64,000 bases of DNA from an uncultured Veillonellaceae bacterium (GTDB lineage: Bacteria; Bacillota; Negativicutes; JARBTT01), in the NCBI GenBank assembly GCA_963805085.1, contig CAWDTA010000002.1, forward strand, positions 928,001 through 992,000, read 5' to 3'. Below are positions 1-64,000 of this stretch, piece after piece (within the stretch, counting starts at the first letter, position 1; every line of letters begins with the position of its first letter). A model generated the notes under the pieces. It saw only the letters and a program-made list of their open reading frames with translations. It searched no databases and was not told the origin of the DNA. The position numbers were made by a program, and so were the translations under genes.

Positions 1-1
1 T

Positions 2-1279
2 ATTGCCGGGACGGCTATCGGGGCGGCAGCTACGATTGGGGTGGCAGAAAACGCCTTTCAGTCTGGAATTGCTGCAGGTTGGTATAATGGTGCATGGGCT
101 GCGGGGGCTGTTTTGATGGCACTAGTGGCAGCTCGTAAGTATCGGGAGCTCAACTGTACTACTGTGCCAGAGCTTTTTGAAAGGTATTATGACAAGAAAG
201 GGCGGATCATTGCGGTACTGGGGATGATCACCCTTCAGTTAGTTATCACTTCGTTGCAGTACATTGCGGGGGGCGCTATTCTCTCATCTTTGCTGCCGGA
301 TATTTTCTCGTTTGAAGGCGGGATGATCACGAGTGCTATCGTGTTCTTCGGTACGACGATTCTTGGGGGACTCTGGTCTTCTGGATTATCAAATATTCTT
401 AGTGTAACCTTGATTTACATAGGCGTACTAATTAGCACGGTGACGATTGTTACTAGGCAGGGCGGTATTGGCGCCATTGCGGCTGCATTGCCACCCGGAG
501 TTGATTGGTTTGGACCACTAGGCGGCTTAGGAATGGCAACAGTTATCGGCTGGTTTGTGGTAATGATGACGCAGGCGATTACAGCTCAAGGACCTGTGCA
601 GGTGGCCTGTGCAGCTGTCAATGGAGCTGCAGCGAAAAAAGGTTTTTTATGGGGGGCATTACTAATGTTTCCTATCGGCTTTGCTTGTGCGATTATGGGG
701 GTGGCAGCTCGGGCTGCGCATCCTGAAATGCAGGCAACATTGGCTTTGCCTTATATGATTATGAGCTTAAATCCAGTGATCTCGGGCTTGACGTTGGCGG
801 CTCTTTGGGCGGCAGATGTGTCTACAGCCTGCCATATTTTGCTGGCGGCAGGCACGCTTTTTTCGCAGGATATTTACAAGCGTTTTATCAATCCTGAGGT
901 AAGTGACAAGCGCTACACGCTTATTAATCGTTATGCGATTTTGGGGTTAGGAATTGTGACCTTATGGTTTGCTTTTAACGCCGTAGGCATCGTAAAAACA
1001 ATGCTCATCGGGTTGAGCTTGACGACGGCATTTACATTGATCTTTCTCTTTACGATGTTCGCTCCAGGGCTGTGTAGGCGTAATTCTGCTTTTTATACCA
1101 CACTGGCTGGCATCGTGACCCTATTTATTTGGCAGTTATTTCCAATAGTGCAAATTTTTGCCCATCCCATCTATATGGAATGGCTGGTTTGCTTAGTGAC
1201 CTTCTTTGTGGTTGCTGTGGTGGATCAGGAACGAATCACGTTGCCAGAAAAACAGGTAGAAGAGGTATGTGTCGAGTAA
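2..1279 (+). CDS. Sodium:solute symporter (SSS) family transporter, 5' truncated by window edge
   Basis: Frame open from base 2; many TM segments; SSS-like motifs IGAAATIGVAE, TVPELFERYYD, LWAADVST. Confidence 0.85.
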   Translation: MAGTAIGAAATIGVAENAFQSGIAAGWYNGAWAAGAVLMALVAARKYRELNCTTVPELFERYYDKKGRIIAVLGMITLQLVITSLQYIAGGAILSSLLPDIFSFEGGMITSAIVFFGTTILGGLWSSGLSNILSVTLIYIGVLISTVTIVTRQGGIGAIAAALPPGVDWFGPLGGLGMATVIGWFVVMMTQAITAQGPVQVACAAVNGAAAKKGFLWGALLMFPIGFACAIMGVAARAAHPEMQATLALPYMIMSLNPVISGLTLAALWAADVSTACHILLAAGTLFSQDIYKRFINPEVSDKRYTLINRYAILGLGIVTLWFAFNAVGIVKTMLIGLSLTTAFTLIFLFTMFAPGLCRRNSAFYTTLAGIVTLFIWQLFPIVQIFAHPIYMEWLVCLVTFFVVAVVDQERITLPEKQVEEVCVE

Positions 1280-1301
1280 TCAGATGAAACAATTGTCTTG
1301 A

Positions 1302-2615
1302 TTATAGAATATTAATTTGCACAATTCTACTGGGTCTACCATTTTTATTTAGAGAGCGCTTACCAACTTCAAAGCAAAATTCATGCTTCATTAATTTAAC
1401 GATGATTCTGTTCATCGTTCTGAGGGTGACACCTAGTAGTTCAGCAAGTTCAGAAGATGTAAATTGATTTTTGCCTTGCCTTTTTATAATACTGTGTAAA
1501 TGAAAAATCGTATTGATGCTAATTTCTGTTTTATCAGAAATAGTAAGAAATTTTTCGTCGATTTTAGGTTCTGGGGAGAGCTTCTTTTGGGAATGAAGGG
1601 GACCGATAATTTTGGTTTTGCTGTACACAATAAAAGCCGTATCACCACCTAATGTACTAGACCGCTGCATCCCTAGATTGGCATTAGATTTGGCTTCTTG
1701 GGCAGTAGCTCCATAGCCGACACCAACGCTTAAGGTACTGGCGGTATGCTTTTTTATGGTGTGCATAATATCGATTTTTTCAAAGTTATTCGTTACGCTC
1801 TCTAATAAATATTTAGTAGAAAATAAAAGATATTCGCGTACGCCGACTTCGACGACAGCAGCTTTGATACTTTGGGCAAAAATATAGATTTGTCGTGTAA
1901 CATTTGTGCGATCAATAATATATTGATACTCATCATCATTAAAGACGGAGTATTCACTAGGGGTGTCAATTTGTAGATAGAGGGCAACGATTTGACTCTG
2001 TTGGCTGATTTGTACTAAGTGGTTTAACTGTATTTTATGCAGTGTTTGTCGAATCGCACTGGCAGTGGGGAAATAGAGATAGCAGGGAATCTCTTTAGCG
2101 CGTAATTGTTGATAGACAGTATAAGAGGCCGTGATACAGCAAGAGGCTTTTTTATAGAGATAATTTTGCTCGTGAGCTGCGCAAGCGTAGGCACTGTAAG
2201 TATCATCATAAGGAATATCTGGAATCGTGTAAATTTCAAAGTTGTTATAGTCTAGACCTAGTTCCCGGTAAGTTTCCTGTAGCTGCGTCTGGTCATAAAG
2301 GTCAGTGCTGATATGAAAAATGTTATGCTGCGCAGATAAAGTAATTTGCAGTAAAATCTGCAAAAGTGAACTGCCACTGCGCGGTACTGATTCCCAAGGA
2401 ATGGTTGGCGTAATATGCTTTTCTGCGTAAGTTAGAACGTTTTTGCCAGTAAAGAGCAGGGCGTCTAATTGACCTTGCTCTTTGGCAAGGATGGTGGGCA
2501 GCTCTAAAAAGCTTTTGTAAAGATAGAGTATCGGTTGTATTTGCAGAAAATCTTTCTTAATAATCGGTATAATTTTATCGGCAATTTCCAAAGGAGCCGC
2601 AATGCCTAATCTCAT
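1302..2615 (-). CDS. Transcriptional regulator with C-terminal HTH, divergent from the MFS/racemase operon
   Basis: C-terminal HTH (FTSSELAELLGVTLRTMNRII...GRP); central cyclase-like segment LSVGVGYGATAQEA; RBS GAGGTG. Confidence 0.7.
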   Translation of the reverse strand: MRLGIAAPLEIADKIIPIIKKDFLQIQPILYLYKSFLELPTILAKEQGQLDALLFTGKNVLTYAEKHITPTIPWESVPRSGSSLLQILLQITLSAQHNIFHISTDLYDQTQLQETYRELGLDYNNFEIYTIPDIPYDDTYSAYACAAHEQNYLYKKASCCITASYTVYQQLRAKEIPCYLYFPTASAIRQTLHKIQLNHLVQISQQSQIVALYLQIDTPSEYSVFNDDEYQYIIDRTNVTRQIYIFAQSIKAAVVEVGVREYLLFSTKYLLESVTNNFEKIDIMHTIKKHTASTLSVGVGYGATAQEAKSNANLGMQRSSTLGGDTAFIVYSKTKIIGPLHSQKKLSPEPKIDEKFLTISDKTEISINTIFHLHSIIKRQGKNQFTSSELAELLGVTLRTMNRIIVKLMKHEFCFEVGKRSLNKNGRPSRIVQINIL

Positions 2616-2891
2616 GATGTATCACCTCGTACAATTGACTACGGAAATCTTCATTAAATGTATTTGTGGACAGTATAAAGGGCTATTAAAGACACACATT
2701 TGTTTATATAATAGCATTAATAACTCGAAAGACATAATTAAATTTATAAAAATATAAAATGTATGTTTTATATTGTGTAATTCTGTAATAGTCTACTGCA
2801 GTGAAATATTATAGAATAGTTTATGTTTTGATGAATGAGGAAAAAGCATGCTCCTTTCATTTCATCAGAGAGTGGAATACTTAAATAGAAT

Positions 2892-2941
2892 TGGCAATGT
2901 AGCCATTAACGCAAACTTAAGCGTTAATGGCTATTTTTTTT
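2892..2941 (+). promoter_or_regulatory. Leader terminator with overlapping ANTAR-like hairpin
   Basis: TAGCCATTAACGC-loop-GCGTTAATGGCTA plus T-run, 55 nt before the MFS start; TGGC-AATGTA-GCCA hexaloop hairpin overlaps the 5' arm. Confidence 0.55.
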
Positions 2942-2996
2942 AGTGATTTCTAGGTATTGAGATGAGAGTCGTAATAAATATAAGGAGGCGCTAGCT

Positions 2997-4256
2997 ATGG
3001 GGATTGTTAACAATATAAAAGGTGGAAATAAGTATTTGGCGTTTGTGTTACTGTATGTTGGGTTTTGTATTTCCTATATTGATCGGGCTGCCATCAATAT
3101 TGCGTTAGCTTCAATTGGACAGGAGTTTAGTTTAAATCCTTCGGCTATGGGGGTCGTTCTTAGTACTTTTTTTGTGGGTTATGCAATTATGCAGGTGCCT
3201 GGTGGCTGGCTTTCAGATAAGTTTGGTTCTAAAAAGGTTATTATAATATCGCTATTCTTGTGGTCTGTATTTACAATGGGCACAGGGTATGCTTGGTCGT
3301 TAACAGCATTGATTGTCATTCGTTTTATATTTGGTATCGGGGAAGGTTCTTTTCCCCCAGCAAGTTTACGAGCTATTGCAGAATATTTTCCTAAAACAGA
3401 CCGACCAAAAATGGCAGCTGCGCTATTATCATCAAATTATGTAGGTAGTGCAATTGCACCAATGATGATTGTACCTTTAATGTTAGCTTTTGGCTGGAGA
3501 AATATGTTTCATATTTTCGGAATATTGGGGATTGTTTACATTGTAGTGTATTGGTTTTTGATTAAGCCTGCTAAAGTTGAAGAGGCTGAGCAAGTCGCTG
3601 CTGGCGATAAGAAAAAAATCAATATGAAAGAATTATTAAAAATGCCGATTATGTGGCAATTGGTAATCGCGTGGTTTGCGCTAAGTTTAGTTAATAAGGG
3701 GCTAGATTCTTGGATGCCTACCTACTTATTAACAGTACGACATTTAGATTTGAAATCAGTAGGGTTATTAACACCATTACCATTTGTGGCAGCTGGTATT
3801 TCTACCGCGATAGGTGGTTGGGTTATGGATCGTTTCTTTGATGGGCGCGAAAAGTATTTACTCGTATCTTGCGCTTTATTGACAGGATTTTTCTTGTATT
3901 TTATGTATACGGCCGAAACAGTAATGATGGTCATTGCTTTTCAAAGTTTAGTATATTTTTTTAAGTCTTTTGTATTTGCCGCGGCGTTGTCGCTACCGAT
4001 GAAATTGTTACCAGGATCGATATCCGGTTCAGCTTCAGGGTTAATTAATGTAGGTGGACAATCAGCAGGTTTTGTGGCTCCAATCGCTATTGGTCTCATG
4101 ATCACCGCTTTCAATGGTTCCTATGATGCTGTGTTTTGGTTCTTAATTGCTGCAGCTTGTTTATCCGCGTTGTCTAGTGTAACAATAAAAAATAGAGCGA
4201 AAAAAGAACAAAGCAATTCTATAGAAAATCATGAGGAGATTGTAACATGCAAATAA
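2997..4256 (+). CDS. MFS transporter (ACS-like family)
   Basis: About 12 TM; motif A GGWLSDKFGSKK; YIDR motif; RFIFGIGE. Confidence 0.9.
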   Translation: MGIVNNIKGGNKYLAFVLLYVGFCISYIDRAAINIALASIGQEFSLNPSAMGVVLSTFFVGYAIMQVPGGWLSDKFGSKKVIIISLFLWSVFTMGTGYAWSLTALIVIRFIFGIGEGSFPPASLRAIAEYFPKTDRPKMAAALLSSNYVGSAIAPMMIVPLMLAFGWRNMFHIFGILGIVYIVVYWFLIKPAKVEEAEQVAAGDKKKINMKELLKMPIMWQLVIAWFALSLVNKGLDSWMPTYLLTVRHLDLKSVGLLTPLPFVAAGISTAIGGWVMDRFFDGREKYLLVSCALLTGFFLYFMYTAETVMMVIAFQSLVYFFKSFVFAAALSLPMKLLPGSISGSASGLINVGGQSAGFVAPIAIGLMITAFNGSYDAVFWFLIAAACLSALSSVTIKNRAKKEQSNSIENHEEIVTCK

Positions 4257-5359
4257 AAAAAATAGTATTACGCAAAATGAAGATGGAAATGAAAGTTCCT
4301 TTTGAAACCAGTTTTGGTGTAACGACCAGTAAGCAGTTTATCATGGTAGAATTGCATACGAAGGAGCATATCGGCTATGGTGATTGTTCGGCTTTTGCCG
4401 CTCCTTGGTATAATGAAGAAACAACAGAAACTGCTTGGCATATGCTGCAGGATTATCTAGTTCCTATCTTGTATAGTAACGATGAGATTTCACATCCAGA
4501 GCAAATACAAAAGCAAGTGGAATGGATTAGACGCAATAAAATGGCGAAAGCATCAATCGATTGTGCGCTTTGGGATTTATACGCAAAAGAAAGAAATATC
4601 AGTGTAGCAAAAGCCTTAGGTGGCACACGACATGAGATTGAGACCGGAATTAGTCTTGGCATTCAAAAAAGCCCAGAGGATCTTGTACGGGTTGTAGAAA
4701 AATACATGGGGGAAGGATATCGTCGCGTTAAAATAAAAATTAAGCCGGGCAAAGATTTGCAATATTTATCGGCAGTGCGGAAAGAATTTGGCGATATTAT
4801 GCTGATGGCAGATGCGAACTCGGCCTATACGCTAAATGATATCGAACTTTTTAAAGAACTGGATAAACTCAACTTATTGATGATTGAGCAACCTTTAGCT
4901 CATGATGATATTGTGGACCATCGGGAACTGCAGTCGATGATGAAAACTAGGATTTGCTTAGATGAAAGCATTCATTCGGTAGAAGATGCCCGCAAAGCGA
5001 TTGGACTTGGTAGTACAAAAACCATTAATATTAAAGTAGCAAGGGTCGGTGGTTTGACGGAAGCCAAGAAAATTCACGATCTTTGCCAAATTCATGATAT
5101 TCCTGTTTGGTGTGGTGGGATGCTCGATACTGGGATTGCCCGTGCCCATAACATTGCAGTAGCTTCGCTACCTAACTATCAATTCCCAGGGGATGTGCCA
5201 GCATCAGATCGATATTGGGAGCATGATTTGATGTCACCGTCTGTTATCATTGATAAAAATGCGATGATACAAGTGCCTACTGCGCCGGGGATTGGTTTTG
5301 AGCCAGTTGCAGAATTAGTAGACCGTTTTACGCTTGAGAAAAAAGAAATTATCAGATAA
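4247..5359 (+). CDS. menC: o-succinylbenzoate synthase / N-acylamino acid racemase (enolase superfamily)
   Basis: PFETSFG, KIKIKPG (KxK), DANSAY, EQP, DES, NIKVARVGG, CGGML motifs. Confidence 0.85.
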   Translation: MQIKKIVLRKMKMEMKVPFETSFGVTTSKQFIMVELHTKEHIGYGDCSAFAAPWYNEETTETAWHMLQDYLVPILYSNDEISHPEQIQKQVEWIRRNKMAKASIDCALWDLYAKERNISVAKALGGTRHEIETGISLGIQKSPEDLVRVVEKYMGEGYRRVKIKIKPGKDLQYLSAVRKEFGDIMLMADANSAYTLNDIELFKELDKLNLLMIEQPLAHDDIVDHRELQSMMKTRICLDESIHSVEDARKAIGLGSTKTINIKVARVGGLTEAKKIHDLCQIHDIPVWCGGMLDTGIARAHNIAVASLPNYQFPGDVPASDRYWEHDLMSPSVIIDKNAMIQVPTAPGIGFEPVAELVDRFTLEKKEIIR

Positions 5360-5468
5360 GATGAAAAAGGGGGGAGTATTTTACTCTCCCTTCTACAATC
5401 CAAAAGAGAATAGAATCCCTATGTAATGTGCTAATATACCAGATGAAGTTAATGGAGGTAGTAGTGAC

Positions 5469-6638
5469 ATGCAAAAGCAGCAGGCATTTGATTTTGTAGA
5501 GCAACATAGAGAAGATATGCTGGCGTTGTGGGAGTTGTTAGTGAATCATGACAGCGGCAGTGATGACAAAGCTGGAATTGATGCTCTGCAAGAAAAACTT
5601 AAAAAAATCTTAGAAGCAGAAGGCGGTAAAGTTCATTTAGTAGAATATAAGCAGGCAGGCAATATGCTCGTTGCGGAATTTGGTGAGGCAAGAAATGCCG
5701 CGCCCGTTATTTTCGTTGGGCATATTGATACTGTATTTACCACTGGTACGAGTAAAAAAAGACCTTTTACCATCAAAGACGGCAAAGCCTATGGTCCGGG
5801 GGTACTGGATATGAAAGGTGGCGTTGTTACGCTTCTTTATGCGCTAAAAGCATTGAATGCCGCTAACTTTTCGGAGCGTCCGATTAAAGTGCTTTTAGCT
5901 GGTGATGAAGAAAATGGCCATCTGAAATCTACGGCGGCAGAAGACCTCGTAAAAGAAGCTACCGGCGCGATTGCTGCGCTGAACGGTGAAACAGGCTTTA
6001 TTGATGATGCTATTGTGGTTGGACGTAAGGGCGTAGCCGGTTTTACTTTAGAAACTTTTGGGGTAGCGGCTCATGTAGGAAATGAACCGGAAAAAGGGCG
6101 GAGTGCGATTGTCGAGATTGCTCATAAACTTCTTGAAATTGAACAGCTTACGGATTGGGAAAAATGTATTTCTGTTAATGTTGGTGTCATTGAAGGTGGT
6201 ACTGTGCAGAATGCTACACCTGATTATGCTAAGATTAAAATTGATGTACGTTTTACGGCAGAAAAAGATGTTGAAAACCTTCATCAGCAATTACAAGTGA
6301 TTGCTGAAAAAACGTATGTGGAAGGCACGACGACGACCGTAACGCCAGGCGTCTGTTTTAAGCCGATGTATACCACGGAAGAGGTAAAAACTTTATTCTC
6401 CTTAGTAAAAGAAACCGCCGAAGAAAATGGGCTAGGTTCCTTATATCAGAAAAAAGTAGGCGGTGGGTCAGACTCAGCTTACATGATAATGGCTGGAGTA
6501 CCTACGGTTTGCGCTATGGGTGTCAAAGGTGGACGCAATCATAGTGCGGAGGAATATGCTATAGTTGATACTTTATTTGAACGTACGAAGCTCTTGGCAG
6601 CAACGGTGCTTAAACTCAAAGAATTTAACATGAAATAA
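5469..6638 (+). CDS. M20 family metallopeptidase/amidohydrolase (carboxypeptidase G2-like)
   Basis: [36 protein letters not shown]. Confidence 0.9.
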   Translation: MQKQQAFDFVEQHREDMLALWELLVNHDSGSDDKAGIDALQEKLKKILEAEGGKVHLVEYKQAGNMLVAEFGEARNAAPVIFVGHIDTVFTTGTSKKRPFTIKDGKAYGPGVLDMKGGVVTLLYALKALNAANFSERPIKVLLAGDEENGHLKSTAAEDLVKEATGAIAALNGETGFIDDAIVVGRKGVAGFTLETFGVAAHVGNEPEKGRSAIVEIAHKLLEIEQLTDWEKCISVNVGVIEGGTVQNATPDYAKIKIDVRFTAEKDVENLHQQLQVIAEKTYVEGTTTTVTPGVCFKPMYTTEEVKTLFSLVKETAEENGLGSLYQKKVGGGSDSAYMIMAGVPTVCAMGVKGGRNHSAEEYAIVDTLFERTKLLAATVLKLKEFNMK

Positions 6639-6692
6639 GCATAGATAAAAATGATAATAGCGACGAAGATAAATGTGAGGGGGATTATACTT

Positions 6693-8087
6693 ATGTCGAA
6701 GATCATCCTAGGACAAAGTATAGAAAAATGGCAAGAAAAATATCCATTATTGCAAGAACTTATGAAGCTTAAAGAAGTAATATGGGTAAATTCTTCGTTG
6801 GTAAATTGTAAAGATAGAGTGATTGCAAAGGATGTAAGGCGTGCAGATATAGAAGATGCACAAGCACGGTTAGTAAGGTTTGCACCGTATATTGCCAAAG
6901 TATTTCCGGAAACTAAGCCAGTCCAGGGGATGATTGAATCTCCCTTAGTGAAAATAGAAAAAATGCAACATAAATTGCAAGACTTATACAAGTATGACTT
7001 GCCAGGCGATTTATATCTTAAATGCGATAGTCACTTACCTATTTCTGGCTCCATTAAAGCCCGCGGTGGCATTTATGAAGTGCTAAAGGTCGCAGAAACG
7101 ATTGCGTTAGAATCAAAGCAATTGACACTGCAAGATAGTTATGAGGTGCTGGCGCAACCAGAATATAAAAAATTATTTTCAACGTATTCTATTGCGGTTG
7201 GTTCTACTGGGAATTTAGGACTGAGTATCGGTATTATGGGCGCTGTTCTTGGGTTTAAGGTTGTGGTTCATATGTCTGCGGATGCTAAGCAATGGAAAAA
7301 AGATATGCTGCGGTCTAAAGGTGTTACGGTCGTAGAATATGATGCCGATTATGGCGAGGCGGTGGCGGCGGGACGACGACAGGCAGAAAATGATCCTACC
7401 TGTCATTTTATTGATGATGAGAATTCTAAAGATTTATTTTTAGGCTATGCCGTAGCGGCCAAACGGTTGAAAGAGCAACTGGCAGAGCAGAACATTATCG
7501 TCGATGAAGAGCATCCGCTGTTTGTATATTTACCTTGTGGTGTAGGCGGTGGACCAGGGGGCATTACCTTTGGCCTTAGAACCTTCTTTGGCAATCATGT
7601 GCATTGCTTTTTTGCCGAACCAACCCATTCTCCCGCAATGCTATTAGGGTTAATGACAGGACTGCATGATAAGATTGCGGTGCAAGATTTTGGGATTGAT
7701 AATGTTACTGCCGCGGATGGCCTGGCAGTAGGTCGTCCATCAGGCTTTGTTGGGAAAACCTTAGAGAAAGATATTAGCGGTGTCGTTACGAGTGCCGATG
7801 AAACTTTATATACCTTACTGCGGCTATTAGCAGATGAGGAAAATATTTATTTAGAACCATCCGCTTTGGCAGGCTTTTTAGGCCCTGTGAAATTATTTGC
7901 GGAATCTTGCGGGCAGCAGTACTTGGCGCAGCAAAAGCTGACAGAATGTATGTCAAAAGCAACGCATATTGTCTGGGCTACTGGTGGCAGTATGGTACCA
8001 AAGGCGATGATGGAGTATTTTTATCAACAAGGGGAGCAAGAACATATAGGAGGCAAGCAATATGGAAAAAGTATTAGCAAGTATTGA
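6693..8087 (+). CDS. dsdA: D-serine ammonia-lyase
   Basis: PLP motif [23 protein letters not shown]; [11 protein letters not shown]; [11 protein letters not shown]; WATGGSMVP. Start moved to ATG 6693 after the GAGGGG RBS. Confidence 0.92.
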
Positions 8088-9204
8088 GGCACAAGAAGAA
8101 AATATCATTGCTTTTTTAGAAAAAATGGTCAACATTGATTCTGGCAAAGATGATCCAGAGGGAAATCTGCAAGTAGCAGAAATGATTGGTACGAAATTAA
8201 CGGCGATGGGCTTTGCCGTAGAGTATATAAAATGCGATGGTATTTGCACGCATGTAAAAGGCTTCAAAAAAGGTACTGGTAATAAAAAAGTTATGGTCAT
8301 GGGGCATTTGGACACAATTCAGCCCAAAGGTTCAGCAAAAGATCGTCCTTTTGTAATTAAAGATGGGAAAGCATATGGCCCTGGGGTTTTGGATATGAAG
8401 GGCGGGATTGCTGTAACATTGTTTGCGCTGCAGGCTTTATATGAAGAAGGATGGGATGATAAAGATGTCACAGTATTTTTCTGTGGTGACGAAGAACACG
8501 CGCATCCGCATACAAATGTGACAGAACTCTTTGCAAAAGAAGCCTATGGTAAAGATGCCATATTCAATATGGAAACGGCCAGCATGGGGCATTCTGCATT
8601 GATTGGTCGTAAAGGTAATTTATATGCAGAACTAGAGGTAAAGGGCACTTCGGCACATGCCGGAGCCGATATGGAAAAAGGTGCAAATGCGATTATTGAA
8701 TTGGCACATAAGGCGATTGTCATTAGTGAGCTCACGGATTTTCCCAAAGGGTTAACTTGGAATGTGGGGGCGATTGAAGGTGGTTTAATCTCAAATGCTG
8801 TGCCAGATCGCGCCAAAATAAAAATCGATATCCGCTATTTCAAAGAAACGGATAGAGATCATGCCATTAAATGTTTAAAGAAAATAGCTGCTACGAATTA
8901 TGTTGCTGGGACGACTACAAAAATCGTGAATATGCAAGAACGTTTTCCACCAATGGTCGTAACGGAGGGCAATCAGCAATTATTTGATATTGTGCAAGCG
9001 CAAGGTAAAAAAATTGGTTTAGCTATGGTTGCCAAAGTCGGGGGCGGTTCTTCTGATGCTGGCTGGACGGCGTGTGCCAATGTACCGAGTCTATGTGGTA
9101 TGGGTGCCATCGGAGAGTTTAATCATACGATGCGTGAATATATTTTTGTCGACAGCTTAGTGCAACGGGCAAAATTATTAGCGTTATCAATTGAGGCGTT
9201 GTAA
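8062..9204 (+). CDS. Second M20 family metallopeptidase/amidohydrolase
   Basis: [29 protein letters not shown]; paralog of 5469-6638. Confidence 0.9.
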
Positions 9205-9444
9205 AAATTATAAAAGTAAAGTAGGAACAAGACTGAGTATTAAAAATTGTAGTCGATAAAAAACAAGTGACAAAGAAACTAGATAACAAAAAGAGCGAAT
9301 GCTGACATGCATTCGCTCTTATCAATATCGCCCTCTACTGCGATAAGAAAAGCGGCATACATGAACAAAGAAAACTTTCATTCTTCATGTATGCCGCCAT
9401 TGGCAATACTATTATTTTGTCGTAGTGATTAATCTACAAAAATG

Positions 9445-9585
9445 TTAAGCTTTTTTGACGATGATTAACTTACAATTGTGACACTTTGGTAGGTAGGCAT
9501 CGTATTCTTCAGGTGATACAGCAGCATTTGCATAGCATTTACCTTTCATACAATATACGCATTGACAATTTTCTTCTTGGCTCAT
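9445..9585 (-). CDS. Small 46-aa Cys-rich protein (not in ORF track)
   Basis: Hand translation MSQEENCQCVYCMKGKCYANAAVSPEEYDAYLPKCHNCKLIIVKKA*; RBS AAGGGAG upstream. Confidence 0.6.
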   Translation of the reverse strand: MSQEENCQCVYCMKGKCYANAAVSPEEYDAYLPKCHNCKLIIVKKA

Positions 9586-9922
9586 AGAGGGCACTCCCTT
9601 TCAATAATTTGATTTTTATTTCAGATGGAAAAATCCAATCCTGAAAGTAATGAAAAATATTTTTATAATGTATATTCTTAAATCAATCTACATTTTTTAT
9701 TATAGCTATATTAAAAAAATAGTAAATAACTTTACAGTATGTATACAAAATAATTGAATTGTATACAGTATATGATAATACAAAGTAAAACTTAAATGTA
9801 TAATTAGTATAAATATCCATAGAATATACTTAGTGGTTATGACCTTTAACAAGATTCATACTTGAAATGCATTTTTAAGAGTGATAGAATAAAAATGTTG
9901 CGGTAAGGATAAAATTTAATAT

Positions 9923-9996
9923 GCGGGCGTAGCTCAATGGTAGAGCGCTTGCTTCCCAAGCAAGACACGAGGGTTCGATTCCCTTCGCCCGCTCCA
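9923..9996 (+). tRNA. tRNA-Gly (anticodon CCC)
   Basis: Acceptor stem GCGGGCG/CGCCCGC, D arm AGCTCAATGGTAGAGC, anticodon arm CTTGC-TTCCCAA-GCAAG, T arm GAGGGTTCGATTCCCTT, encoded CCA. Confidence 0.97.
9949..9996 (+). repeat. attL core (3' part of tRNA-Gly)
   Basis: TTGCTTCCCAAGCAAGACACGAGGGTTCGATTCCCTTCGCCCGCTCCA, 47/48 identical to 39918-39965. Confidence 0.95.
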
Positions 9997-10007
9997 CAAG
10001 TAAATTA

Positions 10008-10041
10008 AGCCCTCACAGGGATTCCTGTGAGGGCTATTTTT
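10008..10041 (+). terminator. Intrinsic terminator after the tRNA (element-supplied)
   Basis: AGCCCTCACAGG-GATT-CCTGTGAGGGCT-ATTTTT. Confidence 0.85.
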
Positions 10042-10049
10042 GTGTGAAA

Positions 10050-10068
10050 ACACCTTATTTACACCTTA
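10050..10068 (+). repeat. Putative integrase arm-type sites (left)
   Basis: ACACCTTA at 10050 and 10061 (11-bp period); the motif recurs near attR. Confidence 0.65.
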
Positions 10069-10146
10069 TGGTGAATGAAATGAGAATGACAGCTTCAATT
10101 TCAACCCAAATCTATTGCAAGGCTATTTTTTATAGGTATATTTAGT

Positions 10147-12186
10147 CTAGTAATCATATGGAGAGTAATTGTCGAATATTTCTGCCATATATTGCCCAAA
10201 GGCAGTTTTATTCTCTGATATATTAAGTGTCATTTGTTGAGATGTATTTAAGAAAGTTTGAAATCCGGTTTCATTAAATTTGAGACCAGAAATTCCGCGA
10301 TGATTACTTTTGTTATTTTTTAAGTAGCGGTGAGCAAGTTCTGACTCTTGCTCTGTATTAGTTAAGCATTTAAGATCTTTACCAGCTTTTCGCTCAATAT
10401 ACATATCTTTTAGTTTATCTTTAAATTTTGTAGTGTTAGAAACTGATATATCTTTATATAAAGTATTAAACCATTCTTTATATCTTGGATAAATATCATC
10501 TTCAGCATCTGCGAAATCATTGGAATCGTCCTTTTGCGAATGATTTGCTTTTTTAAAATCAAAAGTATCGATATAAAACTCCTTAATAAAACTGTAAATA
10601 GTTTCATTCGGATCAGGAATGGAATGTTTTTCATAGTTGGTTGTAGATTCAGCAATTAAATCGTGACCAAGAAGACTAATGCCGTAATTTAAAAAACCTG
10701 TAACAAGAAAAAATAGTTCATAAGCATCAAGGGGGTCATAATTAGCATTTTGTAATTTGCTTCCACAAATAATTACGTCATGTGGTATGGTGTCAGAACC
10801 ATTAGGAATATCATTAGAAGTTTGATAGATTTTAACGTAATGTGAATTGCTACGATAGGTTAGTTTATCGTTAAAAATATTATCGCTATAACAGGTTATA
10901 GCCGTACCAGTAATTAGTTTTGAAAAAATTCCGTTATCAATAGGTGTATTTGTTGTATCAATATTTAAAATATTGCCAAGAATTTTTTCTTTAATTAACT
11001 GATTGATGTTTTCTTTGTTGCATAAAAATTTAGATGAATGTTCGGTGACGTCATAAAATTGGCTAATAGGATAATATCTTCGAAGAGCAACATCTAAAGG
11101 ATCACTATAATCAAGATTTTTAGGGCTTAAAATATAGGAAAATATATCCATCAAAAAATCTCTAATATATTTAGGGTTATCTGAGATTATAATGGTTAAA
11201 TGGTTTAATTGGTTACTGGGGGTCATTTCTTTTAAAAATTCGCGACCTATAAATATTTTGGCAAGCATAACAGCAAGTTGCTTTATAACTAGAATACTTC
11301 CATGAGATATGGCGTAGAGTGTGGGAATTAGTTTAGAAAAATGCTGATCAGGAGAAAAAAAGTATGATTGATTATTGCAAGCTTTTTGTGTTTCTATAAA
11401 CTGTTTATCAAGGTCAATAACTGTATTTGGACTAATATGGAATTTTAGTAAAAGAAACTAGCTAAATTCACTTAATCCTTTTTGGATTTGTTCTTCCCAG
11501 CTAGTTGTTGTACTGATTATTTTCGTTCCTTTGCATGAGCCAAAAAATGTTTTAGCAAGCTGGGAAGAAATAATTTGATATGAATGTGAATATGTAATAT
11601 TAAGTGACATATTTCTTGCCCCACCATTGTTCTTTAAGAATTCACGATGGGTGGATATAAAGGCTGTGAGTTCATCGTCAGTGGGTTTCTGTTTTTTTAG
11701 CATACCATATATATTGCCTTGAGTAGTAGAATTTTGATTTTTGGGTTTATTTTCGGGTTCATAAGTTTGAACTATTATAGTTGTGGGTGTAAACAAGTTT
11801 TTTAGAGGGGTAAAATCGTCCTTTGAAAGATAAACTTGAGAATTTTTACTGGAATAATAAAAAAGATTATCATCAATAACACTATATTCAATAGAATAAG
11901 TAGCAAGTATACAATTTGTGCAAAGTGGTGAAATAAAAGAAATATAAGGGCACTGCTGATTAAGACAAATACTACTACGATATTTTCCAAAGGAAACAAG
12001 TTGATTTTGTTTCCTTTGTTCTGATTGCAAATTCATTTTATAGTTGTTGAAAGATTTTTCTATGTTGTCTAAATAAAAGAATTTTTCAACGTGGTCTTCT
12101 AAATTGAATATATCTGTTTCTGTTATACGAGGAATATCTTTTTCAAGGGTAGAAGAAAAATCATAAGAAGGTTTTGTATTAGACAT
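10147..12186 (-). pseudogene. Single ~679-codon gene split by one in-frame TAG (11458-11460); Cys cluster plus degenerate D5/SF3-helicase-like domain plus C-terminal winged helix
   Basis: The two track ORFs share a frame and the 63 intervening codons are stop-free (checked by hand); GIFSKLITGTAITC and DDIYPRYKEWF...TKFKDKL...GISGLKF resemble D5/P4-primase C-terminal regions. Confidence 0.6.
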
Positions 12187-12249
12187 AAAAGGTTCCTTTC
12201 GACATGTAAGTAATATTCATGATTTACATTTGTTAGTATAAATGGACTT

Positions 12250-12450
12250 TTCGCCAGCATTTCGCCACGGATTCGCCAGCATTTTTGTAACAAATAATAG
12301 AATAATTTCATACTTCGGTATAATAGATGAAAATCCTTTACACAAATAATTTAGAAGATGCGAGAATTATAGGTCTGTTAGGGGTTAAATATTAATTTGT
12401 TCTGCGTATAGATTGCGTTTTCGCCATAAGATTTGCCAGGGTCTGTGCCA
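12250..12450 (+). repeat. Phased TTCGCCA repeats (iteron-like)
   Basis: TTCGCCA at 12250, 12261, 12272 (11-bp period); TTCGCCA/TTTGCCA/TGTGCCA at 12420, 12432, 12444 (12-bp period). Confidence 0.7.
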
Positions 12451-12761
12451 ATGTCAATTTTATAAATGCGCCGATATTTCATGAAAATATCAGTGAGAAT
12501 TTAGACTGTAGAGAGGGAAACAGGTAAACGTGATTATGTGAATTTAATTTTAAATATAAACTAACTATCTAGTAAATGATTATATATGAGTATACTACTA
12601 TATATAAGATTGCCAAGGAGCAAAGCCGATTAAGAATAATTAACTATGATTATGTATATAGAATTATAACTACAAGGTAGAGTTTGTATAACAATTTAAA
12701 ATTGTCCTAACAAAATGGTAGATCAAAAAAATGATCTGCCATTTTTATTTAGGAGGAATTT

Positions 12762-13205
12762 ATGATGAAAGATAATCAAGTGGATAAGAAATCGAAAAAT
12801 GATACGTTGCTAACAGCAAGAGTTGGCACAGAAAGAAAGGCGAAATTTATAGCAATGTGTGAAGAGGCAAAGAAATCTCAGAGTACGGCATTGAGAGAAC
12901 TAATTGATAATGGGAAGGTAGAAATTATTCCTAATGGTGAAGAACTTATAAAAGATGTAGCAGAGATGCGTAAAAAAGTTAATCAGTATAGCTTAAAGAT
13001 GTCTGATGATATTCAAGCTATAAAAAAAGATATACAAGAAATTAATTCGTGTATACAGAGTTATGGATCAGAAAGTGAGCTAGTCAAGATGTATTTAGCA
13101 AAAGCATCGCTGCGGTTGAATGATTTTCAACAGCAATATAACGAAAAAATAACGATATGTACTCGAGTTTTCCCTGCGAGGAGTGGTAATCATGGCAATT
13201 TTTGA
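12762..13205 (+). CDS. mobC: MobC-like relaxosome accessory protein (ribbon-helix-helix)
   Basis: N-terminal LTARVGTERKAKF...SQSTALRELI RHH pattern; overlaps the relaxase start. Confidence 0.6.
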   Translation: MMKDNQVDKKSKNDTLLTARVGTERKAKFIAMCEEAKKSQSTALRELIDNGKVEIIPNGEELIKDVAEMRKKVNQYSLKMSDDIQAIKKDIQEINSCIQSYGSESELVKMYLAKASLRLNDFQQQYNEKITICTRVFPARSGNHGNF

Positions 13206-13695
13206 GGTTAAGAAAGAAAAAAATAAAGATGTAATGCAGTTGTTTCGCAAATTGAATTATATTACGGATTGGTGCTCAACTAGGCAATATTTGATATATG
13301 GGAGTGCAGTTAGTGTCTTGGATGCCTATGAAGAAATGGTAGCAGTTAAAAAGGTATTTGATAAAACAGAACGAAGTGCATTCCGGCATTATGTGTTAAG
13401 CATTGAAGAAAATGAAGCCATTTCTTTAGTAAGCTTTAAGAATCTTGGTATTGAAGTATGTGAGCTGATTTCTAACTTTTATGGGAATTATCAAGTGCTG
13501 ATGGCTGTTCATATAGATACAGGTAATTTGCATATTCATTACGTTGAAAATAGTGTTGATTATTTAACAGGAGAAAGATTTGATCTTAATTGGAGACGGT
13601 TAGAAGAGTTAAAACATCGAATTAGTAAAATACTGCATAAGTATAAATTATCACCTGTAAAAATGAGAGATTTAGCCAATGTAGAAGAATTATGA
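13192..13695 (+). CDS. Short HUH relaxase (MobA/VirD2-like, MOBP type)
   Basis: N-terminal Tyr (KLNYIT), FRHYVLS, HIDTGNLHIH; RBS GAGGAG; only about 167 aa. Confidence 0.85.
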   Translation: MAIFEVKKEKNKDVMQLFRKLNYITDWCSTRQYLIYGSAVSVLDAYEEMVAVKKVFDKTERSAFRHYVLSIEENEAISLVSFKNLGIEVCELISNFYGNYQVLMAVHIDTGNLHIHYVENSVDYLTGERFDLNWRRLEELKHRISKILHKYKLSPVKMRDLANVEEL

Positions 13696-13750
13696 TTCAC
13701 CAAATATAAGATTTTACAATGAAACAAACTATTGGATAATCAAAAGAAAG

Positions 13751-14008
13751 GTGATGAAAATGATTAAAGAAAAACTTAAATTTGAACACAATGCTTTTTT
13801 AACGGCAAAGCAGGTTGCGAATAATTTCTTTCAAGGTCATTTTAAATATCAATGTGTACTGAAAATGACAAGAGAAGGCAAGCTGCCAGCGGTTAAACAA
13901 GGAAAATCCTATGTATATTTGTTATCGGAATTGCAAAAATGGGTTGATAAAAATTTTAGTACACCTGCGTGGGCAGATAAAAATTTTAAATGGCATCAAA
14001 ATAATTAG
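13751..14008 (+). CDS. xis: Excisionase-family HTH protein
   Basis: LTAKQVA...REGKLPAVKQGKSYV...ELQKWV; directly upstream of the integrase. Confidence 0.8.
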   Translation: MMKMIKEKLKFEHNAFLTAKQVANNFFQGHFKYQCVLKMTREGKLPAVKQGKSYVYLLSELQKWVDKNFSTPAWADKNFKWHQNN

Positions 14009-14034
14009 GGGTTAAAAGCAAATAGTTCTAATCG

Positions 14035-14070
14035 AGGAATGCATTCGTTTGAGTGCATTCCTTTTTTATT
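14035..14070 (+). terminator. Terminator-like hairpin between xis and int
   Basis: AGGAATGCATTC-GTTT-GAGTGCATTCCT-TTTTTATT. Confidence 0.7.
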
Positions 14071-14085
14071 TGGGGGGAATAGAAA

Positions 14086-15288
14086 ATGGCAGGGTCAATA
14101 CAAGAGTTAGGTAATAATCGATGGGAGCTTAGAATATCTAATGGATATGATTCAAATCATAAGCAAAGAAGAATAACTAAGACGATTCAAGCAACGTCAC
14201 GTAGACAAGCACAGAAAGCTTTGGACGAATTGAACCTTTCTCTTACAAAAAAGTCTAAAGATAGTGGTGATAATAAAATAACTTTTGGGCAGTTTCTTCA
14301 GTTATGGGATAATCGACATAATTCAAAGTTAAGTATAAGTACTAAAATAGGTCATCAGAATTTGTTGGAAAGTAGAATTATCCCCGTTTTTTATGGAATT
14401 AAGCTAAAAAAAATAACGCCTGAATTAATTTTAGATTTTATCAAGATGCTTAGAGAGCCTAAAAGGAATGCAAATACAGGTGGTGAACTCTCGGCAACAA
14501 GTGTTCATGCTCACTATAAACTTATAAATCACATATTGAATAAAGCCGTAGAATGGGGTTATTTAGCAAGTAATCCATGCAATGAAATTCCAAAAGATGA
14601 GCGTCCACGTCCGGCTTATCAACGACTTCCTATATGGAATGAACAAGAATTAAAAAGATTTTTATTACTGTTGAAGGGGTTAAAAGATAGTCCTACAAAG
14701 ATTAAGCAGGAATTGATGTTTTATATTGCTTTGCTTACAGGAGCACGGCGAGGTGAACTAAGTGCATTAACTTGGGATTGTATTAATTATGAGGAAAAAT
14801 CTATTTATATCAATAAAGCAACAAAGTTTGCAGAAGGAACACAACGATCCTTTGATAAACCAAAAACGAAAGAGTCTATAAGAAAATTATATATAGACGA
14901 GCATGTTGTAAATTTATTTAAAAAACACAAAGAGTATCAAGATAAATATTTGAGTAAATATGGTTATAAAAATCCTAAACAGATTGTGTTTTTAGCAGTT
15001 AGAAAATCAGGCAATGAATTAATGCCAATCAGTGCCAGTTGCTTATATACATGGCTTAATAAGTTTAGTAAAGATAATGGATTTAGCCATATAACAGTTC
15101 ATTCTCTACGACACATGGCAGCGACTTATGCTTTGAATTATGGAGCACCGCTGACAGCAGTACAAACCATGCTGGGGCATACAAATATAAGAACAACTTC
15201 TATTTATCTTCATGCTATTGAAGAAAAAAGAAAAGAGGTAGCAGGAGTGTTATCAAATAATTTGCAAATATTGAGGGGAGAAAATTAA
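14086..15288 (+). CDS. int: Tyrosine integrase (ICEBs1/Tn916-like, with N-terminal arm-binding domain)
   Basis: Catalytic residues: GARRGE (R), PKT (K), HSLRH, LGH, TTSIY (Y); MAGSIQ...WELRIS N-terminal domain. Confidence 0.95.
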   Translation: MAGSIQELGNNRWELRISNGYDSNHKQRRITKTIQATSRRQAQKALDELNLSLTKKSKDSGDNKITFGQFLQLWDNRHNSKLSISTKIGHQNLLESRIIPVFYGIKLKKITPELILDFIKMLREPKRNANTGGELSATSVHAHYKLINHILNKAVEWGYLASNPCNEIPKDERPRPAYQRLPIWNEQELKRFLLLLKGLKDSPTKIKQELMFYIALLTGARRGELSALTWDCINYEEKSIYINKATKFAEGTQRSFDKPKTKESIRKLYIDEHVVNLFKKHKEYQDKYLSKYGYKNPKQIVFLAVRKSGNELMPISASCLYTWLNKFSKDNGFSHITVHSLRHMAATYALNYGAPLTAVQTMLGHTNIRTTSIYLHAIEEKRKEVAGVLSNNLQILRGEN

Positions 15289-15549
15289 ATGAGCGTATAT
15301 GGTGTTTATGGTAAAAATGGTGGTGGAATTTATACTGATTGGTGTTTAGTATTGCAATCAAAAAAATATATTAAAGGATTTAAAGGTAAAAAGTTCAAGA
15401 ATGTTAATGAAGCAGCAAGTTTTGTTGTTAGTAGATTAGAAGAAGATTATGGAATTGTTAGCGTAGGTGAAGTGCCTTTGAACTCGTTTAAAAAATATAA
15501 TTGGTTTTATAGGTTGGAGCAGTTGAGGGGGGCGAATAGGGCTGTATAG
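15289..15549 (+). CDS. Stand-alone RNase H1 N-terminal / caulimovirus viroplasmin (hybrid-binding) domain protein
   Basis: YGV...GIYTDW...IKGFKGKKFKNVNEAASF matches the GIYxxW...KGxxxKKFxxxxEA pattern. Confidence 0.65.
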   Translation: MSVYGVYGKNGGGIYTDWCLVLQSKKYIKGFKGKKFKNVNEAASFVVSRLEEDYGIVSVGEVPLNSFKKYNWFYRLEQLRGANRAV

Positions 15550-16592
15550 TTTAGAAGTACAGAGTAGATATCAATGAAATTTAATGTAAAAAATTAAAAC
15601 TTTTGGTCAGGCTGGATTCAAAATATAACAATAGAGCCTTGACTGAAAGCTTTTTTATACCAAGCATTCAATGGATGATGCAATAATTTTTCACCGATAG
15701 TAATGCGGGAGCTTTTGTGTAAAATCCATATAGTGGGATAAAAGCTAAATCGACTTTCACAAAAAAAATTGACACTGTTGTTCCAATAAGGTATTGTTCA
15801 AATCCATAAAGATCAGCTCACGCAACGGAACTTTATACACCGGTGCTAAATCGGTTAAATTTGCTTGACGTCTTTTGCAAGATACATATCGTGTGGAAAA
15901 GTTATTTGGTAAATAATGAAGTATCGAGCCTTTATCTGCGGAGAGACGATGTTAATAGCCTGTACAAAGTCGGATAAGCTATCGACGGATGGATGATATT
16001 TTCCTTAAGTGTCGCAGTAAAATACCTCCCAATATCATTTTTACTTTGTCTGATATTGGAAATTTACGCAGTTTTTAAATGATATCTGGTAAACAACAGT
16101 TTTGATATCATCATGATTGCCCTGTAGCTCTGTGGATTTTTATTATAGACGTATGGTTACAGTTACGTAGCAGCTAGTATGTCATTCGGCATAAAGTGAA
16201 TTAGCATTATGCGTTTCATGCATAATTTCACTGGTGTGGGTTTTCGTCTAAGATGCATATCGGTTTTCTGTAGCGCTTAATGTCGTGCAGCCTTAGTACG
16301 TTTCTTCTTTTATAATTTAATCGTAAGCTGCATCGTCAAATGTATATTTATGTATATTGGCGTCGGTTTACAGGTAAAAGAGGTGAATTATATACATAAG
16401 CATGTTATAATAATTTTATAACAGCAAAATAACCAAACATTTGAATTACACTAGGGTAAATGTAATCCGTTTCATCAAGGAGCGGACTAAAGAGCGGATT
16501 TTTTGAATGCAGATTGATGAAGCTTAATTAAATGATAGTGGCGTTAAAAATAGACAAAGACCAAAGGGCGTCAATGGATATCATAATCCATT

Positions 16593-16694
16593 CATAAGGT
16601 TGAGGATGTTTAGAAGTTTAAAATTTTCGAAGTTGATGAATGGATTCGTTCCGGCGGCTTGCCCGATAAGGGTGAATTAAGTTCTGTAGAATAG
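16593..16694 (+). pseudogene. Relic of an excisionase-like HTH regulator upstream of the defence operon
   Basis: Hand translation HKVEDV*KFKIFEVDEWIRSGG; family pattern is HKVGRLWKFKxSEVDEWxRSGG, so the Trp codon appears to have become TAG. Confidence 0.65.
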
Positions 16695-16708
16695 CAAGAA
16701 ACAAGGAG

Positions 16709-18709
16709 GTGATACACATGATGCAACAGTCTAGTAGTGTTGAGAACAAAATGTGCAACATCGAAAGTGCTTCTTCTTTATCCTCTAAGATAAAGGAGTC
16801 TTTTTTTGTATGGTTATCCGATGGATATGCAAAAAAATATCCTCCAGCGCTCTGTTTTGCTTGTATTGATAAAGTTTCTGAGTATCTTATTCGTAGAAAG
16901 ATTTCCTCAGTTAGTTTGTGGGAAACAACAAATTTTGGGATGTTTAAAAGTGTCTACAATAAAGCGATCAACGATAATCTTTTTAAAGCGACCGATAAAA
17001 AGACGCATACTATTTTTGTGCAGGCGGGAAAGATCTTTTTAAAGTTTTTGAAAAGCAAACCTGCCATAATAAAGGCGTCTGCCTCTGTTCTTGAACCGCC
17101 GAGTCAGCCTAGTTCTCGGCTTACAATAAAAGAAGCGATCATCCGCGTATTGGAAATCGAACTACACGGCATGACTGCCAAACAGATTTATAACAAGATT
17201 ATCGTAGATGGATTGTACTCTTTTGGCGCACAGAATCCTCAGAATGTTGTACGGGTAGAAATTGACCGTGCGTGCGTAAACTCCAATTATACCGTTCGTG
17301 CTTCTGAGGATTGTTTCAGGTTTGAAAGAAACCAGAAGGGCGAAAAGGTTTATTTTTTATTACCATCAACTTTGACCGACGATACTACTCAATCCAGCAT
17401 TATTGTCGTTGATAAATCTGTTGAACCAAAACGGGCGAGCAAAAAAACTAACAATATTGAAATCTGGAATGACTCCATTAAACGGAATTTTCAAATTTGG
17501 ATGGAGTCGGAGAGTTATGCACCGCTTACCATAAGAAGCTATTGCAGTGCCGTCAATTGCACTGTTCAAAACTTCAAACTATTAGCGGATGCCGCAGCCA
17601 ATGAATCGTCAACCCTGCCAGAGTCTGTTCACAAATTTGTTTGTCTGCTTAATCAGGGCAGCAGATTTATTACTGACAACAGCATGGCGCATAACCAGTT
17701 TTCTGCCGCATTGGAAGCGTTTGTACGGTTTGTTGGCATAGACATATCAATCCCTGCGGGAACTGCTTTCTCAGCTCAAAGTATGGCAGATTCTGAACTT
17801 GACGATATCATAGACCTCGAAGAAGGAAAAAATGGAATTCGTGAAATTTTGAATGCCCATTTCTTAACACTGGATGGATACAGTAATATAGCTATCCTTT
17901 GGAGTGCGGCGCAAAATTCATTGTCGATGTTCCTTAATGATAACGCAATTAACTCCGCCGATGATTTTGGACGTTTTCTCGTTAGTGCGTTCAAAAATGA
18001 GTTTGCTTTCAGTTTACCGCACATATGGCAGAATGAACCAGACTATCCTCGGAGTTCAAGGGGATTAATTATAAACCTTGCCCGTCAACATGGTGGCGTT
18101 GTCACGAGAAAACAAATTGACGGTTTTTTCTCTCGCGTCAAACTAACGTCATTGTATAACTCGTTTGTGTTGGATAAAGGGCAGTTGCTGTTCTGCGATA
18201 ACGAAAAATTCATACTTACTGAGACTGTAAACCCCTCTTATGAACGCTGTTTACTGATTACCAAAGCGTTGAATGCGTTATTTTCCTGCGAGAATATACC
18301 TTTTATCGTTTTGCGTGATATATATTCGTCGTGGTTTTTCTGTCTTCCTGAGTTGCCTAATGGGATACAGTGGACACCATTGCTGCTGCAAGAATTGCTG
18401 CGTATCTGCCCAGAAATTGGCTATCGCATTATTTCATCAGATTTAAAGGGACAGGCTCTTGATACGGTCGGCGCAGCAATTGTACCAAGCAAATCAGAGA
18501 TAGAAAACTTTGCCGATATTGTCCACCGATTTAGTTATGGAAAATACAAGCTACCATTCAAGCTTTCTGCTGAAGAGTTGCGGCTTGACTTGCGGGAAGC
18601 GGGTATGCTCGATGGGAATGAACTTATATATAACATGCACAAAGCATTAAAAGATTACCGTTTTGCGTTTTCTGATGAGAACCGAACAGTTATGATATTG
18701 GAGCGATAG
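16709..18709 (+). CDS. Multi-domain putative DNA-binding protein (HARE-HTH between two related helical domains), first gene of the BREX-4 operon
   Basis: LTIKEAIIRVL...GMTAKQIYNKII..GLYSFGAQNPQNVV is HARE-HTH-like; 4 nt gap to brxP. Confidence 0.6.
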   Translation: MIHMMQQSSSVENKMCNIESASSLSSKIKESFFVWLSDGYAKKYPPALCFACIDKVSEYLIRRKISSVSLWETTNFGMFKSVYNKAINDNLFKATDKKTHTIFVQAGKIFLKFLKSKPAIIKASASVLEPPSQPSSRLTIKEAIIRVLEIELHGMTAKQIYNKIIVDGLYSFGAQNPQNVVRVEIDRACVNSNYTVRASEDCFRFERNQKGEKVYFLLPSTLTDDTTQSSIIVVDKSVEPKRASKKTNNIEIWNDSIKRNFQIWMESESYAPLTIRSYCSAVNCTVQNFKLLADAAANESSTLPESVHKFVCLLNQGSRFITDNSMAHNQFSAALEAFVRFVGIDISIPAGTAFSAQSMADSELDDIIDLEEGKNGIREILNAHFLTLDGYSNIAILWSAAQNSLSMFLNDNAINSADDFGRFLVSAFKNEFAFSLPHIWQNEPDYPRSSRGLIINLARQHGGVVTRKQIDGFFSRVKLTSLYNSFVLDKGQLLFCDNEKFILTETVNPSYERCLLITKALNALFSCENIPFIVLRDIYSSWFFCLPELPNGIQWTPLLLQELLRICPEIGYRIISSDLKGQALDTVGAAIVPSKSEIENFADIVHRFSYGKYKLPFKLSAEELRLDLREAGMLDGNELIYNMHKALKDYRFAFSDENRTVMILER

Positions 18710-18713
18710 ACCT

Positions 18714-21041
18714 ATGTATGGATATGAATGGACAAAGAAAAACGGAATATATCGACTTGTGCCGAACGCTAAAGTTATCAAGGAAATCCGCCCGGTATTT
18801 AAGGAAGAACTTGACTACTTTGGTCTTGACGCGCAATGGAAATATCCGAATACCGAAGCCCCGCTTCTGTGGGCGGAAGGAATTCGGAGGTATAATCTTA
18901 ATGGTGAGGTTGTCGCTGAAGCCGTTGGTGGCGGTTTTTATACCAAGCCAACTATAAATGTAAAGAAAGAGGGCTTGAAATTGAAGCCCATCAACATTGA
19001 TGCTTTATGGAAAGAGAATGAACGACTTATGCTTGGCCTTGAGAAAACGGCCATCGAGTTCATCCGCAAGGTTCATGGAGATTATGTCAAGCGCGGTATG
19101 AATTTTGTTGTGGCGTTTTCCGGAGGGAAAGACAGTCTCGTGCTACTTGACCTCGTGGCAAAGGCGCTGCGTCCGGATGAGTTTGTCGTTATTTTTAGCA
19201 ATACAGGCATGGAACTGAATGCAACCATTAAAACCGTAGAGCGTGCCAAAGTCCACTGGAGTAAGTTGCATTTCTATGAAGCCGGAAGCCATATGACGCC
19301 AGATGAAACGTGGAATGCGTTCGGCCCTCCCGGACGCCGACTTCGTTGGTGCTGCTCTGTACACAAATCAGTACCCACTATTCTTAAGCTCCGAGAAATC
19401 ACCGGAGACTATGATGCCAAGGCCGTGGTGTTTGACGGCGTACGCAAAGAAGAAAGTGCCGCCCGAGCAATGTACGATGCTATTGGAGAGGGCGTTAAAA
19501 ATATAAATCAGGTTAATGCCAGCCCAATTTTAGATTGGGGAACCAATGAGGTTTATTTACATCTTTTAAAGAACAGCATATTATTCAATGATGCCTACAG
19601 GATCGGATTATTTCGAGTTGGTTGTAAAGTTTGCCCTATGTCATCTGGCTGGTGGGACGGCATAGCGAACGATGCCTACAAAGGCGAACTTGAAAGTTTG
19701 TTTCGTAAAGTTGAGGATTACGCAAAAAATACGAAGGCTAAAAAAGAACAAAAAAGATACATAGAAGACGGTGGCTGGAAAGGAAGAATGGGCGGTCGTG
19801 GCTTGGATGCAGGAGGCAACCGAGTAACTGAAGTGATCGATGGAGACAAAATAGTATTTCATTTTTCTAAGAGAACGGAGAATTGGTTAGAAGTTTGCAA
19901 GATATTGGGAAAAGTTGTTGAAAAAAATGGTGAAACGTATACGCAGATTATTAATCATCAAAGCTACCAATTTACATTGACGCCCGTTACCGTGACGTAC
20001 TACCCCTATTCAAAAATGGATAGGTTTGTGATCAGTCATCTGCGCGGTGTAGCGAATAAGGTTGCCTATTGCGTCGGGTGTAAGGCATGTGTTGTTCAAT
20101 GTCCTAATGGTGCGTTTGAGATAACCGATGAAAGTAAAATTTTAATCCGTGAAAATAGGTGTACACACTGTGTAAATTGCATTGAGTTCACTGGTACAAA
20201 GGGATGTTTAGCGGCTAAATCACTTTATACGACTGGAGGATATGGTATGAATTTAAAAGGAATGAATCGCTATCAGCATTTTGGTTTTCGCCGTCCATGG
20301 TTAGAGCATTTCTTTGAATATGGCTCAGAGTGCTTTACAATGGGGCAGCTTGGCAATCGCCAATATGACGCACTTCGTGTATGGCTTCGCGAGGCAGAAC
20401 TGCTAACACCTGCAAGTAAGGGGGAAAAATCAGGGACGCCCACCGAACTGTGTGAGCAACTTTGTTCATTGAGTGCAGGCAATCCTTTGGTGTGGGCAAT
20501 AATATGGACGAACCTTGCCTACAACTCCGTCATCACGAAATGGTATATGCTCTACGCCGAGGCTGGAGAAACCTACGACAAAGCAGAACTTGTATTCATG
20601 CTTGGAGACGACTATTCGCCGTCCACACGAGACAACGCAGTGACTGCACTTCTCGAAACGCTCCGACACAGCCCGATCGGTGCCGTGCTGAAACAAGGTA
20701 TACCCATCCCGGACGGTGTAAGTTTTAAATTTGTCAAACAAGGGTGGGACGCGCCTGAAGCGGTAGCTATACTTTATGCACTATACAAGTTTGCTGAAGA
20801 AACCGGGCGCTATACTTTCACTCTCACTGGACTTGCTAACACTCGTACAAATGCGGAGGCAAAAGGCGTTGACCCTGTATTGATATTTGGCTTGAATCCG
20901 AATAATTTCAAGGCAATCGTACAAAATGTCGCTCTTCAATATCCCGAATATATCCGAGTGGCGTTCGTACAAGACCTCGATAACATTATTCTTGTGCCTG
21001 AGAAAAAAGCTATTGATGTACTAAAACTGATTACAGAGTAA
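18714..21041 (+). CDS. brxP: BrxP-like protein: PAPS reductase + 4Fe-4S ferredoxin + DUF4007 (SspD/SspB-like fusion)
   Basis: PP-loop SGGKDS, RWCC, GVRKEES, RVGCKVCP; CVGCKACVVQCP and CTHCVNC; C-terminal RYQHFGFRRPWL. Confidence 0.85.
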   Translation: MYGYEWTKKNGIYRLVPNAKVIKEIRPVFKEELDYFGLDAQWKYPNTEAPLLWAEGIRRYNLNGEVVAEAVGGGFYTKPTINVKKEGLKLKPINIDALWKENERLMLGLEKTAIEFIRKVHGDYVKRGMNFVVAFSGGKDSLVLLDLVAKALRPDEFVVIFSNTGMELNATIKTVERAKVHWSKLHFYEAGSHMTPDETWNAFGPPGRRLRWCCSVHKSVPTILKLREITGDYDAKAVVFDGVRKEESAARAMYDAIGEGVKNINQVNASPILDWGTNEVYLHLLKNSILFNDAYRIGLFRVGCKVCPMSSGWWDGIANDAYKGELESLFRKVEDYAKNTKAKKEQKRYIEDGGWKGRMGGRGLDAGGNRVTEVIDGDKIVFHFSKRTENWLEVCKILGKVVEKNGETYTQIINHQSYQFTLTPVTVTYYPYSKMDRFVISHLRGVANKVAYCVGCKACVVQCPNGAFEITDESKILIRENRCTHCVNCIEFTGTKGCLAAKSLYTTGGYGMNLKGMNRYQHFGFRRPWLEHFFEYGSECFTMGQLGNRQYDALRVWLREAELLTPASKGEKSGTPTELCEQLCSLSAGNPLVWAIIWTNLAYNSVITKWYMLYAEAGETYDKAELVFMLGDDYSPSTRDNAVTALLETLRHSPIGAVLKQGIPIPDGVSFKFVKQGWDAPEAVAILYALYKFAEETGRYTFTLTGLANTRTNAEAKGVDPVLIFGLNPNNFKAIVQNVALQYPEYIRVAFVQDLDNIILVPEKKAIDVLKLITE

Positions 21042-21056
21042 AGGGGGATCACAGTC

Positions 21057-24000
21057 ATGAAGTACAGCAACTATATTGAGCTTTCTGCAAATTATGAATC
21101 TGTTGTGGATCTGGATGCGGATGAGCGCCGCCCGAATCTCTGGCAGGAGTACATTGTCCAGGAGGATATGAAAAAGGCGATTGATGCGGTATGCCAAACC
21201 ATCAACTGGGAAGACAACGACAAACGCCGTTCTTTCTGGATTCATGGTGCTTATGGCACGGGTAAAAGCTATGCTGCCATTGTATTGAAGCATCTGTTTG
21301 AGGACAAGGTTACTAATATTGATGCATTTTTGAACAAGCCGTCACTTGCGGCATACAAGAAGCGGTTTCTTAAACTCCGTCAAAAAGGTGAATATCTTGT
21401 CGTATGGAAAAGTGGTGTTACGGGTATATCCGGTGACCCCGATGTAAAAAGCAGCGTTCAGCTAATGATGACGATGGAAGTCAAAATCAAAGAGAAACTG
21501 AAAGAAAAATTCGGTGACAAGGCATATTACGGTATAAATTCACTTATATCTTCTGCTAAAGACGTAATAAATGACAAGTTTATTAACTGGATTGAGATTT
21601 TTAATAGCCCGCTATACGATTTAGCTGATATTTATTCTGACTTTGAAAAATTTCGTCAGGTGGTTATGAGTGGCGACATTCAAGCCATAGATAAGGTAAG
21701 AAAAATTTGTAATGACCGTAATATCGCATTATTTTCGGATACCGTTGAAAAGTTCGAAACCTGGTTGAAAGACATAATTGCAGGCAACGGACTGAAAGAT
21801 ACCGGTATCGTCTTTATCTGGGATGAATTTACAGGCTTTCTGCGTGACTGTGGTGATGACAATGTACTTCAACGACTGTCTGAGTTTTGCAAACAACCTA
21901 ATTCACCATTTTTTATGTGTCTGATCGTCCATCGTGACCCGACATGGGTAGATCAGCTTGGTGGCGAAACGTATGAACGCATTTTACACCGTTACCATGA
22001 ATTGGAGTTCCATATTACCGAAAGCGCAGCCTATGATCTTATTGGCGATTCTATCATCCCACGTTCCGGCATGGAGTCGCAGTGGGAGGACACCAAGAAA
22101 GGATTGCTCAAATCCATCGAAAAATACAAGAGTGAGTTTGATAATCTTGACCAAAGCATTAACATCAACGAGCGTATGTCAAAGCTCTGCCCTCTACACC
22201 CCATGACACTGTCTTTACTTGCTACAGTTGCACAGCATTTTGGAGCCTCTCAGCGCACGTTATTTCGTTTTATGAAAGACAGAGCTGAATCCTCGCAGGG
22301 AGTAGGATTTATTAATTACATAGAGAATAATGATCCTGATAAATGGGGATGGCTTACAGCTGATTATCTTTGGGATTATTTCTTTACGCGCGGGAGTGAT
22401 GTGCGCAATTTTAATGCGGATGCGCGCAAAGTAATACAACACTTTCAAAATAAGCAAGACTCTATTTCCGATGAATATGCAATGCATGTTTTTAAGGCAG
22501 CCCTGCTCCTTATTGCTATGATGAGTGGTAGTAGTGTCAGTAATCTTTACAGTCGCCAAAACAATGTTGGAACCAGAATCGGCGCGACCAAAAACATTTT
22601 GTATAAGTGTTTCCGGGGGCAGCTTGAACAATCAACAATTGATACCTATTTGCAATCATTTGAGGAAATAGGTCTTCTTCGTCTTGACAAGCAAGCCAAT
22701 GGAGATGCTCGTTTGGAATTTCCTTATGTAGGCGGTGGAGATCCCTTTGATATTCGGCTTAAAACGACCAAAAAGTGTCATACACGTTACAGCCTCTTTT
22801 CAAAAAACGGTGTATTCTCCAAGGCGCTTGAAGGTAGTCTGTGGGACAGCACAAAGGCTACCTTCGGTAGAATGTTTATTGTAGTATGCTCATCAGAGAC
22901 AAATTCCATAAACACGCGCCTTGGTGAAGTGAAAAACGAACTTGCGAAGGCGCCATGGAAAATAGGACTTCTTGTTGTCAGCATATCTGACACAAGTGAT
23001 TATGTTACGTTTCAAACCAAAGTAAAGCAAATTGCCGCTGAAGACGATACGAAAAGGCTTGTTGTCGCATTAATAAAGGAACCGTGTACGAATGATTTGC
23101 TTGATCAGTGGTGTACGGCTATAACGCATAAAGAATTATCAGCTGAAGATGGGAAACCCGGCAGCGCAAGCAACTATGAAGCACAAGCGGCCGCGCATGT
23201 GGCGCAGTGGGCTACGGTGGCTTCAAACGGACAGATTTTTGCTTGCTATGGTGATATGCAATTTTCATCGCTTTATGGACAAAGCGACTTAGTCAAGCGG
23301 GTCGAAAATGATGTGCTGTTCAGTGTATTCTCCGCCGCTCCTGAGCGGATTGTTACAAGCAATACTGCATTTAAAAAGTGCAACGACAGTGCTGTTCTTG
23401 CCGGGATCAAAAAAACAGTCAGCAATAATCAGGTTAACAACATTTCTAACGCTCTCAAAGAAATAGGTGCATGGGACATCGACGATTTAGAAACGCTTAA
23501 GAATTTATCCGGTTCGAAGGCGGTCGCAGTCACTGAGGTTGCAAAATTTATCCAACGGGAGCTCTCCTATGGTGCAAAAATATCGATAGATACTTTATGG
23601 GCAAATCTGCAACAGGCACCTTTCGGATATTACAATTCTTTGGCTGTAGGTTGCTTTATCGGTCTGACTTTGCGATCATTTGTTAATGCTTCATTTAATT
23701 GGATTGACAGTAACAATAACACACATTTGCCGACTGCTGAAAACTTGGCAAGTATGGTCAACAAAATGTTGGACGGCAAAACACTGAACAACTTTCTTTC
23801 GTCCGGCTCAGCTATATGGCAAAAATTTAGACCTTATGCAAAAGCCGTGTTTGGGCTTTCGGATAGGGACAGTGTGAGTGAAACCGAAACGCGTAAATAT
23901 ATACGTGCTAAGATACAAGGAATAGGTGTACCCTTTTGGACAATGAAGTACCTACCGAGTGAAAAGTTCGGAGGCGATGATATAAAAGATACCGCAGTCA

Positions 24001-25271
24001 AACTTACAGATCTTTTCTGTGATTTTATTTACGAGACTTCATCTGATCAGGATAACGTGATGGCAGAAGTGCTGACACTCTTCAATGGACGCGGTGGTTT
24101 GCGCAAAACTATGGCGGATATGCTCAACGATAAGCCTATTATGTATGATGCGTTCAAGCGGTTCATATATACTCAAGCCCCTGAGATTGAGAAACTTTGT
24201 GAGAAGCTGAATTATACCGACAAGGATTTGTTTGATGCCTTGCGTAGATACTTGCAAGATGCGATTTCTACATGGCGCGAAGAGCAGGTATCCTCAAAGC
24301 TCGCTGAGCTGGCGGAAGAACTCGATGTGATTGTAACGTTGAGCATGGCTCTTGGCGTTGATAGAAAGACCTATGCTTCTCTTCAAAGAGAATTGAAAAA
24401 CGTTTTTGATAATATGAAGATACCTGGAACGGTGATAGAAATGCTGGCTTTTAGTTGGGTTCCAACATTGAAAATTATGCGGAGTCTTTCTAATAATCCA
24501 TGGACAGATATTGCCGACAAAATAAATGTCAAAGAAAAACTGGGGGACAGTGCAAAAACAGCTTGGGACTATTTGTCTCAACCGAAACTTATTCTTGAAG
24601 CAGTATTGCAGGAACAGAATATCAGCTTTAGTGATGCAGAGCTAAGTGAAATTTATATGTCACTAAAACCCTTCGTGTATGAAACACCAAACACTGTTTT
24701 CAAATCCACACTTGATAGGTTGCTTGAAAATATTTCTTATAATCGAAATGCCGCATTGCTCCAACAACTTTGGAATGAAAAGAGCGGTACTGTAACGGTT
24801 TGTGAATGGTGTAATAATGCAAATGTTCCAATCGCTTGGGTGGTTGATGGTTTGATTTTATCTGCCATTCAAACTATCAAAGCGATACAGGACAGAAGGA
24901 AAGTCAATAATGATATTTTGCAAAGTGCGGTGAGCGTCCTAAAGAGTAATAACCTCGCCGTCCTTAAAGACAGTAAGCATATATCCGACCGCTTTTTTGC
25001 TTACATCGGTGAAAATTATCGCGATGCCTTTCTCACAGACAGGGATGTTCTGTTAGGGAGAATTAAAACAAATGCCAAGATTTCATCTGATGTGTATACG
25101 TGGGCAAACAAAGTTCCGGAAATTCGTGACATCCTTGATATGTACCTTCAAAAGACTTATAAAGAACAAGCGAAGACTCGTGTAAAATCAATGCCAGATA
25201 CAGAACTCCGTGAAGCTGTGATTCATCTGCTTGATAAAAACCCTGAGTTATACAGTAGCTTTTTGAAGTAG
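21057..25271 (+). CDS. brxC: BrxC/SspC-like large P-loop ATPase
   Basis: Walker A GAYGTGKS, Walker B FIWDEF, PLHP and QRTLFRF motifs; 1404 aa; lies between brxP and pglZ. Confidence 0.85.
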   Translation: MKYSNYIELSANYESVVDLDADERRPNLWQEYIVQEDMKKAIDAVCQTINWEDNDKRRSFWIHGAYGTGKSYAAIVLKHLFEDKVTNIDAFLNKPSLAAYKKRFLKLRQKGEYLVVWKSGVTGISGDPDVKSSVQLMMTMEVKIKEKLKEKFGDKAYYGINSLISSAKDVINDKFINWIEIFNSPLYDLADIYSDFEKFRQVVMSGDIQAIDKVRKICNDRNIALFSDTVEKFETWLKDIIAGNGLKDTGIVFIWDEFTGFLRDCGDDNVLQRLSEFCKQPNSPFFMCLIVHRDPTWVDQLGGETYERILHRYHELEFHITESAAYDLIGDSIIPRSGMESQWEDTKKGLLKSIEKYKSEFDNLDQSININERMSKLCPLHPMTLSLLATVAQHFGASQRTLFRFMKDRAESSQGVGFINYIENNDPDKWGWLTADYLWDYFFTRGSDVRNFNADARKVIQHFQNKQDSISDEYAMHVFKAALLLIAMMSGSSVSNLYSRQNNVGTRIGATKNILYKCFRGQLEQSTIDTYLQSFEEIGLLRLDKQANGDARLEFPYVGGGDPFDIRLKTTKKCHTRYSLFSKNGVFSKALEGSLWDSTKATFGRMFIVVCSSETNSINTRLGEVKNELAKAPWKIGLLVVSISDTSDYVTFQTKVKQIAAEDDTKRLVVALIKEPCTNDLLDQWCTAITHKELSAEDGKPGSASNYEAQAAAHVAQWATVASNGQIFACYGDMQFSSLYGQSDLVKRVENDVLFSVFSAAPERIVTSNTAFKKCNDSAVLAGIKKTVSNNQVNNISNALKEIGAWDIDDLETLKNLSGSKAVAVTEVAKFIQRELSYGAKISIDTLWANLQQAPFGYYNSLAVGCFIGLTLRSFVNASFNWIDSNNNTHLPTAENLASMVNKMLDGKTLNNFLSSGSAIWQKFRPYAKAVFGLSDRDSVSETETRKYIRAKIQGIGVPFWTMKYLPSEKFGGDDIKDTAVKLTDLFCDFIYETSSDQDNVMAEVLTLFNGRGGLRKTMADMLNDKPIMYDAFKRFIYTQAPEIEKLCEKLNYTDKDLFDALRRYLQDAISTWREEQVSSKLAELAEELDVIVTLSMALGVDRKTYASLQRELKNVFDNMKIPGTVIEMLAFSWVPTLKIMRSLSNNPWTDIADKINVKEKLGDSAKTAWDYLSQPKLILEAVLQEQNISFSDAELSEIYMSLKPFVYETPNTVFKSTLDRLLENISYNRNAALLQQLWNEKSGTVTVCEWCNNANVPIAWVVDGLILSAIQTIKAIQDRRKVNNDILQSAVSVLKSNNLAVLKDSKHISDRFFAYIGENYRDAFLTDRDVLLGRIKTNAKISSDVYTWANKVPEIRDILDMYLQKTYKEQAKTRVKSMPDTELREAVIHLLDKNPELYSSFLK

Positions 25272-25283
25272 GGGGAATGCCCA

Positions 25284-27386
25284 GTGACCATACAAGAGAT
25301 TTTAGATAAAGTTGTTGCCGAGCGACAGACGCCTGGTCGTTTTCCGTCGAGGCTGATATTCGTTCGCAATTTTTCGGATTACAGTTTGCTTGTTGACGAA
25401 CTCAGTAAAATTTGTGATGTTACACTGAATCTCGCTTTATTTGCCCAGGGAGATATTTTACCGGATTTCAACGCAGTAAAGCAGGAATTGAGAAAAAATG
25501 TAAATAAACGAATTCTTCTGCTCTCGCTTAACGAATACCTGCGTTTGTGCGCAAAAAGAGAAACTGCCAAAGAAACATCTGTTTTTTCTGGAATATGGGA
25601 AAACATACAATCGGAAAGGGCAACAACAAAATACATCATACCACTTTTCGGTGGAAGAGAATTATTTGACCAAGTCGTGCCTATCGTAGATGAACGTCAA
25701 GAGGACTTTCTCTGGGATTTGACGGGTTCATCAGAGCCTTTGGAGTATACGGTAAGTGTATATTCCCCTGCGTTTACCACGGCGGTCAAGACTGATGCCA
25801 CCAATTTTCAAGAGTGGCTCGAAAATTGGGATACGCTTTTTTCTGACGACAACCGAAAACACTTCTCTTTGACATCGAAACTTATTAAATATACCAATCC
25901 GATGACGGGGCCTGTTTCGGTTAAGATTATAGATGAACCTTTTGCATATGTGACTTCACTTGTTAGCGATGGACAAAAACTGAAGCGAGAGTGGGGTGAT
26001 GAGCAATTTTGGACTGATGTTGCTAAGCATGTCAAGCAAGGAAAAAGCTTCTCAGCGACAGTGAAGGCTATTCTCAACATGGGTGCAAACTTTGATCCTT
26101 TTGCTGTCCTTGCAAGATTTGACCATTTGTCGAGTACCGAACGTAGCTTATTATGGGTATGGTATAGACTTTATCCGACTGATGATTACTATTCATTTGC
26201 TATTGGTCAAGCAATCTACCCAGACGAGATACCAACTAAGCTCCGAGATGCTATATTTGAATTACCTAAGACAGTGGATTCCACTCATGCTGAGCGCGTG
26301 AAGGCATTAAAGGTTCTCAATGTTCAATACGGACATGAATACTTTTCCAAACTAGACAAAGTCCTACCTGCTCAAACGCGGATGTCATACTTGACTTATA
26401 AGACATTGCAAGAACGCGCTTATGCAGTAAAAACGGTGAGTGGTCTTTTGAGGAATGGTGCAGATGTTCATGCAATCGCCGAACAATTAGGTAGTGACTA
26501 TCCGAGTTTAGCGGAATATTTATTGCCTTCGGATGTGAGAGATGACGAAGTTGCACGTTATTTTAACTGGTATCGTCAAAGTAAAATTCTGAACCGATTG
26601 CCGGAGGACTGGCCAAATCACATAGACTTCGACAGTCTAGATAGTCGTAATAAAATTCTACAACAAAGCGGCGATACGCTGACTTTTTGGGTGGATGGCT
26701 TGGGTGCCGAATGGCTTCCGCTGTTAGTCAAGAATTTGAAGCAGCTTAATATTGCGGAAACGATTAATTCGAATATCGGTCGCGCAATTCTCCCGAGTGA
26801 AACGGAGTACAACCACAAATGGAAAGACAACGATGAAAAATGGGACAGATTTGATAAGCTCTCTCATAACGGCATGCCCGATGATAAGGATTACTTTTTG
26901 TGTGTTGCACGCCAAATAGAGATCATTGGAGAAGTGGTTGAGCGGGTATCTGAGTTACTGACTCAGCACGATAGTATCATAATAACAGGCGACCATGGTA
27001 GCAGCCGACTTGCTGCCTTGATGTTCCATGCTTCTGATAACTTTGCAATTGATCCTCCGAAGAATTCAATTGTCCGTTCTTTCGGCAGATTTTGTGAATT
27101 AAACGGAAGTGCAGATGTAATCATTACCCCTTCTATGGAGAAGATAGTTCTGGAAGGTCAAAAATATATCGTGATGAAAACGTACGAGCATTTCAGACAG
27201 TCCGGCAATGCTGCAGGTGGTAACACAGAGGATAAGGCGGTAGCGGGCGAAGTCCACGGCGGTATGACACCGGAAGAATATCTTGTGCCTGTTATTATGG
27301 TCACGCGTAAAATTTCATTTAAGAAGTCGATTCAAGTCAAAGTGCAAAAGTCAAAAGCCGCAGAGCTTAACGATATGGGGATATAA
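25284..27386 (+). CDS. pglZ: PglZ (BREX type 4 alkaline-phosphatase-fold protein)
   Basis: WVDGLG, LPSETE, ITGDHG, HGGMTPEEYLVP. Confidence 0.9.
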   Translation: MTIQEILDKVVAERQTPGRFPSRLIFVRNFSDYSLLVDELSKICDVTLNLALFAQGDILPDFNAVKQELRKNVNKRILLLSLNEYLRLCAKRETAKETSVFSGIWENIQSERATTKYIIPLFGGRELFDQVVPIVDERQEDFLWDLTGSSEPLEYTVSVYSPAFTTAVKTDATNFQEWLENWDTLFSDDNRKHFSLTSKLIKYTNPMTGPVSVKIIDEPFAYVTSLVSDGQKLKREWGDEQFWTDVAKHVKQGKSFSATVKAILNMGANFDPFAVLARFDHLSSTERSLLWVWYRLYPTDDYYSFAIGQAIYPDEIPTKLRDAIFELPKTVDSTHAERVKALKVLNVQYGHEYFSKLDKVLPAQTRMSYLTYKTLQERAYAVKTVSGLLRNGADVHAIAEQLGSDYPSLAEYLLPSDVRDDEVARYFNWYRQSKILNRLPEDWPNHIDFDSLDSRNKILQQSGDTLTFWVDGLGAEWLPLLVKNLKQLNIAETINSNIGRAILPSETEYNHKWKDNDEKWDRFDKLSHNGMPDDKDYFLCVARQIEIIGEVVERVSELLTQHDSIIITGDHGSSRLAALMFHASDNFAIDPPKNSIVRSFGRFCELNGSADVIITPSMEKIVLEGQKYIVMKTYEHFRQSGNAAGGNTEDKAVAGEVHGGMTPEEYLVPVIMVTRKISFKKSIQVKVQKSKAAELNDMGI

Positions 27387-27389
27387 CTA

Positions 27390-27590
27390 ATGGCTAATAA
27401 AAAGATGTGTATTGAATGTAGTGTTTTGCTGAAGAAAGACGAGGTGGCATTATCTCAAAAAATGCTTGGGCGCGTTATAACGGAGTTTTACTGTATAGAC
27501 TGCCTTGCTGAAACCCTCGATTGCGATCCGGATGACTTGGTTGTTAAGATACAAGAATTTAAAGAGCAGGGTTGTACATTATTTTTGTAG
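27390..27590 (+). CDS. 66-aa zinc-ribbon protein inside the BREX operon
   Basis: CIEC...YCIDC plus terminal GCTLF; 3 nt after pglZ; its stop overlaps the brxL RBS. Confidence 0.75.
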   Translation: MANKKMCIECSVLLKKDEVALSQKMLGRVITEFYCIDCLAETLDCDPDDLVVKIQEFKEQGCTLFL

Positions 27591-27601
27591 GAGGTGCGAG
27601 G

Positions 27602-29044
27602 ATGGATAAACTAAGAGAGGCATTTGCTGAAATGGTCGTTCTGAAAAATCCAGAACGAACTAAGTTCTTTGCTGACCTCAGCCTGCCTTCATATATGCGG
27701 GACTGGCTTGTTATGAAGTTTTCTGATGAGCTTGGTAATATTGACTATGATGGTGTAACACGTTACATCAAGCAATATATCCCAAATCGCGAGGATTACG
27801 AACAATTTAAGTTTCAAATGGTTAATGGAGAAAGCGTTCGCTTCCTTGCCCGCATTCGCGTTGGCATTGATATAAAAACAGGTAAAACGACATTCGAACT
27901 CCCGGATTTTGGAGGCACGAAAACAGGTGCTGGTGGTGAGGTATCAAACGACGTTATCAACCGCTGGCAAGATACTCTTTTGAGAGAAACTGAAAATTGG
28001 GGCATCATTGATCTCGTCTGGGAACAGGATTACTCAAAAAAGCCGCCGAGGGGTTATATAAAAATTATTGGTTATCAGCCATTCTGTCCATACAATGTTG
28101 ATTTGGAGTATTACCGTGAAGCCCGCCGGAAATTTACAACTCAGGAATGGCTTGACATTCTTATTTCAGCTGTCGATTATAATCCTCACGGTTATGAAAC
28201 AGAAGAACAAAAATTATACTTTATCCGTAGACTTCTCCCGTTCGTGGAACGTCGTGTCAACCTCATTGAGCTTGCTCCTATGGGAACCGGTAAGAGTTAT
28301 GTGTACGAAAAGATAAGCAAACGTGGCTGGCTCGTGTCGAGTGGCACAATTTCGCGTGCCTCGCTTCTCTATGACAATAACAAACGCACAGGCGGTTTAA
28401 TTACTCAATTCGACTATGTTGCGTTTGACGAAATACAATCTTTGAAATTTGAACAGCCACAGCAGATACAGGCCGCTCTCAAAAGTTATATGGAGTTCGG
28501 TGAGGTCAAGGGCTTTGACACACAAATAATCGCAGATGCAGGAATTATCATTTTGGGTAATATTAATGCGAAAAAATTTAACCCCGAAATCAATATGGTT
28601 GATGAGATCAACCCAATATTTAGAGAGGCAGCGATCCTTGACCGTTTTCACGGCTTCATACCCGGTTGGGAAATTCCTCGCTTTCATACGGGAATTATCG
28701 CTGATGGTTGGGCGTTGAATACGGAATATTTTGCCGAAGTCTTACATGACTTGCGTGATGAACTCAAGTTTTCAGCTTTGGTAGATTCATGCTTGGATGT
28801 ACCCCGAAAGTCTGATAAGCGTGACCTTACGGCAATATCCCGTTTGTGTACTGGTTTTGTAAAATTGCTGTTTCCACATGCTGAAACGAAATCTGATATA
28901 GAGTCGGATGAATTTATTAAATATTGTCTCGAACCAGCTAAAGAAATGAGGGCAATAATCAAGAAACAGCTATGTGTAATTGCCCCGCAGGAATTCGATT
29001 TGCCGGGTAAGCGAGATATTCCAAATATACAATACAAGTATTAA
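27602..29044 (+). CDS. brxL: BrxL-like AAA+ (MCM-related) protein without a C-terminal Lon protease domain
   Basis: NLIELAPMGTGKS, VAFDE, AILDRFHGFIPGWEIP, KLLFP; 480 aa from the ATG after AGGAGG. Confidence 0.88.
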   Translation: MDKLREAFAEMVVLKNPERTKFFADLSLPSYMRDWLVMKFSDELGNIDYDGVTRYIKQYIPNREDYEQFKFQMVNGESVRFLARIRVGIDIKTGKTTFELPDFGGTKTGAGGEVSNDVINRWQDTLLRETENWGIIDLVWEQDYSKKPPRGYIKIIGYQPFCPYNVDLEYYREARRKFTTQEWLDILISAVDYNPHGYETEEQKLYFIRRLLPFVERRVNLIELAPMGTGKSYVYEKISKRGWLVSSGTISRASLLYDNNKRTGGLITQFDYVAFDEIQSLKFEQPQQIQAALKSYMEFGEVKGFDTQIIADAGIIILGNINAKKFNPEINMVDEINPIFREAAILDRFHGFIPGWEIPRFHTGIIADGWALNTEYFAEVLHDLRDELKFSALVDSCLDVPRKSDKRDLTAISRLCTGFVKLLFPHAETKSDIESDEFIKYCLEPAKEMRAIIKKQLCVIAPQEFDLPGKRDIPNIQYKY

Positions 29045-29210
29045 TCTGGAGGTTCCCCCTTGATTTTTACGCCGTCCAACGCCCCACAACGAAAGTATGG
29101 ATCGACTACACTTAACTAGAATGATTTAATAAGGTCATGTAAAGATGTTAGTAATATAGAAAGGTAGATAATCTTGAAATTTTATAAGAGGTTAATCAGC
29201 GTAGAAAATT

Positions 29211-29234
29211 AGAACTTGGCAATTGCCAAGTTCT
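29211..29234. terminator. Perfect 24-bp palindrome between convergent genes
   Basis: AGAACTTGGCAATTGCCAAGTTCT followed by TTGTTT. Confidence 0.65.
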
Positions 29235-29238
29235 TTGT

Positions 29239-29424
29239 TTATGCAAGTTTGCTTTGAATTAAAATATATTTAATTATGCTTTGCTTTGGAATCTTCCAAA
29301 CCCGGTTGTACCGAAAGGCTTTTAGATCACCAGATGCTAATAGTTTATAAGCAGAATTTTTACCGATGGAAAGCATTTCACAAAGCTCTTCCACCGTTAC
29401 TAAGTCGTTATATTCATTAAACAT
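29239..29424 (-). CDS. Excisionase-like HTH DNA-binding protein
   Basis: LVTVEELCEMLSIGKNSAYKLLASGDLKAFR...WKIPK. Confidence 0.85.
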   Translation of the reverse strand: MFNEYNDLVTVEELCEMLSIGKNSAYKLLASGDLKAFRYNRVWKIPKQSIIKYILIQSKLA

Positions 29425-29507
29425 AATGAAATCACCTCATTTAAGATTTATTTATCTTAATGTTTCATTGAAATTTAAAATAGAAGTCATAGTGCATAAA
29501 AAGCTCT

Positions 29508-29693
29508 CTACTTTTTATTGCTCAAATGTACTTTTATATAATTATCAAGGGAGGTCCGTAACACAAGATAACTTTTTCCGCGTTTAATCGCTTGAATTTC
29601 TTTTTTGTGAATCAACAGGTAAATTGTGCTCGCAGAATAGCGTAGGTAAACAGCCGCTTCTGCTGTTGTAAGTAAAGCAGAGTCATGGATCAT
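29508..29693 (-). CDS. Excisionase-like HTH DNA-binding protein
   Basis: LLTTAEAAVYLRYSASTIYLLI...IQAIKRGKSYLV; AGGAGG RBS before ATG 29693. Confidence 0.8.
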   Translation of the reverse strand: MIHDSALLTTAEAAVYLRYSASTIYLLIHKKEIQAIKRGKSYLVLRTSLDNYIKVHLSNKK

Positions 29694-29865
29694 GATAAAT
29701 CGCCTCCTATCGTTTTTTACCTTTATGTTACATTTTCTTTGATTAAAGGCGATTCCTTTCATAAGATAAACTTAAATTTTTCACTTATATATTATAACTA
29801 TGAATACTTACAAACTTGTGGCTATACCACAAAGTCCTTGCAAAGGAACATAGGAACATACATAA

Positions 29866-29902
29866 AGGCACTAGCTTAGACGGCTAGTGCCAATTTTATT
29901 TT
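29866..29902 (+). repeat. Hairpin repeat A, copy 1
   Basis: AGGCACTAGCTtagacGGCTAGTGCCAATTTTATTTT; 34/37 identical to 33471-33507. Confidence 0.85.
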
Positions 29903-29917
29903 GAGGAGGAAAATACT

Positions 29918-30304
29918 ATGGGATTCTTTTCGTGGAAAGCAGCGGATACAGATCAAAGCATCAGTAACATTTATTCAGAACGTGGAGCATTGGCAATTTA
30001 TTTGGTAACACCAGACGATGAGTTTATTTTTGAACCAGCGTATGAAGGCTATGGTGTATTTGGAGGCAAGGATGCGTATATGTTACTCACTCAGTGGAAT
30101 GTGCCGGAACAATGCACAGGAGATGTAGAACATGATCGGCATATTGGAATTATGCTTGGTGATGATGTGAAGTATCCACTGAAATTTGCAGTAAGTAAAA
30201 TTCCTTATAATCATCTGAGTGCATCGGCAGAATGTGAGTATCAAGGCTATTTTTACGATGACAAAGAAGAGGGCACAGAAACAAACGATAAAGATTATGA
30301 ATAG
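29918..30304 (+). CDS. Hypothetical acidic phage/MGE-type protein
   Basis: Strong GAGGAGG RBS; MGFFSW...YEGYGVFGGKD. Confidence 0.7.
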   Translation: MGFFSWKAADTDQSISNIYSERGALAIYLVTPDDEFIFEPAYEGYGVFGGKDAYMLLTQWNVPEQCTGDVEHDRHIGIMLGDDVKYPLKFAVSKIPYNHLSASAECEYQGYFYDDKEEGTETNDKDYE

Positions 30305-30331
30305 TGAACCTTGTTAGATTAGCAAAGTTTT

Positions 30332-30367
30332 AGCGAGTAGGCGAAAATGCTTACTCGTTATTTTTAT
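30332..30367 (+). terminator. Hairpin repeat B, copy 1
   Basis: AGCGAGTAGGCG-AAAA-TGCTTACTCGTT-ATTTTT; related to 33579-33620. Confidence 0.7.
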
Positions 30368-30511
30368 GCCAACGTATCAACAAACTTTGTATTTAAATAG
30401 TATTATGACAAATATATTTGCGTGAAGTAGCACTATAATGGCGAGAATCAATACTATTATGATTAACTTTGATTATACATATTATGTCATACTATAAATA
30501 GTGCGTTTGAG

Positions 30512-30760
30512 ATGAAGGTGATAAAAATATATAACAAACAATTTAAAATCTTAGGGAGAAAAATTGCCTATTATAGAGGACTAAAAAAATTATCACAGGT
30601 GCAACTAGCTAAGAAGATTGGTATAAGCACGAGTTATTTGAGTAAGATTGAGCGCGCTGATCTCGAAAGTATATCTTTAGCTACATTAATGCAGATTGCA
30701 TTAGGACTTGAATTGCCGACATATATTTTATTGAAATTTAATGAAGAAGATGAATTTTAG
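30512..30760 (+). CDS. XRE-family HTH regulator
   Basis: LGRKIAYYR...LSQVQLAKKIGISTSYLSKIER. Confidence 0.9.
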   Translation: MKVIKIYNKQFKILGRKIAYYRGLKKLSQVQLAKKIGISTSYLSKIERADLESISLATLMQIALGLELPTYILLKFNEEDEF

Positions 30761-30898
30761 AAAAATCATAATGTGGATAAATATAAGGAGAAATTAGTGG
30801 TATTTGAGAATTCAGTGTTTGAATTGATAAGATAGCTTTTGATTGTGGTAGGAGTAGAAAAACTAAATTTAGTAATAGGATACAGGAGGTAAGAAGTT

Positions 30899-32578
30899 AT
30901 GAACCAAAGGATTGTTTTACTCGTTTTAGGATGTTTGGTAAGTATGCTTTTAATAAGTGGATGTTCTTCAAACGTTTTCGGTGACAGTGGTGAATTACAG
31001 GCTGGCTATTATAAGCAGATGATTATGCAACCTAATGGTAATTTTATTGGTAAAGACAAAGTAGATGATAAAAAAGCTGCTTCAAGTGGCTTGGTTTATA
31101 AGGTCGAAATGAATGAGCAGAAAAAATTATCTAAAATAACAGCGATGTATAATGAACAACCATTTGATCAAGAATGGTTTGATACAAAACATACTTGTTA
31201 TGGTAATTTTGCCGCGGTTGCAATGGAATATCAAGATGGATATGTAAAGTATAATTTTAAGAATGCCCGTATGCAGCCGACTACAGGATACTATGGTTCT
31301 TATTCATTACGATATAAGCTGGATGACAAGAAAGTTCCTACAATCGCTTATTGTTACAATAAAGATGGTGAGCAAGCGGAAAATGGCAATGGTTTTGCTC
31401 AGATGATTTTTACATATGACGATAAGGGCATTTTAACTAAAGTTGGATATGCCAATAGCAGTGGTGAACGTGTAACAACCAAATGGAAAGACTACGAAAC
31501 ACAGCTTAAATATAATAAAGATAGTAAGAAAAATAGCCTGCCAATAGAAGTATCCAATCATGGAAAAGATGGCGAATTGATGCTGGATTCTATGAATATT
31601 GCAAAGCGTGTATACAAATATGATGACAAAGATAGACTGCTTGAAATCAGGCACTTTGGTACAGATGGGAATTTAAGAGAAAGAGTACTTGATAAATTTC
31701 ACATGAACCGAATGCTTGGCGGAATTGGTGCAGGTGCTATTACAAAGTACAAATATGAAGGTGAGCAGAAACTGCCAAATGAAGTTTCTTTTTATGGAAA
31801 GGATGAACAGCCTGTAGGTGTGCAAGCATTAGATAATGCAGCCTCTATAAAGTTCAAAAGTGATAATTCAGGAATTGTTATGGAAATCAGTTTCTTTGGT
31901 ACGGATGGTTTACCGAGAGCTCTAGACGAGAAAACTTTCGGAAAAGATGTAGTTACTATGAAAATTAAGTTGGATGACTTTGGTAACAAAATTGAAACAG
32001 CAATTTATAACAAAGACGGAAATTTAACTGTAATAAAAGGGACAAAAGCTGCTATAGAAAGAGATAAATATGATGATAAACGTCAGCAAATAGAAGAAAA
32101 TTATTTTGGAACAAGTGAAGAACCTGTTGAAATTACAGATAAAGGATATACGTTTCATAAAAAAGCAATGGAATACAATGATGATGGAAAATTAACAAAA
32201 ACGACTTATTATGATAAGAACGATAAAGAGATCAATGGCACGGCACCTAGTTCCAATAATTTAGGAATGACAAGATTTTATGGACGATGGTATATGGATG
32301 GTCCAAGTATGGCTGAGTCTGGGCATATTATTATCAATGATAGAGAAGTTATTCGTGTTCCTTTGCACGATGTAGCTCGAATTCCCCAAAATACATGGAG
32401 CCGAAATAGTTATACGGTAAGTTCTGTAAATATTAATCCAACTACGGGACAAGGTTATGCTATTTTAAGATTTAATGATGGTTCGATGAATCAATTTACT
32501 CTCAATTCAGCAAATTCAATGACTTGGGATAAAGCTAAATATACTTGGAATAAACAATCAAATAGCACAATTTATTAA
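30899..32578 (+). CDS. Lipoprotein with YD/RHS-like beta-hairpin repeats and a distinct C-terminal domain
   Basis: Lipobox LISGC; repeated YxYDxxG...Y/FxxDG units; non-repetitive last ~110 aa. Confidence 0.7.
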   Translation: MNQRIVLLVLGCLVSMLLISGCSSNVFGDSGELQAGYYKQMIMQPNGNFIGKDKVDDKKAASSGLVYKVEMNEQKKLSKITAMYNEQPFDQEWFDTKHTCYGNFAAVAMEYQDGYVKYNFKNARMQPTTGYYGSYSLRYKLDDKKVPTIAYCYNKDGEQAENGNGFAQMIFTYDDKGILTKVGYANSSGERVTTKWKDYETQLKYNKDSKKNSLPIEVSNHGKDGELMLDSMNIAKRVYKYDDKDRLLEIRHFGTDGNLRERVLDKFHMNRMLGGIGAGAITKYKYEGEQKLPNEVSFYGKDEQPVGVQALDNAASIKFKSDNSGIVMEISFFGTDGLPRALDEKTFGKDVVTMKIKLDDFGNKIETAIYNKDGNLTVIKGTKAAIERDKYDDKRQQIEENYFGTSEEPVEITDKGYTFHKKAMEYNDDGKLTKTTYYDKNDKEINGTAPSSNNLGMTRFYGRWYMDGPSMAESGHIIINDREVIRVPLHDVARIPQNTWSRNSYTVSSVNINPTTGQGYAILRFNDGSMNQFTLNSANSMTWDKAKYTWNKQSNSTIY

Positions 32579-32648
32579 AATAGTTGCAGTAATTTTATTA
32601 CCAATTAGGTCAAGTGACAGAATGACCTTTAGCTGTCAGGATGAAAAC

Positions 32649-33023
32649 ATGAGAAAGTATTTATTAAGTATGATAGCAGTATTTTGTTTAGTATTGGTGA
32701 TTGGAACGGTACAGGTGAGTGCGCAACATTTTGATTACAATGAAGCATATAGAATTATGAATGGAAATTGGATGGATACAGCAACAGGAAAAAATTATAA
32801 TTTTGTATGGCGCTCTCAAAATGGAGAAGAATGTAACATTGTTAATGAATATGGATATACAGATTCAAGAGGAGAAAGCTTGATATATTTTGATTATAAA
32901 GGTGCTGTAGTCAAAATGTACGTTACATATTATCCAGATCAAGGTAAGTATTATGGAAAGGCATATATGAAGCTTGGTTCAGGTTCTTATAGTTCATGGA
33001 TTGACTGTCTAGTAAAAGAATGA
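32649..33023 (+). CDS. Secreted hypothetical protein
   Basis: Signal peptide MRKYLLSMIAVFCLVLVIGTVQVSA. Confidence 0.65.
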   Translation: MRKYLLSMIAVFCLVLVIGTVQVSAQHFDYNEAYRIMNGNWMDTATGKNYNFVWRSQNGEECNIVNEYGYTDSRGESLIYFDYKGAVVKMYVTYYPDQGKYYGKAYMKLGSGSYSSWIDCLVKE

Positions 33024-33061
33024 TGTTTTTTTTAAGCAATAACAAAGAATAATTTATATAA

Positions 33062-33436
33062 TTGATGGGAGAAGACAAGATTAAAATGGATACGATAATA
33101 AACTATGCTTATATTATACTGGTACCTATAATAGCAATCATCGGGACGTGGTACTATATGTCGAGTCATACAATAATTTCTACAGGTCCTGAGGGGGAAG
33201 CAAAAGGCTGTTTTAGCGTCTTTTTATCATTTTTAATAGGCGGAGCTATTCTTGTTACTTTAGGGATATATGCAATTGCATGGTGCATTGATTTTGTAAT
33301 GTTGCACTGGTTGTGGTTTGCAATACCGATAGGAATTATTATTGTGCTTATAGTCATAGGCTGTTTTGCTGGGGACGATAAGAATGAAAATGTTAATCAT
33401 GAAGCATCAAACAGTATTGATAACCAACAGAATTGA
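33062..33436 (+). CDS. Small membrane protein (3 TM)
   Basis: Three hydrophobic segments and a polar tail. Confidence 0.65.
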   Translation: MMGEDKIKMDTIINYAYIILVPIIAIIGTWYYMSSHTIISTGPEGEAKGCFSVFLSFLIGGAILVTLGIYAIAWCIDFVMLHWLWFAIPIGIIIVLIVIGCFAGDDKNENVNHEASNSIDNQQN

Positions 33437-33470
33437 AATAAGTTTAATAAAAATTTTATAGTACATATAG

Positions 33471-33620
33471 AGGCACTAGCTAAATCGGCTAGTGCCAATT
33501 TTATTTTAAGAAGAAAGTGGTGGTCAAATCATCGATAAAAATACATATTGACGTTTCAAAGAATAAGATTTATTAGGCAGCGAGTAAGCAAATTATTATA
33601 TGCTTACTCGCTGTTTTTAT
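33471..33620 (+). repeat. Hairpin repeats A (33471-33507) and B (33579-33620), copy 2
   Basis: Same stems as 29866-29902 and 30332-30367, same order. Confidence 0.8.
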
Positions 33621-33687
33621 CTTTATTTATCAACAGAGGTATTCAATTTATTCACATGAAAATTAAAATGTAGAGGAGAAATGTAAA

Positions 33688-34812
33688 ATGAAACAGGGAA
33701 AAACTTTATTAGAATTAGGACAGGAATTGGAACGTCAAAGACGTGTCAGAAAAGATTTTATAGCAGATACTCGCAGTCTGATGATGACCACCGATGAACA
33801 TGGAAATAGTAAATTAGATTTAGATTTGGGCGATAAAAATCAAGTGTTCAAAGTCAATGAGCTTGCACATCAACAAATTGCCAGTAGATTGCAAATACCA
33901 TTCAGGTACTATCAAAAAATGCGTACAGAATATCCAACCCTTTTAGATGACAATGTAAATAGCTGGCTTGTACAGAATGCTGAACGTCGTATGGTTAGAG
34001 TCTTAGATGGCAGAGTTAGAGCTTTTCTAAGTGACCGTTATCGTAGATTGGATAATCTCGAATTGGCTACTAAATCTGTATTACCAACATTGCAAGGCAT
34101 GGGAAAAAATATTGATATTGTATCTTGCGATGTGACAGAAACGCATATGTATATCAAAGTCATCAATAAGAAACTTAGGGCTGAGGTAGCTGTAGGTGAT
34201 GTAATGCAAGCTGGTATGGTGATTTCAAATAGTGAAGTTGGGCTAGGTTCACTTAAAGTCGAACCACTCGTGTATCGTTTAGTATGTAAAAATGGCTTAA
34301 TTGTCAAAGACTTTGCACAAAAACGTTATCATGTAGGCAAGCAAATTGAGGGGGAAGAAGATTCCGCTTATGAAATTTATTCAGATGCAACACTCCAAGC
34401 CGATGATGAAGCATTTTTTATGAAAGTGCAGGATACAGTAAAATGCGCTGTAGATGAAACAAGATTTATGATAACAGTAAATAAACTTAAAGAAGCTAAA
34501 ATTGAATTTACAGGACAAGATCCAGTACATACAGTAGAAGTGCTGGCAGATAAATATATCTTAAATCAGAACGAACGTGGAAGTGTTTTAAGGCATTTCA
34601 TCATGGGAGCAGATAACTCAAAATATGGTTTGATACAGGCAGTCACTAGAGCATCACAAGATATTCCAGATTACGGCAGAGCTACTGATTTTGAAAGATT
34701 AGGCGGGGAACTGCTTGCCGTACCGCCAGTTAAAAGAAATCTTATTACTGCACCACAAGATGAACCAATTATGCAGAATGTAACGCCAATAAGAAACCGC
34801 TTAATGGCATAA
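33688..34812 (+). CDS. DUF932-family phage/plasmid protein
   Basis: RAFLSDRYRRLDN, ISNSEVGLGS, YRLVCKNG, YGLIQAVTR. Confidence 0.8.
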   Translation: MKQGKTLLELGQELERQRRVRKDFIADTRSLMMTTDEHGNSKLDLDLGDKNQVFKVNELAHQQIASRLQIPFRYYQKMRTEYPTLLDDNVNSWLVQNAERRMVRVLDGRVRAFLSDRYRRLDNLELATKSVLPTLQGMGKNIDIVSCDVTETHMYIKVINKKLRAEVAVGDVMQAGMVISNSEVGLGSLKVEPLVYRLVCKNGLIVKDFAQKRYHVGKQIEGEEDSAYEIYSDATLQADDEAFFMKVQDTVKCAVDETRFMITVNKLKEAKIEFTGQDPVHTVEVLADKYILNQNERGSVLRHFIMGADNSKYGLIQAVTRASQDIPDYGRATDFERLGGELLAVPPVKRNLITAPQDEPIMQNVTPIRNRLMA

Positions 34813-34827
34813 AAGGAGAATAAAGAA

Positions 34828-35139
34828 ATGTATATTTCAACATGTTTAGCCTTTGAAGATTTAGAGTTAAATTTAAGCAATATAAACGAATGTATAGGCG
34901 TAAATTTGAAAAATCAAAACAAGTTACAAATTAGCCTGACTTTGAAGCCAATGCAGTGCAAAATCTTGGGTGAAGCATTACTGAATTTTGTAGGACAAAT
35001 GAAAGTGAATAAAGAAGTCTCTAGTTTTACAGGCACGATGGATGTGTTGTTTGAATTAGAAGCAAAAATGAAGGAGAAAGAAAAATTATGTCAGCTACAA
35101 AATTTAGTAGAAAATAAGCAGGCATTAATAAGCGCCTAA
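34828..35139 (+). CDS. Hypothetical protein
   Basis: AAGGAG RBS; operonic with DUF932. Confidence 0.6.
   Translation: MYISTCLAFEDLELNLSNINECIGVNLKNQNKLQISLTLKPMQCKILGEALLNFVGQMKVNKEVSSFTGTMDVLFELEAKMKEKEKLCQLQNLVENKQALISA
35066..35106 (+). repeat. Direct repeat left of the AAA ATPase cassette
   Basis: AAATGAAGGAG...AAAAATTATGTCAGCTACAAAATTTA; 26-bp exact core at 35081-35106. Confidence 0.85.
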
Positions 35140-35252
35140 TTTATAAAAAAATAGCGGTTTGTATTATTTATAAGGTAATATAAGAAAAATATTGCGGTAA
35201 TGTTGTGTTTTTATGCTAAAAGGGTATAATAAAAGAAAAAGGAGGTTGCATT

Positions 35253-36428
35253 ATGTTATTAAATCCTTATACACCAGGAGCAGGAGTTCCGCCAAGATAT
35301 TTAGCAGGACGAGATGATACTATGAAAAGTGCTGAGGAAGCATTAGATTATATTTCTCATGGATATTTTGCACGTTCTGTTGTTTATTATGGATTACGTG
35401 GTGTTGGTAAGACTGTTTTATTGAACCATATTGAAAATATGGCAGAAGAGCGGAATATTCATTTTGAACAGATTGAAATAGCAGAACGCGATTCTTTTAA
35501 AGGCAACATTTCCTTGCATATCTTAAAGCTTATCCGTCAAATGAGTATAAAGTCTAAAATGAAGCAATATATAGATAAAGCACTATCCGTATTAAAAGCC
35601 TTCTCCATAAAATATTCACCAGAGGGTGACGTAAGTGTTGGGATTGATCCAGAAATTATAACTGCGATTGGTGTATCGGATACAGGAAATTTTCAAAACG
35701 ATTTAACCGAATTGTTAGTAGCACTAGGTACGATTGCACAGAAAGAGGAATGTGGGGTTGCATTATTTATTGATGAAATTCAGTATTTAAAAGATGATGA
35801 ATTTGAAGCTTTGATTGCAGCGATACATAGAGTCAATCAAAAAGCATTACCACTGATTGTATTTGCAGCGGGTTTACCTAAAATTGCAAAAATAGCTGGT
35901 GATGTAAAGTCCTATGCAGAACGATTATTTCAGTTTGTTTCAATTGGTTCCTTATCTTATGAAGCGGGGAAATTGGCATTAACTGAGCCGGCAAGAAAGT
36001 GGAATGTAGATTATACCGAAAAGGCGATTGCGCAAATACTAGAGCTTACGGAATGTTACCCATATTTTCTGCAAGAGTATGGTAAGCAAGTTTGGGGGCA
36101 ATTAGTAGAAGAACGCACTATCAATGAAAAAATGGTAGAAGATGCATATGCTGACTTTGAAAAAAGCCTAGACGAGAGCTTTTTCAAAGTTCGCCATGAT
36201 AGAGCGACACCAAGAGAACTTGAGTTTATGCTGGCAATGGTGAAAACAGGTAAATTACCATGTTCTACGAATGACATTGCAGCGCAGATGAATTGTGCAA
36301 TGTCAACGGTATCACCACTTAGAGCACAATTGATTCACAAAGGATTTATCTACTCATCAAATCGCGGTGAAGTGGATTTTACCGTACCACAGTTTGATAA
36401 GTTTTTAAAAAGAATACATGGAATTTGA
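35253..36428 (+). CDS. AAA+/STAND-like ATPase (AAA_16 type) with C-terminal winged helix
   Basis: NPYTPGAG..P..LAGR, GLRGVGKT, FIDEIQ, YPYFLQ, LRAQLIHKGFIY. Confidence 0.85.
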   Translation: MLLNPYTPGAGVPPRYLAGRDDTMKSAEEALDYISHGYFARSVVYYGLRGVGKTVLLNHIENMAEERNIHFEQIEIAERDSFKGNISLHILKLIRQMSIKSKMKQYIDKALSVLKAFSIKYSPEGDVSVGIDPEIITAIGVSDTGNFQNDLTELLVALGTIAQKEECGVALFIDEIQYLKDDEFEALIAAIHRVNQKALPLIVFAAGLPKIAKIAGDVKSYAERLFQFVSIGSLSYEAGKLALTEPARKWNVDYTEKAIAQILELTECYPYFLQEYGKQVWGQLVEERTINEKMVEDAYADFEKSLDESFFKVRHDRATPRELEFMLAMVKTGKLPCSTNDIAAQMNCAMSTVSPLRAQLIHKGFIYSSNRGEVDFTVPQFDKFLKRIHGI

Positions 36429-36442
36429 ATTATAAAACGACG

Positions 36443-36482
36443 AAAACCTGTTATGAATGTGAAAACATTTATAACAGGTTTT
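36443..36482 (+). terminator. Terminator after the ATPase
   Basis: AAAACCTGTTATGAATGT-GAAA-ACATTTATAACAGGTTTT. Confidence 0.8.
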
Positions 36483-36491
36483 TGTTTTATG

Positions 36492-36531
36492 AAATGAAGG
36501 AGGAAAAAAATTATGTCAGCTACAAAATTTA
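36492..36531 (+). repeat. Direct repeat right of the AAA ATPase cassette (RBS plus truncated gene start MSATKFIC)
   Basis: 26-bp exact core at 36506-36531; the frame from ATG 36513 stops after 13 codons. Confidence 0.85.
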
Positions 36532-37007
36532 TTTGTTCCAGTGCAAATCCATGAAAAAATAATCGTTCACTTTGGATGAAGTGTCAAAAGTTTATCATGC
36601 GAAAACAGCATAAAATTTGTATAGGTATGGTATTCAAATTATCAATGAGTAAATTTAGAGACAGAAACAAGAGGTGGATTGAACAAAGTGAAAGCCAGCG
36701 CTTTTAGACGCTGGCTAGAAATAGAGGATTAAAGACACAGTGAAAGCTGCCCGTTAGACGTGGAGTTATGATTTTATATGCGAAATGAGGTATGAAAAAT
36801 AAATCCTATTGTGTAGAGATTCATACGCAGAAGTATTTATTTTTAACAAAACAGGACTTATTGAACTGTATTAAGGTCTGCTTGCAAAAGCAATAATTTG
36901 AAAAAAATCCTATTATAGTAATGAAAAATAATATATGGAAGGATTTTGAATATATTTGACGAATTTTATAAGTAAAAGCTACCAAAATCTTATGATTTTG
37001 ATTCTAT

Positions 37008-37769
37008 CTATATATTAACAATATAAATTCCGAACATTTTTTCATAAAGATATTCATTTGTTTTGTCATTTGCTATTTGTCTTGCATGGTAAGTCAAATT
37101 AGCTTTGGAAAATTTGCGTGGATATATTATTTGATAGTTCTGTGCACCCGCTTTAAGCAGATTTTCTTCCATCTCTAAATGTGTAAAGGACGCATTTAGA
37201 GACCTTAAAAAGCGTTTTTGTTCATGAAGGTTTTTAATGGCATTTTTGCGTTCTTTTACTAAATCAATAGGACAGTCTCTTGCTAAATCAATGATATATA
37301 AACTACCACCTTTTTTTACTAATCGCATAAGGCTTATTAAGGATTTTATTGGATCAGAGAAATGATGAAAAGAGTCCATACATACTACAATCTCATTTTG
37401 CTTTTGGAAAGAATGCTGATATATATTTTGAACTTCAAATTTAATCAGGTCTTGCTTGTATTCTTCTTTAGCGGCATGAATTAATTCTTTACTACCATCT
37501 GTTGCAACTATATTTTTATTACCCGAATGATGATATAAGAAATGTGTAAGGTGTCCAGCCCCACAACAAACCTCAAGGATTGAATCTTGTTTTGAAGGAT
37601 TAAAACGCTCTACTATGTCATAGGCTATCATGCTATAGCTAAGAGTCCTATCGTCTTGTCTATGTGCATATAAGTTTCCTTCTGTATTGCTTATTATTTC
37701 TTCATCTTCTAGTATTCTCATTGATAGATTTGCTGTAAAATTTTCCGCTGTAAGTTCACTTATATCCAT
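37008..37769 (-). CDS. Class I SAM-dependent methyltransferase (small-molecule type)
   Basis: ILEVCCGAG motif I, ATDGS, SFHHFSDP, LVKKGG. Confidence 0.85.
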   Translation of the reverse strand: MDISELTAENFTANLSMRILEDEEIISNTEGNLYAHRQDDRTLSYSMIAYDIVERFNPSKQDSILEVCCGAGHLTHFLYHHSGNKNIVATDGSKELIHAAKEEYKQDLIKFEVQNIYQHSFQKQNEIVVCMDSFHHFSDPIKSLISLMRLVKKGGSLYIIDLARDCPIDLVKERKNAIKNLHEQKRFLRSLNASFTHLEMEENLLKAGAQNYQIIYPRKFSKANLTYHARQIANDKTNEYLYEKMFGIYIVNI

Positions 37770-37883
37770 ATTTCTTACTCCTTATGCATATTATTAAAAA
37801 AATACAAATTTCTTCAAATATATATATTATTTGCTATTAATATATATAATCCTTCTAAAAATTTATAATTGAGGCGTATAAAT

Positions 37884-39548
37884 ATGATTTATCCAATTAA
37901 TTTTAATATGTCCGGAATATTTTTATTGATATTTGTTTATGCATATCTCTATATTTTGTACCGGGAACGTTATATGGGAATATGGCTAGTAAGTTGGATT
38001 ATTTACTTTTTTCGTTCCTTCTTTTTGGATTCAGGAATGTTTAATTGGATGCAGACTTCATTAGGAATTGCAGCCTATCAAATCCTATCAAGTATTGCTA
38101 CCTTAATTTTCGCGTATGGTACACTTCGCTTTGTAAATAAGAAGTTAAATATTTATTGGTTATATGGTGTCGTTGGAACATTACTAATGAGCATGACATT
38201 TACTTCTTTAGAATTTTCTTTTCTTTATGCTATGCTTCCAGCCACATGGTTTTGCGGTATTGTATATATATGGGTAGGGATAATCTTTATTCGTTATTTG
38301 GATTTATCCGGAGCAGGTAAATTGATAACTGGATATACATTTATTTTGTTAGGTATTCATACTTTGAATAAGCCTTTTTTGGTGAATATAGATTGGATAA
38401 CTTCGTGGGGGTATCTTATCGCTGATGCTCTTCGGCTAATTATTGCTGTCGGTACATTGCTGGTGTATTTTGAAAAAACTAGAATGGACTTATCCAATAA
38501 AGAAACTCAATATCGATTGCTCGCAGAAAATGCCGTTGACATCATTTATAGATATAAATTGTTGCCAACAGCTCATTTTGACTATATTAGTCCATCTGTA
38601 TTTACGGTTACAGGATATAGCGACCAAGAATTTTATTCTAACTCTAATTTGTTATATAACTTGATATATCCAAATGACACACCTTTATTTCAGGATTTTA
38701 TCAATGTACAGCAAAGCACAGAGGATATAGCCTTTGCTTTCCAAATCACTCATAGAAATGGAAGTATAGTGTGGTTGGAGCATAAATTTTCTCATGTTTA
38801 TGATAAAGAAGGACGGGTTTTAGCTAGAGAAGGAATTTTTAGAGATATCACCACTCGTAAAAATTTGGAACAAATGACTATGAAATTGGAAAAACTGAAT
38901 ATAGTAGGGCAAATGGCAGTCAGTATAGCTCATGAAATACGTAATCCATTGACTACAGTATATGGGTATTTACAATTTTTGAAAAATAAGAAAGAAGAAT
39001 GCGTTAAGTATAAAGAGCAGTTCACAATTATGACTGAAGAACTAAACAAGGCTAACGTAATTATTAGCGAATATCTACTATTAGCTCATAATAAACGTGT
39101 TGAGCTAAAGAAGAGTGATTTAAATAAACTTATTAATCAATCGTATCCTTTATTACAAGTTTCGACTGGAACAGCCAATATACAAGTTAAACTTGACCTT
39201 GCTGATATACCTAACCTACACATCGATGAAAACGAAATTCGTCAACTTTTAGTTAATTTGGTACGTAATGGAGTCGAAGCTATGCCATCGGGAGGCAACA
39301 TTACCATTCGTACATTTCTAGAAAACGACAAAGTAGTGCTGGCGATTAATGATCAAGGGGCTGGTATACCAACAAATGTTCTGGAAAATATGGGAACACC
39401 ATTTCTGACAACCAAAGCAGAAGGCACAGGTTTAGGGCTGCCTATTTGCTACCAAATTGTCAACAGGCACAATGCTGTTATGGATGTGTCTTCAAACGTC
39501 GATGGAACTACTTTTTTCGTGCGTTTTAAAATAAACAGTGCCGATTAA
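37884..39548 (+). CDS. Orphan membrane-bound PAS histidine kinase
   Basis: About 7 TM, PAS/PAC, AHEIRNPL, NLVRNGVEAM, DQGAG, GTGLGL. Confidence 0.92.
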   Translation: MIYPINFNMSGIFLLIFVYAYLYILYRERYMGIWLVSWIIYFFRSFFLDSGMFNWMQTSLGIAAYQILSSIATLIFAYGTLRFVNKKLNIYWLYGVVGTLLMSMTFTSLEFSFLYAMLPATWFCGIVYIWVGIIFIRYLDLSGAGKLITGYTFILLGIHTLNKPFLVNIDWITSWGYLIADALRLIIAVGTLLVYFEKTRMDLSNKETQYRLLAENAVDIIYRYKLLPTAHFDYISPSVFTVTGYSDQEFYSNSNLLYNLIYPNDTPLFQDFINVQQSTEDIAFAFQITHRNGSIVWLEHKFSHVYDKEGRVLAREGIFRDITTRKNLEQMTMKLEKLNIVGQMAVSIAHEIRNPLTTVYGYLQFLKNKKEECVKYKEQFTIMTEELNKANVIISEYLLLAHNKRVELKKSDLNKLINQSYPLLQVSTGTANIQVKLDLADIPNLHIDENEIRQLLVNLVRNGVEAMPSGGNITIRTFLENDKVVLAINDQGAGIPTNVLENMGTPFLTTKAEGTGLGLPICYQIVNRHNAVMDVSSNVDGTTFFVRFKINSAD

Positions 39549-39731
39549 TTTATATTTTCATCCTACTGTGATTTTAAGTGTTACTTTTCTACGTTGATGA
39601 AAAAGAAAATATTGAAAGCTGTTGGATTTGGCAGGAAGACAAAATATGTACGATTTATGCAAGATGAATAAAGGATTACAATTTTCTTTGCGGAGACATT
39701 GTAATTTTCGTTTGTTTTTGATGATTGTAAA

Positions 39732-39760
39732 TAAGGTGTCAACACCTTAAAAAAACCTTA
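39732..39760. repeat. Putative integrase arm-type sites (right)
   Basis: TAAGGTGT (inverted, 39732), ACACCTTA (39742), AAACCTTA (39753). Confidence 0.65.
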
Positions 39761-39917
39761 GCGTGATAAAAACAATGAAAAATAGGGTAAAATCACATAA
39801 GATATTGCCATAAATACCTATGTGGAGAAAAATGCATAAAAGGGCATGAAGCTATATAAATAAAGGCTCTATAGGAATATATTCTATAGAGGATTTTAGC
39901 TGAAAAAATTAGAAGCT

Positions 39918-39965
39918 TTGCTTCCCAAGCAAGACGCGAGGGTTCGATTCCCTTCGCCCGCTCCA
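39918..39965 (+). repeat. attR core (displaced tRNA-Gly 3' fragment)
   Basis: TTGCTTCCCAAGCAAGACGCGAGGGTTCGATTCCCTTCGCCCGCTCCA; lacks the D arm and 5' acceptor strand. Confidence 0.95.
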
Positions 39966-39975
39966 TAGAAACAAC

Positions 39976-40010
39976 AAGGTCTCACAGAGTTTTCTGTGAG
40001 GCTTATTTTT
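39976..40010 (+). terminator. Original host tRNA terminator
   Basis: AGGTCTCACAGA-GTTT-TCTGTGAGGCTT-ATTTTT. Confidence 0.8.
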
Positions 40011-40359
40011 ATGTGTGCCATTTTCTATATGAAATGCACGATTCGCATTTAACTAGATAAAAAATATGTAAAATAGCTATACATGCCAATAGTAAATTTA
40101 AGTTAAATCTCATACATTAAAGATTTGTAGAGTAGTTCCATCAGCTCATGGCTTCCTTTTGCAATGTTTTTGCGTCAGTGCTGGAACATTATGTAGCAGG
40201 ATATCTATGAGTTAATATTTTTTTGATTTTCAGCATTTTATGAACAGAAAATAAGATATTTAAACTTTTTTTTACAAATAATTATCTAAATAGAGGAATA
40301 TATACATATTATGTATAATTTTACTTCGTAGTATAATGCTTGGGATAGGAGGTTTTTCT

Positions 40360-42234
40360 ATGTCATTACGGAATGCTATCAAACAGCTAAATGCAGCCGA
40401 TGAACAATTAGAAAAGATGTTAATTAGTAGATTGAAATTTCAGCCGCAAAGTAAAATGAAGTTTGATTTTACGGCTATAATTAGCCAAGATCTCAAGTTT
40501 CTTTATATAAGTTCGATGGGACTTAGGGTTTTAGGTTTAAAGCCTATTAATGTTTTAGGTAAAAACTGGAATCAAATTAATTTGCCACTTGCTGAGTTTG
40601 AGGAAGTAGAGAAAAAAATAAAAGAGCTATTTGATACAGGAGCCATTGCAAATAACAATGATATAGGGTCATTTAATATAGGGCAAAATTATTATTTTGA
40701 GTATCTACTTAGTCCCGTTTATACATCTAATGGAGATTTTGAAGCTGTAATGTGCACTTTTACAGATATTACTGAGAGAAAAATAGCAAAACTAACTTTT
40801 GATGATCCTATTACACAAATTAATCAGTTAATTGATTTGTGTCCAATACCAGCTTTTTTAGTTGATAAAGAAGGGAAAATAACTATTGTAAATGAAGAAT
40901 TTATAAAAGACTTTTCATTAAGTCAAAGTGATCTTATTGGTAAGCATTATGGATTTATTACTAAATATTTAGGACTTAAACCTAAGCAATCGGTAGTTAC
41001 CAAAGCGTTAAAGGGAATTAAAACATTCAAGAGATTATCTATATCTGAAAATAGTTTTTTGCTAAGCGCAACACCATTAAGGGAGCAAGCAACAGGAGCG
41101 GTTTTAGGAGCTATCATAATAAGTAGTAATATTACGGATTATGAAAAAATTAGAGAAAAAGATGATGAACGGCGACAGAATATCTTAAAACAATATTTAA
41201 CTGAAAATAAAAAGCTAAACCAATTAATTGAATTATGCCTGTTAGGAATTGTTTTGTATGATAATCAAGGGAATGTTATTGAATTAAATAGTGCACATAG
41301 TGAATGTATAGAAAATTTCAAAAGGGAAAAATTCTTAGGTAGAACGGGTTCCTATCTTCTTGAGGCATTAGGATTAAATTGGGAAAACTCACCTTGCAGT
41401 CTAGCTTTGAAAGGGATAGAAACATTAGATCATTATTGTAAAAGCAAATATGGAAAGCGTTATCTAGTAAATGCGATTCCACTTCGAGATTACCAGAATA
41501 CAATTATAGGTGCCATGACAATAATTCACGATATTACTGAATATGAAAAACTTAAGGAACAAATGACAAATCTTGATCGTTTAAATCTTGTGAGCGAAAT
41601 GGCAGCAGGCGTAGCGCATGAGATAAGAAATCCAATGACAGTGATAAAAGGCTATCTACAATTCCTTGGAAAAAGCGTTCCAGATAGTATCAGGGAACAG
41701 TTTTGTATTGTTTTGAGTGAAGTAGGGCGAATTGAGTCGATTATTACTGATTTTCTTTCTCTAGCTGGTAATAAAATAGTAGAGAATAAAGAGCAAAACT
41801 TAAATGCTATTATAGAAGGAATTATTCCATTAATAATGACGGACGCAACGGAGCGAGGTATTGAGTTGAAAATCAATCTAGCTGAAGAATTACCCTGTCT
41901 TATGTTAAATGCAAAGGAAATTAAACAATTGCTTTTAAACTTGACAAGAAATGGAATTGAAGCTATGGGGCAGCAGGGAACACTACTTATTGAGAGTTTC
42001 GCGGCAGGTGATGAAATCTCCTTATGTGTTGAGGATTCTGGTTGTGGGATTCGCAAAGAAGATCAGGAAAAAATATTTGATCCTTTTTTCACAACGAAAG
42101 ATGATGGTACGGGGTTAGGACTATCCGTTTGTGCAGGAATTGTGCGGCGCAATAATGGCAGGATAAAGGTGCAATCGAAGCAAGGTAAGGGGACTCGATT
42201 CACAATTAATTTTAATGCAGTATGTGTAAAATAA
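40360..42234 (+). CDS. Soluble multi-PAS histidine kinase (orphan, sporulation-kinase-like)
   Basis: Three PAS-like domains, AHEIRNPM, NLTRNGIEAM, DSGCG, PFFTTK, GTGLGL. Confidence 0.92.
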   Translation: MSLRNAIKQLNAADEQLEKMLISRLKFQPQSKMKFDFTAIISQDLKFLYISSMGLRVLGLKPINVLGKNWNQINLPLAEFEEVEKKIKELFDTGAIANNNDIGSFNIGQNYYFEYLLSPVYTSNGDFEAVMCTFTDITERKIAKLTFDDPITQINQLIDLCPIPAFLVDKEGKITIVNEEFIKDFSLSQSDLIGKHYGFITKYLGLKPKQSVVTKALKGIKTFKRLSISENSFLLSATPLREQATGAVLGAIIISSNITDYEKIREKDDERRQNILKQYLTENKKLNQLIELCLLGIVLYDNQGNVIELNSAHSECIENFKREKFLGRTGSYLLEALGLNWENSPCSLALKGIETLDHYCKSKYGKRYLVNAIPLRDYQNTIIGAMTIIHDITEYEKLKEQMTNLDRLNLVSEMAAGVAHEIRNPMTVIKGYLQFLGKSVPDSIREQFCIVLSEVGRIESIITDFLSLAGNKIVENKEQNLNAIIEGIIPLIMTDATERGIELKINLAEELPCLMLNAKEIKQLLLNLTRNGIEAMGQQGTLLIESFAAGDEISLCVEDSGCGIRKEDQEKIFDPFFTTKDDGTGLGLSVCAGIVRRNNGRIKVQSKQGKGTRFTINFNAVCVK

Positions 42235-42554
42235 TTCAGAATCGTGTCCAAAGCAATGATTCTAACGATACATTCAATTCATAGATAGTGAAATTGTTGT
42301 CGGGGCATCTTACTAAATTAAGAAGACACAATGAAAAAGGAAATGCTCAATAGTAGTTTAGTGGAGAAAAATAAAAAGGGCAAAAGATACTAACTTTTAA
42401 AAGATTAAAGAAAACTATATGCAATAATAGAAAAAAAGTGTAGAATTTAAATATAGATTTTTTAGTGAAAAATATGGAAGTAAGATAAAAAGTTGTGATT
42501 ACTTTGGTGTGGGTAAATATGGATGATGAAACAATCTGAACTTTTATAGTAGGA

Positions 42555-43046
42555 GTGAAGAAGATGAAAGCCTTCAAAAGAATCTTGGCATTATTGGTAT
42601 TTTGCTTGTTGTTGTCGCCGACGCAAGTTGGATTGTGCTCTAGCATAGTAACCCAGCTAGAGAGTTTTAGTGAACTAGAGGCGTTATTGACGAAACTAGA
42701 TAGTCTTAGTAATAGCGTGGATGCAGAGATTACTGAGAAAACAGATTTAACAAAAGCAGCAAAAACTTCAGTGGCAGCTGTGGAGGGATCTAGTGAAGAC
42801 GATAGCGATTTGAGTCAGTTAAGTCAATTAAAACAATTAGCGCAACTGAAAACACAGTTATCAACGCTAAAATCACAATTGGCCAGTGTAAAATCAAAGT
42901 TAGGAACAACCAAGAGTTCTTTGAGCACGGCGGATAAGTCATTAAGTGGACTAACTGATGACCTCAAAACAAAGATTCTCAAAGCTACATTACAAAGTGA
43001 TTCGCTGGGAATTGCTGCATTAAGTGCGTTACTTAAAATAGTTTAG
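42555..43046 (+). CDS. Exported coiled-coil protein
   Basis: Signal peptide; QLSQLKQLAQLKTQL heptad-like repeats. Confidence 0.65.
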   Translation: MKKMKAFKRILALLVFCLLLSPTQVGLCSSIVTQLESFSELEALLTKLDSLSNSVDAEITEKTDLTKAAKTSVAAVEGSSEDDSDLSQLSQLKQLAQLKTQLSTLKSQLASVKSKLGTTKSSLSTADKSLSGLTDDLKTKILKATLQSDSLGIAALSALLKIV

Positions 43047-43180
43047 AGCAAAATTTTAGCCTTTTGATATGTTTTTCAGAAGTCTTTGTTCTTTTGTTAA
43101 ACTATGCTAAGAATAAATTATATGTCTATATACAGGAATTTATATCAATGATAAAATAAGGTATAAGTTTAAAGTGAGGT

Positions 43181-43525
43181 ATGCGGGCAGTGACGAATGA
43201 AGAATTTCAGAAGCTGGTATTAGAAAAATTAAGCGGAATAGAATCGAAATTTGATAATTTAGAATCAGAAGTTAGTAGTTTAAAATCAAATATTGGTGGT
43301 TTAGAAACAAGATTTGATGGTTTAGAAGAACAAATAAAAGAAAATACTGACATTATTAAGGCAATTCGTCATAATCAAGAATTTGGTATAGCCAAGTTAG
43401 AAGCATTAGTATTAAATACAGCTAGTAAAGATTCTATTGTAAAACTTGATGCAAAGTTTGATGTGCTTAATGATAGATTATTCCAACAAGAAGCGGATTT
43501 GAAAATTTTAAAAGCAGTTAAATAA
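43181..43525 (+). CDS. Coiled-coil hypothetical protein
   Basis: Heptad repeats FDNLE/IGGLE/FDGLE. Confidence 0.7.
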   Translation: MRAVTNEEFQKLVLEKLSGIESKFDNLESEVSSLKSNIGGLETRFDGLEEQIKENTDIIKAIRHNQEFGIAKLEALVLNTASKDSIVKLDAKFDVLNDRLFQQEADLKILKAVK

Positions 43526-43731
43526 TATAGAGATCTATGAGGTATTGGCTGAGGCTGATAACGTTATTTTTTTATTTGATAATATAGAAATAATCACAAG
43601 TGTTAATATTTTTGAATTAGCCTGGAGCTTTTGCATATGGAATGATAAGGAGCATTATTGTTTGACAGCTAAATTAGGGACCTTATCATATTAAAATAAA
43701 AAACAAACAGTAAAAATCATTTTTATGATTT

Positions 43732-44100
43732 TTACTGTTTGTTTTTTTTCTTTGTATCCCAAAAAAGAATATCGAGGAAAGCTTTAATTTTAGCTTTATC
43801 ATTTTCACTTAGTGGCGTACCGTTAAAAAAAACTTCTGGCTGTTCTAGAAGTTTGAATATATCATTATGAGTTTTATGGTGTTGATTGGGTAGGTTTATT
43901 TGGACGGTATTGTTATTTAATAAATAATCAACTGTAACTTTAAAGAAATTAGCTAGGAGTAAAAGAGTTGCATTATCTGGTTCGCGTTTTCCTATCTCAT
44001 AATGAGCATAGGTGCCCCGCGGAATGCCTAAAATATCTGCTAATTTCTGTTGTGTTAAGCTTTTGTCTTTTCTTAATTTTTTTAGCATTTGACCTAACAA
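43732..44100 (-). CDS. XRE-family repressor (ImmR/cI-like)
   Basis: LKKLRKDKSLTQQKLADILGI...YEIGKREP...FFKVTVDYLL. Confidence 0.92.
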   Translation of the reverse strand: MLGQMLKKLRKDKSLTQQKLADILGIPRGTYAHYEIGKREPDNATLLLLANFFKVTVDYLLNNNTVQINLPNQHHKTHNDIFKLLEQPEVFFNGTPLSENDKAKIKAFLDILFWDTKKKNKQ

Positions 44101-44136
44101 AGCTCATCACAACCTTTCCTGTAATTTATTATATAG

Positions 44137-44224
44137 GTAGCGGTTTGCTACTAAAATGCTTTGTAGCAATAAGATACAATTTGACCTGTAAAACATTGAC
44201 ATAGTAGCGTAACGCTACTATAAT
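44137..44224 (+). promoter_or_regulatory. Consensus sigma-A promoter with two GTAGC-N5-GCTAC operators
   Basis: TTGACA 44196-44201, 17-nt spacer, TATAAT 44219-44224; operators at 44137-44151 and 44204-44218. Confidence 0.85.
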
Positions 44225-44359
44225 TAATTGTGATTATTTAGTAGAAAGTAATAGATATAGTAAAACCCTGTCGATAATTTTCCTTTGAGTATTTTAAAAT
44301 AAAATTAGTTAAAAGTGCTAACAACTGATAGTTAAATAAGTAAAGGAAGTGATAAAATC

Positions 44360-45448
44360 GTGGGAAAAATAAATATTGATTTACATAATGTTATTCCTGG
44401 AATGATTACAGCAGAACCGGTTTTATCTAATGACAAGCAAATTATCTTGCAAAGCGATACAGAGATAACGAGTCATCTAATTAACTTGCTTTGTAAGTGG
44501 GGCATTAATTATCTCTGTATAAGACAAGTTAATAAAAAATATAAACGAAATGATGATCGTAATACTTATTTGTTTTACAATGAACAGAATGAAGAGGGAG
44601 CAAAGTTTTTAACGAAATATCGTAAGATATCAAGCAAAAGTAATAGTCTTTTTGAATATTTACGCAATAATGATTATTTACCTTATGATGTTTTTTATGA
44701 TTTAGCTTATGATGATTTGTATCAGCTTATCAGCGAAAAAAATATTTTATCATATTTATATAAGGTAAAGCCACCGCTAGATTATACCTACCTTCATGCG
44801 ATTAACGTTGGTATTATAGCAGGTTTAGTTGGTCGATGGAGTGGCTGCGAAGAAGAAACTGTAAAAATGTTGATTTTAGCAGGATTAATGCATGATATTG
44901 GCAAAGTGAAAATTCCGCAGACGATTTTGGAAAGTATAAACCCATTAAGTGGCCATGAACGAAGCTTGATAGAACTTCATCCCGTATATGGTTATCATAT
45001 GGTCAAAAATATTAATAATATCGCACCCGAGATACAATGTGCTATCTTACAGCATCATGAACGTGACAATGGCTGTGGCTATCCGAGAGGTCTTTATAGT
45101 AATGGGATTCACTATTTTGCTAAAATTGTTGCGGTTGCGGATGTGTATGATGCGATGACATCGAATCGCATTTATAAGGATAGTGTCACTCCGTTTGATG
45201 CACTAGAGGTACTTGTCAATGATATGTTTACGCAATTCAGTGGTGAGTATTGTAAAGTTTTTATTCGCCATGCAATCAGTGTTTTGACCAATTCGACTGT
45301 TTTATTAAGTGATAAGACACAAGCTGAAGTACTGCATTTTGATTGTTTTATGTCGACTAAACCGGTGGTGAAAAAAATAGATGGAACTTTACTTGATTTA
45401 AACCGAACAGATACTGTTTCTATTGTTGAAGTTGTAAAATTTGCATAG
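44360..45448 (+). CDS. HD-GYP c-di-GMP phosphodiesterase
   Basis: MHDIGK, HHERDNGCGYPRG, VADVYDAMTS. Confidence 0.9.
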   Translation: MGKINIDLHNVIPGMITAEPVLSNDKQIILQSDTEITSHLINLLCKWGINYLCIRQVNKKYKRNDDRNTYLFYNEQNEEGAKFLTKYRKISSKSNSLFEYLRNNDYLPYDVFYDLAYDDLYQLISEKNILSYLYKVKPPLDYTYLHAINVGIIAGLVGRWSGCEEETVKMLILAGLMHDIGKVKIPQTILESINPLSGHERSLIELHPVYGYHMVKNINNIAPEIQCAILQHHERDNGCGYPRGLYSNGIHYFAKIVAVADVYDAMTSNRIYKDSVTPFDALEVLVNDMFTQFSGEYCKVFIRHAISVLTNSTVLLSDKTQAEVLHFDCFMSTKPVVKKIDGTLLDLNRTDTVSIVEVVKFA

Positions 45449-45627
45449 ATATCAACCAGTTTATTAACTTGATAAAAATATTAGCGTTTTTTCCCCTCCA
45501 AGTATTTGCATGGAGGGTTTTTTTTTGTGTAAAAATTTTCCATTAAGCACCCTTTGTTATCGCCTACATATTATGTAATATGGGTTGGGAAATAGACCAT
45601 AACCTAAAAACTTTAGGGGGGAAAATA

Positions 45628-45903
45628 ATGGCATCTCTTATTTATACTGCATCTGAAGGAATCACTAGTGCTAATGAAGGTTCGATTGTTACCATAACAA
45701 TTACTAATAACAATGCTACTGCAGCAGTTACAAACTTTATTGTTACTGCTATCTATGAAGGGACTACTACGGAATATATTTGGTCAGAAACTGTTGCTAC
45801 ACTAGCTGCAGCGGCTTCAACATCATTTGATTTATCTATCGATAATGAGACTTATAGTGCAAGCAATTTGCATGTAGGTATAGGTTTTACAAATACGATT
45901 TAA
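45628..45903 (+). CDS. Small Thr/Ala-rich beta protein (possibly spore surface)
   Basis: GGGGGG RBS; composition; a sigma-K-like GCAC-N16-CATATTAT lies upstream (45547-45574). Confidence 0.5.
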   Translation: MASLIYTASEGITSANEGSIVTITITNNNATAAVTNFIVTAIYEGTTTEYIWSETVATLAAAASTSFDLSIDNETYSASNLHVGIGFTNTI

Positions 45904-46090
45904 TAAATTTGGGGGATTGGAATAGCAATTTCGAACCCTCTTACATAGAATGATTTATCAGATATATATCATTTCTGATAATCACGTTAAAGTCAGATAA
46001 GTGGTAGATCATAGAATGCAAAAGTTATGGTTAAAAATTTTACGTAGAAGCAAGTGATTTTGATATATGTTAAATAAGGAGTGTCACTTG

Positions 46091-46687
46091 ATGGCAGTTA
46101 TCAACATTCCGGCAAAGAAAAGTTTAACTTTATCAAATAAAGTTCCAACTGGAAATATACAAGAGAAAAAAATAATTGTTGGTAGCGAAAATAAATATAC
46201 GTATTATAGCTACCTCTTTTTTGATACGAGTATGATTCCTGGCGATATAGTGTTATTATCAGCGATGTTGGTATTATTTAAGGTTGCCGATTTTTTTAAT
46301 TCCCCAACTCCAAAATTTTCTGTGTATCCTCTACTAAAGCAATTTAGCTCTTTTACGACTTACGAAAATAGCTGTCCAATAGACTTAGATCCAATACTAA
46401 AACAAGAGTTTCTACCCTTTACAAATGATGTAGCCATTGAGGTGAATATAACTGCATTATTTCATAAGTGGATTAACAATACTTTCGTAAATAGAGGTAT
46501 TGCCATCAAAGATGGCACCTATACCAAACCCTGTATCTTAAGTCATACTTGCTTTGGCTCGGCTTATTGTAAGGATAATATGTTGATTCCCTTTATACGA
46601 GTCCATTTTAGGCAAAATCCTTATGGCTGTTTTTTACCGCAACCGATAAGTTATACTGCGTCAGTGATGCCTCCTGTTCGTGAATGA
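46091..46687 (+). CDS. DNRLRE-like domain protein
   Basis: YSYLFFD..IP...LSAMLVLFK and VNITALFHKWI...NRGIAI patterns. Confidence 0.6.
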   Translation: MAVINIPAKKSLTLSNKVPTGNIQEKKIIVGSENKYTYYSYLFFDTSMIPGDIVLLSAMLVLFKVADFFNSPTPKFSVYPLLKQFSSFTTYENSCPIDLDPILKQEFLPFTNDVAIEVNITALFHKWINNTFVNRGIAIKDGTYTKPCILSHTCFGSAYCKDNMLIPFIRVHFRQNPYGCFLPQPISYTASVMPPVRE

Positions 46688-46781
46688 TTTTTATAATTAC
46701 TATTTTTACCTAATGAAAATTTGTAATGCAATAAATGTAGACTTACATCAATAGGTTTGACAAAAAAATGCTTTTGATATT

Positions 46782-46964
46782 ATGGCAAAAGGGATCTCAA
46801 AAGGCGAAGCACTGCGGTTTTTATCACAAAATATGGGCTTTGATTTGAATAAAACCGCAGTTTTTGGTGATAATTATAACGATATTAGTATGATGAAGTT
46901 GGTTGGTTATCCAATTGCGGTAGCAAATGCCGATATTTTTATTTTTTATACCAAAGCATTATAG
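46782..46964 (+). pseudogene. Cof-type HAD hydrolase C-terminal fragment
   Basis: KGISKGEAL...AVFGDNYNDISM...AVANA only; N-terminal DxDGT motif absent. Confidence 0.75.
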
Positions 46965-47203
46965 TAAGGGATGCTTTAATTTTAGAAGTTGTTGCTTTTA
47001 GCTAATGAATCTTTGTAAAATTGCCATCGTTTGCAGAAATAATTGTCTTATCAAATTATTTTTTATAGCTAAGAAGCTCTAAAAGTGCTGGTTAAAACTC
47101 AATAGAGGTTTTCCGTTGGTTCTGACGAAGTCCTTTAGTATCAAACATTGATCGTCGAAGAGAAGTTAGTTGGTTATTTTTATGAAATGGGGAATTTAAA
47201 AAT

Positions 47204-48214
47204 ATGAAAGTTGCAATCATTTCACCAATTGCGTGGAGGACACCACCGCGGCATTATGGCCCTTGGGAAAGAGTGGTTTCATTATTGGCAGAAGGTCTGG
47301 TTAGAGAGAATATTGATGTGACACTTTATGCTACTGGCGATTCAATAACGAACGCTAAGCTCAGAAGTGTATGTAAAGCACCTTATGAAGAAGACAGAGA
47401 GCTGGATGCCAAGGTTTGGGAGTCGCTACATATATCCGAGATAATGGAGCAGGCAAATGAATTTGATATAATCCATAATAATTATGATTTTTTACCGTTA
47501 ACTTATAGTGGGCTAATAAAAACTCCTGTTTTAACAACGATACATGGGTTTTCTTCAGCTAAGATTTTACCTGTCTATAAAAAATATAATAAAAAAACAC
47601 AGTATGTTTCAATCAGTAATGCTGATAGAAATAGTGAACTTGACTATATAAGGACTGTGTACCATGGTATAGATATAGAAAAATTTACATTAAATAAACA
47701 ACGTGGCAATTATTTGGTTTATTTCGGAAGAATACATAGGGATAAGGGAACTTTTGAGGCGATACAAGTTGCTAAAAAAGCAAAAATGAAACTTGTGATT
47801 GCGGGTATTGTGCAGGATCAGGTTTATTATAAAGAGTGCGTAGAGCCATATCTGAATGAAGATATTTGTTATATTGGATCAGTGGGACCTGAGGAAAGAA
47901 ACAAGGTATTAGGTAATGCATATGCCTTATTACATCCGATTAATTTCAATGAACCGTTTGGTCTTAGTATCGTTGAAGCAATGGCTTGCGGAACGCCTGT
48001 CATTGCCTTTAATAAGGGGTCTATGCCTGAAATTATTCAAGAGGGCATTAACGGGTTTATGGTATCAAATGTAGAAGAAATGACTGAAAAAATTAGAGAC
48101 ATCATGAATATTTCCCGGAAAGATTGCCGTAAAACGGTGGAATGTAGATTTACACAGGAAAAAATGGTAAAAGAATATATTGAAGTCTATAAAGAAATAT
48201 TACAAAAATCATAG
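47204..48214 (+). CDS. GT4 glycosyltransferase
   Basis: TPPRHYGPWE, EPFGLSIVEAMACGTPVI. Confidence 0.9.
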   Translation: MKVAIISPIAWRTPPRHYGPWERVVSLLAEGLVRENIDVTLYATGDSITNAKLRSVCKAPYEEDRELDAKVWESLHISEIMEQANEFDIIHNNYDFLPLTYSGLIKTPVLTTIHGFSSAKILPVYKKYNKKTQYVSISNADRNSELDYIRTVYHGIDIEKFTLNKQRGNYLVYFGRIHRDKGTFEAIQVAKKAKMKLVIAGIVQDQVYYKECVEPYLNEDICYIGSVGPEERNKVLGNAYALLHPINFNEPFGLSIVEAMACGTPVIAFNKGSMPEIIQEGINGFMVSNVEEMTEKIRDIMNISRKDCRKTVECRFTQEKMVKEYIEVYKEILQKS

Positions 48215-48218
48215 TCCT

Positions 48219-48266
48219 AAAAAATATTACCCTATATTCATAAAAGTATAGGGTAATATTTTTTTT
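48219..48266 (+). terminator. Intrinsic terminator
   Basis: AAAATATTACCCTATA-loop-TATAGGGTAATATTTT plus T-run. Confidence 0.8.
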
Positions 48267-48310
48267 GTCCAATTAGAATATACAATTGTTTGTTCAAGGA
48301 AAACGATTAT

Positions 48311-48339
48311 TTGACGCAAAGCCTTATTTGTAGTATAAT
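48311..48339 (+). promoter_or_regulatory. Sigma-A promoter of the GH130 gene
   Basis: TTGACG-N17-TATAAT. Confidence 0.7.
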
Positions 48340-48479
48340 AAATTATAAATTGTTAGACCTACTGATGATTAGCGACAATACTATATTGTGTTTTAACCAC
48401 CACGGGATAAGTTACTGGGTGTGATACTATCACATTCGCCGGCTCGTGCCGAATATCCAGGCGTAGGGGGTTTTTTTTT

Positions 48480-49487
48480 GTGGGAAAAAATAGATTTGAA
48501 ACAAACTTAAAAGGACATAATAACGAATATAAAGAACTTTTTCTAAGAAATCCTAAGAATCCTATTTTATCAGCAAAGGATTGGCCTTATCCAGCGAATG
48601 CAGTATTCAATCCGGCGGCGACAATGTTTCATGGTAAAGTTTTATTGCTTGCTCGCGTAGAGGATCGGCGGGGTTTTTCTCACTTTACGAAAGCAATTAG
48701 TGACGATGGAATTGGTAATTGGCAGATTGATAGAGTGCCGACGTTGGAGCCAGATCCGAAGAATTACCCCGAAGAACAATGGGGAATTGAAGATCCTAGG
48801 ATTACGTGGCTTGATGAGTTAGACAAGTGGGCGATAACTTATACTGCCTATTCTCGTGGTGGCCCACTTGTGGCTATGGCACTGACGAATGACTTTGTAA
48901 ATTTTGAGAGATTCGGACCAATTATGCCGCCGGAAGATAAGGATGCTGCACTTTTTCCACGCAAGATAAATGGGAAATGGGCGCTTATTCATAGACCAAT
49001 TACCGCAAACTATGTACCTGGCGCACATATATGGTTGTCAGCTTCCGATGACTTCGCCCATTGGGGCGATCGCCAGGTGTTAATGCACGCTCGGCGAGGT
49101 GGATGGTGGGATGGTGGGAAAATTGGTCTCGCAGCACCACCGATTGAAACAGCGGAAGGCTGGATACTTTTTTATCACGGAGTGAGGCAGACTGCCTCTG
49201 GTTCAATCTATCGATTGGGGCTGGCACTGTTGGATTTGGAAAATCCTACAAAAGTATTGCATCGAAGTGACGAATGGGTTTTTGGTCCAACTGAGTGGTA
49301 TGAAAGGGAAGGGGACGTTGATGACGTAGTCTTTCCGAGTGGCTGGGTTTTAGATGCTAAGACGGGAACACTAAAAATGTATTATGGTGGGGCAGATTCG
49401 TGTATTGCTTTGGCTACGACCAATGTAGGCGATTTGCTGGAATATATTAAGAAGTGCCCGGAACCGTTGGACCAAGCGCTTTATTAA
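48480..49487 (+). CDS. GH130 family mannoside phosphorylase/glycosidase
   Basis: AVFNPAA, GIEDPRIT, EDKDAALFP, VDDVVFP, YYGGADS. Confidence 0.88.
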   Translation: MGKNRFETNLKGHNNEYKELFLRNPKNPILSAKDWPYPANAVFNPAATMFHGKVLLLARVEDRRGFSHFTKAISDDGIGNWQIDRVPTLEPDPKNYPEEQWGIEDPRITWLDELDKWAITYTAYSRGGPLVAMALTNDFVNFERFGPIMPPEDKDAALFPRKINGKWALIHRPITANYVPGAHIWLSASDDFAHWGDRQVLMHARRGGWWDGGKIGLAAPPIETAEGWILFYHGVRQTASGSIYRLGLALLDLENPTKVLHRSDEWVFGPTEWYEREGDVDDVVFPSGWVLDAKTGTLKMYYGGADSCIALATTNVGDLLEYIKKCPEPLDQALY

Positions 49488-49603
49488 TCGAAATGGATGA
49501 ATTGAATAAGATATAAAAATCGTAATAAATTATAAGGAAATTTGAAGAAAGTAAGAGGATGAAATGCAGTTGATAAAACAATTGCAATCTTCACGAGGGA
49601 AAT

Positions 49604-49951
49604 ATGAGACTATATCATTTTACTACAGAGGAAAAATTGGAACAAATAATAGAAAAGGGCTGTATAGACCTTTCAAGTGAAGGCGTGGTATGGCTAACTA
49701 AGAATAAAGAACTTGAAGCGCAGCAATGGACAGAAGAAGAAAATGCAAAATTTAGGATAAGCGTTTCGCTTCTCAATATATCACATTTCGGCAAAACTGC
49801 ACCACGTCAGGAGTTGCTGCAAGGGGCAGCAGATTGGTATACAACAAAGCAGCCAATATTAGAAAAATTATGGGTTGATATTGAATGGTTCAAGAACAAT
49901 CATTGGGGTATTTATAAGGGTCTGAGTTATAAGAATAAAAAACGTAAATAA
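49604..49951 (+). CDS. Small hypothetical protein, possible ADP-ribosyltransferase fold
   Basis: LYHFT...LEQIIEKGCI...GVVWLT N-terminal pattern. Confidence 0.45.
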   Translation: MRLYHFTTEEKLEQIIEKGCIDLSSEGVVWLTKNKELEAQQWTEEENAKFRISVSLLNISHFGKTAPRQELLQGAADWYTTKQPILEKLWVDIEWFKNNHWGIYKGLSYKNKKRK

Positions 49952-50144
49952 TGTAAATAACAGGTGCCCGCAATAGGCAGTAAGATATTAGAAAGCATTC
50001 GAAGACATTAAAATTTGCTAGATTATGACATTCTGATGAATATAAGTGGTGCCAAGACTTGATTTCTACTGAGGTTTAAAGCAAGGCGATAGGATGTAGC
50101 TAGAAACTCGTAAAGGCTACTGAAAAAAGAAGGAGACAAATAAA

Positions 50145-51359
50145 ATGGTTGGGGAAAATAGAATAAGGAATATCGGATTTTTAAGTACGTTTCCGCCGCG
50201 TGAGTGTGGACTGGCTACATTTACGGAAGATTTGGTGCATGAAATTAGTAAAATAGCACTAATTCAGCCAAGTGTTATTGCAGTGGTGGATAAGGAAGAT
50301 TATAAAAATTCCCAGGTGAAATGTAAGCTTAACCAGCATGATCGTACGAGTTATTTAATGACGGCATTTTGGGCGAATGATAATGTCGATCTCTTGATTA
50401 TTGAGCATGAATATGGGATATTTGGTGGCGAATGTGGCGAATACATCATTGATTTAGCAAGAGCGCTGAAGATTCCCTTTATCGTCACGACCCATACTGT
50501 ATTATTAGAACCATCCGCAAAGCAGCGGACTGTTCTGCGAGATCTAGGAAGGCTAAGCACAAAAGTAGTAACCATGGCGGAAAGTTCTATTCCTATTTTG
50601 GCTGGAACGTATGGTATTGAGTCCGAAAAACTTGTATTTATACCTCATGGTGTTCCTAACCTACATGTAGAATCACGAGAAAAATTAAAAGCTGATCACG
50701 GTTTACAAGACAAGAAAGTCATTAGTAGCTTTGGTCTTATTAGTCCGGCTAAAGGCTTGGAGTATGGTATTGAAGCGGTAGCTAAAGTGGTACCAGATTA
50801 TGAAAATCTGGTTTATCTGATCCTCGGCAAGACGCATCCGTGTGTCAAAGCAAGTATGGGCGAAAAATACAGGCAGAGTTTGATGGATTTAGCAGAAAGA
50901 CTTGGGGTACAAGATAATATTCGGTTTATTGATAAGTACCTGACCAAGGAAGAAGTGATTACCTATCTTCATTTGTCCGATATATACATGACGCCGTATT
51001 TGTCTAAGGAACAGGCAGTCAGTGGTACGTTGGCATACGCTATGGGGTGTGGGCGGGTTATTGTATCAACTCCATATCGCTATGCAGAGGAGATGCTGGG
51101 CGGCGGTCGTGGAATGCTTGCTAAATTTAGAGATGCTGATTCAATGGCATCGTGTATTCGAACCGTGCTCGGAAATCCAGAACGAAAAAAAGAAATGGAA
51201 ATGAAGACATTGACCGTTGGGCGGACAATGACATGGACTACGGTTGCCGATCAATATGCTGAACTTTGTATGGATATTATCCCACCTGCTTGTCCGGTGC
51301 TTCAAAAATCTCATTCCAATCTTACGATAATGAAACGAAATGGAATGAGGGCAATATAA
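50145..51359 (+). CDS. GT4 glycosyltransferase
   Basis: STFPPRECGLATFT, HEYGIFGG, EQAVSGTLAYA. Confidence 0.9.
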   Translation: MVGENRIRNIGFLSTFPPRECGLATFTEDLVHEISKIALIQPSVIAVVDKEDYKNSQVKCKLNQHDRTSYLMTAFWANDNVDLLIIEHEYGIFGGECGEYIIDLARALKIPFIVTTHTVLLEPSAKQRTVLRDLGRLSTKVVTMAESSIPILAGTYGIESEKLVFIPHGVPNLHVESREKLKADHGLQDKKVISSFGLISPAKGLEYGIEAVAKVVPDYENLVYLILGKTHPCVKASMGEKYRQSLMDLAERLGVQDNIRFIDKYLTKEEVITYLHLSDIYMTPYLSKEQAVSGTLAYAMGCGRVIVSTPYRYAEEMLGGGRGMLAKFRDADSMASCIRTVLGNPERKKEMEMKTLTVGRTMTWTTVADQYAELCMDIIPPACPVLQKSHSNLTIMKRNGMRAI

Positions 51360-52396
51360 TGACCCAATTATGTACTGAATTTAATGACGCACATATCTTT
51401 CGGATGACTGATGATACGGGGATGTTTCAACATACAAGGTACAATGTTCCTGATTTGGATAAAGGATATACAACGGATGACAATGCTAGGGCTTTAATTA
51501 TGGCGGTTATGTTCTATGAAAAAAATCGTCAGGCTAAATATCTTGCATTAGTCTATCGCTATTTGGCGTTTATCTTATATGCGCAAAATGAAGCTGGTCA
51601 TTTTCGGAATTTTATGACCTATGAGCGTAAATTTACGGAAACACAAGGGTCAGAAGAATGCCTCGGTCGTTGTCTTTGGGCTTTAGGGTATACGCTGGCT
51701 TCATCCGTGATGCCTAGTGGGGTAAAAGCTGCTTGTAATAGTGCTGTTAGTCGCGCATTGCCACAGGTTTCTTCGTTAAAGTGCCTACGGGGGCAGGCAT
51801 ATGCCTTAATAGGTCTTGGCTTTATTGATGAAACTGAGAGTGATAGCCTTATAAATAAACTTGCTGAGTTCATCGCGGTTAACTTTGAACTTTGTTCAAG
51901 GGAAAAGAACTGGCGCTGGTTTGAAAATAGTCTGACGTATGATAATGCGCTACTGCCTTGGGCGATGTTTGTGGCCTTTCGTAAAACAAGGCAAGAGCGG
52001 TTTCTCTATATAGCGCGCGAAAGTATGATGTTTCTTGATCGAGATGCCTTTCGAGATGGTTTTTTCCGACCAGTGGGCTGTGACGGGTGGTGGATACGGG
52101 GAAATGATCCCGCAGTATATGATCAGCAACCTGTAGAGGCATCCATGTCTACACTGGCTCATTTGGTCGCTTATCAGGTCACTAGTGATGAAGAGATGCT
52201 AAATTTAGCTAGGCAGAGTTTTGCTTGGTATTTGGGTAAAAACTCTTGCCATAAAAGTCTAATAGACCATGAAACGGGTGGTTGTTATGATGGGATTATG
52301 ATTGATGGATTGAATCAAAATCAAGGTGCGGAAAGCATTGTTGGTTATTGCATGGCTAGGCTGGCTTTGGATAATAAAGGTTTAGGTATTATATAA
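51359..52396 (+). CDS. (alpha/alpha)6-barrel glycoside-hydrolase-like partner of GT4
   Basis: TDDTGMFQH, GYTTDDNARAL, LTYDNA, DQQPVE, NQNQGAES; TAATG overlap with the GT4 stop. Confidence 0.75.
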   Translation: MTQLCTEFNDAHIFRMTDDTGMFQHTRYNVPDLDKGYTTDDNARALIMAVMFYEKNRQAKYLALVYRYLAFILYAQNEAGHFRNFMTYERKFTETQGSEECLGRCLWALGYTLASSVMPSGVKAACNSAVSRALPQVSSLKCLRGQAYALIGLGFIDETESDSLINKLAEFIAVNFELCSREKNWRWFENSLTYDNALLPWAMFVAFRKTRQERFLYIARESMMFLDRDAFRDGFFRPVGCDGWWIRGNDPAVYDQQPVEASMSTLAHLVAYQVTSDEEMLNLARQSFAWYLGKNSCHKSLIDHETGGCYDGIMIDGLNQNQGAESIVGYCMARLALDNKGLGII

Positions 52397-52429
52397 TTTA
52401 ATCAATATAAAAAGGAACGTGATTATCCT

Positions 52430-53800
52430 ATGAAAGTCATTATTCTCGCTGGTGGCGGAGGTAGTCGCTTATTTCCTCTCTCCCGTACATTGTTCCCCAA
52501 GCAATTTTTAAAACTCAATGGCGAAGAATCGCTGCTCGCACAGACGATTGCTCGGTTTTTGCCCATGGTTAAGCCATCTGATATGGTAGTGGTGACCAAT
52601 CAGGAATATATTCATCATGTGCAGACAGAACTAATTGCTGCCAAGGCGCAGGACGCCCATATCCTACTAGAACCAGTAGCGCGAAATACAGCACCGGCGG
52701 TTGCTTTCGCGGCAAGATATTGTCTAGAAAAATTGGGCTCGACGCCAGATGAAATCATATATGTAACGCCGTCTGACCACATTATCCGCCCTGTAGATAC
52801 ATTTATTGTAAATGTCGGGCAGGCCATAAAGCTAGCAAAGCAGGGGAAAATTGTGACTCTTGGTATACAGCCGGATCATCCGGAAACTGGTTATGGGTAT
52901 ATTCAAGCTGGCAATCCTTTTGGTGGTGGTTTTGCAGTCCAGTCCTTCCGTGAAAAGCCAGATCAAGAGACCGCAGAAGCATATTTAGCTGCTGGTAACT
53001 ACTACTGGAATTCGGGGATGTTTGCATTTACGATTCGTTGCTTTATGGGTGAATTGCAAGCGTATCAGCCAGATGTTTATGAAGTAGCTGAACGAGATTT
53101 GCTTGAGATGACGGCAAATTTTGCCCAAATGCCTAATATTTCGATTGACTACGCGATCGCTGAAAAATCGAAAGAGTTAGTGATGCTGCCGATTACGGCG
53201 GAATGGAATGACATCGGCTCATGGGATGCAATCTATGATGTGTTTGATAAGGACTCGGATGGCAATGCATTAAAAGGTGATTGTACTACGATTGAATGTT
53301 CAAATACATTAATATGGGGACATAGTCGTCTTATTGCAGGTATCGGGCTTGAAGATATTTTAGTGGTAGAGACAGATGATGTTATTGTTGTTGCTAAAAA
53401 AGGTGAGTCGCAAAAGGTCAAAGAATTAGTGGGAAAGCTAAAGGAAAAAGGTAGGATAGAGGCGGATGAGCATACGACAGTTTATCGCTCATGGGGTTTT
53501 TACAAAGTGCTAGGTTCTGGCCCTGGCTATAAGATGAAGAAGATTGTTGTTAATCCAGGAGAAGTTCTTAGCTTACAGATGCATTATCATCGTAGTGAGC
53601 ATTGGATTGTTATTGGTGGGACAGCAAAGATCATGATTGGCGATGTTGAACAAATGCTACATGAGAATGAGAGCATTTTTGTGCCGCAAACGACGAAGTA
53701 TCAACTCGGAAATCCTGGGAAATTGCCACTTCAGATTATCGAAGTCCAGAATGGTAGTTATCTGGGAGAAGATGATATTGTTCTTTTTAACAATTCATAA
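52430..53800 (+). CDS. manC: Mannose-1-phosphate guanylyltransferase / mannose-6-phosphate isomerase
   Basis: ILAGGGGSRLFPLSR..PKQF, EPVARNTAPA, WNSGMF, cupin LSLQMHYHRSEHW. Confidence 0.93.
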   Translation: MKVIILAGGGGSRLFPLSRTLFPKQFLKLNGEESLLAQTIARFLPMVKPSDMVVVTNQEYIHHVQTELIAAKAQDAHILLEPVARNTAPAVAFAARYCLEKLGSTPDEIIYVTPSDHIIRPVDTFIVNVGQAIKLAKQGKIVTLGIQPDHPETGYGYIQAGNPFGGGFAVQSFREKPDQETAEAYLAAGNYYWNSGMFAFTIRCFMGELQAYQPDVYEVAERDLLEMTANFAQMPNISIDYAIAEKSKELVMLPITAEWNDIGSWDAIYDVFDKDSDGNALKGDCTTIECSNTLIWGHSRLIAGIGLEDILVVETDDVIVVAKKGESQKVKELVGKLKEKGRIEADEHTTVYRSWGFYKVLGSGPGYKMKKIVVNPGEVLSLQMHYHRSEHWIVIGGTAKIMIGDVEQMLHENESIFVPQTTKYQLGNPGKLPLQIIEVQNGSYLGEDDIVLFNNS

Positions 53801-53915
53801 TGTTGTTATATGATGGCAGTGAGAAAAAAATATTGCTTAAACCAATGATTAACTTCGGATAGCAATTCTAGTACGCCATGTTTTTAACTAAAGTTTACAT
53901 TATATTATGCATTTT

Positions 53916-53958
53916 ATAACAATGGCTAATGTATTGTGTATACATTAGCCATTGTTAT
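53916..53958. repeat. Perfect 19-bp inverted repeat
   Basis: ATAACAATGGCTAATGTAT-tgtgt-ATACATTAGCCATTGTTAT. Confidence 0.8.
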
Positions 53959-54057
53959 TGCAAAAGATTCTTTACCTTGATATGATAGATAATATCAACA
54001 TAAAGACAGGAAATTGGATGATCTTATGTATGAATAACAATCATATAACGTTTATTC

Positions 54058-54117
54058 AGCAAAGAAGCTGGCAGACCTCAAGGTAATTGAGCGTTTGTGG
54101 CTTCTTTTTGTTTTTTT
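54058..54117 (+). promoter_or_regulatory. Leader terminator with overlapping ANTAR-like hairpin
   Basis: AGC-AAAGAA-GCT overlaps the 5' arm of the AAAGAAGC...GCTTCTTT+T-run terminator, 30 nt before the start codon. Confidence 0.6.
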
Positions 54118-54146
54118 GGATAGCGGGAAAGGTAGGCGAGTGCAAT

Positions 54147-54875
54147 TTGATAAAATTAGATAATATTAATAAGTATTTTGGAAATCTGCATGTACTTAAT
54201 GGCGTAAATCTTAAGGTTGCAGAAGGCGAAAAAGTTGTTATAATTGGGCCGAGTGGCTCGGGGAAAAGTACACTGATCCGTTGCATTAACCTTTTAGAAA
54301 GACCAGAGGGAGGCAGTGTTGTTGTAGATGATGTAGATTTGTTAACTACGCCAGAGGCCGTTGCTAAAGTAAGGCAGTCAATGGGCATGGTATTTCAACA
54401 ATTTAATCTATATCCGCACATGTCTGTTTTGGAGAACTTAATTTTGGCACCGATGAAATTAAAAGGGTTAAGCCATAAGGAAGCTAGTAATTTGGCAATG
54501 CTTTATCTGGAACGGGTTGGATTAAAGGATAAAGCAGAGGCTTATCCAGCGCAGCTTTCTGGAGGACAGCAACAAAGGGTAGCAATTGCCAGAGCTTTAA
54601 CGATGAAACCGAAAATTATGCTTTTTGATGAACCTACTTCGGCATTAGATCCAGAAATGATTCAGGAAGTGCTAGATGTTATGATTGACTTGGCAGATGA
54701 AGGGATTACGATGGTCGTGGTAACGCACGAGATGGGCTTTGCCCGTAAGGTGGCCGATCGGGTTATTTTTATGGCCGATGGCAATATTCTGGAAGAAAAT
54801 ACTCCAGATAAATTCTTTACGAATCCTGAGCATGTCAGAGCACGGCAGTTTTTAAGCAGAATTGCACATGCATAA
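54147..54875 (+). CDS. glnQ: Polar amino acid ABC transporter ATPase
   Basis: [32 protein letters not shown]; TTG start. Confidence 0.92.
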
Positions 54876-54900
54876 TAAAATTTTGAAAGGGTGATCTATA

Positions 54901-55725
54901 ATGAAAAAGGGATTAACTTTAGTAATAGCAATGATTATGGGGCTTAGTTTATTATTTGCTGCTGGTTGTGGTGACTCGACTGCAACGACGAAATCTTCTT
55001 CTGATGCCAGTGCTGAAAGTGCTGATATAAAGGCAGTAAAAGACCGTGGTGTTTTAAAAGTTGGGGTTAAAGTTGATGTACCTAAGTTTGGGTTTAAAGA
55101 TCCAGCTACTGGAAAAGTTGATGGTATGGAAATTGACATTGCCAAAGCTCTTGCTAAAAAGATTTTAGGCGATGAAAACAAAATAGAAGTACAACCGGTT
55201 ACAGCAAAAACGCGTGGCCCGCTTTTAGATAATGGTGAAGTTGATTATGTTATCGCGACTTTTACAATTACGGATGAACGTAAACAAAGTTACAATTTCT
55301 CTGAGCCATATTTTAAAGATGGTGTCGCTTTACTAGTGAAAAAAGATGCTGGTATTACTGATTTAACAGGTTTAAACGGCAAGAAAATCGGTGTAGCGCA
55401 AAGTGCAACTAGTAAAAAAGCACTATTGGATGAAATTAAACAACAAAATCTAAAAATTGATATCCTTGAATTTGGTACATATCCAGAAATTAAAACTGCC
55501 TTAGATTCAGGGCGTATTGATTGCTTCTCAGTGGATGCTGCGATTCTTGCTGGTTATCTTGATGACTCTACGGTTATTTTACCAGCTCGTTATAGCCCAC
55601 AATTATATGGTGTTGCATCAAAGAAAAGCAATGAAGGTTTAGCTAAAGTTGCCAATGACAGCGTTACAGAAATGCAATCTTCAGGTGAATTAGATAAAAT
55701 CATTACTAAATGGGGGTTGAAGTAA
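54901..55725 (+). CDS. glnH: Glu/Gln/Asp ABC substrate-binding lipoprotein
   Basis: Lipobox AAGC; KVDVPKFG, TRGPLLDNGEVD, TITDERK. Confidence 0.88.
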   Translation: MKKGLTLVIAMIMGLSLLFAAGCGDSTATTKSSSDASAESADIKAVKDRGVLKVGVKVDVPKFGFKDPATGKVDGMEIDIAKALAKKILGDENKIEVQPVTAKTRGPLLDNGEVDYVIATFTITDERKQSYNFSEPYFKDGVALLVKKDAGITDLTGLNGKKIGVAQSATSKKALLDEIKQQNLKIDILEFGTYPEIKTALDSGRIDCFSVDAAILAGYLDDSTVILPARYSPQLYGVASKKSNEGLAKVANDSVTEMQSSGELDKIITKWGLK

Positions 55726-56397
55726 TTGCCAGGACCATTTGCCCTTTTTAAGTGGCAGGCAGTTTTGCAAGATTGGCAGGTTTTTGCTGAAGGCTTTGGC
55801 ATGACCATTCTTGTATCTGTTTTGGCATTGGCGTTGGCTTTGGTACTAGGAATATTATTTGGTATGATGGGGACAGCGCAGCTAAAGCCACTTAGATATC
55901 TTAATCGGATTTATGTCGAATTTATTCAAAATACGCCACTCGTTATTCAGATCTTCTTCCTTTACAATGGATTGCCTTATTTAGGCGTAATGATGCCGGT
56001 TTTTTGGGTGGGGATGCTTGGTATCGGTGTTTACCACGGCGCTTATGTTGCTGAGGTAGTGCGCGCTGGTATTTTATCTATCCCAAAAGGGCAATTTGAA
56101 GCCGCGAATGCACAAGGGTTTTCGTATTGGGGTTCGATGCGTTATGTTATTTTGCCACAGGCCAAAAGAATGGCGTATCCGCCACTTACGAATCTAGCTG
56201 TTAATCTAATTAAAAATACGTCGGTCATGGCAATGGTAGCTGGTGGCGAATTGATGTATCATGCAGATTCTTGGGCAAGTTCTAATTTATATTACGGCCC
56301 AGCTTATATCGTAACAGGCTTACTTTATATTGCAATTTGCTTTCCATTGGCTATGTATGCTAAGTACCTTGAACGTCGGTTGGAGGTAACAGTATGA
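55726..56397 (+). CDS. glnM: Amino acid ABC permease
   Basis: [11 protein letters not shown]; EAA loop GQFEAA. Confidence 0.85.
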
Positions 56398-57038
56398 GTG
56401 AACTCTTTCAACCATCGATTTTACTATTTCTTAGTCAAGGGCTATTGACTACAATCTATATATCAGTTGCTTCGATTATTTTAAGTTTGATCTTTGGGAT
56501 TTTTCTCGGTGTGCTGAGATTTAATGGTAGCTGGGAAGGTTCCTTGGCGGCAGTTTACATCGAGATTATTCGTAATACACCGTTACTATTATTCATTTTA
56601 GCGTTCCGGTTTATGACGCCATTGCCGCCAGTCCAAGCGGGCATTGCGGCGATGACGGTGTTTACTACAGCAATTATTGCTGAAATTGTCCGTGGTGGTT
56701 TGAAATCCATTCATAAAGGACAGTGGGAAGCTGCAAAAGCACAAGGGTTTAGTACCTTTGCCACGCTGAGATATATCGTTTTGCCTCAGGCATTACGCAA
56801 TGTTATCCCGCCGCTAGTATCCCAATGCACGACCGTAATCAAGGACACTTCCTTTGTTTGGGCAGTTGGGATTGAAGATCTTACGGGTAAGGGCATGATT
56901 ATCATGGGGAGATATGGCACAACAGAACAGGTATTTACCTTGTTTGGCATGATTGCCTTAACCTATTTTGTGATTAACTATGCAATTTCATGTTACTCGC
57001 GTAGAGTGCAAAATAGGTTGACTTGTAAAAGTTATTAA
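56394..57038 (+). CDS. glnP: Amino acid ABC permease
   Basis: IRNTPLLL; GQWEAA; IKDTS. Confidence 0.85.
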
Positions 57039-57047
57039 GAGTAAACG

Positions 57048-57092
57048 AAAAAACGTGGTTGGAATTCTGCTAGAGAATTTCAACCACGTTTT
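57048..57092 (+). terminator. Terminator after the ABC operon
   Basis: AAAAACGTGGTTGGAATTCT...AGAATTTCAACCACGTTTTT. Confidence 0.8.
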
Positions 57093-57402
57093 TGTTTATT
57101 TTTATTAATTGGATTTTTGTTCTTAACTTCGATATAATAAAATAATGAGAAGAATGAAACACGTTCAAAGAAAGGAATCATCAAAGAATTTTTTTATGGA
57201 AAATTCTGCACTAAGTTATACAAATACTGATAAAAATCGAAAGAATTAACAGAAAGTTATGAAAATACTTACAGGCAAATGAATAAAATAGTCGTAATAG
57301 CAGTATCAGCTTATTGCAAAAAATAAGTATCATGATTAGCCGGGGTTAACTTTAACGTATACGGCGTTAATCTAAAGCCTTGATAAGAACGGGGATTGAA
57401 AT

Positions 57403-60249
57403 ATGACAAGAATGCAAAACATATATCAAACTTTAAAAGCGTTATGTAGTAAAGTTAGTCTTGAGGATCTAGAACAAGGGTTTTCTGGATTTGATACGAA
57501 TCAGATCAGTCAAATAAATGGAATTATCAGAAATAACGTTAGCAAGGAATTAAACAAGCTTGTAAGAGAAAAAAAAGTTATAAAAATAAAAGGACATCCA
57601 GTTTATTTTTTTGATAAAGCAAGACTTGAGTATTTACTAGGAACAAGTATAGTTATGGGAGACACAGAAGTTTCTTCTATAGGGGAACTTATACATAGCA
57701 ATTCAAATTTCATGCCAACCGAAAAAGAAAATCAAGATATTCTTGAGCAAATTATTGGTTCTAAAATGAGTCTAGATGTTCCGATTAAACAGGCAAAGGC
57801 TGCCATCTTTTATCCACCAAGAGGACTACATACTTTACTAATTGGCCCAACTGGAAGTGGCAAGACTACATTTGCAGAGATTATGTATCAATATGCGCTT
57901 GAATCTGGAACGTTAAAGCAAGGTGCCAATTTCATCATATTTAACTGTGCAGAGTATGCAGATAATCCGCAATTAATCTTATCGCAGTTATTTGGGCACA
58001 TGAAAGGCGCTTTTACTGGAGCTAATAAAGATAATCCTGGGCTAATTGAAGAGGCAAATGGTGGGATATTATTACTAGATGAAGTACATAGGCTGTCTCC
58101 AGAGGGGCAGGAAATGCTATTTATGTTAATCGATAAAAATAAATATCGCAGAGTGGGTGAAACAAGCAATACACGAAATGCGGAGGTGCTTTTAATAGCA
58201 GCTACTACAGAAGATGTAGAGTCTGTCTTATTAAAAACATTTTTACGAAGAATTCCAATGGTGATTAAGTTGCCTTCGTTATCCGAAAGGTCTTTAAATG
58301 AACGCTATGAATTAATTAGTAGCTTTTTCTCTATCCAATCAGATATTATTAATGCACCTATCCGTGTATATAAAGATGTGTTGAAGGCATTATTATTATA
58401 TGATTGCAAGGGAAATATCGGACAGTTAAAAAGTGATATACAGCTAATTTGTGCTCGTGGATTTCTAGAATATAAAACGCAACGGAAAGTATTTATAGAA
58501 ATTGATATACCTTTAGTCCCTGAGCATGTATATAACGGACTTTTATATAGTCAGGAAAAACGTGACGAAATCTTTGAACTTCTAGAGGACAGCAGAGTGT
58601 ATTACGAATTTCCTCAAAATAAATTTAATAAAAATCTTTTTAGTGATAACTATAATGATTCAGATAAAGTATATTCTGAATTAACAGTAAAATATAATTT
58701 ATACACCAAAAGAGGGGATTCACAAGAGAGCATAAACCAAAAAATGAATCAAGTTATTGAAAAGTATTTAAAACAACTTTTAAAAAAGGTAGATATTCAT
58801 GAGAAAATATCTGAAAATGAAAAACTTTTTAAGGTGGTCAGTCCTAGAGTATATGCTGCCATTGAACGTACACTTTCTATCGCTTCTGATATGTTAAAGA
58901 AAAAAATAAGTAAAAAAGTAGTAATTGCATTGGCTATGCATATCAATGCGCTGCCTAAACGAAAAACAGAAAAAATTAGCTATACGAAAGAAAGTTTAAA
59001 CAAAATTGCAATTAATAACCCAGAAGAATATAAAGCTGCTAAAGTCATTCGAAAAGAAATTGAAAAATCTTTAGATATGGAGATCCCAGAGGAGGAAGAA
59101 GGCTTTATCGCTATGTTCCTATATGCTGTCGATTCTAAAGAAATGAATCAAAAAGTCGGTGTTATAGTCATGGCCCATGGAAGCAGTACTGCTTCAAGTA
59201 TTGCCGAAGTCTGCAATGTATTACTGAGCACAAATCACTGTAAAGCAATTGATATGGCTCTAGATGATAAAATTCAAGATGTATTAGATAAAACTGTGGA
59301 ATTAGTTAAAAAGGTAGATCAAGGGAAAGGTGTTTTACTACTAGTGGATATGGGGTCTCTCTCAGCTTTTGGAAAGATTGTTGAAGAAAGAACGGGTATT
59401 AATATTATTACAATTCAAATGGTATCTACGCCAATTGCTCTAGATGCAGTTCGAAAGAGCTTGATGCCGGGTATGACTTTAACTCAAATTACGGAAGACT
59501 TGCAAGATGTAGCCACTCCTAACATAGGAATAAGTCTTACAGGGGAGCTAGAAATGGCGAAGCAAAGTGTCAATTCAAAAATGATTGTCACTACTTGTAT
59601 GACATCAGAAGGAACAGCTGTGCAACTTGCCAACCTGATTAAAGATTCTATTCCAAGCATAATTGAGAATAATATTACTGTTCAACCGATGACAATTCAT
59701 AAAATTAAAAGTCTGACCCGTGATAAATTAGATAACATCTTTGTATTTGTAGGCAGTTTAAATCCAGAAATCATCAGTATACCCTATATTTCAACAGATG
59801 AAATTGTTATACATAATGGACTAGAACGAATCAGTAATATGATTGAAGGCAGACGCCTTGATAGATATAAAAAAAGATTGATTCCAAATTTAACTATGAA
59901 AATTATTGAGGATTCCTTAAGCTTTTTAAACCCTCAAAAAGCTTATGATGTATTGGATGAGGCGCTAAATGATATTGTAAATATACTGTACATCGAAAAA
60001 ACAGATCATCTAAAAGCAAGTTTTCTTATGCATTGCACATGTATGATAGAAAGAGTAATAAAGAAGGAAGTGTTGCCATATAACGATATTGCAATGTGCA
60101 TTGAGGAGAATATGGATATCTATCATACGTTAAAAAAATCGCTGCAGATTGTGGAAGATACCTTTAGTATGATAATTCCTGATACAGAGTTGGGATATAT
60201 CATTGATATGATTGATACAGATGAACGCACACGGAAATTAATTAAATAA
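57403..60249 (+). CDS. levR: LevR-family sigma54 activator (HTH-AAA+-PRD-EIIA-PRD)
   Basis: GPTGSGKT, GAFTGA, LDEVHRL, PRD His (LAMHI, LMHC), EIIA-Man VMAHG...LVDMGSL. Confidence 0.9.
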   Translation: MTRMQNIYQTLKALCSKVSLEDLEQGFSGFDTNQISQINGIIRNNVSKELNKLVREKKVIKIKGHPVYFFDKARLEYLLGTSIVMGDTEVSSIGELIHSNSNFMPTEKENQDILEQIIGSKMSLDVPIKQAKAAIFYPPRGLHTLLIGPTGSGKTTFAEIMYQYALESGTLKQGANFIIFNCAEYADNPQLILSQLFGHMKGAFTGANKDNPGLIEEANGGILLLDEVHRLSPEGQEMLFMLIDKNKYRRVGETSNTRNAEVLLIAATTEDVESVLLKTFLRRIPMVIKLPSLSERSLNERYELISSFFSIQSDIINAPIRVYKDVLKALLLYDCKGNIGQLKSDIQLICARGFLEYKTQRKVFIEIDIPLVPEHVYNGLLYSQEKRDEIFELLEDSRVYYEFPQNKFNKNLFSDNYNDSDKVYSELTVKYNLYTKRGDSQESINQKMNQVIEKYLKQLLKKVDIHEKISENEKLFKVVSPRVYAAIERTLSIASDMLKKKISKKVVIALAMHINALPKRKTEKISYTKESLNKIAINNPEEYKAAKVIRKEIEKSLDMEIPEEEEGFIAMFLYAVDSKEMNQKVGVIVMAHGSSTASSIAEVCNVLLSTNHCKAIDMALDDKIQDVLDKTVELVKKVDQGKGVLLLVDMGSLSAFGKIVEERTGINIITIQMVSTPIALDAVRKSLMPGMTLTQITEDLQDVATPNIGISLTGELEMAKQSVNSKMIVTTCMTSEGTAVQLANLIKDSIPSIIENNITVQPMTIHKIKSLTRDKLDNIFVFVGSLNPEIISIPYISTDEIVIHNGLERISNMIEGRRLDRYKKRLIPNLTMKIIEDSLSFLNPQKAYDVLDEALNDIVNILYIEKTDHLKASFLMHCTCMIERVIKKEVLPYNDIAMCIEENMDIYHTLKKSLQIVEDTFSMIIPDTELGYIIDMIDTDERTRKLIK

Positions 60250-60352
60250 ATTATACAATAAATAAAACAATTGATAAAAAATTTGCTTTGAAAAGCTGCA
60301 TTTATCAGTTGTTTTATTATTTTTTATTAAAAATTCGCGAAGCAATATTAAG

Positions 60353-60369
60353 TTGGCATAATTATTGCA
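60353..60369 (+). promoter_or_regulatory. Sigma54 -24/-12 promoter
   Basis: TTGGCATAATTATTGCA upstream of the PTS operon. Confidence 0.9.
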
Positions 60370-60461
60370 TTAATATAAAGCAACGAAAAGTTTTACAAAT
60401 CTAAAGAAATAAAAAGGATAGATACTTGTGAAATTATTTGATAAAAAGGAGGTAAAGAAGG

Positions 60462-60860
60462 ATGGATGAAAAACCATGGATTTTAATATTAACACATGGA
60501 AATGCGGGAGAAGCGTTGGTTAAGAGTGCTGAAATGATTATAAGTACTTTGCAAAATGTGATGGCCTTCTCATTGTTACCGGGGATGTCTCCAGAAGAGT
60601 TTATTGAAATGGTTAAAGAAAAGTTAGATGCTTTGCCAAAAGGAGTACTGATATTAACAGATTTATTTGGTGGCACACCTTTTAATGTAGCAATGGCATT
60701 ATCAAGAAATTATGATATCAGTCTAGTTAGTGGCGTAAATATTTCAATGATCATTGAGGGCGATTTGCTGCGCAATAATTTATCAGGAAGAGAATTGGCA
60801 AAAGCTGTTCAGAAAGTTGGAAGTGAAGCTTGCTGTCTTGCAGATATGCCACAAAAATAA
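60462..60860 (+). CDS. PTS mannose-family EIIA
   Basis: ILTHG, TDLFGGTPFN, SGVNISM. Confidence 0.92.
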   Translation: MDEKPWILILTHGNAGEALVKSAEMIISTLQNVMAFSLLPGMSPEEFIEMVKEKLDALPKGVLILTDLFGGTPFNVAMALSRNYDISLVSGVNISMIIEGDLLRNNLSGRELAKAVQKVGSEACCLADMPQK

Positions 60861-60886
60861 ATAAGAAAAGATGGAGGAATTTTTTC

Positions 60887-61372
60887 ATGGCTGAGATTAA
60901 GTTAGTAAGAGTAGATTTTAGATTAATTCATGGTCAAGTAATCACGCGTTGGTTAAAACAGACCAATGCAAATAGAATTATAGTAATCGATAACAAGTTA
61001 TCGAAAGATCCATTTATGAGTCAAGTATATGTGCTAGCTGCTCCTCCCGGTGTAAATGTTGAAATGATATCGGTCGATGAGGCCGCGACTTCATGGGCGA
61101 AAAATGAATTAGGTAACGGCAGTGTGTTAATTCTTTTCAAAACAGTTTCCACTGCCTTGGAAGCATTGGAAAAAGGTATTCCGTTAAAACGATTACAAAT
61201 TGGAGGCCTCGGAGCAGGTCCAGGAAGAAAAGTTGTTTATAACCAAATCACATTAAACGATGGTGATGCAGAAAAACTTCAAGAAATAAGTGCCGCTGGC
61301 TCAGAAATATTTTTCCAGACAGTTCCTGAAGAAACATCAGTAAGTTTAAAAGATATTCTCAAAAAAATGTAA
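60887..61372 (+). CDS. PTS mannose/sorbose-family EIIB
   Basis: RVDFRLIHGQV. Confidence 0.92.
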   Translation: MAEIKLVRVDFRLIHGQVITRWLKQTNANRIIVIDNKLSKDPFMSQVYVLAAPPGVNVEMISVDEAATSWAKNELGNGSVLILFKTVSTALEALEKGIPLKRLQIGGLGAGPGRKVVYNQITLNDGDAEKLQEISAAGSEIFFQTVPEETSVSLKDILKKM

Positions 61373-61393
61373 GTAGGAAAGGAAGATGAAAAA

Positions 61394-62140
61394 ATGATTA
61401 TTCAAGCAGCATTGATCGGTTTATTGTATTATATGGCAACAAACCGAATTTGGTATGGGTTCTCAATGTTAATACGGCAGCCATTATCATTATCAGTATT
61501 TATTGGACTAATCTTTGGGGATATGGAAACAGCATTAATTATGGGTGGTACACTACAGATGATGTATCTTGGTGCAATTGCTCCTGGTGGAAATATTCCA
61601 ACAGATGAAGCACTAGCAGCTTGTGTGGCGATTCCTCTTGCAATTCAGGCACATGTTGGTCCGGAAATAGCAGTTGCTATTGCCGTTCCCATTGGACTAC
61701 TTGGAGTTCTGCTAGACGAGCTTAGAAGAACATTATTTACAGGCCTCGTTCATATAGCAGACAAACGTGCAGAAGAAGGAGATGCAGCAGGCATAAGGCG
61801 GCTAGCATTCATTTATCCGCTGATCTGTGCATTTCCTATCCGTTTTATCCCAGCGTTTTTAGCAAACTTATATGGTGTTGATGCAGTGCAGACTTTCATG
61901 AGTTCAGTTCCACAGTGGGTATTACAAGGACTTGGTATAGCGGGAAATATATTACCAGCATTAGGGTTTGCTCTAACGATGGTCATTATTGGGAAGAGAA
62001 ACTATATTCCCTTTTTCATTATTGGGTTCTTCTTTGTAGCATACACAGGAATCAGTATTGTGGGAGTCGCAATATTTGGATTTTGCATGGCAGCTATTTA
62101 CACTCATTTTCAACCAATTAAAGAGCAGAGGGAGGGGTAA
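61394..62140 (+). CDS. PTS mannose-family EIIC
   Basis: GGTLQMMYLG..PGG..P, LPALGFA. Confidence 0.9.
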   Translation: MIIQAALIGLLYYMATNRIWYGFSMLIRQPLSLSVFIGLIFGDMETALIMGGTLQMMYLGAIAPGGNIPTDEALAACVAIPLAIQAHVGPEIAVAIAVPIGLLGVLLDELRRTLFTGLVHIADKRAEEGDAAGIRRLAFIYPLICAFPIRFIPAFLANLYGVDAVQTFMSSVPQWVLQGLGIAGNILPALGFALTMVIIGKRNYIPFFIIGFFFVAYTGISIVGVAIFGFCMAAIYTHFQPIKEQREG

Positions 62141-62142
62141 TA

Positions 62143-63003
62143 ATGAATCAGGAAATTGTAAAGTTAGAGCCCGAAAAAATTACCAAAACAGATATTACAA
62201 AATCGTGGATCAGATGGTTTGCTTACTCAGAAGTGTCTAACAGCTATGAACGTTTACAGGCCTTGGCCTTCTGCGGAGCTATGACAGGAATATTAGAAAA
62301 GCTATATAAAAATAAAGCGGATCTAGCTGCAGCATTGCAAAGACATTTAACGATGTACAACACGCAATGTAATTGGGGATCTGTTATAAGTGGTATTACC
62401 ATTGCGTTAGAGGAAAAAGCTGCATCAAAATCGGAAGAAGTGACTGAAGAAGATGAGGATGAAGTTAGTGAAGAAGTAATTACAGGAATTAAAACTGGTT
62501 TGATGGGACCCATTGCTGGTATTGGGGACACGATTGACTATGGTACTTTACGTCCCATATTGATGGGGATCTTCATTCCCTTTGCTCTGGCAGGTTCAGC
62601 AGTTGCCGCCTTACTTCCATTGATCATTCAGACAACATTTACAGCGATTATGGGTTACACACTCTATCATAAAGGCTACTCCGTTGGTAAAAAATCAATT
62701 ATTGATATTCTGCAGTCTGGTAAGATTCAGCAGGTTATTAGCGGTGCTGGTGTAGTAGGTATGTTTATGATGGGAGCATTGTCAGCTAATTATGTAAAAC
62801 TTACAACTCCAATGACCATTACTACATCTGTAAAAGTACTTCAAATTCAAACTTTCATTGATCAGATTGCGCCCAAATTATTACCTCTGGTTGCTGTATT
62901 AGGAGTATACCTCTACTTGATAAAAATTGGGCCAAACTATGTTAAAATTGTTGGATTTCTTATTGGAATCAGCTTACTTGGTTCAGCAATAGGTATTTTC
63001 TAA
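62143..63003 (+). CDS. PTS mannose-family EIID
   Basis: SYERLQALAF, KTGLMGPIAGIGDT. Confidence 0.92.
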   Translation: MNQEIVKLEPEKITKTDITKSWIRWFAYSEVSNSYERLQALAFCGAMTGILEKLYKNKADLAAALQRHLTMYNTQCNWGSVISGITIALEEKAASKSEEVTEEDEDEVSEEVITGIKTGLMGPIAGIGDTIDYGTLRPILMGIFIPFALAGSAVAALLPLIIQTTFTAIMGYTLYHKGYSVGKKSIIDILQSGKIQQVISGAGVVGMFMMGALSANYVKLTTPMTITTSVKVLQIQTFIDQIAPKLLPLVAVLGVYLYLIKIGPNYVKIVGFLIGISLLGSAIGIF

Positions 63004-63020
63004 AAGGAAGGAAATAAAAA

Positions 63021-63632
63021 ATGCTAAGTGAAAGCCATGACGAAGAATTAGAATACTTTTTAAATATTTCTCTTACTGAATTTGAAAAAATTCAAAAAAA
63101 AATAAACAGTAGTTTTTATGAAGATGCAGTCAACTTAATTGTTGAAGCGGAAAAAAATAAATGTCGAATTCATGTTACGGGCATAGGAAAACCCGGGCAT
63201 GTAGCAGGATACATTGCATCCCTCTTGTCTTCTACGGGTACACCAACATATACATTGCATGGGACAGAAGCAGTGCATGGCTCTGCTGGTCAGGTTTTTC
63301 CTGGTGATGTTGTTATTGCAATCTCCAATAGTGGGGAAACAGGAGAATTGAAAGCGACAATACAGGCTTTAAAGAATAATGGTGCAAAAGTCATTGCGGT
63401 AACTGGAAAGCCAGATTCTTGGCTTGCGAAAAATGGTGATGCATTCCTATATGCCGGAGTAGAAGCAGAAGGCGATGCACTAAATATGGCACCTAGAGCA
63501 TCTATCATTGCCGAAATCTTAGTTCTACAAGGATTAAGCCTAGTATTGCAAAGTGTTAAAAAGTTATCACATCAGCAATACATCAAATGGCATCCAGGCG
63601 GGTCTTTAGGACAGAGAAAGGATGAAGCATAG
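63021..63632 (+). CDS. SIS-domain sugar-phosphate isomerase (KdsD/GutQ-like, no CBS domains)
   Basis: VTGIGKPGH, EAVHGSAG, ISNSGET, HPGGSLG. Confidence 0.85.
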   Translation: MLSESHDEELEYFLNISLTEFEKIQKKINSSFYEDAVNLIVEAEKNKCRIHVTGIGKPGHVAGYIASLLSSTGTPTYTLHGTEAVHGSAGQVFPGDVVIAISNSGETGELKATIQALKNNGAKVIAVTGKPDSWLAKNGDAFLYAGVEAEGDALNMAPRASIIAEILVLQGLSLVLQSVKKLSHQQYIKWHPGGSLGQRKDEA

Positions 63633-64000
63633 ATGGGAAAGATTTTAATTACCCCCCGATCCTTTTCGCGGTATGGAGAGCAGGCAATCGAGCTAATGGA
63701 ATCAAAAGGCTATGAAGTGACGGTAAATACTACTGGAAAACCCTATAGCTATGAAAAATTCTGCGAATTATCTTCTGACGTAGATGGAATCATTTTAGGG
63801 GTAGATACGGTTGATGAACAGATGCTTAAGGGGGCAAAGAATTTAAAAGGAATCTCACGATTTGGCGTGGGGATTGACAATATTGATGCCGAAATTGCCA
63901 ATCAATTGGGAATTGAAATAGCTCGAGCCGTTGGATCAAATTCTACTTCTGTGGCAGAACTGGCAGTTGGTTTCTTCTTCACATTGGCTCGTAATGTTGT
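63633..64000 (+). CDS. D-2-hydroxyacid / phosphoglycerate dehydrogenase-like protein, 3' truncated by window edge
   Basis: Hand translation MGKILITPRSFS...ISRFGVGIDNID...NSTSVAEL. Confidence 0.85.
   Translation, partial: MGKILITPRSFSRYGEQAIELMESKGYEVTVNTTGKPYSYEKFCELSSDVDGIILGVDTVDEQMLKGAKNLKGISRFGVGIDNIDAEIANQLGIEIARAVGSNSTSVAELAVGFFFTLARNV

Follow-up and report, generated by a model that had tools for sequence, protein, structure and literature searches.

An apparently intact type 4 BREX operon on a putative tRNA-Gly island, with two accessory genes that appear to be regular parts of the system

Analysis of the window (the whole 64,000-nt stretch of DNA examined) identified six co-oriented genes on the forward strand. 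The ORF list and translations showed all six frames to be open and of full length, confirming the genes as real. The gene extents given here are an interpretation of the likely start codons; with these starts, the gaps between the genes are 4, 15, 12, 3 and 11 nt, in agreement with the 3-15 nt of the preliminary description. That description had placed the operon at 16593-29044. Position 16593 falls in the non-coding leader, outside any gene. The genes and surrounding features are as follows.

9923-9996, + strand: tRNA-Gly(CCC), left border of the island (ARAGORN)
13183-13695: relaxase fragment within the island
14086-15288, + strand: tyrosine integrase of the island (Pfam Phage_integrase, 1.5e-24, and SAM-like N-terminal domains)
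16718-18709, + strand: upstream multi-winged-helix protein, 663 aa from the likely start ATG 16718 behind AAGGAGG
18714-21041, + strand: BrxP, 775 aa
21057-25271, + strand: BrxC, 1404 aa
25284-27386, + strand: PglZ of type 4, 700 aa
27390-27590, + strand: Zn66, a Cys4 zinc-ribbon / three-helix protein, 66 aa
27602-29044, + strand: short BrxL, 480 aa from the likely start ATG 27602 behind GGAGG
29211-29234, + strand: terminator-like hairpin, a 10-bp stem with a T-rich tail (pattern scan; consensus match only)
39918-39965, + strand: direct repeat of the 3' part of tRNA-Gly, right border of the ~30-kb island (repeat search, family D1)

The ORF of the upstream gene opens at GTG 16709 (16709-18709), giving the 666 aa reported earlier, and that of brxL opens at TTG 27572 (27572-29044), giving 490 aa. 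The terminator-like hairpin, 167 nt downstream of the brxL stop, probably marks where the operon ends. The location on a mobile island, also proposed earlier, is supported by the tRNA-Gly and its 3' repeat, the integrase, the relaxase fragment and the G+C content, which is 41-43% in the operon and 30-35% in the flanking DNA. The repeat copy lies 29,969 nt downstream of the tRNA-Gly and spans 39918-40015 (84% identity over 98 nt), with the first ~48 nt nearly identical. The operon is carried on an island of ~30 kb at tRNA-Gly.

By profile comparison, four of the six genes are the core of type 4 BREX, encoding BrxP, BrxC, PglZ-4 and a short BrxL; PADLOC and NCBIfam matches bear out both the type and the earlier identification of the ATPase, PglZ and BrxL-like AAA+ proteins. 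BrxP matches PADLOC PDLC02510 over residues 1-773 of 775 (768.2 bits), and more than 100 database proteins are 67-90% identical to it. It comprises a PAPS-reductase-type ATP pyrophosphatase, a 4Fe-4S ferredoxin-like cysteine cluster and a C-terminal region, the last of which has been equated with DUF4007 in the literature. Of the PAPS-reductase, ferredoxin and DUF4007 parts named previously, the first two were recovered (Pfam PAPS_reduct, 1.5e-25, and Fer4 families). DUF4007 was not reported by Pfam at E <= 0.01, but the PADLOC BrxP profile still covers the C-terminal third. BrxC is a P-loop ATPase (PADLOC PDLC02475, 229 bits, residues 3-909). It reached only 33.7 bits against the NCBIfam BrxC model (cut-off 400), which was presumably built for BREX types other than type 4. 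PglZ matched NCBIfam NF033445 BREX_PglZ_4 (281.4 bits, cut-off 140) as well as a PADLOC PglZ profile, and its N-terminal half carries DUF7863 (Pfam). BrxL exceeded the cut-off of TIGR02688 (409.7 bits against 329.3), matched PADLOC PDLC02505 (606 bits), and contains the Pfam BrxL_N and BrxL_ATPase (AAA+) domains; no Lon protease domain was reported by the profile scans of its 480 aa.

No DNA methyltransferase family and no cysteine desulfurase family was matched by any of the six proteins (Pfam, PADLOC and NCBIfam profiles), as had been noted. A tblastn search of the whole 64,000-nt window with a BREX-4-linked desulfurase gave a best E of 0.49. A linked desulfurase gene is present in 37/52 related loci, and its absence is the trait that sets the window copy apart. 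With no such gene in the window, the sulfur has to be supplied by a desulfurase whose gene lies outside it, as the preliminary description had supposed. Three full-length Aminotran_5 (class-V aminotransferase) matches were found elsewhere in the genome (E 8e-151, 1e-85 and 2e-84).

Phosphorothioation (PT) by brxP and brxC of type 4 BREX has been shown experimentally (PMC12914056). There, deletion of brxC in B. salyersiae abolished PT; in the SufS-bearing B. thetaiotaomicron, brxP, mcrA and brxC sufficed for it; and in B. salyersiae PT was independent of brxZ, brxL, mcrA and an unknown gene after brxL. The same source uses a four-gene definition (brxPCZL) and counts a 'brxR regulator' among the type 4 genes as non-essential. 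PMC12839542 gives type 4 BREX five components and calls cysteine desulfurase a 'sixth core component'; it also devotes one sentence to a small zinc-finger protein, which 'often co-occurs' with the desulfurase.

The window shares with the B. salyersiae system of PMC12914056 the set and order of the four core genes and the lack of a PglX methyltransferase. It differs in having no mcrA-type gene between brxP and brxC and no linked desulfurase, and in its host, which is low in G+C and belongs to a class with its nearest named relatives in Bacillota. A gene of ~221-243 aa precedes brxP in some related loci, and in one case its product gave a weak HNH match. With the description in PMC12839542 the window shares the small zinc-finger protein and an extra N-terminal domain of PglZ (here DUF7863); however, the zinc protein is commoner than the desulfurase in our loci and is retained when the desulfurase is absent.

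The parallel between the PAPS reductase, DUF4007 and the ATPase on one side and SspD, SspB and SspC on the other, drawn in the preliminary description, is already published for BrxP (SspD and SspB) and BrxC (SspC) in PMC12914056, and is reflected in weak profile matches. The N-module of BrxP resembles SspD (PADLOC SspD, 6e-5) and BrxC resembles SspC (PADLOC models, down to 6.7e-24), but both proteins are matched much better by the BrxP and BrxC models (768 and 229 bits). The operon has PglZ and BrxL instead of a separate SspB or an SspE-type PT-sensing nuclease, and PADLOC matched neither SspB nor SspE in a scan of the six operon proteins and ten island neighbours. Membership of the Ssp system was rejected, as the SspD and SspC profiles are weak and below the Brx models, and SspB and SspE were absent from that scan. 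Membership of the Dnd system was also rejected: DndC models matched BrxP at only 1e-8 to 2e-7 (TIGR03183, 26 bits, cut-off 290), and profile scans of the six proteins gave no DndD or DndE match.

The upstream protein is predicted to consist of a helical domain (17-119), a HARE-HTH winged helix (134-215), another helical domain (250-340) and, at the C-terminus, a conserved domain (358-663) modelled as approximately four tandem winged helices. The AF2 model (mean pLDDT 86.8) contains helical and winged-helix domains only, with no enzyme fold. The HARE-HTH assignment made earlier is borderline: PF05066 scored 23.7 bits, under the gathering score of 25.9, and is precomputed in about 41/103 homologues. 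The segment 133-216 superposes on the histone H5 globular domain (VIA; Z 9.6, rmsd 2.1, 72 residues aligned). The top Foldseek rows were the tandem winged-helix proteins UFL1, Vps25 and SelB, none with an E below 1.1e-3; searches of PADLOC, NCBIfam and PDB sequences found no match. A WYL domain behind an N-terminal wHTH is the mark of described BrxR proteins. None was among the eight Pfam families found in 49 upstream proteins, and the window's 663-aa protein gave HARE-HTH only at E <= 0.01; the upstream protein was thus not classed as a BrxR-type regulator, as it has no WYL domain.

The conserved ~300-aa C-terminal domain was found by jackhmmer directly upstream of brxP in 62/73 loci with at least 1200 nt upstream. 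The exceptions are members of a split-BrxP clade (L055-L061, L063, L069 and L075) and, likewise, L038. Its profile matched in 23 of 401 genomes of the class, of which 21 carry BrxP; in those 21, every match lies within 300 nt of brxP. Seven of the 28 BrxP-carrying genomes had no match, which may be a limit of sensitivity, as related genera scored only E ~1e-8. The family ranges from 321 to 1176 aa. The Pfam tally of the 49 upstream proteins included Sigma70_r4 (14), RNA_pol_A_CTD (12) and HARE-HTH (5). The N-terminal DNA-binding modules thus vary: the window copy has HARE-HTH, where other loci have sigma region 4 or the alpha-CTD of RNA polymerase. At L001 the upstream protein is 49% identical to that of the window, compared with 83% for BrxP. 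On these models and alignments the protein is probably a fast-evolving, non-enzymatic, multi-winged-helix protein with predicted DNA-binding capacity, and judging by its neighbourhoods it is a regular, barely studied part of type 4 BREX. No mention of it was found by term searches of the text of PMC12839542 or in that paper's section on type 4 BREX. The central, DNA-binding part of PglW of type 2 BREX is described in the same paper as a helical domain like the alpha-CTD of RNA polymerase with several winged helices behind it, and 12/49 type 4 upstream proteins pair an alpha-CTD with the tandem winged-helix C-terminal domain. The likeness is in layout only, as the upstream protein has no kinase, nuclease or iSTAND part, and the window copy has HARE-HTH and not alpha-CTD.

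The most likely function of the upstream protein is to recognise or sense DNA, or to regulate the operon. That it is a mere BrxR-like autoregulator with no part in marking or exclusion is possible but doubtful. Its place as first gene of the operon and its restriction to HTH-type and helical domains agree with such a role, as would the 'brxR regulator' of the type 4 sets in PMC12914056, although the gene meant there may differ. However, with four or more winged helices and up to 1176 aa, the family is far larger than usual regulators, the WYL domain was not reported by Pfam, and the 4-nt gap to brxP suggests coupled translation. In addition, conservation of the C-terminal domain with swapping of the DNA-binding modules fits a docking domain with variable recognition heads.

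The 66-aa protein Zn66 contains the CxxC...CxxC of the zinc ribbon recognised earlier. Alignment of 47 sequences showed C7, C10, C35, C38, C62, L64 and F65 to be invariant. The AF2 model (pLDDT 86.7) has helices at 16-26, 36-43 and 47-60, and Zn66 is thus predicted to be a three-helix module stapled by zinc, whose C-terminal G-C-x-L-F is invariant. It matched no family in Pfam, PADLOC or NCBIfam, and structure searches returned no significant fold match. Profile, sequence and structure searches found no characterised relative of either Zn66 or the upstream protein.

In related loci where BrxL is complete and the sequence continues for 300 nt or more past it, Zn66 was found in 51/56, before brxL in 32 and after it in 19. 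It is 44-80% identical to the window copy across loci where BrxC and PglZ drop to 21-25%. Among 401 genomes of the class, its profile matched in 28. These are precisely the BrxP-carrying genomes (BrxP at E <= 1e-220 in 27, and as a partial copy at a contig end in one), and 0/373 others were matched; one genome (G234) has two BrxP matches and only one Zn66 match. Zn66 therefore appears to be tied to the presence of full-length BrxP and, on the evidence of its occurrence, is a regular, barely studied part of type 4 BREX. Five loci of the split-BrxP clade (L055, L061, L063, L069 and L075) are without Zn66. Because members of this clade miss them, neither Zn66 nor the upstream gene is universal.

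Separately, phages were found to encode the BrxP N-module and the Zn66 domain fused as a single protein. One such protein (P0315) matches PDLC02510 positions 1-535 and belongs to a 90% cluster of 268 members. The fusion is kept in 14/19 IMG/VR loci at 44-94% identity, and it occurs in phages that lack the operon itself. Other fusion partners of the Zn66 domain are RuvX and a NusG/KOW protein, and in the phage fusions it could be simply a general nucleic-acid-binding module.

A role for Zn66 as a zinc-stapled HTH repressor of the operon is improbable. The three-helix model, the weak PHROG match to a 'transcriptional repressor' family (E 0.0017) and the weak Foldseek rows, which are HTH regulators, would agree with it, but these fold matches all fall short of significance (E >= 0.95). 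The gene lies mid-operon or at the operon end and never at the head, and fusion to the BrxP N-module in phages without the operon also speaks against the role. The Zn66 sequence, and its C-terminal EFKEQGCxLF most of all, hardly changes between loci with widely differing upstream regions and other proteins, which is unusual for an operator-binding repressor.

More improbable still is a sulfur relay, in which the invariant Cys62 on the C-terminal tail would carry persulfide from cysteine desulfurase to BrxP. This was considered because C62 stands beside four zinc-type cysteines, a linked desulfurase is never found without Zn66 (37 loci with both, 0 with desulfurase alone), one gene order puts Zn66 directly before the desulfurase, and Zn66 is fused to the PAPS-reductase/Fe-S module. 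However, Zn66 is present with no desulfurase linked to it in the window and in 11 other loci, and profile and structure searches found no similarity to known sulfur carriers. In PMC12914056, PT was rebuilt in B. thetaiotaomicron by brxP, mcrA and brxC only, and the B. salyersiae gene after brxL was dispensable. Both results argue against an essential sulfur-relay role, the second if that gene is the Zn66 homologue, in which case Zn66 would be dispensable for PT.

It is very improbable that the operon is a decaying, inactive remnant left by loss of the linked desulfurase gene. While neither that gene nor a remnant of it was found after brxL, the six frames are intact and of full length against the profiles, 11 other loci are also without the gene, the genome has several class-V aminotransferase genes, and a host SufS sufficed in the reconstruction reported in PMC12914056. 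Least probable is the distinct six-gene subtype defined by both extra genes, as first proposed: PADLOC has no model for either protein and the four-gene definition in PMC12914056 omits them, but both are the rule in type 4 loci (51/56 and 62/73), occur where BrxP is 35-83% identical to that of the window, including both sides of a split with BrxP only 35-45% identical, Zn66 tracks BrxP one to one in the class sample, and the window departs from the majority in its missing desulfurase.

The survey of neighbourhoods thus found the extra genes conserved beside brxP as a rule and not as a subtype mark. The standing of the operon as the best candidate for new biology is weakened, since PT by brxP and brxC has been shown and a zinc-finger protein mentioned (PMC12914056 and PMC12839542). 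The 66-aa gene is in part already in published models of type 4 BREX, and the upstream protein, within the text of the same sources, is not.

Our preferred reading, to which we give a probability of about 0.85, is an intact type 4 BREX on the ~30-kb tRNA-Gly island, with PT marking fed by a host desulfurase and both extra genes as regular parts. PT marking and phage exclusion in this organism are proposed by analogy with homologues. BrxP and the SspC-like ATPase BrxC would put phosphorothioate sulfur into host DNA, as their published homologues do, with a housekeeping cysteine desulfurase supplying the sulfur as the system-linked gene is absent, and PglZ and the short BrxL would act on incoming unmarked DNA. 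For the two accessory proteins, any role proposed here is conjecture. Zn66 may work on the BrxP side, at best guess as a sulfur hand-over point or as a small adaptor that binds DNA or protein; a BrxL cofactor or plain repressor role is less likely. The C-terminal domain of the upstream protein probably docks on the system, and its N-terminal DNA-binding modules would be swapped between lineages.

A joint reading, which we regard as speculative and on the whole improbable, makes Zn66 an obligate partner of BrxP, docking or handing over at its PAPS-reductase/Fe-S part; phages would have captured the pair as a fusion, often in tandem copies, for self-PT or jamming, and the upstream protein would be a recognition subunit. 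If this were true, phages would use the BrxP N-module-Zn66 fusion either to put phosphorothioate into phage DNA, so that it passes as 'self', or to block the type 4 BREX of the host. The upstream protein would then set the site of action, and its swapped heads (HARE-HTH, alpha-CTD and sigma region 4) would direct the system to different DNA or RNA-polymerase-linked targets.

The six genes of the operon were found in the order and orientation given in the preliminary description, all on the plus strand and with intact reading frames: an upstream multi-winged-helix protein, BrxP, BrxC, PglZ, a 66-aa zinc protein (Zn66) and BrxL. The first protein is 663 aa long from its likely start (ATG 16718) and BrxL is 480 aa from its own (ATG 27602), each with a good ribosome-binding site ahead; with the likely starts, the intergenic gaps are 4, 15, 12, 3 and 11 nt. 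The G+C content of the operon is 41-43%, versus 30-35% in the flanks. The type 4 BREX identity proposed earlier was borne out by the profile matches of BrxP, BrxC, PglZ and BrxL, and on these matches the operon is identified as a type 4 BREX system. No methyltransferase or desulfurase family was found among the six proteins with Pfam, PADLOC or NCBIfam.

Profile matches of the core proteins and a sequence element of the operon
BrxP, plus strand: PADLOC BrxP profile end to end, 768 bits, residues 1-773; Pfam PAPS_reduct and Fer4 families
BrxC, plus strand: PADLOC BrxC profile, 229 bits; SspC matches weaker
PglZ, plus strand: NCBIfam BREX-4 PglZ, 281 bits (cut-off 140)
BrxL, plus strand: TIGR02688, 410 bits (cut-off 329); in Pfam, the N-terminal and ATPase domains only
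29211-29234: terminator-like hairpin, by pattern match only

The operon itself is one further example of a system whose chemistry has already been shown. BrxP is described as an SspD-SspB fusion and BrxC as an SspC homologue; deletion of brxC abolished phosphorothioate (PT) in Bacteroides salyersiae, and B. thetaiotaomicron, which has SufS, gained PT from brxP, mcrA and brxC (PMC12914056). PT did not require brxZ, brxL, mcrA or an unknown gene after brxL, which is 'Bs02795' in the Results but 'Bs02796' in the Methods of that paper; its defining set is brxPCZL, and a 'brxR' is mentioned as non-essential (PMC12914056). In a survey of type 4 BREX spanning 457 taxa, 56% had a cysteine desulfurase, which was proposed to count as a sixth core component (PMC12839542). 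A literature search on type 4 BREX components returned no paper beyond these two, whose figures and supplements may show more. On its main point, the earlier interpretation of this operon has been overtaken by two 2026 papers. What is new here is that two protein families without names are tied to type 4 BREX firmly and in numbers, together with a phage-borne fusion of the BrxP N-module to a zinc domain.

Species-representative genomes were searched with an alignment of 12 BrxP proteins, which yielded 539 BrxP-encoding stretches. The best 80 of these, whose BrxP is 35-83% identical to that of the window, were retrieved together with flanks of up to 10 kb either side (loci with L numbers) and searched by tblastn with the six window proteins; open reading frames were called and labelled by phmmer. 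A second sample comprised 401 genomes of the window's class (G numbers), in which related genomes are not independent.

Of the best 80 loci, 56 hold a full BrxL with 300 nt or more of sequence past it, and 51 of these have the Zn66 gene. Its place is between pglZ and brxL in 32 loci, which is the arrangement of the window, and directly after brxL in 19. The five loci without it (L055, L061, L063, L069 and L075) all belong to one clade, in which BrxP is split. Across 46 other copies, the identity to the window Zn66 is 44-80%, and C7, C10, C35, C38, C62, L64 and F65 are invariant in these copies and the window protein. By tblastn, the identity of BrxC and PglZ drops to 21-25% in loci where Zn66 keeps 44-80%.

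The same association was seen in the class sample. The BrxP profile matched 42 of the 401 genomes, of which 27 carry a full-length protein (E <= 1e-220), one (G088) a partial match at a contig end and 14 the N-module only. The Zn66 profile matched 28 of the 401, and these are exactly the 27 genomes with full-length BrxP plus G088; it had no match in the 14 N-module-only genomes or in the other 359. One genome, G234, has two BrxP matches versus one Zn66 match. In the complete genome G191 (G191:C1:936335-962217), Zn66 lies about 25 kb from brxP, versus the usual 8-10 kb, which points to either a rearrangement of the locus or an insertion within the operon. The N-module-only matches occur in G046, G069, G072, G134, G142, G146, G214, G223, G232, G294, G298, G309, G345 and G349; the proteins are mostly open frames of about 570-610 aa, with three of 880-928 aa, and stops fall inside the N-module match in several of these genomes.

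Zn66 matched no Pfam, PADLOC or NCBIfam family. Its structural model is confident (pLDDT 86.7) and comprises two cysteine knuckles and three helices (residues 16-26, 36-43 and 47-60), with C62 on a short tail at the C-terminus. The comparison with solved structures gave no match (best Foldseek E 0.95, best VIA Z 3.6), and no known fold could be named for it. In the ESM Atlas, Zn66 fell in unnamed clusters only. A complex prediction for Zn66 with BrxL, run with both as alignments and without controls, gave no answer (score 0.00 twice) and speaks neither for nor against binding.

A search of 1.84 billion cluster representatives with the Zn66 profile returned 719 proteins at E <= 0.001 (P numbers), mostly stand-alone and 63-75 aa long. 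A few of these proteins are fusions. One, P0315 (574 aa), joins the BrxP N-module (positions 1-535 of the PADLOC BrxP profile PDLC02510, 525 bits) to a C-terminal zinc domain. P0315 belongs to a 90% cluster of 268 members, of which the 15 listed are all 574 aa. This fusion is the main reason for placing Zn66 on the BrxP side of the system. Further proteins join the zinc domain to a RuvX resolvase-like domain (P0269, 209 aa), a NusG/KOW protein (P0318, 238 aa) and the N-terminal half of PglZ (P0242, 585 aa), the last being a one-member cluster seen on 3 contigs. A reading of P0242 and P0315 as BrxL fusions was ruled out.

The loci carrying the P0315-type fusion contain phage genes, namely a helicase, an exonuclease, an endolysin, a tail protein and a spanin, and no BrxC, PglZ or BrxL was found in them. 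In IMG/VR, the fusion is kept in 14 of the 19 loci found with P0315, at 44-94% identity, with two such genes in tandem in six. The phage BrxP N-module/Zn66 fusion may be a self-marking or an anti-BREX-4 device. The phage proteins, of 574-578 aa, comprise a PAPS reductase, a Cys-rich part and the zinc domain; they often occur as two tandem paralogues and adjoin an endolysin gene. The fusion loci are L096 (10001-11725), L097 (10001-11737 and 11744-13351, with a Zn66-like stretch to 13532), L174-L184 and L187-L189. A further fetched locus, L185, showed no nucleotide similarity to the window.

In most type 4 BREX loci, the gene that comes next encodes a class-V aminotransferase of about 375-400 aa (in L002, for example, Pfam 8.7e-81). 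The presence of this desulfurase was scored by phmmer with one protein, that of L002, in the 52 loci whose sequence runs on for 1500 nt or more past brxL. Where Zn66 was present, the desulfurase was present in 37 loci and absent in 11; where Zn66 was absent, it was present in none and absent in four. From these counts, Zn66 is commoner than the desulfurase and is kept when the desulfurase is missing, as it is in the window. No remnant of a desulfurase was detected in the window (best tblastn E 0.49), and three strong class-V aminotransferase genes lie elsewhere in the same genome. The expectation that sulfur comes from a host desulfurase was supported in that no linked gene is present and housekeeping ones are.

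The second family is that of the upstream protein. Its 103 homologues in the databases are without exception unnamed or labelled 'hypothetical', and many are on the same contigs as close relatives of BrxP. Broad conservation is limited to the C-terminal ~300 residues (the C-domain), which an iterated search within the locus set placed directly ahead of brxP in 62 loci, out of 73 that extend 1200 nt or more in the upstream direction; the proteins carrying it range from 321 to 1176 aa. The 11 loci without it are L038 and ten of the split-BrxP clade. At these frequencies of Zn66 and of the C-domain, the two extra genes do not mark a subtype, contrary to what had been supposed. In the class sample, the C-domain profile matched 23 genomes; 21 of these carry BrxP, with each match at most 300 nt from brxP, and the other two are G264 and G108 (marginal). 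As a counter-case G264 is uninformative, since the contig stops 644 nt beyond its match. Seven BrxP-carrying genomes had no C-domain match, possibly from low sensitivity of the profile.

The upstream protein evolves fast, with 49% identity in L001 versus 83% for BrxP. Its N-terminal parts are swapped: among 49 upstream proteins, sigma-70 region 4 was found in 14, the RNA polymerase alpha C-terminal domain in 12 (best E 1.3e-42) and HARE-HTH in five. The model of the 663-aa protein (pLDDT 86.8) shows a winged helix at 134-215, a tandem array of about four winged helices at 358-663 and two helical domains; it revealed neither a nuclease nor any other enzyme fold. Among solved structures, those closest to it are tandem winged-helix proteins, with nothing in Foldseek at E <= 0.001. 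The HARE region aligned with the histone H5 winged helix (VIA; Z 9.6, rmsd 2.1, 72 residues); the wide VIA search returned mostly matches to this HARE-HTH domain and says little about the C-domain. The sequence had no match to PDB sequences at E <= 1, gave only noise in PHROGs and fell in unnamed ESM Atlas clusters only. The C-domain was also considered as a copy of DUF4007; hhalign against the BrxP profile, including its DUF4007 region, gave a probability of 3% and no recognisable copy.

In L018, L030, L031, L033, L041, L042, L046, L047, L070, L071 and L076, the upstream protein gene and brxP are separated by a gene of about 221-243 aa. The L031 copy has no Pfam match; a weak HNH match (E 0.003) in the L070 copy recalls mcrA of the B. 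salyersiae operon. In the split-BrxP clade (L055-L061, L063, L069 and L075), the C-terminal, DUF4007-like part of BrxP is encoded by a gene of its own, of about 234-263 aa. The clade is without the upstream C-domain protein, and five members are also without Zn66. Several members instead have a gene of about 209-227 aa before brxP, and the L057 copy matches sigma-70 region 1.1 at 6e-9.

The operon lies on an island bounded by a tRNA-Gly gene and a repeat of the 3' part of that gene 29,969 nt downstream, with an integrase and a relaxase fragment between them. A PADLOC scan of ten further island genes gave one marginal LeoC match (E 5.9e-4) and no further known defence system. A 50-nt terminator-like hairpin element (GGCACTAGC...GCTAGTGCC) occurs twice within the island, 3.6 kb apart and at 86% identity.

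Further features of the island
9923-9996: tRNA-Gly
10147-11268, minus strand: 373-aa protein, no Pfam or PADLOC family
11458-12186, minus strand: 242-aa protein, no Pfam or PADLOC family
29862-29911 and 33467-33516: copies of the 50-nt element
30899-32578, plus strand: 559-aa protein, no Pfam or PADLOC family
35253-36428, plus strand: 391-aa protein, AAA_16/STAND-like ATPase domain and C-terminal LuxR/GerE-type HTH, no PADLOC match

From the literature, BrxP and BrxC would use sulfur supplied by a general desulfurase to make PT, and PglZ and BrxL would act in exclusion. We speculate that Zn66 acts with the BrxP N-module as an adaptor or hand-over point. If the B. salyersiae gene after brxL that PT does not require (PMC12914056) encodes the zinc protein, this would point to a role for the protein outside bare PT synthesis. 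The upstream protein might dock through its conserved domain, its variable heads reading DNA or something bound to DNA; alternatively, it might regulate the operon.

The published four-gene models (PADLOC, brxPCZL) omit two proteins that are present with type 4 BREX in most of the sampled genomes. One of them, Zn66, tracks BrxP one to one across the 401 genomes of the class, and the phage-borne fusion is a hint of self-marking or of counter-defence.
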